From assembly GCA_965242925.1 (NCBI GenBank), contig CBDEUM010000014.1, positions 128,001 to 192,000 on the forward strand: a stretch of DNA of 64,000 nucleotides, given 5' to 3'. Positions 1 through 64,000 of this stretch are shown piece after piece. The DNA comes from Roseibacillus sp. Lineage in GTDB: Bacteria > Verrucomicrobiota > Verrucomicrobiia > Verrucomicrobiales > Akkermansiaceae. The notes under the pieces are model-generated. The model was not told the origin of the DNA. It made no database searches and was given only the letters and a program-made list of their open reading frames with translations. The position numbers were made by a program, and so were the translations under genes. Numbering within the stretch: the first letter of the stretch is position 1; each line of letters starts with the position of its first letter.

Positions 1-704
1 GTACACCCGGCCGCCTCCCGATCGCACACGGTTGCATAGAACCCGCAGATACTCCGGGTCGCACCCTCCTTCTTCTGGTTGTTTTCCTCGAAGATAAGAT
101 GGGAGAACCCCCCGGAGAAACACTGGACCATCACCGTCATGACCTTCACTCCCTCCGGCAGGCCGGCAAGAAAGCCCGCCAGCCGGGAAGCCTCCAATGA
201 CTTGCGATCCCACATCCAGATCTTCGTGTTATACTTGTTGCCCTTGCTTCCGCTGCGCCCCCCATGAGCCGTCACGTAGAGAACCAGCCGATCACCCGCC
301 GCCAGCTTGGGTCCTTCCTCCTGGAACCATTTCTCAAGGGCCGCCGGACTGGAAATGTCCCGCACGCCCTTCAGCACATTGTTGCGATAGTGATTCGCGA
401 GGTTCTTCTCTGATCCGAAGAGACCGGCCATCAACAGATTGGCCCGGGGCACTTCCTCCCCCTCGCGTCGAAACTGGAGATCGGGGCGGGGCGAAGTTCC
501 ATCCGCAAAGTAGAGGTCGTGGGAGGTGCCATCCGGCAGCTTCTCGGCACGCAACTTCTCGAAGAAGAGCACGTTGCGCTCCAGCGAAACCTGATTGCCA
601 GCCGGGGAATACCCGCCCCCGATGGTGAGAACGTGATCGCGGGCGTAAAGAGTGCCCCCCAAAAGAAGGAGGAGGGTGGGAAGATGAAGGAGGTGTAACC
701 GCAT
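1..704 (-). CDS. Secreted clan CD (caspase/legumain C13-like) cysteine peptidase, partial (runs off the window start)
   Basis: Not in the ORF track. Manual translation from ATG at 704 is open to the window edge: MRLHLLHLPTLLLLLGGTLYARDHVLTIGGG...LVLYVTAHGG...VMTVMVQCFSGGF. Signal peptide plus the His-Gly and Cys dyad motifs after hydrophobic strands, typical of clan CD. Confidence 0.75.
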   Translation of the reverse strand, partial: MRLHLLHLPTLLLLLGGTLYARDHVLTIGGGYSPAGNQVSLERNVLFFEKLRAEKLPDGTSHDLYFADGTSPRPDLQFRREGEEVPRANLLMAGLFGSEKNLANHYRNNVLKGVRDISSPAALEKWFQEEGPKLAAGDRLVLYVTAHGGRSGSKGNKYNTKIWMWDRKSLEASRLAGFLAGLPEGVKVMTVMVQCFSGGFSHLIFEENNQKKEGATRSICGFYATVCDREAAGC

Positions 705-964
705 AATTAATCTACGTAGCTCGGCGCGAACTTCTTTGCATCTGAATTGGGAGGACCCCGGGAGACTCCCTGGGAAGATTCTGTCCTGCAATCCCACCAC
801 AATCCAAGCACGGGCATTGTCTGGATTGTGGGCAAGTCCCCTCCGGACCGATCCGCAGGCGCGACGATTACGGGCTCCGTCCTCCGCTACAGGGCCGAAA
901 CCGCGGCCCATCTGACATCATCCCGGACGTGTGTATGCGGCTGAACCAAACCATCCCGATACCA

Positions 965-2518
965 TCAACCAGCCGCCGGCTTCGGTTTCTTGTTCTTGTT
1001 GTTCTTCTTGGGTCGCCGAGGTCCGGGGCGTTCCTCCGACGCAGGAAGTTTGTAGTCCGTGCGAAGACGCTCCATCTCCTTTTTCAAGGTCGCCTCAACG
1101 TCGGAATAACTTGAGTTCCCATAGACGCTCTTGAGTTCTTCCGGATCCTTTTTCAGGTCAAAGAGCTCCCACTCGTCCTTGTGATAGAAGTGGATGAGCT
1201 TGTGCTCACCGGTGGTCACGCCGAAGTGCCGCGCCACACTGTGTGCGCCGGGAAACTCGTAATAGTGGTAGTAGAATGACTTGCGCCAGTCATCCGGCGT
1301 TTTTCCCTTCAGAACGGACACGAGACTGCGCCCCTGCATATCCTCTGGAACCTTCACTCCCGCGGCATCAAGGAAAGTTTCCGCGAAGTCGAGATTCGAG
1401 ACGATGTCATTGTTGATGGATCCCGCCTTGGCCACTCCCGGCCACCGCACGAGGAGAGGTGTCTTGAGCGACTCCTCGTACATCCAGCGCTTATCGAACC
1501 AGCCGTGTTCCCCGAGGTACCACCCCTGGTCCGAGGAGTAGATCACAATCGTATTCTTTGCCAGTCCACTTTCTTCCAGGTAATCAAGGATTCGGCCGAT
1601 CCCGTCGTCCACCGACTTTACGCAGCGGAGGTAGTCCTTCACGTAGCGCTGGTATTTCCACTGGATGATCTCCTTCTCGCTCATGTCCGGCTCGGCCTTC
1701 CTGAAGGCCTCATTCCTGGGACCATATGCCGCATTCCACTTCGCTGCCTGTTCAGGATTGAGGCCGCGGGGCGGTCCCAGCTTGAGGTCGTTGGCATTGA
1801 GATGCTTTCGGATTGTCATGGTCTGCTCGGAGGCTGCCGAAGTACGTCCCTTGTAGTCGTCCCAGAGAGTCTCCGGTTCCGGGATGGTCTTGCCGTCAAG
1901 CCAGTTGAGATACTTCGGACCCGGTTGCCAGTTGCGGTGCGGGGCCTTGTGCTGGGTCATGAGCATGAAGGGCTTGCTCTTGTCCCGGGTCTTCTTGAGC
2001 CAATCCAGGGTGAGGTCTACGATGATATCCGTGGTGTAGCCGGTATGCTTGTGCTGGGCTGGTGTCCCGTCCTTCTGCCTGTACTTCATGGGCGGGTTGT
2101 AGTAAGGGCCCTGCCCGATCAGGACTTCATAATGGTCAAACCCGGTAGGAGTCGACCTGAGATGCCATTTCCCCAGCATGGCGGTCGTGTAGCCCGCCTT
2201 CTGAAGAAGCTTGGGGAAGGTCTGCTGCGATCCGTTGAAGGTGTTGCCGTTGCGGATAAAGCCGTTCAGGTGGCTGTACTTACCGGTCAGAATCACCGCA
2301 CGGCTCGGACCACAGATCGAGTTGGTCACGTAGCAACGATTGAAACGCATGCCCTCCTTGGCGATGCGGTCCATGTGGGGCGTGGTAATCCGCGCCGAAT
2401 CGTAGGCACTGAGAGCCTGTTCACAGTGATCATCAGTGAAGATCAGGAGGATGTTCGGACGATCGGCGGCACAGAGCGGCAGGGAGACCACAAGAAGCAA
2501 GGGCAGGAAACCTTTCAT
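965..2518 (-). CDS. Formylglycine-dependent (S1) sulfatase, GlcNAc-6-sulfatase-like
   Basis: Signal peptide from ATG 2518 (MKGFLPLLL). Motifs [17 protein letters not shown] (CxPxR), [27 protein letters not shown]. Confidence 0.92.
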
Positions 2519-2790
2519 GGCGTCCACAACGCCAGTCCCCACTTGAAAAGTCAAAGGTCAAATAGGGGGCACCCCGCCACTCCGATAACGCCCTGCAGAA
2601 CTGTAAGACCGGTGCTGCCGGCTTGGCCCGGGCCAGGACCGCGTGCTTCACCGAACGCGGCAGACAGGTGCAGGTGACGTGCGTCCTGCCATCGCTACTC
2701 CGAATCACGGCGGGATAGAAAGGTTCCCCTTATTACCCTCCAGGGTCTGGTTTTCGTTCTCGGTCACCGGGAAGGAACACAGGCCATTGC

Positions 2791-5700
2791 CTAAAGTCCC
2801 CCCTCCGACTGGAATTTGGCGGGGGAGTTGGGCGGAGTCGTGAGTTCAACTCGCAGCCCCATGCCTTTGCGCAGATCACGCCGGATGGCGAAGGTCAGGG
2901 AGTGCCGTCCCTCGGCAAGGTCAAGAGGAGCATCCAGTTTGTCGATGTTCTGACCGTCCATCCAGAGCTGGAGACCTGTGCTGTCATTAAGCAATAAATC
3001 GACAGGGCCCGCTACTTGTACCTGCACGAAGCCGCGGGCGTAGACCAGCGGCTCCTGACCAAGGTCGGAGTCAGAAAGATGGCCATCAACCATGCTGTAA
3101 ACCCGCATCCATGGGGCCTTGTCAACAGGCAGTTTATTGGCGCTTCCCGGGGAGATCTGCCACCTGCGGATGATGGGGCTCTCGTTGTTGGCATAAGGGC
3201 CGGGCCGCCCCAGCAGGGAAACGAATCGTGCCAGATCGAGAAATTCCTGCCGGGTTTGCAGCTGATCGATCAGGCCGGCAGGCATCAGAGAGGGCATGGG
3301 CTTGATCTTCCTGATTGTGTCCGTTGCTATCCTGATCTCCCGGCCCGCCTGGGCTGAGTCCCGGATCATGATGCTCTTTTCACCCTTGTAGGTAATGGCT
3401 CCCATACGGATGGTACCGTCTGCGAGGGTAATCAACCGGTTCTCGTAATGCTGGGCGATAGTTTTGTTCGGTTCCAGAATGGCTTCTATAATGTAGTCGG
3501 TCTGGGCGGCTGCTCCCGCAGCCACCAGGTTGGGGCCAATATGCGAACCCACAGGACCGATGGCATGGCAACTGAAGCAGGCTAGTTCCCTGCGTCGAAA
3601 TATTTTTTCACCCTCAACGGGATTGCCCGACTTCACTACTGCGGAGGTGAGTGCTTTTTTGTTTTCCTTGATAAGCAGCGCTGTCAGGGACCTGGGAAGG
3701 GGGAGGGCGAAGATTTCAGCGAGGGCCTTGGGCAACTGGCCTGTCCTCCGATGATAATCGGAGAGACTGTTGATTACCCCTGAATGCAGCTTTTCCCTGC
3801 CGAGAGCCCTGACCAGCGCTGTTGCGCCGCCGGAGCGGCGGGTGAAGGCCTGCACGAGGCTGACCGGGTCAGATTGCCCGGGATCCAAAACGAGCAGTTC
3901 GGCTGCAGCCTCGGCGGCATCGTGAATATCAGTCTCTACGAGGCCAAAGACCGCGAGATAACGCTTTGCAGTTTCACCCTCGAAGGCGAGTGTCCTCAGG
4001 GTCTTTGCGATCCCGGGTCCGCGCAGTTGCCCGAGGGAGGTGGCGGCAGCCCGTCGGACGGAGGTGGCGCGGTTGCTGTCGTGAAGGATAGCGGAGAGGT
4101 CGGGATCGGAACCCTTGAGTTGCCAGGCCCCGAGATTGGCCGCAGCGGCGGCAGCCACGGAGTCGTCGGGGTGACGAAGCAGTTTCTTCAGCGGGTTAAT
4201 GCGCTGCCCGAGAGAGAAGGCTCCCCCCCGACCGATTTGTTCGAGGCCCTTGAGCATGATCAGTGAAACCTCGGGATTGGCTTCGGGTGTCTTCTTGGCG
4301 ACCGCATCAACCACCATCCTGGTTTGCTTGACGGTGGGTCGGGAGATCAGACGTTCGATGACACTGCGAGTCTCAGCAACACCGGAAGATTTTTTGCTCA
4401 GGTAGGATTTCAGGCGGGATTCAAACCCGATGCCTGCCTGCTGCTCGGCGAAATCGCGATGGGTTTCCTTGGCGAAGTCCAATCTGCCGGCATCAAGGGC
4501 CGGACGCCAGTAGGGCTCAAGGGCGGTGATCATCTGCGGCAGAGCGATGTCAATGAAGGAGTCGCGCGGATGATCAAGTGCCCCAAGGGCCGCGGTGAAA
4601 GCCTTTGCCTGCGGAACGAATCCGGCGGAGAGAACAGCTTCCATGCGCACACGGGGGAACGGGTCCCTGGCCGCTTTTGCAATCAAAGCCACCGGGTCAC
4701 TCAGCGAATCATGCCAGTAACGCAGAACCCGTGCTCCGGCAGCACGGGCACGCCCGTCTCCTGTCTCAAGAACGCGCTTCAAAATATCTTCACTGGGGCG
4801 CTCTATATTCTGGCATGCCCACATGGCCTCGACCAGGTGATGATCGTGCTCCGCATCCTTTGGATCCAGGCCTTTCACCCACCTTTCCAAGGCTTCAGCC
4901 GCCTTATCGCGGTCACGTTCGCTGAGGATGGAACAGGCCTGGTGACGGGTCCAACCATCAGGGCTCTTCAGATGATTGAGCAGTGCCGTGAGATCAGCAT
5001 TGATGAGGTTCGGTTTCTTCGCCAGGGGGCGGTCCTTTGCCGTGATGCGCCACACCCGCCCGTGTTCATGGTCCCGGCGGGGATCACGGAAGTCGTGCTT
5101 GGCGTGGTTGATAATAGAGTTGTACCAGTCCGCGACATAAAGTGCCCCATCGGGGCCAACCTTGCAGTCCACGGGACGGAAGTTCGGGTGACGCGATGAG
5201 ATGAGAGGTGGCAGGACATTAGCACTGAACCCGGCTCCCTTCTCTATAAACTCGTACCGCACAATGGCCCTGCTTTTGAAACGGCAGGTCAGCAATTGGC
5301 CCTGTATCTCCTCCGGCAGATGACTGCCGGAAGCAATGTCGCCTCCGCACTGCTTCTCGGTAGTGATCAAGTTCGCCAAGCGGACGCGCTGTCCGCTGTT
5401 GCCGGTGGCGGGAGAGAGGTAACTGATACGGGGGTTGTCGACAAAGAATGACTGCCCCCAGCGATCAAAAACATGCCCCCATGGATTGCCGACCCCGATC
5501 CTGGCAAACATGCGCAATTTCTGCGTTCGCGGATTAAACTGGTAGACTCCACCATTGTAGTTACGCACAACCCCGTGGATCGTCTCCACTTGGGAATGGA
5601 GGAAGATGCCCTCCTGAAAATAAAGCCATCCTCCGGGACCTCGCCGCCAGGCGCTGATGGAGTGGTGGCTGTCCTCGATCCCGAAGCCGGTCAACGGCAG

Positions 5701-6186
5701 TTGCTTCACATCAGCGACATCATCCCCGTCCGTGTCCCTGAAGAAGAAGACATCAGGGGTCTGGGCGACGTAGCATCCGCCGTTTGCCAGTGCGATGCCC
5801 GTAGGCATGTAAAGACCGTCAGCGAACACGGTCGATTTGTCGGCTCTGCCGTCATTGTCACTGTCTTCAAGGATAATTATCTTGTCGTTGGCTTTGTCTC
5901 CGGGCTTCAACTGCGGGTAGGCCCAGGAGCAGGCCACCCACAGGCGACCGCGGGCATCCCAGGTCATGTGGATCGGGTTGGACAGCATCGGCTCAGCGGC
6001 GAACAGGTTGACCTCGTAACCGGGCAACAGAGAGAAGTTGGCCTGCTCTACCCCCGGGTCATGGTTGCCCATCAGGCTGGTGTCGGAATTAGCCAGGTTC
6101 TTCTTACTGATGCCATCTGCCTCCTGGCCCGCAGCAGTAGTTGCCGAGAACAAAGCCAGGCTGATAAAGGTTAAGCTGCGTTGCAT
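2791..6186 (-). CDS. PVC-type heme-binding membrane-associated dehydrogenase-like protein (beta-propeller, HEAT repeats, cytochrome c)
   Basis: Signal peptide. N-terminal LFAAEP/WDARGRLWV/DSDNDGRAD and FRPVD/GPDGALYVADWY propeller (TIGR02604-like), HEAT repeats, CFSCH heme motif followed by IGPNL and SLMP. Confidence 0.88.
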   Translation of the reverse strand: MQRSLTFISLALFSATTAAGQEADGISKKNLANSDTSLMGNHDPGVEQANFSLLPGYEVNLFAAEPMLSNPIHMTWDARGRLWVACSWAYPQLKPGDKANDKIIILEDSDNDGRADKSTVFADGLYMPTGIALANGGCYVAQTPDVFFFRDTDGDDVADVKQLPLTGFGIEDSHHSISAWRRGPGGWLYFQEGIFLHSQVETIHGVVRNYNGGVYQFNPRTQKLRMFARIGVGNPWGHVFDRWGQSFFVDNPRISYLSPATGNSGQRVRLANLITTEKQCGGDIASGSHLPEEIQGQLLTCRFKSRAIVRYEFIEKGAGFSANVLPPLISSRHPNFRPVDCKVGPDGALYVADWYNSIINHAKHDFRDPRRDHEHGRVWRITAKDRPLAKKPNLINADLTALLNHLKSPDGWTRHQACSILSERDRDKAAEALERWVKGLDPKDAEHDHHLVEAMWACQNIERPSEDILKRVLETGDGRARAAGARVLRYWHDSLSDPVALIAKAARDPFPRVRMEAVLSAGFVPQAKAFTAALGALDHPRDSFIDIALPQMITALEPYWRPALDAGRLDFAKETHRDFAEQQAGIGFESRLKSYLSKKSSGVAETRSVIERLISRPTVKQTRMVVDAVAKKTPEANPEVSLIMLKGLEQIGRGGAFSLGQRINPLKKLLRHPDDSVAAAAAANLGAWQLKGSDPDLSAILHDSNRATSVRRAAATSLGQLRGPGIAKTLRTLAFEGETAKRYLAVFGLVETDIHDAAEAAAELLVLDPGQSDPVSLVQAFTRRSGGATALVRALGREKLHSGVINSLSDYHRRTGQLPKALAEIFALPLPRSLTALLIKENKKALTSAVVKSGNPVEGEKIFRRRELACFSCHAIGPVGSHIGPNLVAAGAAAQTDYIIEAILEPNKTIAQHYENRLITLADGTIRMGAITYKGEKSIMIRDSAQAGREIRIATDTIRKIKPMPSLMPAGLIDQLQTRQEFLDLARFVSLLGRPGPYANNESPIIRRWQISPGSANKLPVDKAPWMRVYSMVDGHLSDSDLGQEPLVYARGFVQVQVAGPVDLLLNDSTGLQLWMDGQNIDKLDAPLDLAEGRHSLTFAIRRDLRKGMGLRVELTTPPNSPAKFQSEGGL

Positions 6187-6189
6187 GGG

Positions 6190-7416
6190 CTATTCTGGCA
6201 CCAGGATCCATTCACTGGTCCTGGGCTTGATTGTGATGCCGAGTTTTTTTTCCTTCCCGGTTGCCAGTTCATTGAACTCGATGATCTCGGCGGGCAGAGA
6301 ACGTCCGCTGGGTGAGGCCTTGCGTTCACCGACAATGTGCACCTGGTTCAGGGCCTTCCAGCTGTAGGTGAATTGCAGGTTCTTGTCGTTAACCCTTTCA
6401 CGATAGTCTTCAAGTTGCAGGTGAGCGGGCGATGAATCGACGGGGACACCCTCGGCCCATCGTTGGTGGCTTCCCTCGGCGACTGGTTGTCCGTCCACGG
6501 TGAGGAGGTATTGGCCGGGGACGAGGTTGGACACGACCAAGGTGTCGCGGGTGGTGGCGAGGTTGTCGTGGATCTTGCCCTCGGCGGGAGGCGACAAACT
6601 GGGAGGCGAGCCCTCTTCCACGCTGAAGCGTAGGCCCCTGCCCTGCTGCCTGACCCCCGAGATCTTGGCTCCGCGGGCAGTTGCCTTGAGCGACTTGGCG
6701 TCCACGCTGAACCACCAGGTGGGTTGTCCGGGGAGGAGCTTGTCGGCCACCATGCGGCCGGTGGCCCAGTAGCCGTAGGCATTCAAGTGGATGCCCTGCT
6801 CTGTCAACTTGGAGGAGTCCTCGTTACCCATGAGATAGAGCGTGGGGGCATAGAGGTCGACGAAGGGGACGTCCTCGGCGGAGGCGACCTGTTGCATGGC
6901 CCCGACGTAGTCGGCGAGGTCCTTGTTGCGCTGCTTGCGGTTGCGGGAGAGCTCGCCGTGGTCCTCGTGGGCGATGGGAGACACCAGCGCGATGCGCACC
7001 ATGGACTCGCCGTTGTACTTCTTCCCCTTGTGGGCTGCGATAATGCGTTCCAAGTGGCCGCGGAAGTCGCTCAACCCTGCTTTGCCGGCGTAGGACTCGC
7101 CCATGCCGAAGCAAATGACGATGACGTCGGTCTTGTGAGCGAGAAGGGCTGACTCTTCGCTGGGGAAATTGGTGGGGCGCTCGCGGATTGAGAGAGTGTC
7201 CCCTCCCCATCCCAGATTGCGGATGGATACCGGATTCCCCTGAGTGCGCTGCCGCAGGAGGGTCTCCAGGTAGCCGTGGATGCGCAACTGATCGGCATAA
7301 GTATTGCCGATAATGGCGATGTGATCACCCGGTCGTATGGCCGGCTCAGCACCGGCGATGCTGATGCCAATCGGCACCAGTGAAACAAGCAATGCCCATG
7401 CTCCCGGACACCTCAT
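6190..7416 (-). CDS. SGNH/GDSL-fold protein with atypical catalytic motifs
   Basis: Signal peptide, IIGNTYAD (block I), RNLGWGGD, FGMGES, GIHLN. Overlaps the upstream gene by 4 nt (ATGA). Confidence 0.8.
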   Translation of the reverse strand: MRCPGAWALLVSLVPIGISIAGAEPAIRPGDHIAIIGNTYADQLRIHGYLETLLRQRTQGNPVSIRNLGWGGDTLSIRERPTNFPSEESALLAHKTDVIVICFGMGESYAGKAGLSDFRGHLERIIAAHKGKKYNGESMVRIALVSPIAHEDHGELSRNRKQRNKDLADYVGAMQQVASAEDVPFVDLYAPTLYLMGNEDSSKLTEQGIHLNAYGYWATGRMVADKLLPGQPTWWFSVDAKSLKATARGAKISGVRQQGRGLRFSVEEGSPPSLSPPAEGKIHDNLATTRDTLVVSNLVPGQYLLTVDGQPVAEGSHQRWAEGVPVDSSPAHLQLEDYRERVNDKNLQFTYSWKALNQVHIVGERKASPSGRSLPAEIIEFNELATGKEKKLGITIKPRTSEWILVPE

Positions 7417-8291
7417 TTTTTCTTCTTGTCAGCTCGTTGAATGTTCCAGGTCGCGATTTCCTCCTCAGCCCCTGGCAGGGGCTTGTCGACTGCCCAGCAG
7501 ATGCCGTTTACCAGCATTCGGGTGAAGGCCTCCTCGGCGAAATCACCGGGATGGCCCAGAGTGGTGCCGAATACCCTGGCCCCCCATTCGTTCTCCCATG
7601 CCCACGCCACGATGTCCGCCTCATGTTCGTTGACTTGAATCGTGCCGAATGGCCTTTCAACCAGACGACTTCTTCCTGTGCCAGTGCCTGTTGCCAGCGG
7701 CAAACAACCGCCTTCCAGACGAGTCAGGTAAAGAGTGCCCGGTGAGGTCCATCTGGTTTTCATGATATTGCTCATGATCGGGTGGGCCTTGTATTTTGGC
7801 ACTGCCTGGATTTCCGTCGTTCCTCCCTGATGAACAATGTAGGGGGTTCCCAGCGCGCGTCGGCCAAAGCCGTCATTCCACGCGAAACGGGGGTGGTCTT
7901 TCGCGTATTTAAAGGAGTGATTGGCCGTGCGTAGTCCGATGACCGGCTTGCCTGACTTGAGGTAGTCCTCAATTGGCTGCCATTCCGCGTCAGGAAGTTT
8001 CAGGAAACGCATAAAGAAGATCACCACGTCAGCCTTCGCCAGTATATCGATTCCGGGCAGGACATCTTTTGTCTTCTTCTCGGGATCACCTGCCCCCATG
8101 ACAATCGTGGTGGAAAACCCGAGTCGATCCAGCTCCTTTGCCAAAGCGGGCATGGTCAACTCTGGCGAGTAATGCAGGGTACCCACCACGATTACCGCAT
8201 GGGGCTTTTCGGAGGCCCCGAGCGAACCCATGCCGGCAAGAAGGGCCATGCATGCCGGAACGGCAGCGAGAAGTTTGTAGAGGGAAGTCAT
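7413..8291 (-). CDS. ThuA-like (class I glutamine amidotransferase fold) secreted protein
   Basis: Signal peptide, ADVVIFFMRF, GKPVIGLRTANHSF, HPI, RVFGTTLGH..DF, NGICWA. Confidence 0.85.
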   Translation of the reverse strand: MTSLYKLLAAVPACMALLAGMGSLGASEKPHAVIVVGTLHYSPELTMPALAKELDRLGFSTTIVMGAGDPEKKTKDVLPGIDILAKADVVIFFMRFLKLPDAEWQPIEDYLKSGKPVIGLRTANHSFKYAKDHPRFAWNDGFGRRALGTPYIVHQGGTTEIQAVPKYKAHPIMSNIMKTRWTSPGTLYLTRLEGGCLPLATGTGTGRSRLVERPFGTIQVNEHEADIVAWAWENEWGARVFGTTLGHPGDFAEEAFTRMLVNGICWAVDKPLPGAEEEIATWNIQRADKKKK

Positions 8292-8320
8292 TGCGCTTTA
8301 TTTTGCCAGGATCCCATGGT

Positions 8321-9403
8321 CTAGAACTTTGTGGGATCCACGACAACGTGCTTTATGGACCGGCGACGATAGGTGTAGGTGATGTGCACCTTGCCATCGC
8401 TGCCCTGGATCACGGCGGGATAGGAATGTTCCCCCTTCTCACGCTCCACGGTCATGACCACATCCCATTGCTCACCATCCTTTGAAACAGCTACGTTCAA
8501 CATCTCCCGTCCCCGCGGATTCGATCGGCGGGTGGTATGGTTGTAGACCAGTAATTGCCGGCCATCCTTCAGTGTTACCCCGTCCGTTCCTGCATTGGGA
8601 TTGGGAAGGACCGTCGCCTTCATCCTGCTCCACGTCTTCCCCCCGTCTTTGGACCAGCTTTGGGTGATCATGCCCTGCTGGCTCCGGCACAGGATCTGCA
8701 TCCGCCCGTCCCCATAGGTGAGGACACTGGGCTGGATGGCGCCAAACTCCCTGCCATCATTGATGGGGCCGATCACTTCCCAGGTCCTGCCAAGATCCCT
8801 GGTGTGTTCAAAGTGCACCCGCCAGCCATCGTGCTCCGAACTGCTTCCGCACAGAATCGATCCATCCTGCAACTGGATCGGCTTGTTCTTCACCGGGCCC
8901 AACAGGTGCCCGACCTTGGAATCCTTCCCCAGCTTGCGGCGGTTCTCCCACGTCTTGCCGTCATCAGGTGAACTCATCATCACCCCCCACCAGCGACTCG
9001 GGCTGGGCCCCACCTTGTAGAAGAGGAGAAGCGGGCTTTCCCCCGGAGCCCGCACCTTGAAAAGGACCGGATTCCAGCAGGGGTATTCCCTGTCCTGCCC
9101 CTCCGCTCCGCTGGCCACCTTGACCGGTTTCCCCCAGCCCTTTCCCTCGTTACGCGAGATCCAGATCCCGACATCCGTATTCTTCTCGTGCTTGCCACCA
9201 AACCAGGCGGCCACCAGGCCGCTCCCGGTTTCTGCGATGGTGGAGGCATGGCATTGCGGGGTGGGGGTCTCATCCAGCGGGTAGATGAGTTCCGCAGAGA
9301 GGAACGCGCCTGTTCCGGGCACAGCCACCGCCGGAACCTCCTCGGCGTGCATGATGGCGACAGGGAGGGGGGTCAGGAAAATGGCGGCAAGAAGGCGTTT
9401 CAT
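8321..9403 (-). CDS. BNR/Asp-box beta-propeller sialidase-like glycosidase
   Basis: Signal peptide from ATG 9403. HASTIAE, WNPVLF, GPVKNKP; Asp boxes SPDDGKTW, TRDLGRTW, SKDGGKTW, SKDGEQW; SYPAVIQ. Confidence 0.88.
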   Translation of the reverse strand: MKRLLAAIFLTPLPVAIMHAEEVPAVAVPGTGAFLSAELIYPLDETPTPQCHASTIAETGSGLVAAWFGGKHEKNTDVGIWISRNEGKGWGKPVKVASGAEGQDREYPCWNPVLFKVRAPGESPLLLFYKVGPSPSRWWGVMMSSPDDGKTWENRRKLGKDSKVGHLLGPVKNKPIQLQDGSILCGSSSEHDGWRVHFEHTRDLGRTWEVIGPINDGREFGAIQPSVLTYGDGRMQILCRSQQGMITQSWSKDGGKTWSRMKATVLPNPNAGTDGVTLKDGRQLLVYNHTTRRSNPRGREMLNVAVSKDGEQWDVVMTVEREKGEHSYPAVIQGSDGKVHITYTYRRRSIKHVVVDPTKF

Positions 9404-9513
9404 CACTCTCACAACCTTCCAGATCCATCCCGTCTTGTAAACTTCTCAGCGCCTGATCGTCCGCTGCAGCATCTTCGCCACGCCCGGATACCCTCGACCC
9501 CCGGGCCCAACCA

Positions 9514-9547
9514 TAAAAAACTCCCCGGTCGCTCGCGACCGGGGAGT
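9514..9547 (-). terminator. Intrinsic terminator of the YHS-like gene
   Basis: 12-bp stem ACTCCCCGGTCG / CGACCGGGGAGT with a 4-nt loop, followed by a T-run on the minus strand, about 25 nt after the stop at 9573. Confidence 0.85.
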
Positions 9548-9572
9548 CTTAAAATCAGTTCCGTGGGTAAAA

Positions 9573-9947
9573 TCAGGAATCCTTCTTCTCAGGCTTCTCG
9601 GTCTTGGCGATCTTGGCGAGATACTTCTTGGGAGCCTTCTCGACCTTGCCCTTGCAACCCTTGCAGCAGACCGCCACCGAAATGGTGGAGGTGGCGTCTT
9701 CATCGACGTCGCGACCACTGACTGGACACTTGCCCTCTGCAGTCTTCGCTACCTTGGCGAGGAGGGCCAGAGGGTCCTTGTCGAATTTGGCCTGACACTT
9801 CCCGCAACAGAAAGCAACCTTCACCTCCGCAGCAGTACTGCCGTCGACAGCCTTCCCCTTCACCGGACAGTTCTTGTTCACGGGGCCAGCGAAGGCCGAG
9901 GAAAGCGTCAGCATGAGCGCACAAGCAATAAGAGAAATAATTTTCAT
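9573..9947 (-). CDS. Small secreted Cys-rich protein with two YHS/TRASH-like metal-binding repeats
   Basis: Signal peptide, then two repeats CPVxG..V...[FV]CCxxC...P; lysine-rich. Confidence 0.8.
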   Translation of the reverse strand: MKIISLIACALMLTLSSAFAGPVNKNCPVKGKAVDGSTAAEVKVAFCCGKCQAKFDKDPLALLAKVAKTAEGKCPVSGRDVDEDATSTISVAVCCKGCKGKVEKAPKKYLAKIAKTEKPEKKDS

Positions 9948-9961
9948 GAGTTTCTTATAGG

Positions 9962-10016
9962 ATTACGTTCGTAATTTGAACATCAGAAATCCTGCCAAGA
10001 TCTCATTCATTGTCAA
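9962..10016 (-). promoter_or_regulatory. Candidate sigma70 promoter and palindromic operator for the YHS-like gene
   Basis: Perfect TTGACA (10016-10011), 16-nt spacer, weak -10 CAGGAT (9994-9989). Inverted repeat ATTACG-TT-CGTAAT at 9962-9975, in an AT-rich patch. Confidence 0.45.
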
Positions 10017-10109
10017 TATTTCGTGCAGCTATTCGGTTCACTTGCGCATCTCCTACGCTTTCCCGAAGAAAGCAGCCCGAAACACCCGACTTGCCGGGGT
10101 CTTCCCTTC

Positions 10110-11414
10110 TCACGGCTTCGCTACAAAGGCGTTGCGCTTCTCCCCGCTCTCCGTGTTGAAAATCGCGACCCTCCCATCCAGGGTGCCCACCGCCAGCCAC
10201 GAGCCATGAGAGGCGCAGGAAGATACCGTGGGAGCTTCGGCGCCCTCGCGTGGCTCGATCCTGAATTCACGCAAGCGTTGCTGACCTTCCGGATCGAACT
10301 GTACCACCATTCCTCCGGGAGCACTCGCAAAGAGCCCAGATCCTGCCTTGAGGAGACGCAGGACCGGCCCCTCGAACTTCGCGCGATCGGCAGACTTCTT
10401 GCCATCCTTGATTCGCCAGAGAAAAAAGTGTCCGTGATCCCCAGAAGAGAGAATCTCCTCGCCATTCGGATGAAAGGCTGCACCCCGCACGGCCCCGGGG
10501 TGACCTGAGAAGGCACTCAGTTTCTTCCCACTGGTAACGTCATAAACCTTGGAAATCTTGTCCCGGCTCGCCGTGACCAGACGTTTGCCATCCTGGTGCC
10601 AGCTCACTGCCGTGATCCAATCAGAGTGCGAAGCCAGGGCCAGCGACTGACGCCACGTATTCGTCTCAACGATACGTAGCTTCCCGTCCACACCCCCGAA
10701 AGCAAGCCGCTTGCCGCCCGGACCAAAAGCCACGGTCAGGACAGTGTCGTCACCACGAAAGGGCGTGACCTCCACCCGACCTGTCCGGCTCTGGAAGATC
10801 CTCACTTCTCCCGTCTGGCCCGGAGCCCCCGTGGCAGCCGCGAGCCGGGCACCGTCCGGCGAAAGGGCCAGTCCGTAGGTGCGCTGACCGTTGTTGGGAA
10901 TTCGCTCCAGGAGGCTCCCCTCCTCGGGATTCCAGACCAGGATCTCGTGGTAGCCTCCGGTATAGAGTTTCCGGCCCTCCCTGCCGAACACCATGGCGGT
11001 CACCCCGAGTGGGCGCGGGTAGGATTCAGGAGCAGCCGGATGATCCTCCATCGGAATGATGACAGCGAGCAGGGCCGCCGGATCCTCCCCATCGTATTGT
11101 GCCCCCTCCGAGATCCATTTCCGGATCACATCGATCTCCGCCCCGGCAAGCGGATCAGCCTTCCCCGGCATCCGTTCTTCTTCATCTTCCGTGGTGATAC
11201 GGAAGAAGAGTTCGCTCTCGAGATCACCCGGTTCGAGTTCCTTGCGAAGCTGCTCGTAGGTATCAAGGCGGTACTTCCCCTTGGCCTTTCCTTCCTTGTG
11301 ACATGCCACACAGTGACGCTGCAGAATGGGGGCGACATCGCGCGAAAAACTGACGCCCTCGGCAGAGGTCAGCGACCCGGAAAGAACGAGCAGCAGTGTG
11401 ATCCAGCACTTCAT
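10110..11414 (-). CDS. Planctomycete cytochrome c (PSCyt1) plus WD40-repeat protein
   Basis: Likely ATG 11414, just after the upstream stop. VSFSRDVAPILQRHCVACH...RMP..W heme domain, then WD40 repeats (HSDWITAVSW, GHPGAVRGAAF). Confidence 0.88.
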   Translation of the reverse strand: MKCWITLLLVLSGSLTSAEGVSFSRDVAPILQRHCVACHKEGKAKGKYRLDTYEQLRKELEPGDLESELFFRITTEDEEERMPGKADPLAGAEIDVIRKWISEGAQYDGEDPAALLAVIIPMEDHPAAPESYPRPLGVTAMVFGREGRKLYTGGYHEILVWNPEEGSLLERIPNNGQRTYGLALSPDGARLAAATGAPGQTGEVRIFQSRTGRVEVTPFRGDDTVLTVAFGPGGKRLAFGGVDGKLRIVETNTWRQSLALASHSDWITAVSWHQDGKRLVTASRDKISKVYDVTSGKKLSAFSGHPGAVRGAAFHPNGEEILSSGDHGHFFLWRIKDGKKSADRAKFEGPVLRLLKAGSGLFASAPGGMVVQFDPEGQQRLREFRIEPREGAEAPTVSSCASHGSWLAVGTLDGRVAIFNTESGEKRNAFVAKP

Positions 11415-11419
11415 TAATT

Positions 11420-13846
11420 CTAGTGCTGAAACAGGAATTCGCTCTTGTTCAACACGATCCATAGCGTGTCCTCCAGAGCCTCTTGGGGATTCCCCGCCTG
11501 CCGGATGTAATCCAGGTGCAGAGCCAACTCCTGCTCACGGGGAGCGCGGCAAAGGGCAGCGAGATAGAGCCGTTTCACGATTTCTTCCTCGCCTACCTTC
11601 TCCCGAATCCACCTGTGCAGGTGTCCATCACCTGCCGTGATCATGCCGTGCAGGAGTCGCCCGTTATACATTTCGAGAGCCTGCCCCAGGCTTGAGTCGT
11701 CCCCACGCTCGCACTCGCAGATTGTCTGCCGTTCTGGTTGTCCGAAGACTTTCATGAACTCAATCTCCCCGATCCGACCACGATTATGCGGTTTGAGATC
11801 GGGAGCCGGAAGCTGGGTCGCTTTCATGCTGGCCGGCACCCCCACGAACTTCATGGGCCACCCGGTCACCTTGCCGAGGGCGTCGACCAGTTGCTCCGCG
11901 GTCAGCATGCGCGGCTGGTAATGCGAAAAATAGCGGCGATCTTCTTTGTTAAAACGAGTTGTCCGGGAGGTGGCCTGGTAGGTGTTGCTGTTGAGGATGG
12001 CCCGCAGGAGATGGCGGCGATCATAGCCACTTCTGCGAAAGTCCTCGGCCAGAGCGTCCAGCAGGGGAGGGTTGGTGGGCGGATTGGTATCTCGAAAATC
12101 ATCAAAGGGTTCCACAATTCCCCGCCCCATCAGATACGACCAGATCCGGTTGGTTTCCACCCGGGCAAAGAAGGGGTTGTTCTGTCCAGTCAACCACTCG
12201 GTGAAGGCATCTCTCCTGTCCAGCGGGGCGGCCACTTCCATCACACCCGCCTTCGGAGCCCAGGGGCTCATTTTTTCCCCGGTGGCAGGATGAGTGATTT
12301 CGCCATCCTTCTTGGCGTAGACGATCAACTCGTCTCCTTTCCCCGTCTTCTTGCGTTCTATCCGGCTGAAGAACGCTGCCAAACCGTAGTAGTTGTCCTG
12401 GGTCCAGCGCTCGAAAGGGTGATTATGGCACTTGGCGCATTGGATTCGGGATCCGAGGAAAAGCTGGGCCGAAGTCTCCATCGCATCAAACGTATTCCCC
12501 GCGGATCGATAGTAGTTGGCAGCGGGATGCACCAAGCTGCTTCCGCGGGCAGTCAGGATCTCACGGGTAAACTGGTCGTAGGGCATGTTGGACGCCACCG
12601 CATTCACCAGCCAGCGGTTGAACTTGAACACAGCTCCCTGGCCGATCTGTTTCTTGGATACCCGCAGGAGATCCCCCCACTTTTGCGCCCAGAAGGCTGC
12701 GTGTTCCTCACTCTCAAGAAGACGGTCAATGAGTTTCGCGCGCTTCTGCTGATCCTGATCCTCCACGAAGGTCTCAACCACCTCCAGTCCGGGAAGTTGG
12801 CCGGTCACGTCAAGATGGACGCGCCGAAGGAATGCTCGATCCCCGGAACGCTGCGCGGGTTCGAACTGCAACTGGCGCAGCTTCCGATAGACCAGTTCGT
12901 CAATGTAGTTGGCCGGAGCGGGATCATTCCACTGGAATCCCTCGATCTCCCGCACATAGGTCAGGTTCGTGCTCTCTATGAATTCGAGATAGCGCACGAT
13001 AATGGCAACCCCGCCACGTTCCACGCCGCTTACCAGCCCCCCGCGCGAAACATCTGCCACCTTGGTGTTAGAGCTCTCGAATACGGCCAGATCCGTCACA
13101 TCCCGGCGCTTACCATCGCTGAATTTCGCATGCACCGAGATTTGCTGCGTCGCCTGCGGGAAGTGAAGCACCCGGGCTGTGGAGGGATGGATTTCGACTC
13201 CCACACAGGCTGCCTCCCTCTCCCGTCGAAGGGGCGCCCCTTCTGCGATCCAGCTACGCAGGAGAGCATACTCCGCACTTTCCTTCTCCAGCTTTTTGCC
13301 TCCTTCGTGGCTGACCTGGGTCGTAGGTTTGAGGAGGAGCAGGCTCTTGTCCGGTTCGATCGGATTGGTGCGGCGCCCCAGCTCCTCGCTCACCAGGGTC
13401 AGTGCATCGAGCGAGGGATCGGAGGCTCGCAGGGACAACCGGAAGCTCCCCTTCCCGTGCGGAGAACCATGACAGGATCCCGCGCTGCATCCCAACCGCG
13501 AAAGCACCGGCAACGTTTCATGCCGGAAAGACACGGGATTCGGGAGGTCCACGGCGGTCACCGTGACCAACACACTCTGGTCCCCGATCCTGATCCTGCT
13601 CCTCCCGTTTGCCAGTGGCCGCACCACACCCTCCTTCGAAACGAAAACGATGGCAGGGTCTTCTACCTGGTAGGCTATTTCCCGCGTGCCATCCGACACC
13701 CGATCACCTTCCCGCCGGGTGACAACCAACTGAAGGGATTCGCGTTTGCCGACCAGAGTAAATTCCGGAGGGTAGACTTCCAGGGCGGTCTGCCCCCAGG
13801 CCGCCATCAGATGGAGGGCGCAAATTGTGGCCACCAACGTTCTCAT
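11420..13846 (-). CDS. DUF1549/DUF1553 (PSCyt2/PSD1) protein with Ig-like domains
   Basis: Signal peptide, CSAGSCHG, FLRRVHLDVTG, CAKCHNHPFERW, NRIWSYLMGRGIVEP, CECER, C-terminal NKSEFLFQH. Confidence 0.92.
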   Translation of the reverse strand: MRTLVATICALHLMAAWGQTALEVYPPEFTLVGKRESLQLVVTRREGDRVSDGTREIAYQVEDPAIVFVSKEGVVRPLANGRSRIRIGDQSVLVTVTAVDLPNPVSFRHETLPVLSRLGCSAGSCHGSPHGKGSFRLSLRASDPSLDALTLVSEELGRRTNPIEPDKSLLLLKPTTQVSHEGGKKLEKESAEYALLRSWIAEGAPLRREREAACVGVEIHPSTARVLHFPQATQQISVHAKFSDGKRRDVTDLAVFESSNTKVADVSRGGLVSGVERGGVAIIVRYLEFIESTNLTYVREIEGFQWNDPAPANYIDELVYRKLRQLQFEPAQRSGDRAFLRRVHLDVTGQLPGLEVVETFVEDQDQQKRAKLIDRLLESEEHAAFWAQKWGDLLRVSKKQIGQGAVFKFNRWLVNAVASNMPYDQFTREILTARGSSLVHPAANYYRSAGNTFDAMETSAQLFLGSRIQCAKCHNHPFERWTQDNYYGLAAFFSRIERKKTGKGDELIVYAKKDGEITHPATGEKMSPWAPKAGVMEVAAPLDRRDAFTEWLTGQNNPFFARVETNRIWSYLMGRGIVEPFDDFRDTNPPTNPPLLDALAEDFRRSGYDRRHLLRAILNSNTYQATSRTTRFNKEDRRYFSHYQPRMLTAEQLVDALGKVTGWPMKFVGVPASMKATQLPAPDLKPHNRGRIGEIEFMKVFGQPERQTICECERGDDSSLGQALEMYNGRLLHGMITAGDGHLHRWIREKVGEEEIVKRLYLAALCRAPREQELALHLDYIRQAGNPQEALEDTLWIVLNKSEFLFQH

Positions 13847-15624
13847 TGCTGCTTCTCCCTGAGTTTCACTATGAACGGACTACTTTCCACCCGCAACGGT
13901 TGCCGATGGAAATCCACCTCCACCTCCACCACCAGATTCACCAGCTCGTTTTCCCTGGGACTGTCGACCTTCAACTCCAGCTCCAGGGAGTCCGTCTTGT
14001 CGTTGAGTCCCTTCTCTCCACAGTGCACACCTTCTGGCAATCCGTTGATTCGCAACTTGGTATTGAACCTACGCTTGCCCTCCGGCCACGCCAGCTTGAC
14101 CGGGATCTTCACGGTGCTCCCCTTCTCAATCTCCCCAGGCACATCCACTTCAATCCCAAAGGGCGGGGCCATCACCCGGAGTGCAAGCACGCCATTGGCA
14201 GCTTCAGGGATCTGGGCCGCGGCATCCCGCTCGCGGAGCACCTGCCTGGTTTCCAGCCTTGCGCCATAGGACCGATCCCCCAGGTCGGCGACACCCCAAA
14301 CCCGAAGATCGTGCAGGGATCCCGGTGTTGCATCCGCCGGAAGGCGCAACCTCAGCCCGGCGCTCCCCTGGTTTTCTGCGATCAGGGCCTGCTCTGCCCG
14401 GCAGGACAGGGATGATTCCAACTTGAGACCGATTGCAGGCGTGAACTGCTTTCGCTGGCATTGCACTGGAATCAAGAATACTCCCCCCGGCACCGCCACG
14501 AACTTGTCCAACAACGGATGCTTCTTGTCCTTCTGACCCGGAATCGAAAGCGCAAAAGGCGGCTTGCTGAAATGGATCGCCAACTCGAACCGCTGGTCCT
14601 GGCCCCGGCGCCCAAAGGCATCATGAACCTGAATCTGGTAGCTCCCTGCCTCCACCCAGAGTTGCAGTTCGCGCTCCTCGAATACGTCTGAAGGGACTTC
14701 GGCCACCACCTCGCCATCAGCCTTCAGGAAGCGGAGACGCGGAATGGCTGGCGAACGAAGTTTACGCGCGGCAGCCATGAGAGTAACAAAACGCCGCTCT
14801 TCCAGAGCGAGAGGTATCCGAACAAATCCTTCCCTGCCGTCGATCACATGTTCGGAAACCAGATCTTTCTCACTATCCTCCACCAGGACTTCCTCCGAAA
14901 TCCCGGAGGGGGGAGTTACATTGGGATCGGCCCCACCCCGATGCGACGGACCTTCGAGAACAAGTTGATATGCCTTCCCCCCCCGGTATTGCGAATCCAT
15001 CAACTCCAGCAGGTAATCCCCTTCCGAGGGCGCGGTGAACTCGATTCTCGGATCGAACCCGTCAATCTGGCTGTCGTCCGCCTGCGCAAGACGCTTCCCC
15101 GTATCCGATCGCAAGGTGAGGACTCCATCAAAATCGGATCCACGTGATTCCGCCCGTAGGATCATCACCTGTCCCTTACTAGCCCTGAACCGGAAGAAAT
15201 GCGACCCGAGACTCGGCGAACTCCCCTCGATGGAGGCGGGAATCTCGATCGCCTGTGCCCCGGCAGCCGTACTCTTGTTCTGGGAAGTGACCACGGGACG
15301 TTCCCCATCGGTCACGGTCAGATATACAAGGTTACTCACTCCATGCTCACTGTGGACACGCAGGGCTCCCGCACCAATTTGATCGGTAGAGAGGCGAAAC
15401 CTCGGGGCCTTCTCGTCAATCCGCTCCACCTTGGCAGGAAAGCTGGTCCAGAGCACGACACCCTCCAACCCTCCACCGTGAAGCCGGATTTCGGTGGGAA
15501 CCCCGGATCGAATGACTGTCGGCTCGCAACGGTCCAGCCTGACATGCTGGGCCAGACTACCCAGAGGGCAGGCCACCAGCGCGAATCCTGCGCCTCGGCA
15601 CAGCCATGGAGCAACGTGCATCAA
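13843..15624 (-). CDS. PPC (pre-peptidase C-terminal)-domain repeat protein of the DUF1501 cassette
   Basis: Signal peptide; PPC-like repeats (FFRFRASKGQ, FDGVLTL, DPRIEFTAPSEGDYLL). Coupled to both neighbours by 4-nt overlaps. Confidence 0.8.
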   Translation of the reverse strand: MMHVAPWLCRGAGFALVACPLGSLAQHVRLDRCEPTVIRSGVPTEIRLHGGGLEGVVLWTSFPAKVERIDEKAPRFRLSTDQIGAGALRVHSEHGVSNLVYLTVTDGERPVVTSQNKSTAAGAQAIEIPASIEGSSPSLGSHFFRFRASKGQVMILRAESRGSDFDGVLTLRSDTGKRLAQADDSQIDGFDPRIEFTAPSEGDYLLELMDSQYRGGKAYQLVLEGPSHRGGADPNVTPPSGISEEVLVEDSEKDLVSEHVIDGREGFVRIPLALEERRFVTLMAAARKLRSPAIPRLRFLKADGEVVAEVPSDVFEERELQLWVEAGSYQIQVHDAFGRRGQDQRFELAIHFSKPPFALSIPGQKDKKHPLLDKFVAVPGGVFLIPVQCQRKQFTPAIGLKLESSLSCRAEQALIAENQGSAGLRLRLPADATPGSLHDLRVWGVADLGDRSYGARLETRQVLRERDAAAQIPEAANGVLALRVMAPPFGIEVDVPGEIEKGSTVKIPVKLAWPEGKRRFNTKLRINGLPEGVHCGEKGLNDKTDSLELELKVDSPRENELVNLVVEVEVDFHRQPLRVESSPFIVKLREKQQ

Positions 15625-16589
15625 GAACCGGTGTCTGCTACTGGTTTCCCGGCAGCGCCCTGTTCTGCCTCCGGCACCTCGTGGAGATACAGGTCAAAGC
15701 GCCCCCCTTTTTCCGAGACGATCACAACATGCTGCCCGTCCGGGTGCCAGGCCGGGTAGTCGTCCCGGTCCAACCCGCGTGTCAAGATACGCACGTTGCT
15801 GCCATCGATGTTCATGACGTAGATGTTGTAGCCACCGTCCCGCGTACTGGTGAAGGCAATCTGCTTGCCGTCCGGGGAAATGGCGGGGCGGATGTCCATG
15901 ATAGTGTTGTTCGTAAGCCGTTTTTCGTCGGAGCCATCTGCACTCATCGAGTAGATCTCATAGTTGTTCTCCCGCGAGTTGCTGAAAACGATGGTTTCGC
16001 CATCAGGCGTAAAGCTCGGCCAGTTGCTTACTCCCTGGGACTGGGTCAGCTGCTTCTTGTCCTTGCCGTCCACCTGGACAGACCAGAGTTGCTGCGGTCC
16101 GGTCTCCGCAAAGGCGTAGACCACGCGCTGGCTGTCAGGAGTAAAGACCGGACTTCGCGTTCCGCCCCGTCCGGAGTGGGTGATGTACACGTCTTTCCTC
16201 GTTTCCAGGTTCCGGATGACCAGCTTGGCGGTCAGGTTGCCGGTACACTCGGTCACCGACAGGAACTTGCCATCAGGGGAGAGCTTGGGCTCGATGTGAT
16301 GCTTGTCGCCCACATCCGGGACAAACGGCTCGGTTTTGCCGGTTTCGAGGTTGAGTTTGAGCACCCGGACGAGGTCATCCTGCTCATCGTAGCCGAAGAG
16401 AAGGGCCTTGCCACCTTCCACGAAATGAGGATCGCGCTTCAGGATGCCGTCGTTGGTAAGCTGCCTGGGTTCGCCCCCACACGCGCCCTGGAAAATGAGC
16501 AATGCCAGGCCGAGAAAGACCATGCGAGTCCTTCGATCCAGCCTTGGAACCATAGGAGGGAAAAAGCAGGTCTGGCTAGAGAAGATCAT
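15621..16589 (-). CDS. TolB-like PD40 beta-propeller protein
   Basis: Repeats SPDGK, FTPDSQ, FTPDGE, ISPDGKQIAFTSTRDG, WHPDG. Start codon uncertain. Confidence 0.88.
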   Translation of the reverse strand: MIFSSQTCFFPPMVPRLDRRTRMVFLGLALLIFQGACGGEPRQLTNDGILKRDPHFVEGGKALLFGYDEQDDLVRVLKLNLETGKTEPFVPDVGDKHHIEPKLSPDGKFLSVTECTGNLTAKLVIRNLETRKDVYITHSGRGGTRSPVFTPDSQRVVYAFAETGPQQLWSVQVDGKDKKQLTQSQGVSNWPSFTPDGETIVFSNSRENNYEIYSMSADGSDEKRLTNNTIMDIRPAISPDGKQIAFTSTRDGGYNIYVMNIDGSNVRILTRGLDRDDYPAWHPDGQHVVIVSEKGGRFDLYLHEVPEAEQGAAGKPVADTGS

Positions 16590-17919
16590 GAATCATCTGC
16601 CCTCCATCCAGAACTTTCATTTCCGCCCGCTGCTGGGCTCCCACCCCGCAGAGCTCCGCAATGGTCGTGCCGGCCATGAGGGGTGTGATCGGCGCCGTGA
16701 CAGGATGCTCCGCCCTTGCATCACTCTCACCGATCGTGCGCCCCGGCTGCACCCCGGCACCCGCCCAGATGGAGAAATAACAATGCTGATGGTGCTCGCG
16801 GGACGCCCGTTTGCTGATCTTGGGTGTCCGCCCGAACTCCCCCATTGCGACTACCAGGGTATCCTCCATCATTCCCCGGTCATCAAGGTCATCAAGGAGG
16901 GCCGAAAAGGACCGGTCAAAGATCGGGCAGTGCCGATCCTGCAGAAGTTCGAAGTTGTAGATGTGGGTGTCCCAGCCCCAGTCGCCATTCGGGGTGAAGG
17001 TCTCCACATACTCCGACCAGTTGACCTGGATGTAGGGCACGCCCACCTGCGCCAGCCGGCGGGCAAGCAGGCAGCTCTGTCCGAAGGCCGTCTGCCCGTA
17101 GCCTTCGCGGGTCTTCTCCTTCTCCCGCGTCAGGTCAAAGGCATTCTTGGCCTTCGGGTCAGTCAGCAGCCCATAGGCAGCCTGATGGGTCTTCTCCCAG
17201 TCTTCAATGTGCGCTCCATCGAGCGTGCGATGGGCCGCGTCCAGCTTATCGAAGAGCTGCCTGCGGTCCTGAATGCGGTTGGGCGTGATCCCATCCAGCA
17301 TCTTGAGCGTGGGAATATTCACCTCGCCGTGCTGGGAACAGCTCACCAGGAACGGATCGTAGGCCTTACCCAGGGTTCCGCCCCCGTAGCCCTCGATGCG
17401 CCGCGGCAGATCACGTGGAATTCCCCGTCCGAGGTAGAAAAAAGGAGGAAGCGTGCCGGTGTCTCCCCGGTGCTTTGCGATGATCGCCCCGAAGTTGGGA
17501 TGAACGGTGGGGGACTCCTTGAAGCCGGTTACACCGATCGTCCCCGCACCGGGATGCCCGCCGTCAGTGGTCACCATCGAACGGATCAGCGAAAACTTGT
17601 CATTACGCTGCGCAAGACGCGGCAGCATCTCGGTGAAGTGCACGCCGGGAATCTTTGTCCTGATCGTCCCGAACGGTCCCCGATACTCCATGGGAGCGTC
17701 CGGCTTGGGGTCAAACGTATCAATGTGACTGGGGCCACCCCAGAGCCAGAGCAGAATTACCGACTTGGCCCGTGCCCGTTCCTGCGCAGCCTGCACCTCT
17801 AACAGACTGGGCAACCCCGCCCCCATTGCGAAGGGGACCGCAGCTGCCGTCTTCAGAAAAGAACGCCGCGACACGCCATTGCAATCGTTAGCCTTGAAAT
17901 CACCGACTCCGATCATCAC
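16576..17919 (-). CDS. DUF1501 family protein (Tat-exported)
   Basis: SRRSFLK twin-arginine motif, LWGGPSHIDTFDPKP, YG...FGQSCLLARRL, WDTH, GEFGRTP. Confidence 0.93.
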   Translation of the reverse strand: MMIGVGDFKANDCNGVSRRSFLKTAAAVPFAMGAGLPSLLEVQAAQERARAKSVILLWLWGGPSHIDTFDPKPDAPMEYRGPFGTIRTKIPGVHFTEMLPRLAQRNDKFSLIRSMVTTDGGHPGAGTIGVTGFKESPTVHPNFGAIIAKHRGDTGTLPPFFYLGRGIPRDLPRRIEGYGGGTLGKAYDPFLVSCSQHGEVNIPTLKMLDGITPNRIQDRRQLFDKLDAAHRTLDGAHIEDWEKTHQAAYGLLTDPKAKNAFDLTREKEKTREGYGQTAFGQSCLLARRLAQVGVPYIQVNWSEYVETFTPNGDWGWDTHIYNFELLQDRHCPIFDRSFSALLDDLDDRGMMEDTLVVAMGEFGRTPKISKRASREHHQHCYFSIWAGAGVQPGRTIGESDARAEHPVTAPITPLMAGTTIAELCGVGAQQRAEMKVLDGGQMIHDLL

Positions 17920-18049
17920 TCAAACGTATTCCAAGAGTGTTCATGTTATCCGAAAAGAAAAGGAAATACGCGCCCCTGCAGGGGATGAGCCGCTCCTCCC
18001 TCCAATTTAGGATTTGGAGTTTCGCACTCCGCCCCTACGGTCCGCCACC

Positions 18050-19465
18050 TTGGCGTTCAACAGCTACCTCTTCTGGCTCTTCTTCGCGGTGGTCATCGGG
18101 CTCTACCGCCTGTTGCCCCACCGCGGCCAGAATCGCATGTTGCTGGTGGCGAGCTACGTCTTCTATGGTGCCTGGGACGCGCGGTTCCTGCTCCTTATCG
18201 CGATCTCCACCCTGGTCGATTTCCTTGTAGCACAACGCATCACGGCCGCCCCGAACCGCACCCTGGCCAGACGCTGGTGTGCCCTTTCCATCACGGTCAA
18301 TCTGGGAATCCTCGGAGTCTTCAAGTACTTCGACTTCTTTACCACCAGCTTCGCCAGCTTTCTCGAGTCCTTCTTCAACTACCAGACCGACCCGATCACC
18401 CTGAACGTCATCCTTCCGGTCGGCATCTCCTTCTACACCTTCCAGACCCTGAGCTACACCATCGATGTCTACCGCGGTCACACCAGTCCCGCCACCAACC
18501 TGCTCGACTTCGCGCTCTACGTCGCCTTTTTCCCCCAGTTGGTGGCTGGTCCCATCGAACGCTCCCATCGCCTCCTTCCCCAGATTGTCAACCCCCGCAA
18601 ATCGCGGGAGGGGGCCTTCTCCAAAGGGCTCTACCTCATCATCACCGGACTCTTTGCCAAGATCGTCATCGCCGACAACATGGCCTTCATCTGCAACGGC
18701 ATCTTCGCTGCGCCAGTGGGTGAAGCGGGCGGGGTCGATCGCCTGGTTGGAATCTACGCCTTCGCCTTCCAGATCTATGGTGACTTCTACGGTTATTCGT
18801 CCATTGCCCGCGGCATCGCCCTCTGGATGGGAATAGACCTCATGGCCAATTTCCGCATGCCCTACTTCGCCCGGTCCCCGGGCGATTTCTGGCAGCGCTG
18901 GCACATCAGTCTTTCGAGCTGGCTGCGCGACTATCTCTACATTCCGCTTGGCGGCAATCGCGGTGGCCGGTGGCTGACCTACCGCAATCTCATGATCACC
19001 ATGCTGCTGGGTGGCCTCTGGCACGGTGCAGGATGGACCTTCGTGCTGTGGGGCCTCTACCAGGGGCTCCTGCTCTGTATCTACCGTCCCTTTGAAAGCC
19101 GCATCCGTCAATCGGATCCCTCCCTCCTCCGCCGGCTGGTGGAAACCTTCCTCTTCTTCAACCTCATCTGTCTCGGCTGGCTCTTCTTCCGTGCCGAGTC
19201 CATTACTCAAGTCTGGTTCTTTCTCCAGGAGATCCTTTTCACCAACTTCAACGCCACCTTCCTCACCACCTACGGGCTGGGTTCCATCCTCGTCCTCACC
19301 GGTCCCTTCCTGCTCCTCGAAGTATGGCTGTCCCGGCGAGGCGACCTCCTGGCCCTCACCAGAGTGGCATGGGGATGGCGTGCGGCCGCCTACGTCTACG
19401 CCCTCTTCATGCTCCTGATCTACCAACCACATCGAAGCAGTGAATTCATCTACTTCCAGTTCTAA
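18050..19465 (+). CDS. MBOAT family O-acyltransferase (AlgI/PatA/DltB-like)
   Basis: Probable TTG start at 18050 (MAFNS). LPVGISFYTFQ, FFPQLVAGPIER, FQIYGDF, FWQRWHISLSSWLRDYLYIPLGG, GLWHGA, C-terminal FIYFQF. Confidence 0.95.
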   Translation: MAFNSYLFWLFFAVVIGLYRLLPHRGQNRMLLVASYVFYGAWDARFLLLIAISTLVDFLVAQRITAAPNRTLARRWCALSITVNLGILGVFKYFDFFTTSFASFLESFFNYQTDPITLNVILPVGISFYTFQTLSYTIDVYRGHTSPATNLLDFALYVAFFPQLVAGPIERSHRLLPQIVNPRKSREGAFSKGLYLIITGLFAKIVIADNMAFICNGIFAAPVGEAGGVDRLVGIYAFAFQIYGDFYGYSSIARGIALWMGIDLMANFRMPYFARSPGDFWQRWHISLSSWLRDYLYIPLGGNRGGRWLTYRNLMITMLLGGLWHGAGWTFVLWGLYQGLLLCIYRPFESRIRQSDPSLLRRLVETFLFFNLICLGWLFFRAESITQVWFFLQEILFTNFNATFLTTYGLGSILVLTGPFLLLEVWLSRRGDLLALTRVAWGWRAAAYVYALFMLLIYQPHRSSEFIYFQF

Positions 19466-20423
19466 GAACGCCGAGTGGAAGGTGGTCGCCATCTTCGTCA
19501 CGGCCTTCCTGCTCTTCGAAATCGTGGCGCGCATCCTTGCACCCACACTCGATTACGACCGCGTGCATATCCACGCCCTACCCGGGATCGTGGAAGAGAT
19601 GGGCGACGACAAGAGGCCCCGCGTCGTGCTCCTGGGGAATTCCCTCCTCATGCACGGGGCTGACGGAGAACTCCTTGAGGAGGAAATCTCACGCGCCATC
19701 TCGGGTCCCTGCAGTATCACCAAGATCACCCCGGTGGGCACCGCCATCCGGGACTGGAACTACCTCTACGATACTTACTTCACCGAGAAGAACACCCATC
19801 CCGACGTGGTGGTGGTGGGCTTCGTGGCACACCACATCCCCGACCAGTGCGAACTCAAGATGCGCCGACTGGCGCGCCATTTCTGCTCGCTTAGCAATCT
19901 CTGGGACTGCCTGCAACAGGAAGGCCCAACCTTTGACGATAGGGCAGTCGGCGCGCTCTCCCACTTCTCGGCACTTTACGGCGACCAAGCGGAACACCAC
20001 TGGGGAGCCAGTTCCTTCACCGTTCCGGAATTCGGACGAGGGACAAGAAAGATCAATAACATCCTGGACGGAGAGGCCAGGCGAAAGGCACGGAAGAAAG
20101 CGGAGCCGAATTCCTCTCCTGCCCCGCCGCCCAGAACCTACCAGAAACTCGCCCACCTTATCGAGACCTTCAGGAAGCACGGGGTGAAGGCCTGCTTCGT
20201 CCCCATGCCGCAACCGGAGAGCTGGGAATTCGATCCTGCTGCCACGGAAGTGATTGTCGATAATGGCGCCACCCTGATCGACGGCCGGGCCATCGCCGGC
20301 ATGAAGCAGGCCGACTTCCTGGATGGCTACCATCTCGGGGAAACGGGCACAAAACGCTTCACACACTTTCTAGCGAAGGCCCTGGCGAAGGAACTCTCGG
20401 CCGGAACTGCGCTGTCACCGTGA
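19440..20423 (+). CDS. Membrane-anchored SGNH-fold partner of the MBOAT (AlgJ/PatB-like)
   Basis: Overlaps the MBOAT stop. N-terminal TM ending FEIVAR, LLGNS nucleophile motif, C-terminal DGYHL (DxxH). Confidence 0.75.
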   Translation: MNSSTSSSKNAEWKVVAIFVTAFLLFEIVARILAPTLDYDRVHIHALPGIVEEMGDDKRPRVVLLGNSLLMHGADGELLEEEISRAISGPCSITKITPVGTAIRDWNYLYDTYFTEKNTHPDVVVVGFVAHHIPDQCELKMRRLARHFCSLSNLWDCLQQEGPTFDDRAVGALSHFSALYGDQAEHHWGASSFTVPEFGRGTRKINNILDGEARRKARKKAEPNSSPAPPPRTYQKLAHLIETFRKHGVKACFVPMPQPESWEFDPAATEVIVDNGATLIDGRAIAGMKQADFLDGYHLGETGTKRFTHFLAKALAKELSAGTALSP

Positions 20424-20466
20424 TCCGCCATTGACGCTGCGGGGTCCACCTCCCCATCGTCGTGGC

Positions 20467-22020
20467 ATGCTGGCCTCCGGTCTTCCGCGAACCCTCGTCC
20501 TGCTCTTCAGCCTTTCGATTGTCTCCTCCCTCAACTGCCATGCGGAGCGAGCCCTCTCGGTCGCCGCAGTATTCGGTGATCATGCGGTCCTCCAGCGGGG
20601 CGTGCAGGTCCCCATCTGGGGCACGGCAAATACGGGAAGTCAGATTGAAGTCGACTTTGCGGGCCAGCAGCAAACAGCGGTGGCGGACAAGGGAGGACAT
20701 TGGACGGCCTGGCTGGAAGCAATGAAAGAGAGCGCCAGGGGACGGGATCTGGTGGTTCGTTGCGCAGAGCACTCCCTCACCTTCAAGAACGTGGTGGTGG
20801 GCGAAGTCTGGTTGGCGAGCGGACAATCAAACATGCAGTTCTCCCTCAGGGCCTGCGCCCGCCGACTCAAGAACGTGCAGGTGGCCATGGAGGAACAGAC
20901 CCGTCACAACATCCGCCTGTTGCGCATCGGACCGCCCGACAGCTACCAATTCAGGGAGCTCGACCGCATGAATGTCCGCTGGCAGACCGACTCGCCCACC
21001 ACCCGACCCAACCAGTCCGCTGTGGCCTTCTTTTTCGCGCGGAAGCTGGCCCGGGATCTCGCTGTGCCCATCGGAGTGATCGAGTCCTCGTGGGGGGGAA
21101 AGCCCATTGAGGGATTCATCCCGGAAGAGGAATTCGCAAGCGATGCCGCCTTACGACCGATCGCCGCCCTGGCCCGCGAGAACAGACTGGAAGAACTCAA
21201 GCAACTGAAAGGCGGAGTCATAATCCGCAACACCGCGGGGATGCCCGGGCGCATCTTCAACAGCCGAATTGCTCCGGTCGCGCCCTATGCAGTGGCAGGC
21301 GCCATCTGGTATCAGGGCGAGTCAAACGCCGGAACGGGCGAGGACCCGCGTAACTACCGGATCAAGATGGAGGCCCTTATCAGGGGCTGGCGTAAGACCT
21401 TCAAACAACCACGGATGCCCTTCTACTTCGTCCAACTCCCCGCCTTCCGGGATGAGTCCTTCGGCTGGGTCCGGCTGCGCGAGGAACAGCGCCTCAGCCT
21501 CACCGTTCCGCACACCGGCATGGCGGTGACCATCGACCTTCGCGACACCGACATTCATCCTGCCAACAAGATCGATGTGGGCGAGCGACTGGCCCACTGG
21601 CCGCTGGCCAGACAATATGGGAAGCGGGAGATCGTTCCCGGAGGCCCTCTCTTCAAGTCGGCCCGGATTGACGGCACGACCGTGCGAGTGAGCTTTGACC
21701 ACCTGGGGGGCGGTCTCATGATCGCGCGGAAGGAGGGGTTGACCCCGCCCAGGGAGACGCCCGCCACCGCCCTCGAACACTTCGAAATCGCGGCAGCAGA
21801 CGGCACCTGGCATCCCGCCCAGGCCGAGATCGAGAGTCAGGAAGTGGTGATCCGTGCGAATGCAGTGCCCAAACCGGTGGCAGTTCGTTACGCCTGCCGC
21901 GGAGCGCCGGCAAATCCCAACCTCTACAATCGCGCCGGACTCCCAGCCTCTCCCTTCTGCTCCCGCCTCGAGTTCCTTCCCTGGGCTCCCCCCGGGAAGA
22001 ACTCCAGCCCGGAAAAATAA
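20467..22020 (+). CDS. Sialate O-acetylesterase (SASA/DUF303) family
   Basis: Signal peptide, FGDHAVLQR, VGEVWLASGQSNM, WGGKPIE, IWYQGESN, FYFVQLP, DIHPANK, VAVRYA, NLYNRAGLPASPF. Confidence 0.93.
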   Translation: MLASGLPRTLVLLFSLSIVSSLNCHAERALSVAAVFGDHAVLQRGVQVPIWGTANTGSQIEVDFAGQQQTAVADKGGHWTAWLEAMKESARGRDLVVRCAEHSLTFKNVVVGEVWLASGQSNMQFSLRACARRLKNVQVAMEEQTRHNIRLLRIGPPDSYQFRELDRMNVRWQTDSPTTRPNQSAVAFFFARKLARDLAVPIGVIESSWGGKPIEGFIPEEEFASDAALRPIAALARENRLEELKQLKGGVIIRNTAGMPGRIFNSRIAPVAPYAVAGAIWYQGESNAGTGEDPRNYRIKMEALIRGWRKTFKQPRMPFYFVQLPAFRDESFGWVRLREEQRLSLTVPHTGMAVTIDLRDTDIHPANKIDVGERLAHWPLARQYGKREIVPGGPLFKSARIDGTTVRVSFDHLGGGLMIARKEGLTPPRETPATALEHFEIAAADGTWHPAQAEIESQEVVIRANAVPKPVAVRYACRGAPANPNLYNRAGLPASPFCSRLEFLPWAPPGKNSSPEK

Positions 22021-22026
22021 TTCATC

Positions 22027-22320
22027 ATGAAAATCGGCCTCCTCGACACCCTGATCTTCATCGCTTTCATCGCACGGGTGATCGCGGTCTCGGTCTACGC
22101 CTCCCGGCGGGAATGAACCGACCAAGACTACTTTCTCTCAGGCCGCAACCTGAAGCGGTGGATCATCGGGATCTCGCTCATCGCGTCCTGCCTTTCCACC
22201 GAACAGCTGGCGGGCATGAACGGGCAGGCCTCTGGCGGGGTGGGCCTGGCAGTCGCCGCGTGGACCTTGCTCGCCCCAGTCACGGTGGGAGTGATCGCAG
22301 TGACAATGGTCTACCGGTAA
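22027..22320 (+). pseudogene. Truncated sodium:solute (SGLT-like) symporter remnant
   Basis: MKIGLLDTLIFIAFIARVIAVSVYASRRE*TDQDYFLSGRNLKRWIIGISLIASCLSTEQLAGMNG...VYR*. This is an SSS N-terminus with an in-frame TGA at 22114-22116, ending at codon 98. Confidence 0.85.
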
Positions 22321-22338
22321 AGCCGGTTCATTCCCCTC

Positions 22339-23784
22339 CTACTGGGCCGTGCCGGGCAGGAAGCGGTAGTAAACTTCCAGCATCAGGGTCGTCAGGCAGG
22401 TCACGTAGTGCACATTACCCAGACCGTGACCTGTGTTGGCGGGAAGAGGCCAGGAACCGTCCTTGTTCTGGGCTGCCAGGGTTGCATCCCGGAAAAGCTC
22501 ATTGTAATCCTTCCAGAACTTGCCGCCGTAGTTGATCATGGCCTGAGACGCATAGTAATGACCGTAGAGGTCGGTGTCCTTGCCCTTCCAGTCGAACTTG
22601 ATGTTCTTGTTGATCACCTTGCAGGCCTTGCGGGGCACGGAGTGGGCTTCCTTGCCCCAGAGCTGGAAACAGAGCGCTCCGGCAGCAGAAAGAGTCGTGC
22701 CGTCACCTCGCGGGTTGGGACCGGTGTAGCCGATCGCTCCACTGGCGTGCTGGTTGCTGGCGAAGGCATCCAGGCCATCCCGTGCACACTTCGCCAAGTT
22801 GCGAAATTCGATCCCGGTATGCTTGCAGGCCTTGAGAGCCTGAAGGCACCATCCCATGACCGAGCTGTCATTACGACGGTCCTCCGTAAAGCGGTAAGTC
22901 CATCCTCCGGCGGCATTCTGACCATCGATAATGGTCTGCCCTCCCAGCTGCACGGCCTCATGGAGACCGGGCAGGTTCACTCCGAGCTGGCTGCAGAAGG
23001 TATAGGCTTCCGCAATGGCGTAGGTTGCGATCGCGTGTTCGTAAACCCACTGATTGGATTGCAGGTCACTTCCCATGCGGCCCTTGTTCTTCGTGCTCTG
23101 GTTCACCAGGTAAGTGATGGCATTGGTCACCGTTTCACCGTACTTTTCGGAGAGTGGGGTTTCGCAGTGCCCGAGATAGGCCAGGAGTGCCAGTCCGGTA
23201 TAAGCGACCTTGTAGCCGCCACCCCATGATCCGTCACCCGCCTGCGTGGTCTGCAACCAGTCGAGGGATTTTACCACCGCAGTCTCACATTCTTCACTTC
23301 CCCCGTTTTCCTTGAGGCGCTGCATGCGGTCCTGAGGCGAACAACGCTTCCGCATCACGGCTGGGATGTTGCCGAAGCCGCCCCCTCCGCCATCTCCACC
23401 GCTTCCCCAGCCCTGGCCGAAGTCATCCCCGCTACCAAAGTCCAGATTTGGTTCTGCTTCGGTTTCCGGAACCGGTACTGCAGTGGGAGAGGGGGTGGTG
23501 GATGCGATCACCTTGGCCATCGAGGAAGAGGGCGCGGACGGCTTGCGCTGTATCTGTGGATTCACCTCCTTCTGATCCATGGTGTCCTCCTCAGGCGCCC
23601 CAGCCTGATAGGTCACGATGGTCGGCGATTTGATAAAGAGATTCGGGAGGAGGATGAACAGAAGAATGAGGACCACGAGAGCGATCACCAGCAAGGCGAT
23701 CACAATGCTGGTGATGACGGAATTTCTCCGCTGCGCTTCGAGGCGGGCCTCTGCTTCAGGACTTAATTGGGCGTGCAGGCTCAT
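22339..23784 (-). CDS. Membrane-anchored prenyltransferase/squalene-cyclase-repeat (alpha/alpha barrel) protein
   Basis: Likely ATG 23784. TM helix, Pro/Gly-rich linker, QW-type repeats QAGDGSW, QNAAGGW, QNKDGSW, C-terminal LMLEVYYRFLP. No DxDD cyclase motif seen. Confidence 0.85.
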   Translation of the reverse strand: MSLHAQLSPEAEARLEAQRRNSVITSIVIALLVIALVVLILLFILLPNLFIKSPTIVTYQAGAPEEDTMDQKEVNPQIQRKPSAPSSSMAKVIASTTPSPTAVPVPETEAEPNLDFGSGDDFGQGWGSGGDGGGGGFGNIPAVMRKRCSPQDRMQRLKENGGSEECETAVVKSLDWLQTTQAGDGSWGGGYKVAYTGLALLAYLGHCETPLSEKYGETVTNAITYLVNQSTKNKGRMGSDLQSNQWVYEHAIATYAIAEAYTFCSQLGVNLPGLHEAVQLGGQTIIDGQNAAGGWTYRFTEDRRNDSSVMGWCLQALKACKHTGIEFRNLAKCARDGLDAFASNQHASGAIGYTGPNPRGDGTTLSAAGALCFQLWGKEAHSVPRKACKVINKNIKFDWKGKDTDLYGHYYASQAMINYGGKFWKDYNELFRDATLAAQNKDGSWPLPANTGHGLGNVHYVTCLTTLMLEVYYRFLPGTAQ

Positions 23785-24115
23785 ACCGGGTCGGATTGAG
23801 GGGATTTTATGGGTTGCTCGAACCCGTTCGAAAAGACAATTCCCTGATAGCTTACCCCTTCTGGATGGAAAATCCGCTCTAAAATCTCTGAAAATAAGGG
23901 AGCCCACCCCGCCAGACCCTACCCCGTTAGGAGGAGAGGACGAGGGAAACCCGGCTCTGCCGTCTTCCACGCAGGCCGCGCCAGCTCCCGGGCCTTCCTA
24001 CGGAATCACCCCTTCCAGGAGGCTTATTGACCTATCTCCGGACCCCACCCTGCCCCGATCACAGATCGGCAGAAGGTGTGTCACCCCGCCTGATCAGAGT
24101 CGCCCCAACCCCGGA

Positions 24116-24937
24116 TCACTCCGCACCAGGTTCCACATTGGGATCATCATCCGGATCGCGGGACCAGACGATGGAGGTGCCCGGTGCCTGGTCCTCCGGA
24201 GTGATGATTTCACCGGAGGCCTTGATCAGCTCGGGAACCCGGCGCACCTCGGTGTGACCGTCCACGAAGAGCAGCACGCCCTTCTGGTTATGGCGGGCGG
24301 CAAAGGCCCGCGGGTTGGCCTTGGGCGAGCCGTTGAACTTCCGCTGGGCCTTCGATTGCTTCTTGTCCTTGGGAAGTCCGCGTTCCAGGAAAATGACCGT
24401 GCTCACCGGTTGCTGAATGGAGGCCAGCGTCCCGGGATCCTTGTAGCCATCCGGCGCACGCCTCTGGAGTCGGCTGTTCATCCCGATCGCAAAGTAGGGA
24501 CGCTCCAGTTTCTTTTCACTCTTGAAGTAGGGAGCCCCTCCCAGGTAGGTCGGATAGCTGCCCTCGTAGAAGGTTCCCGGCGCATTATCCTCCCCCAGCT
24601 GTGCCACCGTCCGGTATCCCATCCGGTCGGGCAGAACATTATACCACGCCTCCTCAGCTTCCTCGCTCGCCGCTACGATCCAGTCCTCGTCGCCACCCGA
24701 AATGTTGGGAATGTCCGCATTCTCCAGAGGAAGACGCCCACCATGATCACTCGTATAATCCACGAAGGCCTGCCCCAGATCCTTGATCTTCTGGGTAGCA
24801 CGCGTGAGGTTTGCACTTTGAACCATGTTGGTGAAACCCTGAAAGGTGATCGACGCCAGGACGATCACGATCGCCACAGCCACGAGCAACTCAAGCAGAG
24901 TAAAGCCTGCCGCCTTTCGAGTGCACCTCCGGTTCAT
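24116..24937 (-). CDS. Type IV pilin-like protein (N-terminal methylation motif plus H-X9-DG domain)
   Basis: GFTLLELLVAVAIVIVLA prepilin motif; C-terminal RHNQKGVLLFVDGH. Confidence 0.92.
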   Translation of the reverse strand: MNRRCTRKAAGFTLLELLVAVAIVIVLASITFQGFTNMVQSANLTRATQKIKDLGQAFVDYTSDHGGRLPLENADIPNISGGDEDWIVAASEEAEEAWYNVLPDRMGYRTVAQLGEDNAPGTFYEGSYPTYLGGAPYFKSEKKLERPYFAIGMNSRLQRRAPDGYKDPGTLASIQQPVSTVIFLERGLPKDKKQSKAQRKFNGSPKANPRAFAARHNQKGVLLFVDGHTEVRRVPELIKASGEIITPEDQAPGTSIVWSRDPDDDPNVEPGAE

Positions 24938-24943
24938 GGGTTT

Positions 24944-25666
24944 CTAGCTGTCAAAGCTCCTCTGGGTCGATGTCAGGATCACGCGATTATTCCCTGAGGC
25001 AACCTGAAGCTTCTCCATAAAATCGGCTATTTTGGCCCCTGATTTCAAGAGAATTCCCCACCGAAGTTCCGTCATCATGCCCGCCTGGATCGATTCCACG
25101 CTGATAAGCTCCGTGGCATCAGCGAATTCCTCGAAAATTGGGCCAAACATCTGATCATACTGAATATCGTTATTCACGCGGATTCTGAGGTTGTGCGAGG
25201 CCCGTTTGGGGGCAAAAGCCTCCTTTTTCGAGAGGATGTAGACGGCAGCCACCATCACGATGGTAGTGGCCACGGCTGTTGGATAGAGGCGCGCGCCCAC
25301 CACCATGCCGGTCATCATGGAAAACAGAATGAAGGCCAGGTCCCGGGCCTGTCCAAGGTTGCGGCGGAACCGGATCATGGCAAAGGCCGCGAACATCCCG
25401 AAGCCGATCGCCGAGGCGTTCGGATGACTGCCGACCACCAGGATGAGAATGGTGGTCACGGTTCCCACGATCACAAGAGTGTGGACATAATCCTGCGAAT
25501 AGCGTGTCCCCCGGTAGGTCGCCTTATAGAGCGTTCCGATAATCAGGTTGAGCCCGAAGCTCACGCCAAGAGCGAAGACCACCTCGACAAACCCGGGGAT
25601 GACAAGATCGAATCCGAGTTTTTCCAGGATGTTTTCATAAACGTCGATAAAGGCCAGGGAGGTCAT
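24944..25666 (-). CDS. DUF4956 membrane protein
   Basis: Likely ATG 25666. Several TM helices, YSQDYVHTL, GMFAAFAMIRFRR..ARDLAF...GMVVG, soluble C-terminal domain; directly downstream of a VTC gene. Confidence 0.88.
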   Translation of the reverse strand: MTSLAFIDVYENILEKLGFDLVIPGFVEVVFALGVSFGLNLIIGTLYKATYRGTRYSQDYVHTLVIVGTVTTILILVVGSHPNASAIGFGMFAAFAMIRFRRNLGQARDLAFILFSMMTGMVVGARLYPTAVATTIVMVAAVYILSKKEAFAPKRASHNLRIRVNNDIQYDQMFGPIFEEFADATELISVESIQAGMMTELRWGILLKSGAKIADFMEKLQVASGNNRVILTSTQRSFDS

Positions 25667-25700
25667 GATTTTGGTAGGGATAGTTTTATAAGAAGACGAG

Positions 25701-26471
25701 TCATGCTGCCGACCCCCGCCGTGCCCGCGCCCCTTCAAGCTGGGCACCCAGAACGGGGTCATGTTTTTCAAGGGATGTGCAGTACTTGCTGAAACTCCGC
25801 CGGCTCAACCCGGTCTCCCCGGCCCGCTGCCGCAGCCAGTAGGGAACCGGCCCGATGGACTTGATCTCCATGATGGAGTCTCCCTCGGGAATGATGAACC
25901 TGCTGAAGTTCTGATCGTCCGGGAGGAGCTTGGGGAACTCAGGACGGCAGCGCAGAAGATTGTCGAACGTGATCCGCAGATGACCGTCCGGCGAACTGAA
26001 GGCATCCCGATCATAGCGAATCTGCATGGAGGGCGCATGTCCCGCTGACCGCATCCCGAGGACTTCGTCGATCACGATACGACCAGCGCGGCCCACCTCG
26101 CTGCGGAGCCCGCGCAAAACATCGTCATTCCCAAGGCCGAATTCCTGGGCGGCCTCAATCGACATGGGCAGGCGGCGCTTCACCCCCAGCCCCTGCAACT
26201 TGTGCTTCACTTCAAGGAATCCCGCAGGAGGAATCTTGGCTGTCTCCGAACCATAAATGCGCAGACGGATCTTGCGGCGACTCTTGAAGCGACGCTGCTT
26301 CTCCCAGTAGCAGTCGCGCTCTGCGGTGTCGTAATACTGCGAGAGAATTGGGTAGTTCCCCGAGTTCCCCGGATTTTGGTCCACAGCAAGACGCTGCGAG
26401 ATCTCATCTTTCCATTGATGATACTGCGCCGCGCTGATCAGAAATTTGTATTCGGTCCTGCTTATACTCAC
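25701..26471 (-). CDS. VTC-domain (polyphosphate polymerase-like, CYTH/TTM fold) protein
   Basis: RTEYKF, SQYYDT, RRKIRLRIY, FLEVKHK, KRR, YDRDAF, RITFD, MEIK, FSKYC. Confidence 0.92.
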   Translation of the reverse strand: MSISRTEYKFLISAAQYHQWKDEISQRLAVDQNPGNSGNYPILSQYYDTAERDCYWEKQRRFKSRRKIRLRIYGSETAKIPPAGFLEVKHKLQGLGVKRRLPMSIEAAQEFGLGNDDVLRGLRSEVGRAGRIVIDEVLGMRSAGHAPSMQIRYDRDAFSSPDGHLRITFDNLLRCRPEFPKLLPDDQNFSRFIIPEGDSIMEIKSIGPVPYWLRQRAGETGLSRRSFSKYCTSLEKHDPVLGAQLEGARARRGSAA

Positions 26472-26841
26472 TACTGCCCTGAAAGGCAGGGAAAAGGGTT
26501 TACGCTGCTCAAGGAGGATTCGTCACAAATTAAGTTTTAGCCAATAAGAGACAGGACGACAACTCCCGATTCTGCCGCCCATTGATCCGTAAATCCCCTG
26601 AATGAGTCACGGTCACTCCCCTCCCGCCTCTTGCAGCCCGGGCAGAAGCCGGCTTTCAATTATTCGGAATCAACTGAACCTGAAGCAACCTCGTCTGCTT
26701 GTCTGATGGATTCGAACACCTGCTAACCCTTCCGGGGGGCCTTCCGGACGCTCGCTCAGGCCTATCACCTTGTGCCTCTCTCAGAACATTTTATGCTCAA
26801 TCTACCACCCCCTCCTTCTGCAACGCATTCCCTCACAGCCC

Positions 26842-29800
26842 ATGTCCTCCCCCTTCCGTGCATGCTGGTTCCTTCCGGGCCTCCTCCTGCTGACTGCCTC
26901 CCCCTCCCTTCCAGCTGCCGACATCATCTGGATCACCGAAAACACGGACCAGAACAATCCCCCGTCACCCGACGACTCCGGTTGGACGGATCTGCTCACC
27001 AGTGCAGGCCACACCGTCAACCGGTTGACGGTGACCAGCCTCGACTCCGATCCCGACAGCCTCGACCGGATGAACGCTAGCGACCTCGTGATCGTCAGCC
27101 GGGATACGAACAGCGGCACCTATGCCAGCAACACCTCCGAGGTCACCGCGTGGAATGATATAGCCACACCCCTGATCCAGATGAGTGCCTACCTTGTGCG
27201 CTCCAACCGCTGGAAGTGGCTCAACAACACCGGCACTCCGATCGCCTCCGGTCCGGATCTCCAGATCCGGGATCCTGCTCATCCGATCTTCGCAGGGATC
27301 ACCCCGGACGACCGCAACCAGTTCGTTCTGCTCACGAACGGAACCGTGAATGTCACTAACCAGTCGAACGCCGGGAACGGAACGGTCCTTGCCACCGACC
27401 CGGGAACCGGAAATCTCTGGATCGCATTCTGGGAACCTGCCACGGAATTCTATGCCGGATCAGGTCAAACGCCAGCAGCTCCGCGGCTCTGGTTTGCCGG
27501 AGGGGAGAGCGCCAACAACCCCAAGGGTGGCGAGAACTTCTCCTCCGCGGGCGAAACGGTTTTCCTGAACGCCGTCAACTGGATGGCCGACGTAACTGTC
27601 GATCCGCCCACCGTGATTAACGGTAGCGGCCAGGAGATCTCCACCAGAACCGCCACTGTGACGGGAGAAGTGACTGACACCGGGGGCGCCCCTCCCAATG
27701 TGACGGTTTACTACGGCAACAACAACGGAGGCACCGATCCGGACGCCTGGAATGCCGGTATCGAAGCTGGCGTCCAGGCGGGAATCTTCTCCACCGCCCT
27801 GACCGGACTCACCCCGGGCACCACCTACTACTACCGCTCCTTTGCAAGCAATTCCGGCGGAGACGACTGGGCCGATTCAAGCACCTCATTTACCACCCTC
27901 ACCCCGCCCACCCCCCCGACGGTGGTCAACTCCCCCGCCAGCAATGTGGGCTTCGCCTCCGCCGAGATCGGCGGGCAGGTCACCGCCACTGGCGGAGAAA
28001 ACCCCACCGTGCTCATCTACTGGGGCGACAACAACGGCGGCACCACCCCGGAATCGTGGGACCAGTTCAACGACCTCTCCACTCAGGATGGGGCCTTCGT
28101 GGACGCCCTTGCCAACCTCACCGACGGGGTCACCTACTACTTCCGCTGCTTCGCCTCCAACTCGGGTGGCTCCGCCTGGGCGGCTTCCACCGGGAGCTTC
28201 ACCACCCTGACCTTCGGTCTCGCCTCCCTCACCAACTCCGCCGCGACCAACGTCGCGGGCGTCTCAGCGCAAATCAATGGCACCGTCACCGCCACCGGTG
28301 GTGACAGCCCGGTGGTCGAGATCCACTACGGCACCACCAACGGAGGCACGAACCCGGGATCCTGGGACTCCTCCGTGACCATCGGCACCCAGTCGGGCTC
28401 CTTTTCCACCGCGCTCAACTCCCTCGCCGCCAGCACCACCTACTTCTTCACCGCTTCAGGAACCAACATCGCCGGACAAGGGTGGGCCACACCCTCGCTC
28501 AGCTTCACCACCCCTGAGATCTCCGACCTCGTCATCAACGAATTCATGGCATCCAACGGGGGCGGCACTCCGGCTCCGAACCAGGTGCCCGGCGCCACTG
28601 AGGACTGGATCGAGATTCACAACCGGGGTAACACCACCGTCAGCCTCGCCGGCTGGCACCTTACCGACAGCGCAGGGAACCTGAACAAGTGGACCTTTCC
28701 CCCGGGAATCACCCTAGCGATGGGCGATTTCCTGGTGGTCTTCGCCTCCGGCAACAACGCGCCGGACGCCAATGGCAACCTGCACACCAACTTCAGTTTG
28801 AGCGCAGGCGGCGAGTACGTCGCGCTGGTCCGCCCCTCGCTCACCGTGGCCAGCGAGTTCGGACCCAGCGCCATGAACTACCCCTCGCAGCAATCCGACA
28901 TCTCCTACGGACTCCATCCCAGCACCCTGGAGTCGGTCTACTTCCAGACCCCCACCCCCGACGCTCCCAACGATGCCGGCGGACAACTGCTGGTCGAGGA
29001 CACCCAGTTCAGCCACAAGCGCGGCTACTACACCTCGGCCATCAACCTCTCCCTCACCACCAACACCCCCGGTGCCACGATCCGCTACACCCTGGATGGG
29101 ACCGTGCCCACCCAATCCACCAACGGCAGCACCTACTCCAGAGCGATCCCGATCAACACCACCACCGTGCTGCGCGTGCGGGCCTTCAAGAGAGGCCTGC
29201 AGGAGACCAAGGTGGACACCCAGAGCTACATCTTTCCAAGCTCAGTGGGCACCCAAACCCGGCCTTCCGGTTACCCGACGAGGTGGGGAAGTGAGCCCAC
29301 CGCCGACTACAACGTGGACATTCAGATCACCCAGTCGCGCCAGTACCGTGCCCGCTTCCTGGAAGGGCTGCGGGACATTCCCACTCTCTCGGTCACCGGC
29401 GAGGAGGACGACTTCTTTGGTTCGAACGGGATCTACGTCGACACCCAGGACCGCAATATCGAAGCCGCCGTCTCCGCCGAATACTTCCATCCCGGCCCCG
29501 TGACCGACGGCGTCAACATCGAGAACGGGTTCCAGATCGACTGCGGATGCAAGCTGCAGGGCGGTGCCAGCCGCACTCCGAGCAAGGCGATCAAGCACTC
29601 CTTCAGCCTGCGCTTCCGCGACCTCTACGGGGCCGGGAAACTCAACTACCCGGTCTTCGATGGGACCACTGTCACTACTTTCGACAGCATCCACCTGCGA
29701 GCCATGTACAACAACTCGTGGATCCACAGCAACAGCGGCCAGCGCGCCCGTGCCACCATGATCCGCGACCAGTGGGCACGTGACTGCATGATCGACATGG

Positions 29801-32800
29801 GCAATGCCGACGGTGGGCAGGGGCACTTCGTGCACTTCTACATCAACGGCATCTACTGGGGCGTCTTCAACCTCCACGAGCGCCTCGAAAACGACCACTA
29901 CGCAGCCTACAACAACTATGAAGACGACGAAGTGCTCGGGCTGAATCCGGGCAGAATCACCTCGGAGGAGAACAGTTCCTTCAATGCCATGAAAGCGGTC
30001 GTCACGAATTCTCGCAGCCCCTGGTCCCGGATCCAGACCGTCCTCGACGTCGACAATTACATCGACTTCGTCATCACCGAGTACTTTGGCCGCAACGCCG
30101 ATTTGAAATCCAACGACAACTGGCGCGCGGCGGGCGGAGGCAGCGCCAACGCCCCCTGGCGCTTCTACTGCTGGGACACCGAGAGAATCCTTGAGGACCA
30201 TACCTCCACCAGCGCCCCCAGCAACAGCGGATCCCTCGACGGAGCCCTTATCTTCGATAATCTCGAGGACCACCGCGAGTTCCGGGTCCGCTTCGCCGAT
30301 CGTGCCTACAAGCACCTCTTCCATGGCGGAGCCCTCACCAACCTTGAGAACCGCGGCCGCTTTCAGAATTACGCCGACCAGATCGACACCGCGATCGTGT
30401 GCGAGTCCGCCCGCTGGGGCGACGACCGGAGCGGAGGGGGATTCAGTGCCAACTACGCACGCAACGAAAACTGGACTCGTGCAGTGTACGGAACTCCAGG
30501 CGGACCGGGCACGAGCCCGAGCAACGGCGTGCTGGGCTCCTGGTTCCCGACTTCAGGAACCAACCGTACCGACCGCATGATCAGCGCCTGGCAATCGAAA
30601 AGATTTTCGGGCAGCTCCGACACCTACCTCGGGACCATCACGGCACCTCTCTTCACCGTCAACGGGGGGAACCAGCACGGCGGTGAAATCCCCGGCGCCG
30701 GAACGCTCTCCGCCACCGCGCCCTCCGGATCGATCTACTACACCACCGATGGGACTGATCCGCGCCTCGAAGGCGGCAGTCTCGCGCCCGGGGCGATCCT
30801 CCTCTCCGGCGGGATGACCTTGCCCGCCAGTGGACTGGTCCGCATGAGGGCCCGGGTGGGCCGCGCCGATTCGTGGTCACCGCTGAGCGAGGCCATCTTC
30901 TATCTCGAACGCCGCGCCACCGCCTCCGATCTGCGCATCACCGAGATCAATTACAATGCAGCCCGCGCCAACGCAGTGGAAGCCGAAGCCGGGGCGAATC
31001 TGGCGACTCCCCGCCTCTTCACCGGTGGGGATTTCGAGTTCATCGAGATCTGCAATGTCAGCACCACTGCCGTCAACCTTGATGGGGTGAAGTTCACAAA
31101 CGGGCTCACCTTCACCTTCCCCGTCACCAACCTTCCCGCGGGTGGATACGTGGTGGTGGTCGAAGACCTGGAAGCATTTGAAGTGCGCTACGGCAAGGAC
31201 CCCACGGTGGCAGGACAGTTTGCCGGCACCCTCGAAAACGATGGCGAACGCATTGCCTTCGCGATCTGGAACGGCACCGGTGGCCAGGACTTCACCTTCG
31301 ACGACGGAGGAACCTGGCCGGGACGAGCCGACGGATTCGGATCCTCACTTGAAATCATCGACACTGCCGGCGACTACGGAAACTCGGAGAACTGGCGTTC
31401 CAGTTGCCAATACAATGGCTCACCGGGTGCTCTCGGAGCCGGCCTCGACGGTCGCATCGTAGTCAACGAGGTCCTCACTAACACCAATCTCCCCGCCGTC
31501 GATCGCATCGAACTTCACAACACCACCGGGGCCTCGATCCCGGTGGCCAATTGGTACCTCTCCGATGCCAATACCAACTACCGGAAGTTCCGTATTTCCT
31601 CCGGCAGCATTCCCGCCGGGGGCTACCTGGATTGGGACGAGAGCGACTTCAATGCCAACCAGAATATCGCCCTTTCTTCCTATTCCGGCACCATTGCGGC
31701 CACTCCCACCACGGTCTCCGATGCCGCACACGGCCTGTCGACGGGAGACGTCATCACGATCTCGGGATACGGCGGAATAGGGGGCTACAACAACACTTTC
31801 GAGGTAACGGTCCTCAATGCCGACAGCTTCACCATTCCGGTTCCCTTCCTTGACAATCACAGCACCAAGGGAACTTACACCAGCGGCGAACCCTTCGCGC
31901 TTTCCTCGCAGGGTGATGACCTCTGGTTGCTCGAGGCGGACGGCGCGGGCAAGTTGCTCAAGTTTGTTGACGCCGTCGAATTCGCGGCTGCCCGCAGCAG
32001 TGAAGCGCTGGGTCGCTGGCCCGACGGCGCAGGGAGCGGCACCCTCGTCAGCATGACCGCCAACACCCTCGGATCCGCCAATGCCGCCGCCCAGATTGGC
32101 CCGGTGGTCATTTCAGAAGTGATGTATCACCCAACTGCGACCCCGGAGAACAGCTACGAATACGTCGAAATCCGCAATTCCGGCTCCCTCCCCGAAAGTC
32201 TCGTCAACTGGAGGCTGCGTGGTGGCGTTGATTTCGATTTCACCACTGCCCACTCACTCTCAGCAGGAGAAAGTCTCCTCGTGGTGGGCTTTGATCCGGT
32301 AGCTGACCCGGTGAGCACAAGTAACTTCCGTTCCCACTACGGAATCGACGCCGGGGTCCTCCTCCTCGGCCCATGGACCGATGGCCCCCTGCGCAATGAC
32401 CACGGCACCGTGCGCCTGCAGCGACCCGACACCCCTCTCCCGGCTGATCCGGCCTTCTACCCACAGGTCACCGAGGACGAAGTGCAGTATCTCGCCATCG
32501 CTCCCTGGCCTACCAGCCCGGCCGGCGGGGGGCAGTCCCTGCAACGGCTCAATTCCTCCCTGTTCGGCAACTTTCCCTCCAGCTGGGTCGGGAAAGAGCC
32601 CTCTCCCGGCACCGGCGCCCAGCAAATGTCGTATGCTGACTTCCGCGATCTCACCTTCGGCCCCGGCTCCCCTCCCGGGTCGGGCGAACTGGAGGACTTC
32701 GACCTCGATGGATTCCTCAATATCGTGGAATATGCCCTCGGACTGAATCCTCTCCTCTCTGACGCCGCCCTCGCGCCCTCACCCGTGGTGGACGGTGGCG

Positions 32801-32997
32801 AACTGACCCTGACTTTCCCGAAAAACACCCTCCTCAGCGACGTCCGCTGCGTGGTGGAGTTTTCCGCCGACCTCATCACCTGGACGCCCCTCGTCGATGT
32901 CGCTGTGTCCTTCGACAACTTCATCGAAGTGCGCAAGGCCAGCATCACCATGGCTCCCTACCCCCGGCTTTTCCTGCGGATTGCCGTAACGCACTGA
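26842..32997 (+). CDS. Giant secreted CotH-kinase / lamin-tail-domain protein (about 2050 aa)
   Basis: Signal peptide from ATG 26842, N-terminal alpha/beta domain, 3 FN3-like repeats, LTD (INEFMASN..DWIEIHN), YTLDG domain, CotH kinase (LQGGASR..K, YWGVFNLHER, NAD..NW, WDTE), three more LTDs, C-terminal module. Confidence 0.9.
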   Translation: MSSPFRACWFLPGLLLLTASPSLPAADIIWITENTDQNNPPSPDDSGWTDLLTSAGHTVNRLTVTSLDSDPDSLDRMNASDLVIVSRDTNSGTYASNTSEVTAWNDIATPLIQMSAYLVRSNRWKWLNNTGTPIASGPDLQIRDPAHPIFAGITPDDRNQFVLLTNGTVNVTNQSNAGNGTVLATDPGTGNLWIAFWEPATEFYAGSGQTPAAPRLWFAGGESANNPKGGENFSSAGETVFLNAVNWMADVTVDPPTVINGSGQEISTRTATVTGEVTDTGGAPPNVTVYYGNNNGGTDPDAWNAGIEAGVQAGIFSTALTGLTPGTTYYYRSFASNSGGDDWADSSTSFTTLTPPTPPTVVNSPASNVGFASAEIGGQVTATGGENPTVLIYWGDNNGGTTPESWDQFNDLSTQDGAFVDALANLTDGVTYYFRCFASNSGGSAWAASTGSFTTLTFGLASLTNSAATNVAGVSAQINGTVTATGGDSPVVEIHYGTTNGGTNPGSWDSSVTIGTQSGSFSTALNSLAASTTYFFTASGTNIAGQGWATPSLSFTTPEISDLVINEFMASNGGGTPAPNQVPGATEDWIEIHNRGNTTVSLAGWHLTDSAGNLNKWTFPPGITLAMGDFLVVFASGNNAPDANGNLHTNFSLSAGGEYVALVRPSLTVASEFGPSAMNYPSQQSDISYGLHPSTLESVYFQTPTPDAPNDAGGQLLVEDTQFSHKRGYYTSAINLSLTTNTPGATIRYTLDGTVPTQSTNGSTYSRAIPINTTTVLRVRAFKRGLQETKVDTQSYIFPSSVGTQTRPSGYPTRWGSEPTADYNVDIQITQSRQYRARFLEGLRDIPTLSVTGEEDDFFGSNGIYVDTQDRNIEAAVSAEYFHPGPVTDGVNIENGFQIDCGCKLQGGASRTPSKAIKHSFSLRFRDLYGAGKLNYPVFDGTTVTTFDSIHLRAMYNNSWIHSNSGQRARATMIRDQWARDCMIDMGNADGGQGHFVHFYINGIYWGVFNLHERLENDHYAAYNNYEDDEVLGLNPGRITSEENSSFNAMKAVVTNSRSPWSRIQTVLDVDNYIDFVITEYFGRNADLKSNDNWRAAGGGSANAPWRFYCWDTERILEDHTSTSAPSNSGSLDGALIFDNLEDHREFRVRFADRAYKHLFHGGALTNLENRGRFQNYADQIDTAIVCESARWGDDRSGGGFSANYARNENWTRAVYGTPGGPGTSPSNGVLGSWFPTSGTNRTDRMISAWQSKRFSGSSDTYLGTITAPLFTVNGGNQHGGEIPGAGTLSATAPSGSIYYTTDGTDPRLEGGSLAPGAILLSGGMTLPASGLVRMRARVGRADSWSPLSEAIFYLERRATASDLRITEINYNAARANAVEAEAGANLATPRLFTGGDFEFIEICNVSTTAVNLDGVKFTNGLTFTFPVTNLPAGGYVVVVEDLEAFEVRYGKDPTVAGQFAGTLENDGERIAFAIWNGTGGQDFTFDDGGTWPGRADGFGSSLEIIDTAGDYGNSENWRSSCQYNGSPGALGAGLDGRIVVNEVLTNTNLPAVDRIELHNTTGASIPVANWYLSDANTNYRKFRISSGSIPAGGYLDWDESDFNANQNIALSSYSGTIAATPTTVSDAAHGLSTGDVITISGYGGIGGYNNTFEVTVLNADSFTIPVPFLDNHSTKGTYTSGEPFALSSQGDDLWLLEADGAGKLLKFVDAVEFAAARSSEALGRWPDGAGSGTLVSMTANTLGSANAAAQIGPVVISEVMYHPTATPENSYEYVEIRNSGSLPESLVNWRLRGGVDFDFTTAHSLSAGESLLVVGFDPVADPVSTSNFRSHYGIDAGVLLLGPWTDGPLRNDHGTVRLQRPDTPLPADPAFYPQVTEDEVQYLAIAPWPTSPAGGGQSLQRLNSSLFGNFPSSWVGKEPSPGTGAQQMSYADFRDLTFGPGSPPGSGELEDFDLDGFLNIVEYALGLNPLLSDAALAPSPVVDGGELTLTFPKNTLLSDVRCVVEFSADLITWTPLVDVAVSFDNFIEVRKASITMAPYPRLFLRIAVTH
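27604..28515 (+). repeat. Three tandem ~100-aa FN3-like repeats within the giant CotH protein
   Basis: Each repeat reads G.VT.TGG..P.V..Y[YW]G..NGGT.P..W......F...L..L....TY[YF]..ASN..G..WA....SFTT. Confidence 0.85.
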
Positions 32998-33253
32998 CGC
33001 CTCTGGGGAAGAGATCTTCGCTCGGGGTCTCCCCCCAAAGGCGCGAAGCCACATTGGCTCCCGGGGCCTGGTCCAATCTTTTGGACCGCCAGATTCTCCG
33101 TATCTATAGATCTTATTCTCCCCCACTTCGCCTTGTCACGATTCTGGCCCCCTCTATGTTTGCATGAAATTCGCGACCTGAAGGGTCCACAACCAACGAC
33201 CCCGACATCAGTAGCTCAGCGCTCCAACAAACCTCATCAAACCCACGACCACC

Positions 33254-35869
33254 ATGAAACCCACTCGCCAAGTTCTCCTGACGATCGCGGCCGCCGCCAT
33301 CCCCCTCGTCTTTTTCCCGACCGGCGCAGGCGCCGCGAATATTGTCTGGATCACTGAGAACACCGACGCCGCTAATCCACCCTCTCCCGACGACGTCGGC
33401 TGGACCGACCTCTTGACCGCCAATGGCCACACTGTCGTTCGGCGGGATGTCAGGGACCTCGATGTCAACCCGGGCGCGGTGACGGATCTCAATGCCGCCG
33501 ACCTGGTCATCGTCAGCCGCGACACCAATAGTGGAAATTATAACAACGGCGGCGCAGGCGGCGTCGAAGCAACCGCCTGGAACAGCCTCACCTCGCCGCT
33601 CATCCAGATGAGCTCCTACCTCGTGCGCTCCAGCCATTGGAAGTGGTTCAACAATACAGGCAACCCCACCCACAGCGGGAACATGGATGTGCTCGACCCT
33701 AGGCATGCGATTTTCGCGGGCATCACCCTCGATGCCAACGACGAGTTTGCCGCCATTGAGTCCGGGAGTGTCAACCTGACCGGTTCCCCACTGGCTTCCG
33801 CCGGAAACGCCACCGTCCTGGCAACCGCGCCCAACGGCGGCAACATCTGGATTGCGCTTTTCGACGCCGGAGTCGAGTTTTACGCCGGATCCGGCCAGAC
33901 GCCTGCCGCGACACGAATGTGGTTCTCCGGGGGCATCACCAACAACAATCCCAAGGGTGCCGAAAACTTTAATGCCGACGGAGAAACCGCTTTCCTCAAT
34001 GCCGTGACATTCCTGACGGGACCTCCCATCGCCGACAACGACAGCGACGGCGACGGGATGGATGACCAATGGGAGATCAACAACTTCGGAGACCTCTCGC
34101 GCGACGGCCTCGGCGATGAAGACAACGACGCAGCCACCGACAGGCAGGAGCACGACGCCGACTCCAATCCGAACAATACCGATACCGATGGCGACACCCT
34201 CACCGACGGCGCCGAAATCAATACTCACGGCTCAGACCCCACCATGGCTGACACCGATGGCGATTCCCTCACCGACGACGCCGAGGTCAACACTCACGGC
34301 ACCGATCCGAGCCTCGCCGACACCGACGACGACGGCCTCAGCGACAGCGAGGAGATCGACGAAGATAACGGTTTTGTGACTGATCCCACCAATGCTGACA
34401 CCGACGGCGACGGCGTTGATGACGGAAACGAACTCGCCGGGGGGAGCAATCCCACCGATCCCAACGACGCCCCTGAGGTGGGCTTGACTATTCTGTTCCT
34501 TGGAAATGCAGCCGGTCCTACCGCGGGCGCGGACGGCGCCATCATGACTTTTCTACAGGACTCCTACGGCACCCAGAACGTCACCTACCTGCAGTCCAGT
34601 GTAGCCCAGCCCGGTGACGAGCTTGGCTTTGGGGCTCTCCTGCTCTCCTCCACTTTCGGCTCCGGCAGCGCACGGGGCAAGTTTCAGGACTCTCCCGTCC
34701 CGATCCTCAACTGGGAAGAGGCCCTGGCCCGAAATGCCGGGGGCGAATTCGCCGTCACTGACGGGCGCACCAAGGAAACCGCGTCCCATTCCATCACCAT
34801 CAATGTGGAGCATCCCATCACCGCGGGGTTCCAGGCCGGACAACGCGTCCAGATGACCACCGGCGCCGCCGAGTTCTGGTGGTCCACCGGCCTGCAGGCC
34901 CCCGGCGCCGTCTCCCTTGCCAGTGACGACACCAGCCCCACAAACGGCTTCCTCACCATCGTGGAAGCAGGGGATGAACTGCTCACCGGTCAACCGGCCC
35001 CCGGTCGCCGCATCATGCTCGGCATCACCGACAACACCTTCAACTTCTTTACCGACGACGCCAGGACCCTCTTCGCCCAGTCCATCGACTGGCTCCTGGG
35101 ACTCAGTGACGACGCCAACCGGTTCCAGCTCACCGAAGTCTCCCATGACCCGATCTCCAGCGTCCTGGCCATCAGCTGGGAGAGCAGGGCTGGAAAGCTC
35201 TACAATCTCCGCAGCATCCTTGACCCGGGCTCCGCGACTCCCCTGGAGTGGCCGGTCTTTGGCGGGAATATTGATCTCGTGGCTACTCCCCCGGAGAACA
35301 CCCTGACCATTCCCCTGCCCGATGAACAGTCCCGGTTCTTCGTAGTTGAAGAGTTCAATGCACCGCCCGTGATCCTCTTCGCGGACGACCTTGAGTCGGG
35401 AGCCGAGGGCTGGGCCACCGTCGTGAACGATGCAACCGGAAACACCCGGTGGGAACTCGGATCACCCTCCGGTTCCACCGGACCCCTCACCGGCGCCGGT
35501 GACTCCGCCACTGCGTGGTCCACCAATCTCGGCGACTACGGTCCGGACTCCGACATTTCCCTGCGTTCCCCCGCCTTCGACCTGAGCGGTGTGGCCAGCG
35601 CGGAATTAACCTTCAAGGCCTTCCGCGATGCCGACGGATTTGGCGACTCCGCGGCGGTGCGTTTCCTGCGTGCTGCCGACCTCCTGCAACTGGGCGCGGA
35701 AACGGTGATCGACATGACAGTCTTTGATCCCGACTACACGAGCCTCAGCATCCCGATCGTTCCGGAGGCCCTGGGCGAGAACGTGATCATCGAGTGGACT
35801 TTCGTGAGCGACGTCAGCGCGGATGCCTTCAGTGGACTGACCATTGACGACATCGAGGTGATCGAATAG
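33254..35869 (+). CDS. Secreted modular protein: two GATase-like alpha/beta domains, TSP3-like Ca-binding repeats, C-terminal beta-sandwich
   Basis: Signal peptide. N-terminal domain about 60% identical (manual count) to the N-terminus of 26842-32997. DTDGDxLxDxxE repeats. C-terminal domain shared with 55093-57723. Confidence 0.85.
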   Translation: MKPTRQVLLTIAAAAIPLVFFPTGAGAANIVWITENTDAANPPSPDDVGWTDLLTANGHTVVRRDVRDLDVNPGAVTDLNAADLVIVSRDTNSGNYNNGGAGGVEATAWNSLTSPLIQMSSYLVRSSHWKWFNNTGNPTHSGNMDVLDPRHAIFAGITLDANDEFAAIESGSVNLTGSPLASAGNATVLATAPNGGNIWIALFDAGVEFYAGSGQTPAATRMWFSGGITNNNPKGAENFNADGETAFLNAVTFLTGPPIADNDSDGDGMDDQWEINNFGDLSRDGLGDEDNDAATDRQEHDADSNPNNTDTDGDTLTDGAEINTHGSDPTMADTDGDSLTDDAEVNTHGTDPSLADTDDDGLSDSEEIDEDNGFVTDPTNADTDGDGVDDGNELAGGSNPTDPNDAPEVGLTILFLGNAAGPTAGADGAIMTFLQDSYGTQNVTYLQSSVAQPGDELGFGALLLSSTFGSGSARGKFQDSPVPILNWEEALARNAGGEFAVTDGRTKETASHSITINVEHPITAGFQAGQRVQMTTGAAEFWWSTGLQAPGAVSLASDDTSPTNGFLTIVEAGDELLTGQPAPGRRIMLGITDNTFNFFTDDARTLFAQSIDWLLGLSDDANRFQLTEVSHDPISSVLAISWESRAGKLYNLRSILDPGSATPLEWPVFGGNIDLVATPPENTLTIPLPDEQSRFFVVEEFNAPPVILFADDLESGAEGWATVVNDATGNTRWELGSPSGSTGPLTGAGDSATAWSTNLGDYGPDSDISLRSPAFDLSGVASAELTFKAFRDADGFGDSAAVRFLRAADLLQLGAETVIDMTVFDPDYTSLSIPIVPEALGENVIIEWTFVSDVSADAFSGLTIDDIEVIE
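34030..34470 (+). repeat. Acidic thrombospondin-type-3-like repeats (DxDGDGLxDxxE...GTDP)
   Basis: About six successive D[ST]DGD/DDD motifs with ~23-aa period. Confidence 0.8.
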
Positions 35870-36093
35870 CCGCCGGCAGGGCTGGCTCCTGCGTAGAAGG
35901 AACACACTTCCTCCGCTCCATGGCACAGGCCACTCAGCCCCCGGGATGATCCGGGGGGGACCCCGTCTTGCGCCCCCTCCTTGCTGCCCTCCCGCTCCCT
36001 GTTTCCCAGATTCCAGATCGCATCGGGTGAGGAGGAACGCCAGCTCGGGATGCACCCTTGTAACGACCAGGAATCGATAGGATTCTTGCAGGC

Positions 36094-37092
36094 ATGAAGG
36101 CTCTCGTTCTGACCTCTACCGATGGCACCCTCGAATTCACCAGCATGGAAGAGCCGGGGGCCGGCCCCGGACTGGCGGTGATCCGTCTCCAGGCCGCCGC
36201 CCTCAACCGGCGCGACTTCTGGATCACACAGGGCGGTTATCCGAATATCCAGGCTCCCTGTATTCTGGGATCCGACGGAGCCGGGATCGTGGAAACCGTG
36301 GGCGAGGGCGTCGATCCTTGCTGGCTGGGAAAGCAGGTCGTGATTAATCCCAGCCTCAACTGGGGTGACTCACAGGAGGCCCAGGGTGAGAACTTCCGCA
36401 TCCTGGGAATGCCCGATCACGGTACGTTTGCTGAGAAAATCGCCGTTCCGGCGTGCCAACTGGTCGAGAAACCCGCCCACCTCACCGTGCATGAAGCAGC
36501 GGCCCTGCCCCTCGCCACTCTGACGGCCTACCGGGCCCTCTTCCCGCAGGGCCGGTTGCAGTCCGACGAATCCATTCTCATCACGGGAATTGGCGGAGGG
36601 GTTGCCACCGTGGCCCTCAAGATCGCCCATGCCATCGGTAGCCGGGTGCTGGTCAGCTCTTCCTCAGAGGACAAACTGGCCCGCGCGATCTCTCTCGGCG
36701 CATCCGCCGGAGTAAACTACACTGGAAAAAACTGGTCTGAGCGCTTTCTTGCCGCGAACGGATCCGTCGACCTCGTTCTCGATAGTGCAGCGGGCACTGG
36801 ATTTGGTGACCTGCTTCCACTGGTCCGCCCCGGGGGGCGGGTGGTCAGTTACGGAGGCACTGCTGGTCCGGCCGTCACCTTTCCCATCCGCTACCATTTC
36901 TGGAATCAACTCCAGCTCATCGGCTCTACCATGGGATCGCCCGCCGACTTCGCAGCCATGATCGCCTTTGCGGAGAAGCATGAACTGAGGCCCGAAATTG
37001 ACTCGATCACTCCCCTCGCGGAAGGCGCAGGTCTCATCCAATCGATGACCGGATCCCCCCAGTTCGGGAAACTTGTTCTGGAGATTGCCTGA
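36094..37092 (+). CDS. MDR-superfamily oxidoreductase (quinone oxidoreductase-like)
   Basis: AAALNRRD (no catalytic-Zn Cys), ILGSDGAG, AAALPLATLTAY, TGIGGGVA, GSTMGS, FGKLVL. Confidence 0.92.
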   Translation: MKALVLTSTDGTLEFTSMEEPGAGPGLAVIRLQAAALNRRDFWITQGGYPNIQAPCILGSDGAGIVETVGEGVDPCWLGKQVVINPSLNWGDSQEAQGENFRILGMPDHGTFAEKIAVPACQLVEKPAHLTVHEAAALPLATLTAYRALFPQGRLQSDESILITGIGGGVATVALKIAHAIGSRVLVSSSSEDKLARAISLGASAGVNYTGKNWSERFLAANGSVDLVLDSAAGTGFGDLLPLVRPGGRVVSYGGTAGPAVTFPIRYHFWNQLQLIGSTMGSPADFAAMIAFAEKHELRPEIDSITPLAEGAGLIQSMTGSPQFGKLVLEIA

Positions 37093-37142
37093 CCATCAAC
37101 CCGCGAAAACTGCTGCGGGCGATCTTCCGTCACCCCGGGAGA

Positions 37143-38591
37143 TCAAGTTGTGGCAGGCAGGCCCTCGTCACCGAGGAGCGCCAGCGTCTCAGGCGTGAGG
37201 TCCAGTCCGTGCCCAAAGGGCGCCTCTCCCGGCGAACTGGTCGAGACCTGACCCCCCTCAATGCGCAGGGAGGCGTAGCCTTCCGGCCTCATCTCATAAA
37301 GATCGGGGTGTCTCTCACACACCATCTTCTGCAACTCCTCAGGGAACATGCTCAACCCTGCAAAGTAGTGATGCCCGTTGCGCTCCACGTCTTCGATCCC
37401 GAAGACTGCCATTGCTGCGAGATCATTGAGCAGGGCCACGGGCCCGACATTGGCAAGGTCTTCACCGCTCATCAGCCAGGGACCCTCATCCGGACGATGA
37501 CGGCGGTGCCACTCAATCAGGCACCGGTTGGCCAGCCCCTTGATCACCCCCTTGCAATTCTTGTGACTGGTCCCCCGGTAGCCCAGCGCGAGGGCTTGCC
37601 TCATGCTGTCCAGCTCGCCGTCCGACTCGTCAATGATCATGGGCGGTGCTTCGGCCCAGGCCGCCAGTTCATCCCGGACCCTCTCCGCAAGAGCCACGTC
37701 CCGATGCAGGGGTTGTTCGACAAAAAGCAGTCTGTCGCCCTCGAACAGGACCGCCAGCCCCGGCTCCGCACGATAGGCCTCCCAGTGTTCACGGAAGGTG
37801 GCGATGTCCCGAAACTGCTCGTTGCCGTCCAGGGTGTAACGAAATTCCGGGGATGCTTCCGACAGCACCGCCGCCACATCCTTCAGGCGCGGGACATCGA
37901 CTTCCAGATCACCGCAGACCTTGATCTTGAAATGGGTCAACCCGTATTGACGAATTGCCTCAAGCAGGGCGTGGGGCAGGCCATCGTCAACGCGTTCATC
38001 CTCCGGAATATCCCCGGCCCGCAGGGGATCGCCGAGTCCCACCGTGTGGCGCACGATAATGGATTTCCCTGGTCGGGTCAGCCATTCGCCGGGTTCCGTG
38101 CCGGCCAGTTCGGGGTGGAGACCCCCGAGATCGATTCCGAAGGAGTTCGTGCCCACCGCCTCCGGAAAGCTCAGCCCCGCCCCCCGACAAAAGCCATCGA
38201 TGAGCATTCGCTCGGTGAAGGCTGTCCCCAGGTGCGCCAGAAGCGGCGGATATCCCTTTTCCCGTGCCCAGCGATCCTGTTCCTCATGAAGCGAGCGCCA
38301 GGCCGCAAAGACTGACTCATGGGTCGAGTTCACCGCAAGATCGGATGCATGCTGAAGACTCTCCACCATGGCGGGAAGATCCTCCTCGAAACATGTGTCC
38401 GGGTTCTTGGTGAACCACTTGGGGGGGAGTCCCTCCGAGGCCAGGCCACACCAGGGCGCACCTCCCAGGCTCCCTTCCGCCACTCCAAAGACATGCGGCA
38501 GCTCGGTCATGGCCGCGATCCCGTATCTGAACGGAAAGCGCGTCTGCATCCAGCGGGTGTGGAAGGAAATCGAGTCAACGGAGAACGACAT
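37143..38591 (-). CDS. Enolase-superfamily (mandelate racemase-like) protein
   Basis: Likely ATG 38591. HFKIK (KxK), metal ligands in DGNEQ, EQP and IDES, then SHKNCKG, EDL, ERNGHHY. Confidence 0.82.
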   Translation of the reverse strand: MSFSVDSISFHTRWMQTRFPFRYGIAAMTELPHVFGVAEGSLGGAPWCGLASEGLPPKWFTKNPDTCFEEDLPAMVESLQHASDLAVNSTHESVFAAWRSLHEEQDRWAREKGYPPLLAHLGTAFTERMLIDGFCRGAGLSFPEAVGTNSFGIDLGGLHPELAGTEPGEWLTRPGKSIIVRHTVGLGDPLRAGDIPEDERVDDGLPHALLEAIRQYGLTHFKIKVCGDLEVDVPRLKDVAAVLSEASPEFRYTLDGNEQFRDIATFREHWEAYRAEPGLAVLFEGDRLLFVEQPLHRDVALAERVRDELAAWAEAPPMIIDESDGELDSMRQALALGYRGTSHKNCKGVIKGLANRCLIEWHRRHRPDEGPWLMSGEDLANVGPVALLNDLAAMAVFGIEDVERNGHHYFAGLSMFPEELQKMVCERHPDLYEMRPEGYASLRIEGGQVSTSSPGEAPFGHGLDLTPETLALLGDEGLPATT

Positions 38592-38701
38592 CGCGGTGAC
38601 CACTGAACCGGAGAACTCGCAGCCGAACAAGCGCGTATCCAAAACCCGACGCTACATTTGCGGTCGACAGCCCCCACCTCTCTCCGCTGAGATAGCTGTC
38701 C

Positions 38702-38911
38702 GTGACCAAGGGCCACCTTCTCTCCGCCATCTTCCTTCTCGCGCTGGTTCTTGGCCCGGGCCCCGGGGCCACCCTGATCGACGGCACTCCGGAGGAGCCA
38801 AATATCTGGTTCGGCATTCCAGCGCTCTACCTGTGGGTTGTTTTTTGGTTTCTGGTCATGGCGGGCTGCATCATCACCGCAGCTCGGACGGTGTGGAAGG
38901 ATTCTGACTAG
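38702..38911 (+). CDS. Small two-TM partner protein of the symporter (DUF3311/DUF997-like)
   Basis: 69 aa, two hydrophobic segments, WFGIPALYLW...W motif, ends 4 nt before the symporter start. Confidence 0.75.
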   Translation: MTKGHLLSAIFLLALVLGPGPGATLIDGTPEEPNIWFGIPALYLWVVFWFLVMAGCIITAARTVWKDSD

Positions 38912-38915
38912 GCCC

Positions 38916-40574
38916 ATGATCCCCTTATTCGCCCAAACCGAGGCGCCCTCCCTGGGCAACTGGCCTTATATTATTCTCGCCTGCTATCTCGTTGGCCTCC
39001 TCGCCCTCGGCATCATCAGCCTCCTCAAGAGCCGCCGGGCCGCGCACGCCGAAACCGATTACTATCTCGCGGGCCGCGGACAGGGCGTGCTCGTCACTTC
39101 CCTCACCATCATGGCGACCTACTTTTCGGGCTTCGCGATCCTCACCTTTCCCGGCTGGATGTACGAGGGTGGCATCGCGCCCATGCTCTATGCCCTGAAT
39201 CTTCCGGTGGCTGCGGGCGCGATCTATATCCTCGGCAATCGCATTCGCAGAATCGGACGCAAGCGCGGATACATCACCCCCGCCGACATGATCACCGACT
39301 ACTACGGCGACTCCCCATGGATCCGCATCCTGGTAGCACTCACCGGCGTGCTCTACGTCATCCCCTATGTCGTAATGCAGGTGAAAGCGGGCGGTCTGCT
39401 TGCCGATGGACTCTTCCGCGAAGTCGAACACATCACGATGTTCGGACTGCAGATAAGTATGGAGGACTTCGGAGTAGGTGCCCTCTCACTCGTCACAATG
39501 GTCTATGTCATTATTGGAGGGATGCGCTCGGTCGCCTGGACCGATGTCATGCAAGGACTCATCCTCCTCACCGCGATGTTGCTCTCCGGCATCGCCGTCA
39601 TCTATGCCCTCGAAGGACCTTCCGGTTATTTTTCGCGGGTTTCCTCGGAACTCGGTGGCGAACTGCTCACCGTTGCCGAGGCACCGGGAAAACACAACGC
39701 CTGGAAGCTCCTCACCTTCTGCGCCTTTGCCTCCCTTGCCAGCATCATTCAGCCAGCGCAGTGGATGCGCTTCTACGCCGCCCGCGATTCCGCCACCCTG
39801 CGCCGTTCTGCAATCGCGTTTTCCACCATCCTCCCCATCTGTTTCATCTTCGGAGTCTTCCTCGTTGGTCTTGGCGGGCGTGTTCTCTATGAACCGATCG
39901 AGGCAGCGAACGGCGCGCTTCGTCTTCCCAACGGAGACAAAACGGATCAAATCCTCATTCATGTGATTCAGGACTACTTCCCCGTCATGTTCGGGGGGAT
40001 CGGCGTGATACTCGTTTCCCTGATCCTGGTCGCGGTGATGGCGGCTTCCATGTCCACCGCCGATTCCAATCTGCACGCCCTCAGTGCGGTCGCCACCCGC
40101 GATGTCTATCATCCCCTCCGCCCAAAGTCCGGAGAGCAGGAGCGCACCTGGATTGGACGCATCGTCATCATCGTCGCAACCCTGGCCGCAGCCCGCATCG
40201 CCATCGTCGGTGGGAACTCCGAAATTCTGAATACCATCACCGCCTTCTTCGGCCTCGCGATGGCCTTTTCGGCCCAGATGCTCCCGATCACGGTCGATCT
40301 GCTCTTTTTCCGGCGGGGAAGCCGCGCGGGCGCCATCGCGGGATTGGCGGCCGGAATCCTCACCGTCTGCCTCTTTCCTCCCCTCGGCAGGATGATCCTC
40401 GGAGAAACCAGTTCGCTGCTCAAAGGCACCTCCAACCTGAAAGCACTCTTCGATGTCGGCATGTGCGGGATTATCGTCAACGCTCTCGTTTTTGCTTTGG
40501 TGAGCAGGTTCAGCCCATCCCCGGACAAGGCCCATCGCGAAGCCTTTGCCCGCGACCTCAAAGACGGATCATAA
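38916..40574 (+). CDS. Sodium:solute symporter (SSS family)
   Basis: DYYLAGR, ATYFSGF, YITPAD, GGMRSVAWTD, AASMSTADS; many TM helices. Confidence 0.95.
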   Translation: MIPLFAQTEAPSLGNWPYIILACYLVGLLALGIISLLKSRRAAHAETDYYLAGRGQGVLVTSLTIMATYFSGFAILTFPGWMYEGGIAPMLYALNLPVAAGAIYILGNRIRRIGRKRGYITPADMITDYYGDSPWIRILVALTGVLYVIPYVVMQVKAGGLLADGLFREVEHITMFGLQISMEDFGVGALSLVTMVYVIIGGMRSVAWTDVMQGLILLTAMLLSGIAVIYALEGPSGYFSRVSSELGGELLTVAEAPGKHNAWKLLTFCAFASLASIIQPAQWMRFYAARDSATLRRSAIAFSTILPICFIFGVFLVGLGGRVLYEPIEAANGALRLPNGDKTDQILIHVIQDYFPVMFGGIGVILVSLILVAVMAASMSTADSNLHALSAVATRDVYHPLRPKSGEQERTWIGRIVIIVATLAAARIAIVGGNSEILNTITAFFGLAMAFSAQMLPITVDLLFFRRGSRAGAIAGLAAGILTVCLFPPLGRMILGETSSLLKGTSNLKALFDVGMCGIIVNALVFALVSRFSPSPDKAHREAFARDLKDGS

Positions 40575-40634
40575 CTTGCAACTTCAGGTGCAGAACTTGA
40601 AACTCCGGCCGCAACGAATCATCTGCGGTCACGT

Positions 40635-41660
40635 ATGAACACGATCACTCCTCTTCCCGATGAGCCGGGCATCCTGACCACCACGGTCGGATCCTATCCC
40701 GTGCCCGACTGGCTGAACGCTCTCCCCTCCGAACAGGCCGTCACCGATGCCACCCGGGTCATCTTCGACACCCAGCGCCAGGCCGGGATCGACCTGCCAA
40801 CCGACGGGGAGCTCTACCGCTTCGACATCAACCACCCGGACACCAACGGGATGATCGAGTACTTCGTCTCTCCCATGGGTGGCTGCGATACCACCATCGG
40901 CCGGAGCGAAGCGGAAGCCTTTCACGCCAACCAGAACATGGGCTTCCGTGCCAAGCCCGCTGCCGTAGTGCGTGAAGCACTGCACGGCGGCGGACTCAAC
41001 CTGATCGACGACTGCCGCCGCGCGGCCAATCTCGCCGGGGGAGCCTTCAAGTTCACCGTTACCAGTCCCTACATGCTGGCCCGCACTCTCCTCGATCAGC
41101 ACTACCATGACTTCGCAGCCCTGACCCTCGCACTCGCAGACGTCCTTGCCGCCCAGGTCTCGGGTTGTCCGTGTTCCTGCCTGCAGGTCGATGAAGCCAA
41201 TATTCCAGGCAACCCGTCCGACGGCCCCCTTGCGGCCGAGGCCATCAACAAGGTCCTCGATGCCTTCGACGGTCCCACTGCGGTGCACTTCTGTTTCGGA
41301 AATTATGGAGGGCAGACCATCCAGGCCGGCAAGTGGAAGCCCCTCCTGGAATTCCTCGACTCCCTGCATGCCGACCACCTCGTCCTGGAACTCGCCCACC
41401 GTCCCAAGGACGACCTGGAGGCCATCAAGGATCTCGACGGGAAAACTGGAATCGGCCTCGGGGTGGTCGACATCAAGGTCAATGAGGTCGAAACCGCGGA
41501 AGACATCGCCAGATCCATCGAGGAGGCCGAGAAGGTGATCGGACCGGGACGTGTCAAGTATGTCCATCCCGACTGCGGGTTCTGGATGCTCAAGCGTTCG
41601 GTGGCAGACCGCAAGATTGCCGCCCTCGCGATAGGACGGGATCTCTTCCTCGGTAAGTAG
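40635..41660 (+). CDS. Single-barrel cobalamin-independent methionine synthase-like (MetE C-terminal-like) Zn enzyme
   Basis: TTTVGSYPVP, TDGE, QVDE, HFCFGN (HxC), LE, GVVDIK, PDCG. 341 aa, no N-terminal folate-binding barrel. Confidence 0.9.
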   Translation: MNTITPLPDEPGILTTTVGSYPVPDWLNALPSEQAVTDATRVIFDTQRQAGIDLPTDGELYRFDINHPDTNGMIEYFVSPMGGCDTTIGRSEAEAFHANQNMGFRAKPAAVVREALHGGGLNLIDDCRRAANLAGGAFKFTVTSPYMLARTLLDQHYHDFAALTLALADVLAAQVSGCPCSCLQVDEANIPGNPSDGPLAAEAINKVLDAFDGPTAVHFCFGNYGGQTIQAGKWKPLLEFLDSLHADHLVLELAHRPKDDLEAIKDLDGKTGIGLGVVDIKVNEVETAEDIARSIEEAEKVIGPGRVKYVHPDCGFWMLKRSVADRKIAALAIGRDLFLGK

Positions 41661-41665
41661 GCACC

Positions 41666-43063
41666 ATGCGCAGCTTCCCTCTCCTCCTCACTGCCTGCTT
41701 TCTTCTGCAGCCCGGTGCCCTCACGGCGAACACCGGGAAGAACGCACCCAGGCCAAACTTCCTCTTCCTTCTGGTCGATGACCTCGGCTGGGCCGACCTC
41801 GGCTGTTACGGATCCACCTTCCACGAAACACCGCACCTCGACCGCCTGGCGAAGGAGGGCGTTCGTTTCACTGACGCCTACACCGCTGCCTCCATCTGCT
41901 CCCCCACCCGGGCCTCAATCATGACCGGCAAACACCCGGTCCGGGTGGATATCACTGACTGGATCCCGGGGAGCAGCGGCCAGGGTCGCAGGATGAAAAC
42001 CCCCCGGGACACCCACCAGCTTGCGCTGGAGGAGGTCACCATTGCCGAGGCCCTCAAGGAGGGCGGCTACTCCACCTTCTACACCGGCAAATGGCATCTC
42101 GGAGGAAAAGCCTTCAGCCCGGACAAGCAGGGGTTTGATGAATACTACGATCCCCACCACGACCCTTCCAAGGGATCACCAGGCAAAGGCAGGACCACCG
42201 GACGCAAGCACGCTACGATCGACCTCACCCGGGAAACGAAGAGTTTCATCCGGCGGAACAGGGACAGCCCCTTTTTTGCCTATCTCGCCTACTACGACAT
42301 CCACACTCCCATTATCCCTGAGAAGAACTACCAGGAGCACTACACCAGGAAAGCGGCCCTGCTGGGTCCCTCCCCCAAGCCGATCAGGGAACATGACGGA
42401 GTGAGCCGTCCCCGGCAGGACAATGCCGCCCTCGCCAGCATGGTGCAGGCCGTCGACGACTCAGTAGGGGAATTGGTGGCGCACCTCGGTGAGCTGGGGA
42501 TCCTGGAGAACACCTACATCTTTTTCTTCTCCGACAATGGCGGCCTCTGCACCAAGAACACGGTGGGCCCCGGATGCAACCTTCCCCTCCGGGCCAGCAA
42601 GGGATGGCTCTACGAAGGCGGCATTCGCGTCCCTCTCATCGTGCGTCAACCCGGAAAGAAGAATGCGGGCGCACAACCCACCGACTATGTCTTGAGCACA
42701 GACATCTATCCAACTCTTCTCGCTCTCGCCGGACTCCCCCTGCGCCCCGCCCAACACGCCGATGGCCGGAGCTTTGAGGACATCCTCGTGGACGGGAAGA
42801 CACGCGAGCCTCCCCGCCGTCTCTACTGGCACTACCCCCACTATCATGGCTCCGCCTGGACCCCCGGGGCAGCCATCCGTGATGGAGACTGGAAGCTCAT
42901 CGAGTTCTACCACTACGGCAACATGGAACTCTACAACCTGAAAGACGACCCGGGGGAGGCGAAGGACCTCGCTACGCGGTTTCCCGGACGCACGAACGAA
43001 CTTCGCCAGCGTCTCAGGGACTGGCAGGAGAAAATGGGCGCCAAGATGCCAACGCCCAGATAA
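41666..43063 (+). CDS. Formylglycine-dependent (S1) sulfatase
   Basis: Signal peptide, PNFLFLLVDDLG, CSPTRAS, GKWHLG, SDNGG, KGWLYEGGIRVP, WHYPHY. Confidence 0.95.
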   Translation: MRSFPLLLTACFLLQPGALTANTGKNAPRPNFLFLLVDDLGWADLGCYGSTFHETPHLDRLAKEGVRFTDAYTAASICSPTRASIMTGKHPVRVDITDWIPGSSGQGRRMKTPRDTHQLALEEVTIAEALKEGGYSTFYTGKWHLGGKAFSPDKQGFDEYYDPHHDPSKGSPGKGRTTGRKHATIDLTRETKSFIRRNRDSPFFAYLAYYDIHTPIIPEKNYQEHYTRKAALLGPSPKPIREHDGVSRPRQDNAALASMVQAVDDSVGELVAHLGELGILENTYIFFFSDNGGLCTKNTVGPGCNLPLRASKGWLYEGGIRVPLIVRQPGKKNAGAQPTDYVLSTDIYPTLLALAGLPLRPAQHADGRSFEDILVDGKTREPPRRLYWHYPHYHGSAWTPGAAIRDGDWKLIEFYHYGNMELYNLKDDPGEAKDLATRFPGRTNELRQRLRDWQEKMGAKMPTPR

Positions 43064-43075
43064 TGGCCTGCCGAC

Positions 43076-45205
43076 TTACGGATCGATTCCGATCACCTGC
43101 AGGAAGACCTTGGGCTCAAGCTCCAGACTTTCCGGAACCCGCAGCGTCACGGGCGAAGCAACCAATCCAACCGCAGCGGTCACGGGAAGAACGTTGTCCT
43201 GTGGGTCAATTGCTTCCAGATCCTTCGCCGAACCCATCTGGATGCTGAATGGCCCGGGAAGAGCACCGTCCCAGTCCACCGTAAACTCATTGGTGGCCGG
43301 GTTGAAGGTGAGGCTCGTGATCTGGATACGGGCAGGATCATTGCCCCCACCGTTGCCGGGATCTCCCACCTCGAAGCGAAACCAGTCCGGCTTGTTCGAT
43401 TCGAGCACCATCGGCACGATCCCGTTGGGATGGGTCAGACTGTAGGATCCTCCTGCCGCCCCCGCAGTCACCTCAAAGCCATCGAGGAACGTGGAAGGAT
43501 AACCGCCCACCACTGCAAACCACACCCCTTCCGTAAGTCCCTCAGGAATATCAATCAGACTCTGCAGGGTGCCGCTCGCGTCATCATTGTAATACAGGAA
43601 GTAGCCAAACTCATCATAGATCGCGAGTTGGGTATCGACCAGGGACTCGAGGGTATGAAGTTGCAGGGGGACTCCGGGATCGGCGATCTTACCCAGATCC
43701 ACAAACTCACGGGGAGGACCGAGAGAAATGGCGAACTCAAACCACACCGTCTCCGAGGCTTCCGTCCCTGTCGATGTCGTCGTCGTAGCTGTCCTCGCCT
43801 CGGGCCCAAGATTGGGATTGGAGGGATAATTGAAGACCACATCCCCCACTGCCCCACCGGTCGTGGTGATCGGCCCGAGATCGAAGATCGCCCCGGCTCC
43901 CGCCACCACCGCGATGTATGTTCCGGTATCCAGTCCCTCCGGAAGCGAAACCTGACTCTGCAAGCCTTCGCCTGCGTTGTCATTTTCCTGAATGAGATCG
44001 CCATCAAAGGAAAAGATCGCCAACTGGGTATCGAAGCCGGATCCGAAGGTATCAAAGGTGAGCGGACTGCCTTCGCCTCCAATAACCCCCAGATCAATCT
44101 TCACCTCGTCCGGAAAGAGAGCAGGCAGCACGTTGAGATTCAGGGAAAACGTGGCATCGCCCTGATTGACCGCTCCGTCAAAGCCGACAAAACTCTCCAC
44201 CACCAGATAGTAGGTGCCCGTCCGGAGAACCAGTGAGTCCTGGTCCGGAGCCAAAGCGTCAAAGAAATTGTACCAGATCCCTTCCTGGGCGACAATTTTC
44301 CCAAGATCCACGTCAAATTCCGTGCGCAATCCCTCCACCAGGAAAAAATCGGGATCACCCTCGGCAAACTCGCTGTCCTTACTGAAGGTCAGGTTCGCAG
44401 GCTCGGCGAGAGTGAACTGGATGACATACTCGTTCCCCCAGTTCCCTGCCGTGTTAAGATCCAGACCTTCTCCGGCCACGAGGTCCGCATTGTTGCGCCC
44501 ACCCGTCATGACCGCCAGATTGAAGGAAAACGAGTCGATGCTGGAGGAGGTTACTGCACCTTGGTTTCCGGATTCCCGGCTGTAGAAGCCCACGAGATTG
44601 CCGGGGGCAAAGGTTGTTTCCGCGGTCAGTTCAAGGGTGCCGTCGATCCAGAGTTCCAGCGAAGACCCAAGATCACGGATCGTCAGGTCGTAGTATTGAT
44701 CCGTGTCCAAGGGGTAGGTCCTTGCGGCAAGGAGAAACGGATCATCGTCACCCATTTCGTGGAAGGAGATCTGGTTGTCGTCATTGGAGAAGGTAGCAAC
44801 GAGCCCCCGCCGCTCGCCGAATTCCAAGGCCTCCATGGTCGATCGGAAGGCAATCTTCAGGTGTTCGGAGTCCGAGTTCAACTTGGCGCGCAGGTTGATT
44901 TCTAACGAGCCCTCAAAGCCTTCCAGGGTGTGAAGAACACCGCGGCCGGTTGTGGTCACAGTCCCTCCTGCCTCTACCACGGTCCCTCCCCCCGTCGTGG
45001 TCCAGACCAGTGGATCCAGAACCCCATCATCGAAGTCATCGGATAATTCCGCCGGGGGGCTAAGATCACCCACCAGCGCGGTGGTCCCGGAAATTTCCGT
45101 GTTGCCTTCGGGCAGCGGCCCAAGATCAACATCAACCTCGTAGTCAGCGACAGCGGGAAAAGTCGCGGCGAACGTAATAAGCAATCCCTGTAACGCAGGT
45201 TTCAT
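43076..45205 (-). CDS. Secreted acidic protein with a lectin-like domain and two DVUA0089/PPC-like domains
   Basis: Signal peptide from ATG 45205. Two DTQLAI..G...NDD/N...LQS repeats. C-terminal module ending KVFLQV. Confidence 0.75.
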   Translation of the reverse strand: MKPALQGLLITFAATFPAVADYEVDVDLGPLPEGNTEISGTTALVGDLSPPAELSDDFDDGVLDPLVWTTTGGGTVVEAGGTVTTTGRGVLHTLEGFEGSLEINLRAKLNSDSEHLKIAFRSTMEALEFGERRGLVATFSNDDNQISFHEMGDDDPFLLAARTYPLDTDQYYDLTIRDLGSSLELWIDGTLELTAETTFAPGNLVGFYSRESGNQGAVTSSSIDSFSFNLAVMTGGRNNADLVAGEGLDLNTAGNWGNEYVIQFTLAEPANLTFSKDSEFAEGDPDFFLVEGLRTEFDVDLGKIVAQEGIWYNFFDALAPDQDSLVLRTGTYYLVVESFVGFDGAVNQGDATFSLNLNVLPALFPDEVKIDLGVIGGEGSPLTFDTFGSGFDTQLAIFSFDGDLIQENDNAGEGLQSQVSLPEGLDTGTYIAVVAGAGAIFDLGPITTTGGAVGDVVFNYPSNPNLGPEARTATTTTSTGTEASETVWFEFAISLGPPREFVDLGKIADPGVPLQLHTLESLVDTQLAIYDEFGYFLYYNDDASGTLQSLIDIPEGLTEGVWFAVVGGYPSTFLDGFEVTAGAAGGSYSLTHPNGIVPMVLESNKPDWFRFEVGDPGNGGGNDPARIQITSLTFNPATNEFTVDWDGALPGPFSIQMGSAKDLEAIDPQDNVLPVTAAVGLVASPVTLRVPESLELEPKVFLQVIGIDP

Positions 45206-45312
45206 GATTTGCACTTCGAGTTAGGGCGTGGAGGGGCACGCTGCATCCTTCCCCCCATGCCTGCAAGCCTGCTTTTCCCAAAGAAATTGCAGTGACAGGA
45301 TCTCCGGACGGG

Positions 45313-45345
45313 GGCTGTTCCCCTGGGGGAGCAGGGAAAACAGCC
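45313..45345 (-). terminator. Imperfect hairpin right after the stop of 45346-48837
   Basis: GGCTGTT-CCCCTG / CAGGG-AAAACAGCC arms; no clear U-tract. Confidence 0.35.
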
Positions 45346-48300
45346 CTACTTCCTGATGTTGTAGACCGAATTGTGGATCTCCCGTACCACCTCCACCCCA
45401 TTGTCACCACGGGTCTTGCAGCGAATGGACATCCCCCAAGTGGGAGCCAGTTCCGGCACCGTCAGCGTCACAGACCTGCCGTCCGGACTCAGGGCGGCCT
45501 TGCTCACTTTCCAGGGTCGCTGGTCATAATGACGCGATCCATAGTTCCTGGTCCGCTTGAGATCCCAGGCCTCAATGGCCCAGGCCCCAGCGTTCTCGGT
45601 GGCGGCCTTGTCGAGGGGATCGCTGAACGTCACCTTCACCGTCTGCGGTGCGGTGTCCAATCCCACCGGCACATGTGCCGGCTCTCCGGTCGCGCGCACA
45701 CGATAGAAGCCACCGGCCTGCCGCTGGTTGCCGGCCCAGGCGAACATCCCGCAGGCGTAGAGCTGACCGTCACCGGGATGAAAGCGTCCCCGCATCACCC
45801 CGGTCGGGAACTGCTTGAAGGGAAGCTGGCACATGCCGCCCTGTACCTGCCCGTTCACTTTTTCATGAGGGACGACGTAGATCTTCCCGTAGCCGTAGGA
45901 GAGATTGAGGAGAGAACCGCGCAATGACGTCCAGGCCGAGTCCTCCGGCACCCAGAGCAACTCGGCCGGGGAACGGTCGAATCCGTTGGTGATCCAGCAC
46001 AGGGGCGCCGTCATGGCCGAGTCCGAGGAATCGGTGATGCTGTGGTAGCCGAACATGTTCCCGTAAAAGTCGTTCTTGCCCGTCCCCTTCACCCAGTTGA
46101 TGCGGTTCTTGGGATTCCAGTGGCCCTCCTGGTCGGTGACGATGAAGGTCCCGTCCGGATTGAGACAGACCCCGTTGGCGGCGCGGAAACCGGTGGCCAG
46201 GATGTCGGTCTTACTGCCATCCCTGCTCACCCTGAGCAGCGTACCGTGGTGCGGGACCACCGCGGTCAGGGCATGCCGCGCCGACTTGGCGTAGTAAAAG
46301 TTGCCGTCGTCATCGGTCTGCAGGCCCATGGCGAACTCGTGGAAGTGTTCGGTGACCTGGTGGTCATTGTTGAAAACCTCCACGTAATCGGTCTCGCGAT
46401 CACCGTTGTGATCGCGCAGGAGTGCGATCATGTCACGACAGCCCACGTAAATCCGGCCGTCCACGATCCGCAATCCCAGCGGCTGGAAGAGCCCCGAGCA
46501 GATTCGCTGCCATTGCAATATGCCCTCGCTCTGGTCGATGCCATCCACGATCCACACGTCACCGTTCCAGGTGCACACCGCCGCACTCTTGCCGCCCTCG
46601 AAATAGTCAAACCCGGACGTCCGCATCCACGACTGCCAGGGATTTTCAGCAGGTGGGGGCGTGTGCAGCACGTCCACCGCGAAGGGGCCGTCATCCGCAC
46701 CCCGTGCGATCCTGGTCACCAGTCTCCCCTGGAAACGCGGCGCGGGTTTCCGTCCAAAGAGTTCCTCGTCCCCCGCGCGCGCCGCCCGCACCTCAATCCC
46801 CTCACCGATTACCACCCGGTAAATCTGCGCCACCTTGCTGGCCGGGAAGACATGCTCCTTCCCGGCATTGAGCCGCATGCGCAGGGCCTTCCCGCCCGGA
46901 CCGATCTTCATGACCCGCACGAAGGACTGCTCTCCACCATCCCATTGGGGCACTTCCTGGATCTCCGTCTCTCCCACCGTGTAATCGATGACCGCCTCCC
47001 CACCCGCATACTGAAGCCCCCGGAACTTCACCCATTTCCCGGGCAGAGGACCGTAGGGCTTGTTATCGCGCCCCAGGATACGCGAGTCCTCGTAGCCGCC
47101 CTCCACCGGGTTGGCCCACATCGGCACGTTGGGAAAAACAAACTTCTTCTCTCCCACGATGCTGGTGTGCGAGCCGTGGGACCCATCAAAGGCGATCCCC
47201 CTCCAGTCGACAAACTTGTCCCCCGTCCACGCCGCCGCCAGCCGCATCGTGTCGTGGTCGTAGAGCATCCACGCCTTGCCATTTGCCACGCCGCCCGGGC
47301 CGTCGTCCACCCGCACCGTCATGCCTTTCTGCGCGATGTTTCCACCCTCGACCTGCATGGTCCAGAAGAGGACGTTTCCGTAGTCCTGGAGGACATACTG
47401 CGGGGCCTTCCTGGGCCCCTTGCGCTCCTCCACCGTGCTCATTCCGCGCGGCAGGCGCTCCAGGTAATCCGCGTTCACAGCGGAGAGCTGGTCTTCATTC
47501 CTCCCCTTGAGGAAGGTCTCGCGCACATAATGGATCACGTCGTACTTCTGCGCGGTGGTGTATTGCGGCTGCGGCACCATGAGCCCGTAGCCACGCTCCA
47601 AGGTCTGGAACATGCGATAGGGATCGTTTCCATTCTTGAACTGTCCCTGGTGGAACCGCAGGGCGGTCGGAAGCGATCCTTCCTTTTCAATCGTTCCATG
47701 ACAGGTCACGCAAAGCTGCCCGTAGACCGCCTTGCCCCGGGCCAGGCTTTCCCCGTCCCAACCGCGCACCAGGGCGGCATGGTCGGCCCTCTCCAGCGGC
47801 TGTATCCTCGCCCTTCGCAGGCTGAAGCCCGCCCCGGCCTTCAGTTTCACCCTGCTACCGTAGCCCGGAAGGCGACCGTATTTCACTTCCGTCAACCTGC
47901 GCGGCTTGGTTTCCGGTTTGGGCTCCCCACCGGGCTTCCAGTTGTAGTCCGGGGTGTTGACGGTATCCTCCCGACCGCTTGAGAGCGACTTCACCTCCGC
48001 CAGACTGAGGGCCCGCTTCCACCAGCGCACATTGGCAATCTTCCCGTCCCAGCGACCCCCGAAATCAGCGGATCCCGCCCCGATCTTGAAGACGTGGCTT
48101 TCCACATCGGGACGCTTGAATTCCCGGTTGGCCGCCTCCAGACCGCCATCGACAAAAAGGCGGGCGGTCTTGCCGTCCATCTGCAACACCACCACGTGAT
48201 CCTTGCCATCGTTGACCCTCTTGCTGCCCTCAATGTCACCGAGCCACCCCACATCGTAGGCCAACTTCCCATCACGCAGGAAAAGCATCTTGCCGTTCTC

Positions 48301-48837
48301 CACCCACTTCCCTGCCGCAGGAGCCTTGGCCACCAGTGGGCCATTCCCTCTGGTATTGAACTTCACCATCACGGTAAAATCGCGGTCAAAGCGGAAGGTT
48401 CCTTTCGAATCAGCAGCGTTGGCCACCACCGCTGCGCCGGCAACCTGTCCCGCCGGGGCCGAATTCTCCAGGTCCTCCTCGCTGACCAGTTTACCCTCGT
48501 GCCAGACCCGCACCCGCGCCGACTGTCCGATGGCATGCTCGCAGACCACTTCCACCCGTCGCTGTCCCCCCGCCGGCAGGTCCACCGCATGATCTCCAAA
48601 GACAAGCAACCGGGCCTTGGAGGACTTGGTGGCATCATAATCGAGAAGCACCCGGAAGTTGGAGTAGTCCTTCCCTGACTCAAGCGTGCAGGGACCTGTC
48701 GTCTCCGGAAAGAGAGTCTCCAGGGTCTTTTCCAGAGGAAGGGAGGTCGGCGCGCTGGGAACCTGGGCCCAGAGGGCCGCGGACAGCGCAAGGGTCGAAA
48801 GGGAGATCGGAAGGAGGGGCGACTGGGAATGATTCAC
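45346..48837 (-). CDS. PVC heme-binding protein (LamG, cytochrome c, DUF6797-like domain, beta-propeller)
   Basis: GTG start with signal peptide. LamG (VNDGKDHVV..LFVDG..IG), CVTCHG heme motif, YDHDTMRLAAAWTG, propeller (GLFQPLGL, HFHEFAMG, GFRAANG, DQEGHW). Confidence 0.85.
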   Translation of the reverse strand: MNHSQSPLLPISLSTLALSAALWAQVPSAPTSLPLEKTLETLFPETTGPCTLESGKDYSNFRVLLDYDATKSSKARLLVFGDHAVDLPAGGQRRVEVVCEHAIGQSARVRVWHEGKLVSEEDLENSAPAGQVAGAAVVANAADSKGTFRFDRDFTVMVKFNTRGNGPLVAKAPAAGKWVENGKMLFLRDGKLAYDVGWLGDIEGSKRVNDGKDHVVVLQMDGKTARLFVDGGLEAANREFKRPDVESHVFKIGAGSADFGGRWDGKIANVRWWKRALSLAEVKSLSSGREDTVNTPDYNWKPGGEPKPETKPRRLTEVKYGRLPGYGSRVKLKAGAGFSLRRARIQPLERADHAALVRGWDGESLARGKAVYGQLCVTCHGTIEKEGSLPTALRFHQGQFKNGNDPYRMFQTLERGYGLMVPQPQYTTAQKYDVIHYVRETFLKGRNEDQLSAVNADYLERLPRGMSTVEERKGPRKAPQYVLQDYGNVLFWTMQVEGGNIAQKGMTVRVDDGPGGVANGKAWMLYDHDTMRLAAAWTGDKFVDWRGIAFDGSHGSHTSIVGEKKFVFPNVPMWANPVEGGYEDSRILGRDNKPYGPLPGKWVKFRGLQYAGGEAVIDYTVGETEIQEVPQWDGGEQSFVRVMKIGPGGKALRMRLNAGKEHVFPASKVAQIYRVVIGEGIEVRAARAGDEELFGRKPAPRFQGRLVTRIARGADDGPFAVDVLHTPPPAENPWQSWMRTSGFDYFEGGKSAAVCTWNGDVWIVDGIDQSEGILQWQRICSGLFQPLGLRIVDGRIYVGCRDMIALLRDHNGDRETDYVEVFNNDHQVTEHFHEFAMGLQTDDDGNFYYAKSARHALTAVVPHHGTLLRVSRDGSKTDILATGFRAANGVCLNPDGTFIVTDQEGHWNPKNRINWVKGTGKNDFYGNMFGYHSITDSSDSAMTAPLCWITNGFDRSPAELLWVPEDSAWTSLRGSLLNLSYGYGKIYVVPHEKVNGQVQGGMCQLPFKQFPTGVMRGRFHPGDGQLYACGMFAWAGNQRQAGGFYRVRATGEPAHVPVGLDTAPQTVKVTFSDPLDKAATENAGAWAIEAWDLKRTRNYGSRHYDQRPWKVSKAALSPDGRSVTLTVPELAPTWGMSIRCKTRGDNGVEVVREIHNSVYNIRK

Positions 48838-48946
48838 AATTGATGGGATCTGGTTCCCCGCCCCTTAGCGGAGATCGTCCCCCCCGCCAATGCGATTTCC
48901 AGCGCACCCGGATCACGTTTACGTGATCTCAACACTGATCCGCGGT

Positions 48947-50182
48947 TCATGGCACCGTTCCGGCTGCTCTCACCCGCATCACATGCACCTTGTTGAGGTC
49001 ATTCCTCCGTTTGCCGAGCCGGAGAAGCCCCTCCCCGCAGGTAATCCAGATCTGGTGGTCACTGATGCGGCAAACCCCGGAATTGCCCAGCGTCGCTCCT
49101 TCATCTGGCAGCAGGATCCGTTCCGTCCTGCGCATCACGCAAAGGCGCCCGGGATCAACCTGCCCGATGAAGAGCGGGGCCCGATGCCGGAAAACATGGT
49201 CATTTCCCGCTCCCCGGCGGGTATAGATCAGAAAGAGCCCTTCTCCAATCCTCGCCCAGTGCTGCTGCGTGTTGTAACTGCCCAGGGGTTCCCCGTCCTC
49301 AAAGGTCCACTCCCGGACCTGCTCGAAAACCAGTCCATCCCGGCTGCGCGTCACATAGCCACTGTGATCCGCCCGCAAGGTAAGATAGAACCACTCCCCG
49401 TGCTGGATGAGGGAGGGTTCGTAGAGCCCACGTCCCTCTGGAATATTGAGCTCCGTTCCATGTTCCACGTAGGAAATCCGTTCGCCGTCGAACCGGCACC
49501 GCACCACCACGCTCGTATAATTGAATTTCTTCGCATCCGCCATGTAGCGGACCGGCAACAGGATCTCACCATTGGGCAGGTCCACCCGTTGCGTGTTGCC
49601 CGCATTGGCCGCCGTGATGGCATGTCCCCCATGATCTTTTCCAGGCATGTCCAGAAATCGCAGAGAGCTCCAGGAGCCATCCGCGGGATTCATCACGGCA
49701 TAAGACACCTTCTCCCTCCGCCGGTTCTCCTTGGTTCCTCCCTCGAAGTTGAACGTCTTGCCGGTAGCAATCACCTTCCCCGACCGGGCATGATAGGTCG
49801 GCCATAAATCACCCGCGCAAACCTCGTATCCGCCCTCTTGCCTTGTCCTCTTCAGGGACGGAATAACCTTCGGGATGCTCCAGGTCTTTCCTCCATCCCG
49901 GCTCACTGCCTGGTAGATGTCATGAAAATTGTGCACCCCTCCTCGCCCCGTCTCTGACATGGTGGTGATCCACCTCGGCCTGCTCCCCTTCCCTGCTTCG
50001 GATGCCGGCACAAAAGCCGTCCGCGCCTGCCACCAGTCCCAATCCCTGTCCCGCCCGGGGATGGTGGTCAGCGCCTCAATCTCCAACTGGACCGGCTTCA
50101 CCTCCCGGGCAACAATCGTTCCTGCTGTCACTGACAGAAACAACGCCCCCGGGAGAACGGACAGCAGCAATCGAAGAGACAT
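48947..50182 (-). CDS. Sialidase-like / BNR beta-propeller glycosidase
   Basis: Signal peptide from ATG 50182. Asp box SRDGGKTW, RGLYEPSL, SRDGL, SYNTQQHW, HVFRHRAPLF, LGNSG. Confidence 0.82.
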   Translation of the reverse strand: MSLRLLLSVLPGALFLSVTAGTIVAREVKPVQLEIEALTTIPGRDRDWDWWQARTAFVPASEAGKGSRPRWITTMSETGRGGVHNFHDIYQAVSRDGGKTWSIPKVIPSLKRTRQEGGYEVCAGDLWPTYHARSGKVIATGKTFNFEGGTKENRRREKVSYAVMNPADGSWSSLRFLDMPGKDHGGHAITAANAGNTQRVDLPNGEILLPVRYMADAKKFNYTSVVVRCRFDGERISYVEHGTELNIPEGRGLYEPSLIQHGEWFYLTLRADHSGYVTRSRDGLVFEQVREWTFEDGEPLGSYNTQQHWARIGEGLFLIYTRRGAGNDHVFRHRAPLFIGQVDPGRLCVMRRTERILLPDEGATLGNSGVCRISDHQIWITCGEGLLRLGKRRNDLNKVHVMRVRAAGTVP

Positions 50183-50460
50183 GGCGGAATTCTGATTACA
50201 GCAGGCACACCCCTTGGCCCACCTAAAATATTCAATCGCCTGTTCCCACCTGCAGGCCTGCCGTCGGCCTCCTTGAAACATGACCCCGTTAAGGGAACCG
50301 GAAAATCACTGGTCAGGGAACCGTCTGCCGCGATCCGGACGGGAACCCGCCGGGATCGAATCCCCGGTGGACGATTCGGATTTGACCAGGAGGATGGTAT
50401 CGCGGACCCTTAACACTGAACAAACCCCATCGGATTGGATTGGTCCGACCACCCTCTTCC

Positions 50461-53400
50461 ATGAAACCCAGGATTCTTTTTTCGGCGGGCATCCTCGCCC
50501 TCGCCTCCCTTCCCCTCCACGCCGTCCAGTACGGTCCCCAGGTCTTTGACCAGCCCGACGGCACCACCAACCTCGGTGACGGCACCACCCTTGCCAGCAG
50601 TGATGATTCCGCTGCGGTGGAGGGCGGCGCCCTGATCCTCACCAGGGACGGGACGGCCAACACCCATGCTTCACTGCGCATCCCCGCCCAGGCCGCCTCC
50701 GCCCAGGGCTGGACCGCTTCCTTTGAATTCACCCTGGCAGACCAGCCCGGAGACGACCCGGGAGAGGGCTTCTCGTTCTCCTATGGGGCAATCCCGGCCT
50801 TCAACAACGGACAGGGTGATCCCACTGAGGCGGACGCCCACGGTGCCGCCGAAGAAGGATGGGGCGCGACCACCCCCCACCTCGCCTTCGGAATCGACAC
50901 GCGTGACAACGGGGCGGTCGAGCAGGGCCTCAACATCTCACGCGACGGAACCGACCTCGCCTTTGAGAATCGCACGATTCTCATCGACGGCCAGACCCTC
51001 AGCGGATCGATCTGGCTCTCCTGGCATCCCGCCAACGGCGCGAGCATGAGCGTTGACCTCGGGGAGGGGTTGTCGCCGGTCTTCACCAACGTGGCCACCC
51101 CGGGCTTCGTGGGAAACAACAGTCATGTTTTTGCCCTCAGTGCCCGGACGGCCAGCGCGACCCAGCGCCTTGAAATCGACAACCTGCAGGTCACCACCAT
51201 CCCGCCCGGCTTTATCGTCCTGCCCAACCCCATTATCTCGGAATTCATGGCGGAAAACGACACCACCCTGGAAGACGAGGACTGCCGAACTTCGGACTGG
51301 CTGGAAATTTTCAATTCCACTGCCACTCCCATCAACCTCGAGGGCTGGTATCTTACCGACGACCCGGACGAGCCTGCCAAGTGGCCTCTTCCGGACCTCC
51401 CCCTCGACGCCAATGAACGCACGATCATCTTCGCCTCCAACCAGGACCGGATCGAGGGCGAGTTGCACACCGATTTCCGCCTGGACAGCGACGGGGGCTA
51501 TCTGGCCCTGGTCAAACCAGATGGCCTGACCGTCGCCTCCTCCTACCTCTACCCACCCCAGATCGGGGATATCTCCTACGGGACCCTCGGCCTGGAACAG
51601 ACCGAAGGATCCTTCCGCAATCCCACCCCGGGCGATCTCAATGTCGGACCCCAGGGTGACTTCCTGCTGGAAAAGGTCATCTTCTCGCAGGAGAGCCAGG
51701 TCATCACTGAACAACTGGACCTGGAACTGAGCAGCCCGCTCCCGGGAACAACCATCCGCTACACCACCAACGCCACGTCCAACAATCCCACCTGGCGGAC
51801 CTATACCAATCCCATCCGCATCGATGAAACCACCCGCGTGACCGCCCGCCTTGAGCAACCGGGAAAGGAGCCCGGCCCCCTGCGTGACCGCACCTTCATC
51901 AAGCTCGCCTCCAACATGCAGAACGTGCGTTCGCCCCTGCCCCTCATCATCATCGACTCCTTCCGCCGCAACATCGATGCTGAGTCGAGTTCCAACTCGC
52001 AGAACCCCAAGCGCCCGGTCCACGGGATCTTCATCGACGTGGACCCCGCCAGCGGAGTGGCCCGACCAACCGACCTTCCCGACTTCGAGGGACGGGGCGG
52101 CATGCGCGTGCGGGGACAGACCTCGTCCGGATTCCCCAAGAAGCAGTACTCCTTCGAGACCTGGACCAGCGAAGGAGATGACAAGAACGTGAGCATCTTC
52201 GGATTCTCCGAGGAATCGGACTGGGTGATCCACGCGCCCTACTCGGACAAGTCGCTCATGCGCAACAAGATCGTCTACGAGACGAGTCGGGAGATAGGCT
52301 ACCCCGCCAGCCGCACCCTCTTCTGTGAGCTCTATTTCAACACCAACGGAGGGGATGTCTCCAGCGCCGACTACCGTGGGATCTACGTCTTCATGGAGAA
52401 GATCAAGCGGGACGACAACCGCGTGAACATCAAGGAACTGCAGAACTGCGACAACGGCCGGTCGAAGGTGACCGGAGGCTACATCTTCAAGAAGGACAAG
52501 GGCCAGTCCGTGGACGTCACTTTCAACACCAGGAGGGAAGGCCACTCCCTCGCCTTCGTGGAACCCGATCAACCGACCCAGACCCAGCGGGAATGGCTCG
52601 ACGCCCACGTCGACCGTTTCGAGGACGCCCTCTGGGGAAGCCGCTTCGACCATCCCACCCGCGGCTACCGCACCTTCATTGACGTGCAGTCCTTCATCGA
52701 CACCCACATCTGGGTGGAGGTCTACAAGAACATCGATGGCTACCGCTTGAGCAGCTACTTCTACAAGGATCGCGGACGCAAGATCGTGGCCTCTCCGGTC
52801 TGGGACTATAACCTCTCCCTGGGGAATGCGGACTATCTGCAGGGTGAGTTTCCCAACGGCTGGTACTACACGCAGCTCAGCAACAATGCCTATCCCTGGT
52901 ACGGCCGCCTTTTCCTTGATCCTGAATTCAACCTCCATTACTGGGACCGCTGGTTCGAATTGCGGGAAGGCATCTTCGATACCGAAGCCATGATGGCGCG
53001 TATCGACAACTACGTGTCCCTGCTCAATGCGCCGGCCCGACGCAACTTCCAGAAGTGGCGCATCCTCGGCAACCACCTCTGGCCCAACGCCCAGAGCTGG
53101 ACTCCCCCGGCGCCCCTGCCCGGGAGCGACCGCAACCTTGCCGGAGCCCGCAACCGGCGGGCCTACCGTGATGAAACCGACTGGATGAAGGGCTGGCTGA
53201 CCGCCCGCCTGGCCTGGATCGACGACCAGAGCGACAATCCGCCCGTCTTCAGCCAGGACGGAGGGGTGATTTCCCCCGGAACCAGCCTCGCCATCACCAA
53301 TCCGAATGCCGGAGGGGGGCAGATCTACTACACCACCGACGGCAGCGATCCCCGCCTGCCCGGCAATCAGAACGTGACCGCCCTGCTGCCTGCGGAATCG

Positions 53401-54945
53401 CAATGCCGTTACACCATCCCGGAGGCGGAAATCCCGGGCTGGAACACGGTGGACGGCCCCGCCGACCTGGCAGGCTGGAACACGGGGCCGGCCGGGCTGG
53501 GATACGAGAGAACCCCGGGACCCTACGCCACCCTGATCAACACGAACCTGCCCGCCGGGACCACCAGCGCCTACGCCCGTTTCGAGTTCGAGATCACGGA
53601 GCAGTCCACCCTGGACGCCCTGGCCGCAGTCAACCTGCGCCTGCAGTATGACGACGGATTCGACGCCTATCTCAACGGAGTGAAAGTCGCGAGTGCCAAC
53701 GCCCCGGACATCCCGGCCTGGAACTCGGTGGCCACCAACACCCGCGAGGGCGAGGTCGGCACCAGCATCCACACCCTCAGCCTCACTTCCTTCAAGAGCG
53801 ACCTGCTGATCGGAACGAACGTCCTGGCCATCCAGCTCCTGAATACCGGGATCACCAGCACCGGCCTGCTCTGCAGCCCGGAAATCCAGGCCAGCAGTTC
53901 GGATGATGCGCCCTCCTCCAGGGCCCGCCTCTACCGCCAGCCCGTCCCCCTCGACAGCTCGCAAACGGTGCGGGCCCGCGTAAAGACCTCCTCGGGATGG
54001 TCCCCCCTCCAGACGGAGGCCTACCTCGTCAACGGCGCACCGGCCGGACCGGCCAACCTGGCAGTAAGTGAGCTGAACTACCGCCCCTCTCCGGGCATCT
54101 CGGAGGCGAGCCGGGGCTTCGACGCGCGAGTCGACTTCGAGTATGTCGAGGTGATGAACATCTCGGACGTGGACGTGGACCTGAGTGGCGTGGCCTTCAC
54201 CAGCGGCATCGAGTTTAAGTTCGATCTCGGAGAGGTGCGCTACCTGGCCCCGGGTGAACGGGTGGTGGTGGTTTCCAATCGCGATGCCTTCAGCCTGCGT
54301 TACTCCCGCCTGGCCTCGGCCGTGCGCATCGCCGGCGAGTACAGCCAGAATCTCAGCAACGACGGGGAGACCATCATCCTGAGCGCGGTGGACGGATCCG
54401 ATATCCGCAACTTCACCTACAACGACAAGGAGCCCTGGTCCGAACTGGCCGACGGCGACGGACTCTCGCTGGTGCTGCGCAATCCCCTCGACAATCCCGA
54501 CCACTCAGACCCTCTCAACTGGCGCTCCAGCACCATCGTCGACGGCGCCCCGGGCAGCAGTGACGGCAGCGAATTCACAGGCGACCCGGATCTCGACAGC
54601 GACGACAACGGGATCAACGACTTCCTCCAGTATACCCTCGCCCCGGACGAAACCACCCCCACCCTGCCCTCCATGGCGATCCAGACCTTCAACCTGGGAG
54701 AGGAAGGGGACAGCGGGGACTTCATGACCTTCAGTTACACCCGCAACCGTATCGCCGACGACGTGAACTACACCGTGCAGCAGAGCCCCAACCTGAGGGA
54801 CTGGTCTCCCGGAACGGCCGAAACGATGGAGCTTATCGAACGCATTGAAAATGAGGACGGCACCGATACCATCAGCTTCCGCCTCAAGGAAGAGGTGACG
54901 GAAGCGAAGGAGCTCTTCCTCCGGTTGGCCGTTGAGAAAGACTGA
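50461..54945 (+). CDS. Secreted CotH-kinase / lamin-tail-domain protein with N-terminal L-lectin-like domain (about 1494 aa)
   Basis: Signal peptide MKPRIL. LTD (ISEFMAEN), kinase motifs RVRGQTS..KK, YRGIYVFMEKIK, KNIDG, WDYN; YDDG beta-sandwich; LTD; C-terminal module. Confidence 0.92.
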   Translation: MKPRILFSAGILALASLPLHAVQYGPQVFDQPDGTTNLGDGTTLASSDDSAAVEGGALILTRDGTANTHASLRIPAQAASAQGWTASFEFTLADQPGDDPGEGFSFSYGAIPAFNNGQGDPTEADAHGAAEEGWGATTPHLAFGIDTRDNGAVEQGLNISRDGTDLAFENRTILIDGQTLSGSIWLSWHPANGASMSVDLGEGLSPVFTNVATPGFVGNNSHVFALSARTASATQRLEIDNLQVTTIPPGFIVLPNPIISEFMAENDTTLEDEDCRTSDWLEIFNSTATPINLEGWYLTDDPDEPAKWPLPDLPLDANERTIIFASNQDRIEGELHTDFRLDSDGGYLALVKPDGLTVASSYLYPPQIGDISYGTLGLEQTEGSFRNPTPGDLNVGPQGDFLLEKVIFSQESQVITEQLDLELSSPLPGTTIRYTTNATSNNPTWRTYTNPIRIDETTRVTARLEQPGKEPGPLRDRTFIKLASNMQNVRSPLPLIIIDSFRRNIDAESSSNSQNPKRPVHGIFIDVDPASGVARPTDLPDFEGRGGMRVRGQTSSGFPKKQYSFETWTSEGDDKNVSIFGFSEESDWVIHAPYSDKSLMRNKIVYETSREIGYPASRTLFCELYFNTNGGDVSSADYRGIYVFMEKIKRDDNRVNIKELQNCDNGRSKVTGGYIFKKDKGQSVDVTFNTRREGHSLAFVEPDQPTQTQREWLDAHVDRFEDALWGSRFDHPTRGYRTFIDVQSFIDTHIWVEVYKNIDGYRLSSYFYKDRGRKIVASPVWDYNLSLGNADYLQGEFPNGWYYTQLSNNAYPWYGRLFLDPEFNLHYWDRWFELREGIFDTEAMMARIDNYVSLLNAPARRNFQKWRILGNHLWPNAQSWTPPAPLPGSDRNLAGARNRRAYRDETDWMKGWLTARLAWIDDQSDNPPVFSQDGGVISPGTSLAITNPNAGGGQIYYTTDGSDPRLPGNQNVTALLPAESQCRYTIPEAEIPGWNTVDGPADLAGWNTGPAGLGYERTPGPYATLINTNLPAGTTSAYARFEFEITEQSTLDALAAVNLRLQYDDGFDAYLNGVKVASANAPDIPAWNSVATNTREGEVGTSIHTLSLTSFKSDLLIGTNVLAIQLLNTGITSTGLLCSPEIQASSSDDAPSSRARLYRQPVPLDSSQTVRARVKTSSGWSPLQTEAYLVNGAPAGPANLAVSELNYRPSPGISEASRGFDARVDFEYVEVMNISDVDVDLSGVAFTSGIEFKFDLGEVRYLAPGERVVVVSNRDAFSLRYSRLASAVRIAGEYSQNLSNDGETIILSAVDGSDIRNFTYNDKEPWSELADGDGLSLVLRNPLDNPDHSDPLNWRSSTIVDGAPGSSDGSEFTGDPDLDSDDNGINDFLQYTLAPDETTPTLPSMAIQTFNLGEEGDSGDFMTFSYTRNRIADDVNYTVQQSPNLRDWSPGTAETMELIERIENEDGTDTISFRLKEEVTEAKELFLRLAVEKD

Positions 54946-54993
54946 GGCCGTCATTCTCGCCAGCAGGGAGCTCCCCGGCACCCGCGAGCGCCC

Positions 54994-55024
54994 CTTCCTG
55001 CGGTAGCAATCCAAGCGGACGCCC
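54994..55024. repeat. Direct repeat copy 1 (displaced duplicate of the PQQ gene 3' end)
   Basis: CTTCCTGCGGTAGCAATCCAAGCGGACGCCC; first 20 nt identical, 28/31 overall, to 57891-57921. Confidence 0.9.
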
Positions 55025-55092
55025 CTGTCATGTCAGCCCGCGGGGGCTGCCTTCCAGAGAGCGATCAATTCCGGCTACAGACCGGGGGGACC

Positions 55093-57723
55093 CTAGGGGA
55101 TCTGCACGTTCACGTTGTCAAGGCAGAGTCCGCTAAAGGCATCAGCACTGCCATCACTGACAAAATTGAATTCGATGAGAACAGACTCTCCGATCGCGAT
55201 CGCGGGAACGGGAACTTCAGTAGTGACATAATCCAGATCGAAGACCGTCATGTCGATGGGAACGTCCACCCCCAGCTGGGTCTGGTCGCTGGAGCGCAGG
55301 AAGCGCACGGAGGCGGTGTCGCCAAACCCATCTCCATCCCGGTAGGCATCGAAGCTGAGCTGGGCGGCGGCGATCCCGGTGAGATCGATGACCGGCGTGC
55401 GCAGGGAGATATCGGAGTCGATTCCAAAGTCCCCCAGGCTGGTGCACCAGGCATTGGCTGACTCATCGGCCCCGGAGAGAGGGCCGGTCGAGCCATTAGG
55501 AGAACCCAGCTCCCACTCCGTATTTCCGAAGGCATCATTGACGACCGTCGTCCAGCCTGCCGCCCCGGTCTCCAGGTCATCCGAGAAAAGGGGCGGCGGA
55601 TTTTTCTCCCGAACCGCCACGAACCCCTCTCCTAGGAAGGGCAGGGCAATGACCAGGGTATGGGCACCGGAGGGATCGGCCGCAATGTCCTGCGCGTCGA
55701 CAAGCCCGGCCCAGGACGCCCTCGGTGAAGACAGGTCGGGACTGACCAGAATATCATAGAGTTTACCCAGGGTGCTCTCCCAGGACAGCTCCAGCTCCCC
55801 ACCGGGAGCAGGCCGCACCGCCAGGCCAAGGGGATCCACCCCGTCAACCGGGCCAACCGGCGCTCCCTCGGCAAGCGCCTCGATGCGGGCTGGCGAGAGG
55901 GGAAGATCAAACACCGCCATCTCGTCGATGCGTCCTCCAAAGCTGTTGTTCAGGGTGTTGCCCTCCGCCCCGATGGTCACCACCCCGTTGAAGGCGTCGA
56001 GGGGTTCTCCCCCTGCCGCATCCGCCACCTTGACACCATCCACCCAGATTTCCCGGTGGCCCTCGTCATCCCGCTGGAAGACAAAGTGCTGCCACTGGTT
56101 GAGATTGACCGCCCCGCCCACCGTGAGGCGCTGCGGGGGCTCACAGCACCCGGACTGGTCAAAGTAGACGGTTCCGTTGCCCCAGGGCGTATGAGCCTGA
56201 AAGCCGCGCTCGCCCCCGGTTGCCCCGGGTGAGTGAAGCCAGAACACGCTCGAGTTGCCGACCTGGATATTGAATTGCCAGAAGCTCACCGCCATCGCGT
56301 TATTTTCAAACGCGGAATCAAAATAGGTTCCCGGCTCGGTGATCGCTGCTGCTCCGTTTTGGTTAGCCCCGAGATCGAGCGACTGGCCATTGCCGAGGTG
56401 ACCATCCCCCACCGAGGAGAGGACCGCTGGTCCAATCAGGGTGGTGTCAGCACCATTGCCGCTCTGATCCTCCGTCTGGCCCTCGAAATTCCAGTAGGCC
56501 AGAAGGGTCGGTTCCGGCACCGGGGGAATACTGTTGGGGTCGGTCGGGTCAAACAGAGCATCGATTTCGTCTCCATCGTCAAACCCGTCACCATCGCTGT
56601 CGGGATCAAGGGGGTCGGTTCCGGTGTCGCTGGCACTGACAAAGGCACCCGTTCCGGACTCCACCCCGTCGAGAAGGCCGTCACCATCGCTATCGGGATC
56701 GGAGGGATCAGTGCCGATAGTAGCTTCATTGCCGTCACTGGAGCCGTCGTCGTCCGAATCGGAATCGAGGGGATCAGTCCTGGCGGCGTATTCCTCCGCA
56801 TCGCTCGATCCGTCGTTGTCAAAGTCACTCGTGACCGGCGCGTCATCGGGGCCCGCGACATCATCCAGGCCATCGACCCCGTCATTCGCATCGGCATCGA
56901 TGATCCTCTGCTCGAAGGCATCCGGCAGACCGTCGGCATCGGTATCGGCAGGTGGAATAATCAGACCCGACGGACGAAGGCTGCCCTCCGCCAGGCTGGC
57001 GATCTGGTCCGGGGTCAAGGCGTCATCGTAGACCGCAATATCGTCAATGAGACCGGAAAAGCTGTTGTTCAGGCTGTTGTCGGCTCCGATGGTCAGGATC
57101 CCATTGAAGGCGTCGAGGGCTTCGGCTCCGCCTCCACTGGCGGCAAGGGCACCATCAACCCAGATTTCACGATTACCCGCAGCGTCCCGCTGGAAGACGA
57201 AGTGCTGCCACTGGTTGATGGTGACCACCCCACCCACCGTGAGGCGCTGCGGGGGATCGCAGCACCCGGACTGGTCAAAGTAAACGGTTCCGTCGCTCCA
57301 GGGCGTGTGGGCCTGGAAGCCGCGCTCGCTCCCGGTTGCCCCGGGTGAATGAACCCAGAACGCGCTGGAGCTGCCGATCTGGGTGTTGAACTGCCAGAAG
57401 CTCACCGCCATGGCATTGTTATTGGCAGCCGCATCAAAGTGGCTGCCAGCCGGAACTATCGCAGCCGCACGGTTATTGAGCGCCCCAAGATCAAGAGCCC
57501 GGTCACCCGCCACGCCCGTTACTCCGCCCGCGGCGGCAGTAAAGACGGCCGGCGCACTCAATACGGCGTCGGGGGCATTCCCCGAGACGTCCAATGCCAC
57601 CGTAGGATTGCTGTCGTCATCGAAATCAAAGTAAGCGAGCAGATCCAGAGCATGGACCCGCTGGATACTCAGGGAACCTGCGAACAGGACTAAGGCCAGG
57701 AGGAACGAGGCTTTCGTAGACAC
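55093..57723 (-). CDS. Secreted protein with two duplicated LamG-like domains, TSP3-like repeats and a C-terminal beta-sandwich
   Basis: GTG start with signal peptide. Two copies of AMAVSFWQFN...ERGFQAHTPW..GTVYFDQSGCC.PPQRLTVGG....NQWQHFVFQRD..G.REIWVDG, with DSDGDG repeats between them. Confidence 0.88.
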   Translation of the reverse strand: MSTKASFLLALVLFAGSLSIQRVHALDLLAYFDFDDDSNPTVALDVSGNAPDAVLSAPAVFTAAAGGVTGVAGDRALDLGALNNRAAAIVPAGSHFDAAANNNAMAVSFWQFNTQIGSSSAFWVHSPGATGSERGFQAHTPWSDGTVYFDQSGCCDPPQRLTVGGVVTINQWQHFVFQRDAAGNREIWVDGALAASGGGAEALDAFNGILTIGADNSLNNSFSGLIDDIAVYDDALTPDQIASLAEGSLRPSGLIIPPADTDADGLPDAFEQRIIDADANDGVDGLDDVAGPDDAPVTSDFDNDGSSDAEEYAARTDPLDSDSDDDGSSDGNEATIGTDPSDPDSDGDGLLDGVESGTGAFVSASDTGTDPLDPDSDGDGFDDGDEIDALFDPTDPNSIPPVPEPTLLAYWNFEGQTEDQSGNGADTTLIGPAVLSSVGDGHLGNGQSLDLGANQNGAAAITEPGTYFDSAFENNAMAVSFWQFNIQVGNSSVFWLHSPGATGGERGFQAHTPWGNGTVYFDQSGCCEPPQRLTVGGAVNLNQWQHFVFQRDDEGHREIWVDGVKVADAAGGEPLDAFNGVVTIGAEGNTLNNSFGGRIDEMAVFDLPLSPARIEALAEGAPVGPVDGVDPLGLAVRPAPGGELELSWESTLGKLYDILVSPDLSSPRASWAGLVDAQDIAADPSGAHTLVIALPFLGEGFVAVREKNPPPLFSDDLETGAAGWTTVVNDAFGNTEWELGSPNGSTGPLSGADESANAWCTSLGDFGIDSDISLRTPVIDLTGIAAAQLSFDAYRDGDGFGDTASVRFLRSSDQTQLGVDVPIDMTVFDLDYVTTEVPVPAIAIGESVLIEFNFVSDGSADAFSGLCLDNVNVQIP

Positions 57724-57887
57724 GGTATGGATTTTTGGTTGAACGCCAAAATACAGGTTTTATTTCCCCCGCCTTGTCCAGCAAAAGCAAAACATTTGCT
57801 CCTTCCCCGGCGTGCTGGGATCCCTCGCCCTGTTGAATCTGTCCCCTGCAATTCCCCTGCGAAGGGGCGCCTCACCACCGTTCCGGC

Positions 57888-59177
57888 CTACTTCCTGCGG
57901 TAGCAATCCAGGCGGGCACCCACCCGCAGATAGAAGCTGTTGTGAGCTACCGCCGGACTGGCATCCACCCAGGTCACTTCATCTCCCGGCCTGAGATCCG
58001 AGATGGCCAGCACGCGTGCCTCCTTGTCCACCTCGATGGCGTAACCCTCGCCGTCCCGCGAAAAGCAGAAAAGCCTGCCACCTATGAGGAGCGGCGAGGC
58101 ATAGAAGTTGCCCTGGAACTTCTTCTCCCACTTCGATTGCCCCGAGCGTGGGTCGACCGCCTGCAGCACCCCCCGGTCAGACAGCACAAAGAGGGTTTTC
58201 CCATCCGACACCGGGGTCGGGACGTAAGGGGCATGGTTCTCCAGCTGCCAGACCACCTCGGCCTTCCCTCCACTGGCATCGGGCGGGCGTACCGCCAGGA
58301 AGACGTTGTTGCCGCCCTCCCGCTTGCAACCAACTGTGAGAAGCGAATCCTTCTCCCCACTCCCAGCCAGGATATCAACCGGCGAGACGATGCAGCGCTC
58401 GTCGAAGAGGTCGGGCAGGGACCACAATTCCAGTCCATTCTCAACGTTCAATCCCCGCACTCCGATGCTGGTGCTGCTCACCACGACTTCATACTCCGGG
58501 CCATCGGCACCGTGACGCCTGCGGATGAGCGGGGACATGTAGGTCGTCTTGGGACTCGGACTGGGATACATTCTCTTCCATTCGGGTTCGCCTGTCTTTC
58601 CGTTCAGGGATGCCACGTATCCTCCGCGCTGATGCAGGTGGGCGATGATCACCGAACCCTCGTGAATAACGGGAACAATGTTTAAACCGTGAGCTCCCTT
58701 GAACTCCCCGATGTCGTAGTCCCACAGGTCCTTGCCGTCGTGGGAGCAGGCCGAGAGGACCGCCACCTTGCGGCTGGAATCATACCAACTGAAGACCACC
58801 AGGTCCTCAGCCAATGCCGGGGTGGCCGCCGCCGCGTTGTTCATCTTGTGGGTGCGGTAGGCTCCAACCTTCACTTCCTTGTGCCAGAGCGGCGTGCCAG
58901 TCTTGGCCTCGTAGCAATGCAGCCCAACAAGCCCCCTGGCACGATCTTCCGAGGTCACAAACACGCGATTGCCCCAGACCACGGGCGAACTGCTTCCCGG
59001 ACCGGGCAGGGACACGGACCACGCCCGCGTGCTCTCGCCCAGTTTGAGAGGGACTTCCTGCCCGGCCGCCACCCCCGATCCATCGGGACCCCGGAAACGG
59101 GGCCAGTTCCCGCCCTCACCGGCGGCACTTTCTAACAAAAGAAGGCTCGCCCATGAGATGATCGCAATTCCTTTCAT
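57888..59177 (-). CDS. PQQ-like beta-propeller repeat protein (PVC-expanded, BamB-like)
   Basis: Signal peptide from ATG 59177. NWPRFRGPDGSG, PGPGSSSPVVWG, ATPA, YVPTP, FYASP, ASPAV. Confidence 0.9.
   Translation of the reverse strand: MKGIAIISWASLLLLESAAGEGGNWPRFRGPDGSGVAAGQEVPLKLGESTRAWSVSLPGPGSSSPVVWGNRVFVTSEDRARGLVGLHCYEAKTGTPLWHKEVKVGAYRTHKMNNAAAATPALAEDLVVFSWYDSSRKVAVLSACSHDGKDLWDYDIGEFKGAHGLNIVPVIHEGSVIIAHLHQRGGYVASLNGKTGEPEWKRMYPSPSPKTTYMSPLIRRRHGADGPEYEVVVSSTSIGVRGLNVENGLELWSLPDLFDERCIVSPVDILAGSGEKDSLLTVGCKREGGNNVFLAVRPPDASGGKAEVVWQLENHAPYVPTPVSDGKTLFVLSDRGVLQAVDPRSGQSKWEKKFQGNFYASPLLIGGRLFCFSRDGEGYAIEVDKEARVLAISDLRPGDEVTWVDASPAVAHNSFYLRVGARLDCYRRK
57891..57921. repeat. Direct repeat copy 2 (3' end of the PQQ-propeller gene)
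   Basis: CTTCCTGCGGTAGCAATCCAGGCGGGCACCC; encodes GARLDCYRRK immediately before the TAG. Confidence 0.9.
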
Positions 59178-59394
59178 CGTTCTGCAGCGTGAATCTTTCA
59201 GCAGTCCTGACAGCACGTCACGCTGTCGCATTCTCGTCCCCGGGTCAACCACCCGCTGAATCCGCATCCCACCCACCGCATTTGACGGACTTGCCTTGTT
59301 GAATTAGAGTCCAGTCAGGGTAGAGCGTCCCCCCCACGCCAGCGTGCAGACTTGCAAGCCCGTGTCGCACTCCCTATCCCTGTCCCCCCCCAAC

Positions 59395-62300
59395 ATGGAA
59401 TTCCCAAAAACCCATTCCGCAAAGGGACTCCTTTTCAGCCTGTTCCTGCTGGCAGGATCCCTCCCCTCCCCCGCCGCCCCCATCATTTCCGAAATCCTCG
59501 CCGACAACGAGTCGGGTCAGCGGGACGAGGACGGTGACTGGGAGGACTGGCTGGAACTCTACAACCCCGATCCGGATCCGGTTGACCTCGGTGGCTACTT
59601 TCTCACTGATAGCCCGGAAAACCTTCCCAAGTGGCGCATCCCCGACAGCACCGTCCTCCAGCAGGGGCAGTTCCTTCTCCTCTTCGCCTCGGGCAAGGAC
59701 CGGGCGGTGGCCGGCCAGCAACTCCACACCAGTTTCAAACTCGAGAACAACGGCGAATACCTGGCCCTCGTCGGACCGGATGGAGTCGCCATCATCCATG
59801 AGTTCTCTCCCACCTATCCTGTCCAGTTCAACGATGCGTCCTACGGCGTGGAACAGGAACCTGTCACCGCGGAGGATATCCTGGTCGACGTGGATGCAGC
59901 CTGCTCCACCCATGTCGCCCCCGACAACAACCTCGGGATCAGCTGGACCCAGATCACCTTCAACGACAACCTGTGGACCGCAGGCTTCTTGGGAGCCGGT
60001 TACGATCGCGGCATCGGTTACGGCGACCTGATCAACGCGGATCTTGAGCAAGTTGCCTTCAACCAGAGCCCCTCGGTCTATATCCGGGTTCCGTTTGACC
60101 TTGATCGTACCGACAACATCATCAGCCTCGCCCTTGACCTGCAGTATGACGACGCCGTGGTTGCCTACCTCAACGGCGTGCGGGTCACTTCTCTGAACGC
60201 ACCCGGCTCTCTTGGTTTCGATTCCGTTGCCCTGAGTGACCGGCCGGATGCGGAGGCCCTCGACTTCCAGGCTATCCCGCTCAACAACCACCTCCACCGG
60301 CTGCGGGTCGGACAGAATGTCCTGTCCCTCCACCTCATGAACTCGGCCGCCGACGACGACGACCTCCTCGTCCGGCCCCAGCTCAGCGCTATCAGGGTGA
60401 CCGATCTCACCCTCGGCAACCTGGCTTACTTCGCCACCCCCACCCCGGGACAGCGAAACGGCAGCCAGGAGCAGCTCCCCACCAGTGAGGTGATCTTCTC
60501 CCACCGCAACAGAACGTTCAGCGACGACTTCGAGATCACCCTCGCCAGCACCTTTCCCGACGAGGAGGTCCGCTACACCATCGACCGCTCGGAACCCGAC
60601 GCGACCTCTCCCCTCTACACCAGACCCATCACGATCACCGATTCCATCCAGATCAGGGCACGCGTCTTCGGTGAGAACAATGCGGCCGGACCCATCAAGA
60701 TGCGAAGCTTCCTCAAACTGGGCGACGCCAACCTTCAGCAATTTAACTCCAATCTGCCGATTGTCATTCTGGAAACCTGGAACCGGGGAGATCCCGGGGG
60801 TGGCAATCCCCTGGACGGGTTCATGGCCATCATCGAACCCGACCCCGAAACCGGTCGCGCCAGGATGACCGATGAGTTTGACACCGATACCCGGGTGGGC
60901 CTCAAGCGCCGTGGTTCCTCGTCCTTCGGCTGGCCCAAGTATTCCATGACCGTGGAGGCCCGGGACGAAGAGGGTCTCGACAAGGGGATCACCCCCATCG
61001 GCCTGCCCCGTGAATCCGACTGGGTTCTGAGCGGACGCTACCAGTTCGACCGCGCCCTCATGCGCAACGATCTCATCTACGAACTGAGCCGTCAGACCGG
61101 AGAGTATGCCACCCGCACCAAGTTCGTGGAAGTCATTCACAACGTCCGCGGGGGTCCCCTCACCTATGCCGGGGACTACTTTGGCGTCTACTCCCTGACG
61201 GAGAAGATCAAGCGTGATGACAGCCGCGTCCCGGTGGCCCGTCTGGATCCCCGTGCTTCGCGGGAACCCACCATCTCGGGTGGCTACGTGTTCAAGAAGG
61301 ATCGCCTCGACCCGGGAGACGGCGGATTCAGCGTGGGCGGCCTGGGCCGGCTGGGCTGGGTGGAGCCAAAAGAGCGGGAGGTCTCCGGCCGGCAACGAGC
61401 CTGGTTGGTGGCGCACATGAATGAGGCCAACGCCGCCATCAGCGCGGGGGATGGAGTCAATCCGACCACCGGCAAGCACTTCACCGAGTACCTCGACCAG
61501 TTTTCATGGCTCCGTCATCACTGGCTCAACACCCTGGCCATGAACGTGGACGGTTTCCGGCTCAGTGGTTACTACTACAAGCACCGCAGTGACACCAATG
61601 GGGGAAAGATCGGAGCGGGACCGATCTGGGACTTCGACCGCACCATGGGCTCCACCGACGGCCGGGACGATAATCCCTCCCAGTGGGACGGCTCCGGCGA
61701 TTCCAGCCGGACATGGAGTGACAGCCGCTACATCTGGTGGGGCCAGGTCCTCGCCAACCCCGATTTCCGGCAGGCTCACACCGACCTCTGGCAGGAACTA
61801 CGCGAAAACGTCTTCTCCACCTCCAATATCGAGTCGGTCATCAACGACTTTGCCCGGCAGGTGGACGGACGGGATCCACTCGGAGCAAATGCTCCGGCCC
61901 TCGGACGCAGCCCGGCCGAACGCAACTTCACCAAATGGGGCAATGCCAGCCACCGCAACGAGGTCCGCATCCTCAAGACCTGGCTGCGGACGCGGGTTGG
62001 CTGGATCGACCGCCAGTATACCGCCAAGCCGCTCTTCAGCGCTCTCAACGGCATGAAGCGGCCGGGCCTCGTAGCGGCCGGGGACGAGTTCTCCTTCGTG
62101 GGCGACGGGACGATCTTCTACACCACTGACGGATCGGACCCCCGGGCATCGGGTGGCAATTCCTCCCGCACAGCACTCCCCTCCAATTCGAACGACTCGA
62201 TTGAAATCGAGGGCACCACCACCATTACCGCCCGAGCCCGCAACGGTCGTGGTCTCACCGCATGGAGTGGCCCGGTGACCGCCCACTTCCTGATCGGGCC

Positions 62301-63216
62301 CCTTGCAGACGCCTCCAATCTGGTGGTAACCGAGGTCCACTATGCACCCCTGCCGCCCGAGACCTCCGAGGAACTTGCCGCCGCCAATGACGCCTCGGAT
62401 CTCGAGTTCATCGAGATGAAGAACATCAGCACCGAAACCATCAATCTCACCGCGGTGAAATTTTCCGAGGGCCTGGACTTCGATTTCACCTTCTCCGACG
62501 TAACCTCCCTGGCACCCGGCGAGTTCGTGCTGATCGTCCGGAACAAGGCCGCCTTCGAGGCCCGCTATGGAACGGCTCACAGCGATCGCATCGCGGGCGA
62601 ATACGCTCCCACCCGACTTGAAAACGCGGGCGAACAACTGCATCTGGTGGACGGAATAGGAAACACCATCGCGAACTTCCGCTACAGTGACGCCTCCCCC
62701 TGGCCCGAACCGCCCGGCAAGGATGGTGTCAGCATGGTCCTGGATTCCTCCGCCCTCCCTGGTCCCGATTATAATGAAGCCGGGAACTGGATCAGCAGTG
62801 TGATTATCGGTGGAACACCCAACGCCGACGAGGTCATCAGCGGATTCTCGGGCCAAGCCAATGTCGACGACGATGGCGACGGTTATCCCAGGCTCATCGA
62901 GTATGTCCTCGGCACCAGCGACAACGACCCGGACGACACCAAGGGCAGGATCTCCACCGAAATCAGGAGCATGGAAGGACATGACGTCCTCACCATGAGC
63001 TTCCGCCGGATCAGTGACACAGTGAATGTGAATCTGATTCCACAGTTCAGCCTCAACCTCGAAAACTGGTTCGGGGGAGAGGAATTCGTCCCGCTCCTCT
63101 CGGAAGAAACCCAGGGCGACGGGACCACCATCGTGACCTATCGTGCCTCTCCGCCGCAGCAGGAGGGCGTCCCGCGACTCTTCATGCGCCTGCGAGCCGA
63201 GGTCGTGCAACCCTAG
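59395..63216 (+). CDS. Secreted CotH-kinase / lamin-tail-domain protein (about 1273 aa)
   Basis: Signal peptide from ATG 59395. LTD (ISEILADN..DWLELYN), YDDA beta-sandwich, kinase motifs KRRGSSS..K, YFGVYSLTEKIK, MNVDG, WDFD; LTD; C-terminal module. Confidence 0.92.
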   Translation: MEFPKTHSAKGLLFSLFLLAGSLPSPAAPIISEILADNESGQRDEDGDWEDWLELYNPDPDPVDLGGYFLTDSPENLPKWRIPDSTVLQQGQFLLLFASGKDRAVAGQQLHTSFKLENNGEYLALVGPDGVAIIHEFSPTYPVQFNDASYGVEQEPVTAEDILVDVDAACSTHVAPDNNLGISWTQITFNDNLWTAGFLGAGYDRGIGYGDLINADLEQVAFNQSPSVYIRVPFDLDRTDNIISLALDLQYDDAVVAYLNGVRVTSLNAPGSLGFDSVALSDRPDAEALDFQAIPLNNHLHRLRVGQNVLSLHLMNSAADDDDLLVRPQLSAIRVTDLTLGNLAYFATPTPGQRNGSQEQLPTSEVIFSHRNRTFSDDFEITLASTFPDEEVRYTIDRSEPDATSPLYTRPITITDSIQIRARVFGENNAAGPIKMRSFLKLGDANLQQFNSNLPIVILETWNRGDPGGGNPLDGFMAIIEPDPETGRARMTDEFDTDTRVGLKRRGSSSFGWPKYSMTVEARDEEGLDKGITPIGLPRESDWVLSGRYQFDRALMRNDLIYELSRQTGEYATRTKFVEVIHNVRGGPLTYAGDYFGVYSLTEKIKRDDSRVPVARLDPRASREPTISGGYVFKKDRLDPGDGGFSVGGLGRLGWVEPKEREVSGRQRAWLVAHMNEANAAISAGDGVNPTTGKHFTEYLDQFSWLRHHWLNTLAMNVDGFRLSGYYYKHRSDTNGGKIGAGPIWDFDRTMGSTDGRDDNPSQWDGSGDSSRTWSDSRYIWWGQVLANPDFRQAHTDLWQELRENVFSTSNIESVINDFARQVDGRDPLGANAPALGRSPAERNFTKWGNASHRNEVRILKTWLRTRVGWIDRQYTAKPLFSALNGMKRPGLVAAGDEFSFVGDGTIFYTTDGSDPRASGGNSSRTALPSNSNDSIEIEGTTTITARARNGRGLTAWSGPVTAHFLIGPLADASNLVVTEVHYAPLPPETSEELAAANDASDLEFIEMKNISTETINLTAVKFSEGLDFDFTFSDVTSLAPGEFVLIVRNKAAFEARYGTAHSDRIAGEYAPTRLENAGEQLHLVDGIGNTIANFRYSDASPWPEPPGKDGVSMVLDSSALPGPDYNEAGNWISSVIIGGTPNADEVISGFSGQANVDDDGDGYPRLIEYVLGTSDNDPDDTKGRISTEIRSMEGHDVLTMSFRRISDTVNVNLIPQFSLNLENWFGGEEFVPLLSEETQGDGTTIVTYRASPPQQEGVPRLFMRLRAEVVQP

Positions 63217-63222
63217 CCCCTG

Positions 63223-64000
63223 CTACTTTTTCCCCTTCAACCGGCCCTGGTACTCAGGCCGGTTTCTCCACTCCCTGAAGTAGGGCCGGTAGGCTTCCAG
63301 ATCCGTCCAGAAGATCCGGGGCGGCTGGCGAGAATCAACCTTGCCGGAGGGATAATCCTTTCCCGCCACACTCGCATCGACCGTCGCGTTCCATTTTTGG
63401 AAGGCCTTGCGAAGGCGCTGAGCCACCTCCGGGTGCTTGGCTCTCACATCCTCCTTCTCCGCTGGATCGTCACCCAGGTGGTAGAGCTCAAAGTCTCCCT
63501 TGCTCACGTTCTTCGAGTAGAGCTTGAACTCGTTGTCGACCAAGGCGCCCCGCACCGCGCTCCGAAACCCGATCGGCTTGCGGCGCGGACCCAGCTCCCT
63601 CTCGAAGAGCGGACGCAGACTCTGTCCGTCTTGCGGCTGGAGCATGGAGGCAGCGGGGAGCCCCGCCACTTCCGCCAGGGTGGGAAAGATGTCCATGGTG
63701 GCGGCCGGAAAAGAGGTCACCCGTGGCTTGGTGATTCCCTTCGGCCACTCGATGACTCCCGGCACGCGCAGGCCACCCTCGAAGAGCGATCCCTTGTAGC
63801 CCCGCAGTCCGCCCACCGTGTCGGGCTTGAATCCCGCAAGCCCCCCGTTGTCGCTGCAAAACCAAACCAGGGTGTCGGGGCCGATTCCAATCTCGCGCAA
63901 TCCCGCCCGCAGGGTTCCGAGACTGCGATCCATGGCCGCTAGTTCCGCGTAGTGATGCTGCGACCTCTTATCGAGATTCGCGAAGAGCTTGAGATCCCGT
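63223..64000 (-). CDS. Sulfatase, C-terminal part (partial, starts beyond the window)
   Basis: Open frame to the window edge (..HHYAELAAMDRSLG), FCSDNGG, KGSLFEGGLRVP, MDIFPTL, ELYHL..DPAE. Confidence 0.9.
   Translation of the reverse strand, partial: RDLKLFANLDKRSQHHYAELAAMDRSLGTLRAGLREIGIGPDTLVWFCSDNGGLAGFKPDTVGGLRGYKGSLFEGGLRVPGVIEWPKGITKPRVTSFPAATMDIFPTLAEVAGLPAASMLQPQDGQSLRPLFERELGPRRKPIGFRSAVRGALVDNEFKLYSKNVSKGDFELYHLGDDPAEKEDVRAKHPEVAQRLRKAFQKWNATVDASVAGKDYPSGKVDSRQPPRIFWTDLEAYRPYFREWRNRPEYQGRLKGKK

Follow-up and report, generated by a model that had tools for sequence, protein, structure and literature searches.

The Roseibacillus locus described here is a new variant of a cassette of CotH, VTC and DUF4956 genes that is already in print beside Gram-positive pel operons. 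Its VTC and DUF4956 genes belong to an obligate pair that probably produces a phosphate polymer and, by analogy with related genomes, delivers it to the outside. We consider it quite plausible, if tentatively, that a conserved bacterial module is present here in its Roseibacillus-type form, with synthesis coupled to outward transfer and a tie to CotH. The window, the whole stretch of DNA that was analysed, comprises 64,000 nt of one Roseibacillus sp. contig and contains the following features:

22339–23970, minus strand: squalene-cyclase-like repeat gene, downstream of the pilin gene (frame of 543 aa, start likely near 23784)
24116–24937, minus strand: H-X9-DG prepilin gene (273 aa, ATG at 24937; N_methyl)
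24944–25666, minus strand: DUF4956 gene (240 aa, ATG at 25666; Pfam frame 24944–25771)
25701–26471, minus strand: VTC gene (256 aa, GTG start; Pfam VTC)
26472–26841, no strand: divergent intergenic region between the VTC and CotH genes (370 nt)
26842–32997, plus strand: giant secreted CotH gene (2051 aa from the ATG at 26842; Pfam frame 26770–32997)
50461–54945, plus strand: second secreted CotH-family gene (frame opens at 50440)
59395–63216, plus strand: third secreted CotH-family gene (frame opens at 59344)

A VTC/DUF4956/prepilin order with a divergent CotH gene of about 2050 aa had been described in a sequence-only reading of the window, and Pfam matches and inspection of the junctions bore out each of these features. 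The end of the VTC stop codon (25701) lies 34 nt from the DUF4956 ATG (25666), the end of the DUF4956 stop codon (24944) lies 6 nt from the pilin ATG (24937), and 370 nt separate the VTC start (26471) from the divergent CotH ATG (26842). RNA-library contigs from 4 studies cover 22336–26496, and transcript contigs bridge the pilin/DUF4956 junction (2 runs) and the DUF4956/VTC junction (1 run). When 8 of the clade's upstream regions were aligned, the VTC/CotH intergenic region showed a block conserved in relatives, comprising about 26559–26572 (GAATCGGGAGTTGT on the minus strand) and TTGTGACG at about 26521–26528; a consensus promoter scan of this region gave nothing above shuffled sequences. 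The genome carries 1 VTC gene, 1 DUF4956 gene and 44 CotH matches, and our own CotH model recovered 43 frames, equal to 4.3% of the genome; the number of secreted CotH genes is put at ~42. PPK1, PPX and PPK2 are clustered on another contig of the same genome, and VTC would therefore be dispensable for bulk polyphosphate.

Sequence and structural modelling identify the VTC protein as a putative polyphosphate polymerase, a predicted cytoplasmic triphosphate-tunnel enzyme resembling Vtc4. It matches profile positions 2–232 of 235 in PF09359 (E 1.6e-36, 126.5 bits against a cut-off of 23), and in Pfam the 256-aa protein consists of the VTC domain alone, without an SPX or a membrane domain. Comparison of the family profile with PDB sequences gave significant matches only to Vtc4, Vtc2 and Vtc3 (best Vtc4 3g3q, E 3.2e-12), and the structure model (pLDDT 91.8) had its best Foldseek match in Vtc4 (3g3r_B, E 1.3e-14, TMq 0.72), with the first tunnel enzyme other than VTC at E 2.4e-7. 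The tunnel motifs listed previously (RTEYK, RKIRLR, EVK, KRR, RITFD, EIK and FSKY) are all present in the translation, and the homologue alignment, the PDB profile and the Foldseek model show the Vtc4 catalytic set to be intact. Residues R69, R71 and E202 correspond to Vtc4 R264, R266 and E426 in the profile alignment to 3g3q/8i6v and are invariant in 25 homologues, and K9, which we take to be the counterpart of Vtc4 K200 with its catalytic role, is kept in at least 90% of them. PMC9911596 describes the yeast R264A/R266A/E426N variant as catalytically impaired, joint mutation inactivating VTC. Triphosphatases and class IV cyclases have the tunnel fold as well, with fold-search matches at E 2e-7 or weaker, and literature searches found no assay of any bacterial VTC-domain protein, two points that would suit a triphosphatase, or a maker of another phosphoanhydride like other triphosphate-tunnel enzymes, in a module handling that small molecule. 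We consider such a function improbable, as the protein resembles Vtc4, Vtc2 and Vtc3 far more than any hydrolase in both sequence and fold and the residues whose joint mutation kills the polymerase are invariant.

The DUF4956 protein matches PF16316 with 57.6 bits against a cut-off of 30.6 (E about 1.6e-15 to 1.7e-15), and all 26 aligned homologues match the same family. Its layout begins with an N-terminal helix, continues with five hydrophobic helices and closes with an ACT-like domain; in the model (pLDDT 75.6) the helices occupy residues 26–147 and a beta-alpha-beta-beta-alpha-beta domain residues 158–233. Fold searches recognised no transporter fold for the helices and matched the C-terminal domain to SerB (Z 9.2) and to the MgtC C-terminal domains 2lqj (Z 8.2) and 7qa5 (Z 7.0). 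The proposal that DUF4956 is a Vtc1-type membrane partner was not upheld: DUF202 (PF02656) was sought in the genome (89.9% complete) and not found, and DUF4956 combines its helices with an ACT domain, so that a 'split VTC complex' applies as an analogy, not as homology. Membership of the MgtC family was likewise not supported, with MgtC PF02308 scoring 14 bits against a cut-off of 31.4 and a profile-profile (hhalign) probability of 1.7%. Sub-threshold Pfam MgtC matches fall on the helices in 20 of 26 DUF4956 family members (best E 0.0013), and homology between DUF4956 and MgtC is not established. The ACT-like C-terminal fold common to both is a widespread one.

MgtC is a regulator, not a channel, and the MgtC/SapB/YhiD proteins resemble DUF4956 in layout, with an ACT-like cytoplasmic domain behind the helices of the membrane domain. 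Under a reading without export, DUF4956 would be an MgtC-like membrane regulator whose ligand-sensing ACT domain tethers or controls a cytoplasmic VTC enzyme making local polyphosphate or turning over triphosphate, the module tuning phosphate or energy state during the production of envelope proteins, CotH among them. The MgtC C-terminal domains among the fold matches and the sub-threshold matches of the family speak for this reading, as does the interpretation of the Streptococcus intermedius homologue as MgtC-like and of the polymerase as cytoplasmic by the authors of PMC12345266. Tight adaptor/duct operons without a pump in relatives (adaptor in 15 of 33 loci) are hard to fit to a purely cytoplasmic function, the profile-profile probability is low, and PPK1, PPX and PPK2 are already present in the genome; we therefore see the regulator as a minority possibility.

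Co-occurrence was assessed in a sample of 201 Verrucomicrobiota genomes (32 with VTC, 169 without), and gene neighbourhoods in 33 sampled VTC loci of the phylum and in 80 closer loci. DUF4956 was present in 32 of 32 VTC genomes with matching copy numbers, and was the immediate same-strand neighbour of VTC in 77 of the 80 closer loci, contig ends interrupting the remaining 3; among 14 control genomes, the 3 that have VTC are also the 3 that have DUF4956. With at most 10 candidates scored per genome, CotH was found in 31 of the 32 VTC genomes against 12 of the 169 VTC-free genomes, and in 32 of 32 after inspection of the single exception (G050), which has a CotH gene next to its VTC gene (Pfam 37.6 bits). 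The co-occurrence of the three genes, named beforehand as a check, is thus observed across the phylum, although the Fisher p of 1.7e-25 for VTC and CotH overstates the association because related genomes are not independent. The control genome of Bacillus subtilis has CotH without VTC. The 6 genomes with at least 8 CotH among the matches listed all carry VTC. CotH lies in the stretch around 20 of the 33 sampled VTC loci and is the gene right after DUF4956 in 12; loci of the Chthoniobacter type (L094, L099, L109) have VTC, DUF4956, pilin and CotH in this order on one strand, and the divergent VTC/CotH arrangement is kept in 10 clade loci. In 39 of the 80 closer loci (L046–L084) the pair stands without CotH, pilin or adaptor within the stretch, which reaches up to 10 kb on each side.

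Chance could also have placed a CotH gene next to the VTC operon in so CotH-crowded a genome, with the pilin an unrelated neighbour. In favour of this, the 43 CotH frames amount to 4.3% of the genome, the CotH genes adjoining VTC are polyphyletic (at least 12 changes), and pilin relatives exist without VTC. By our estimate, however, a CotH gene is expected directly beside a given gene in only a few per cent of cases (~2 × 43 / few thousand genes). Chance adjacency is largely refuted by the phylum-wide co-occurrence and neighbourhood data and is very improbable indeed: the linkage recurs in genomes with only 1–4 CotH among the matches listed (G046, G139, G146, G197 and G205) and in differing arrangements across families, and the pilin, with just one other protein of its kind in the genome, begins 6 nt after DUF4956 in a place kept as far as Chthoniobacter. 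VTC has no dedicated CotH partner, and in CotH-rich genomes some of the adjacency may be chance.

The giant protein matches CotH PF08757 at aa 940–1222 of the 26770–32997 frame (E 5e-17, 62.8 bits against a cut-off of 23.8), and the frame also holds 4 LTD stretches and CHB_HEX_C. From the ATG at 26842 its N-terminus, MSSPFRACWFLPGLLLLTASPSLPAAD, resembles a signal peptide, and is followed by an N-terminal module of ~250 aa, FN3-like repeats, an LTD, CHB_HEX_C, the CotH kinase and more LTDs. The presence of two more secreted CotH proteins in the window was confirmed by Pfam CotH matches (E 5.8e-52 for 50461–54945 and 2.8e-32 for 59395–63216), both having an LTD, CHB_HEX_C and a hydrophobic signal-like N-terminus. 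N-x-D and W-D motifs occur in all three copies, and the giant CotH retains the residues corresponding to B. subtilis D228 and D251 (RNADLKSNNW, CWDTE); according to PMC7821199 these are the catalytic aspartates, and the CotH studied there uses ATP. The CotH profile matches Bacillus cereus CotH (5jd9, E 2e-36), and the two catalytic aspartates are a further likeness to the Bacillus spore-coat kinase, but the window CotH is secreted by a non-sporulating Gram-negative and lies within 2051 aa together with lamin-tail and carbohydrate-binding-type modules. CotH is hugely expanded in marine Verrucomicrobiota, and given this expansion (4.3% of the present genome; 27, 37 and 39 matches in three related genomes) CotH chemistry could bear on algal polysaccharide handling.

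Support for outward transfer comes from the operons of relatives. An adaptor gene (HlyD_3 down to E 1.4e-11) follows VTC and DUF4956 in 15 of the 33 sampled loci, and a TolC-like protein (OEP down to E 2.9e-15) follows the adaptor in 10 of these 15, with operon junctions that overlap or measure less than 15 nt. No ordinary pump gene (ABC, RND or MFS) was found in the VTC-DUF4956-adaptor-duct loci checked; the operon ends after the duct in L121, L122, L130 and L140, and the genes next after it in L127, L131 and L137 are not pumps. Tripartite efflux systems consist of a HlyD-family adaptor, a TolC-family duct and an inner-membrane pump. The operons of the relatives are similar in placing a HlyD-type adaptor and an OEP-family protein after DUF4956 in one tight unit, but differ in the missing pump, and DUF4956 would be an unprecedented inner-membrane partner. 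A phosphate-selective porin follows DUF4956 in one locus (E 1.9e-11), and a group of marine Akkermansiaceae has PPK2 two genes upstream. Neither adaptor nor duct is present in the Roseibacillus window, and a scan of its genome with models of the VTC-linked adaptors and ducts gave one weak adaptor match and no duct. The earlier proposal of an outward polyphosphate supply is therefore favoured by the relatives' operons and, in Roseibacillus itself, rests on analogy with them.

Export need not serve CotH. Polyphosphate might leave the cell as an end product, a surface or matrix polyanion or a store of cations or phosphate, with CotH co-selected and using another donor. In line with this, the studied CotH is ATP-dependent (PMC7821199), the adaptor/duct and porin variants need no CotH (none lies near 10 of the 15 adaptor loci), the pair stands alone in 39 of the 80 closer loci, and 12 of 169 genomes have CotH without VTC. 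This would leave unexplained the retention of CotH in 31–32 of 32 VTC genomes and its place directly after DUF4956 in 12 of the 33 sampled loci. ATP is not expected outside the cytoplasm, which also counts against this reading, and we rate end-product export as conceivable but on the unlikely side.

The operon position taken by the adaptor and duct in relatives is held here by the pilin. It matches N_methyl PF07963 (E 2.4e-6, 27.3 bits against a cut-off of 21.2) and has the features of a class III signal peptide (MNRRCTRKAAG/FTLLELLVAVAIV), namely a basic N-terminus, G at −1, F at +1, E at +5 and a hydrophobic helix. The translation carries G/FTLLE and H-X9-DG (HNQKGVLLFVDG), and the DGH part of the motif is conserved in 19 aligned orthologues; the DUF1559 Pfam model gave no match on the pilin, an H-X9-DG protein of the DUF1559-like kind. 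The nearest Atlas clusters carry N_methyl plus SBP_bac_10, and a 33%-identical relative occurs in a VTC-free genome (G010). Candidate machinery for prepilin processing and assembly is present in the Roseibacillus genome, with a Peptidase_A24 match above cut-off (30.8 bits) and 7 T2SSE ATPase matches. Full-length orthologues lie directly 3' of DUF4956 in 31 of the 80 closer loci, reaching as far as Chthoniobacter, and never alongside the adaptor. The suggestion that the pilin is a CotH substrate found nothing in its favour, and since the pilin occupies the same operon position as the adaptor/duct pair without ever co-occurring with it, participation in the outward route is no less likely.

Of the sequence-only reading as a whole, the VTC-DUF4956 pairing, the CotH co-occurrence, the catalytic set and, through the relatives, the export idea are supported, and the Vtc1 counterpart and the pilin substrate are not. 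In the module that we prefer, the soluble Vtc4-like enzyme, working on the inner side of the cytoplasmic membrane, would polymerise the gamma-phosphate of NTP into polyphosphate and pass the chain to its obligate partner DUF4956, a small inner-membrane protein whose basic cytoplasmic loops are conserved and which has an ACT-like domain. Many double-membraned relatives would then lead the chain onward by way of a HlyD-type adaptor in the periplasm and a TolC-like duct; in the Roseibacillus lineage, where the adaptor and duct genes are absent, a dedicated H-X9-DG pseudopilin stands in their operon place. The ~42 secreted CotH proteins would then draw phosphoryl groups from the exported polymer, or use it as substrate or scaffold, outside the cell where ATP is lacking. 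That polyphosphate is the phosphoryl donor of CotH is conjectural and, in our judgement, unlikely. Still more doubtful is the full scheme, in which exported polyphosphate would be the phosphoryl currency of ~42 giant CotH proteins, glycans and surface proteins would be phosphorylated without ATP, and the pseudopilin would replace a TolC-type duct in carrying or presenting the polymer across the periplasm.

Eukaryotic VTC complexes (Vtc4/Vtc3/Vtc1; PDB 3G3Q, 7YTJ, 8I6V; PMC9911596) share with the bacterial enzyme the tunnel domain profile, fold and key residues, and would share the logic of synthesis coupled to passage through a membrane partner. The bacterial enzyme differs in lacking an SPX sensor and a fused membrane domain, its partner is DUF4956 rather than the three-helix DUF202 of Vtc1/3/4, and the proposed destination is the cell exterior, not the vacuole. 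In Gram-positive pel loci, cotH, a 'polyphosphate polymerase' (VTC) and DUF4956 (with DUF4832) are accessory genes (bioRxiv 10.1101/768473). The mBio 2025 study (PMC12345266) places the S. intermedius trio SIR_1594/1593/1592 at the pel locus, reports that Pel-dependent aggregation falls when the DUF4956-like and CotH genes are deleted, and gives the authors' statement that the trio was not found outside pel loci. What the trios have in common is that CotH is secreted, that the VTC-domain protein is soluble and has the catalytic residues, and that the membrane protein combines ~4 helices with a cytoplasmic ACT domain. The Roseibacillus locus, in contrast, has no pel operon and belongs to a two-membraned organism; its CotH is divergent, giant (2051 aa) and one of ~42 paralogues, a pseudopilin follows DUF4956, and its relatives carry an adaptor/duct pair that Gram-positives could not use.

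VTC and DUF4956 form a widespread bacterial gene pair, to which the present data add a pseudopilin variant that is mutually exclusive with the adaptor/duct variant, and the occurrence of the trio beyond pel loci, in the window and in the phylum sample. If the proposed module is real, bacteria would have a third polyphosphate route in addition to PPK1 and PPK2, and this route would be the first with coupling to export; it would also offer one answer to how secreted bacterial kinase-fold enzymes obtain a phosphoryl donor where ATP is lacking. Under the more doubtful full scheme, a marine polysaccharide-degrading Verrucomicrobium could phosphorylate glycans or surface proteins without ATP outside the cytoplasm. 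A genome with one VTC, one DUF4956 and separate PPK1, PPX and PPK2 offers a clear genetic design for testing.

Downstream of the pilin, the squalene-cyclase-like gene (22339–23970) encodes a product with one hydrophobic anchor, a low-complexity linker and a repeat region, and its SQHop_cyclase_C match is weak (E 6e-4). It is doubtful that this gene is part of the VTC system; its linkage to the locus is confined to the Roseibacillus clade, and it occurs in 11 of the 80 closer loci, 3' of the pilin in 10 (L033–L042) and upstream of VTC in one (L048).

The locus belongs to a known and functionally uncharacterised cassette, of which it is a variant marked by its pseudopilin and by a giant expansion of CotH. 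It comprises a minus-strand operon and a divergent plus-strand neighbour, with two more CotH genes elsewhere in the window.

Principal features (window coordinates)
25701–26471, minus strand: VTC-domain protein, 256 aa, GTG start (Pfam E 1.6e-36)
24944–25666, minus strand: DUF4956 protein, 240 aa (Pfam E 1.6e-15)
24116–24937, minus strand: prepilin-type protein, 273 aa (N_methyl E 2.4e-6)
26842 (ATG) to 32997, plus strand: giant CotH-family protein, 2051 aa (Pfam CotH E 5e-17)
50440–54945 (gene 50461–54945), plus strand: second CotH protein, signal-like N-terminus
59344–63216 (gene 59395–63216), plus strand: third CotH protein, signal-like N-terminus

Junctions read base by base gave gaps of 34 nt between VTC and DUF4956 and 6 nt between DUF4956 and pilin, and 370 nt separate the operon from the giant CotH start. 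The four families named by the sequence-only reading were each matched by Pfam, its VTC motifs all occur in the VTC translation, a prepilin signal (G|FTLLE) and the H-X9-DG motif occur in the pilin, and the two additional secreted CotH proteins that it described are present with signal-like N-termini. A cotH/'polyphosphate polymerase'/DUF4956 trio is described as an accessory set beside Gram-positive pel operons (bioRxiv 10.1101/768473), and in Streptococcus intermedius deletion of CotH and a DUF4956-like gene is reported to have reduced Pel-dependent aggregation; the authors leave the mechanism unexplained and state that they did not find the trio outside pel loci (PMC12345266). In the literature, subscription journals aside, we found no paper assaying a bacterial VTC protein, naming DUF4956 as a transporter or linking CotH to polyphosphate as donor. 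If demonstrated, the system as a whole would count as a notable discovery; the window contributes a variant and comparative support rather than mechanism.

The names attached to close homologues and loci indicate a marine, Roseibacillus-like member of the Verrucomicrobiota. The genome of the window (4.58 Mb, 89.9% complete) carries one VTC, one DUF4956 and 44 CotH matches. Three of 14 control genomes (B. thetaiotaomicron, C. glutamicum and M. acetivorans) matched VTC, the identical three matched DUF4956, and CotH was matched in these and in B. subtilis. An even sample of the phylum (201 genomes of at least 90% completeness, except for the window's own) contained VTC in 32 genomes, DUF4956 in 33 (all 32 with VTC, plus G147) and CotH (E ≤ 1e-10) in 43. 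Of the VTC genomes, 32/32 have DUF4956 and 31/32 have CotH; CotH was also present in 12 of the 169 genomes lacking VTC. The VTC–CotH association has a Fisher p of 1.7e-25, which exaggerates its significance, since the sample includes related genomes that do not count as independent. The sole VTC genome without a counted CotH (G050) encodes a 1594-aa CotH divergent from VTC (Pfam 37.6 bits, cut-off 23.8).

Fetched VTC loci were scanned with our own models of CotH, DUF4956, VTC, a HlyD-type adaptor and a TolC-like duct, with Pfam applied to a subset. For Set A we took the best 80 of the 193 VTC loci confirmed in the genome collection, all of them from Verrucomicrobiota and many from close relatives; a same-strand DUF4956 follows VTC in 77/80 (contig ends cut the other three), a full-length pilin orthologue follows DUF4956 in 31/80, and CotH lies within the fetched stretch in 17/80, with no adaptor or duct in any of the 80. 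Set B (33 VTC loci, drawn from 31 even-sample genomes) has CotH in 20/33, which in 12 loci immediately follows DUF4956 as a protein of ~950–1010 aa with Laminin_G_3. Adjacency of CotH and VTC by chance is largely excluded by this recurrent phyletic and neighbourhood linkage across the even sample, Set A and Set B.

The best-supported account of the cassette has four steps. A Vtc4-like enzyme would produce polyphosphate at the membrane, DUF4956 would carry the chain into the inner membrane or across it, the adaptor and duct in relatives, or the pseudopilin in the window, would deal with periplasm and outer membrane, and the product would serve secreted CotH enzymes. Homology and operon logic in relatives point to the first two steps, while the last is suggested by co-occurrence alone. 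The sequence-only reading, in which VTC and DUF4956 form a split VTC-like synthase/exporter feeding polyphosphate to secreted CotH kinases, is partly supported, and the observation behind it is real and non-random. One of the main rivals holds that polyphosphate is exported as an end product with no tie to CotH chemistry. Compatible with it are 39 loci of Set A (L046–L084) with the VTC–DUF4956 pair and no pilin, CotH, adaptor or duct. Of five further genomes reached through loci, one (G004) has VTC, DUF4956 and zero CotH matches, and the other four have 7, 27, 37 and 39 CotH matches; in the even sample, with at most 10 candidates scored per genome, the six genomes listing at least 8 CotH matches all carry VTC.

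The polymerase assignment in this four-step account draws on profile and structural comparisons. A profile of 25 VTC homologues searched against all PDB sequences matched only yeast Vtc4, Vtc2 and Vtc3, the best match (3g3q, E 3.2e-12) spanning the whole tunnel domain; profiles were required, as single-sequence PDB searches with VTC, DUF4956 and the CotH domain returned nothing meaningful. A second main rival is that VTC is a tunnel enzyme other than a polymerase. Triphosphate-tunnel hydrolases and class IV cyclases do appear in the fold search, at E 2.4e-7 or weaker, and the closest fold to the predicted structure (pLDDT 91.8) is Vtc4 (3g3r_B, E 1.3e-14, TMq 0.72). VTC K9 aligns with Vtc4 K200, which we take, following the 2009 structure paper, to have a catalytic role. 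Vtc4 R264, R266 and E426 correspond in the profile alignment to R69, R71 and E202 of the window protein, all three invariant across the 25 homologues, and a yeast complex with these residues jointly substituted is described as catalytically impaired (PMC9911596). Neither an SPX domain nor a membrane segment is present in the VTC protein, and the sole 'longer' protein found in a search for fused forms (481 aa) contained the VTC domain alone, weakly suggesting that fusions are rare.

The organism's ordinary polyphosphate gene set is on another contig of the same genome, where matches to PPK2, PPX/GppA and PPK1 fall inside 3.5 kb (C3:16821–20333), so that VTC represents an extra polyphosphate system and not the sole one. 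In two of the 39 Set A loci with the pair alone, L047 and L073, the second gene upstream of VTC is PPK2 (Pfam E 6e-64 and 2e-61), and L051 and L056 have frames matching its position and size; this neighbourhood is a second link of the VTC–DUF4956 pair to polyphosphate metabolism, in one clade only. The gene order in this marine Akkermansiaceae group is a divergent PPK2 (8057–8938 in L047, 7943–8827 in L073), Amidohydro_2, VTC and DUF4956.

The model of DUF4956 (pLDDT 75.6) consists of an N-terminal helix, five hydrophobic helices (26–147) and a C-terminal beta-alpha-beta-beta-alpha-beta domain (158–233). Structural matches to the C-terminal domain were ACT domains (SerB, Z 9.2; 1zpv, Z 8.4) and MgtC C-terminal domains (2lqj, Z 8.2; 7qa5, Z 7.0), and Pfam MgtC matches the helices below threshold in 20 of 26 family members (best E 0.0013). 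A third main rival, an MgtC-like regulatory role with no export, draws on this likeness, which is one of architecture, homology not being established, as the Pfam matches are sub-threshold and hhalign gave a probability of 1.7% (against a shallow alignment of 5 MgtC sequences). Foldseek returned no match to the model at E ≤ 0.001. A wide structural search was convincing for the ACT-like domain only: the helical matches, to archaeal virus coat proteins (Z 8–9, rmsd 8.5), are within helical-bundle noise, and no Vtc1-like or transporter fold was listed, an absence that excludes nothing. DUF202, the domain forming the yeast channel, was not found in the window's genome, and DUF4956 is a different family. 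Prediction of a VTC–DUF4956 complex from alignments of both gave a score of 0.00 and a mark of 0.32, values that speak in neither direction on binding. The invariant residues of DUF4956 concentrate in a pair of short, basic loops (YRGTRYSQD; IRFRRNLGQ.RD), which by the positive-inside rule would face the cytoplasm, where they would suit uptake of a polyanion. Two side observations concern this gene: DUF4956 and pilin form a single open frame of 522 aa in L040 (8792–10357), perhaps through natural fusion, perhaps through an error of assembly, and in L114 the second gene upstream of VTC (8464–9162) is a genuine member of the MgtC family (E 9.5e-37), possibly by coincidence.

In Set B a HlyD-type adaptor follows DUF4956 in 15/33, with a TolC-like protein next in 10. 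In the subset searched with Pfam, eight of nine adaptors had a HlyD_3 match (E 4.6e-11 to 6.8e-8; the exception was L136) and four of seven ducts an OEP match (E 2.9e-15 to 3.3e-8), the remaining three ducts being homologous to these four by our own model. Adaptor and duct junctions overlap or are <15 nt (e.g. L127, L137, L140). The operon stops after the duct in L121, L122, L130 and L140, and the genes past it are unrelated in L127 (no family), L131 (melibiase and sulfatase) and L137 (TilS and methyltransferase); none of these seven loci has an ABC, RND or MFS pump beside adaptor and duct. L123 has a divergently placed CotH upstream of VTC, and directly at the DUF4956 end begins a protein of the phosphate-selective porin family Porin_O_P (10808–12016, E 1.9e-11).

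The pilin and adaptor variants are mutually exclusive (0/31 and 0/15). Nineteen aligned pilin orthologues, from Roseibacillus to Chthoniobacter, are conserved over their full length, with common motifs WYN.LP, N..LQR, F.DGH and a C-terminal DPN, and Chthoniobacter-type loci (L094, L099, L109) have the single-strand order VTC, DUF4956, pilin, CotH. The pilin also has a conserved basic stretch at about PKAN.RAF..RHN.KG. The window's genome encodes 7 T2SSE ATPases and also gave a match to a prepilin peptidase. Among its frames, the window pilin is not one of hundreds of paralogues: prepilin signal and H-X9-DG occur together in only two, the window pilin and a 58%-identical copy, which lies at the very end of contig C28 (C28:17133–17945). 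On C14 (294090–303995), a 40%-identical paralogue lies ~5 kb before a CotH. With at most 12 candidates scored per genome, full-length relatives in the even sample were found in G010 and G038 only; that of G010 (33% identity) is in a genome without VTC, DUF4956 or CotH, and the pilin was rejected as a marker confined to VTC genomes.

A CotH profile of 22 domains from the window's genome matched B. cereus CotH (5jd9) at E 2e-36. All three window copies have aspartate in the columns that align with D228 and D251 of B. subtilis, residues whose substitution is reported to abolish kinase activity (PMC7821199), and the VTC-adjacent CotH reads RNADLKSNNW and CWDTE there. The giant CotH has a signal-peptide-like N-terminus, four lamin-tail stretches and CHB_HEX_C, and groups with 9 divergently placed copies of close relatives in a tree of 78 CotH domains. 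VTC-adjacent copies are scattered over this tree (at least 12 changes needed), so a dedicated VTC-linked subfamily was rejected and the VTC link is with the CotH family rather than one orthologue. Our own model found 43 CotH frames in the window's genome, mostly of 1200–2700 aa and totalling 65,708 aa (4.3% of the genome); three related marine genomes have 27, 37 and 39 matches, and we are aware of no description of this expansion. The gene after the giant CotH (33254–35869, plus strand) specifies a secreted protein of 871 aa that carries TSP3 repeats and whose first ~250 aa are 56% identical (E 2e-75) to the CotH N-terminal module (26842–27600, plus strand), over which Pfam found no family.

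Contigs of four RNA libraries from four studies cover 22336–26496. The pilin/DUF4956 junction is spanned in two runs, by a single contig each, and the DUF4956/VTC junction by a single contig of a third, giving weak support to the minus-strand genes being transcribed together, since contigs cannot prove one transcript and DNA carry-over is possible. The X16–X18 RNA libraries have little or no cover on the CotH gene, and contigs cannot rank genes. A promoter and terminator scan of 22000–27000 gave nothing above shuffles. An alignment of 8 relatives shows a conserved block upstream of VTC (~26521–26572, minus strand), in which GAATCGGGAGTTGT is followed ~30 nt further on by TTGTGACG; the block was not picked up by a sigma-70 scan and may be a promoter or an operator.

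The gene after the pilin (22339–23970) encodes an anchored protein with squalene-cyclase-like repeats and holds this place in the close clade only; on C30 (33903–41655), its close paralogue (E 1.9e-228) lies directly behind another giant CotH. The other genes of the window are those typically seen in a polysaccharide degrader, namely sulfatases, a BNR sialidase-like protein, GDSL and SASA esterases, MBOAT and PSCyt/PSD1/DUF1501 genes. Just past the minus-strand operon, 18014–22020 (plus strand) holds an MBOAT acyltransferase (E 3.2e-23), a 327-aa frame without a family and a SASA-type acetylesterase-like protein, which suggest glycan O-acetyl handling nearby.
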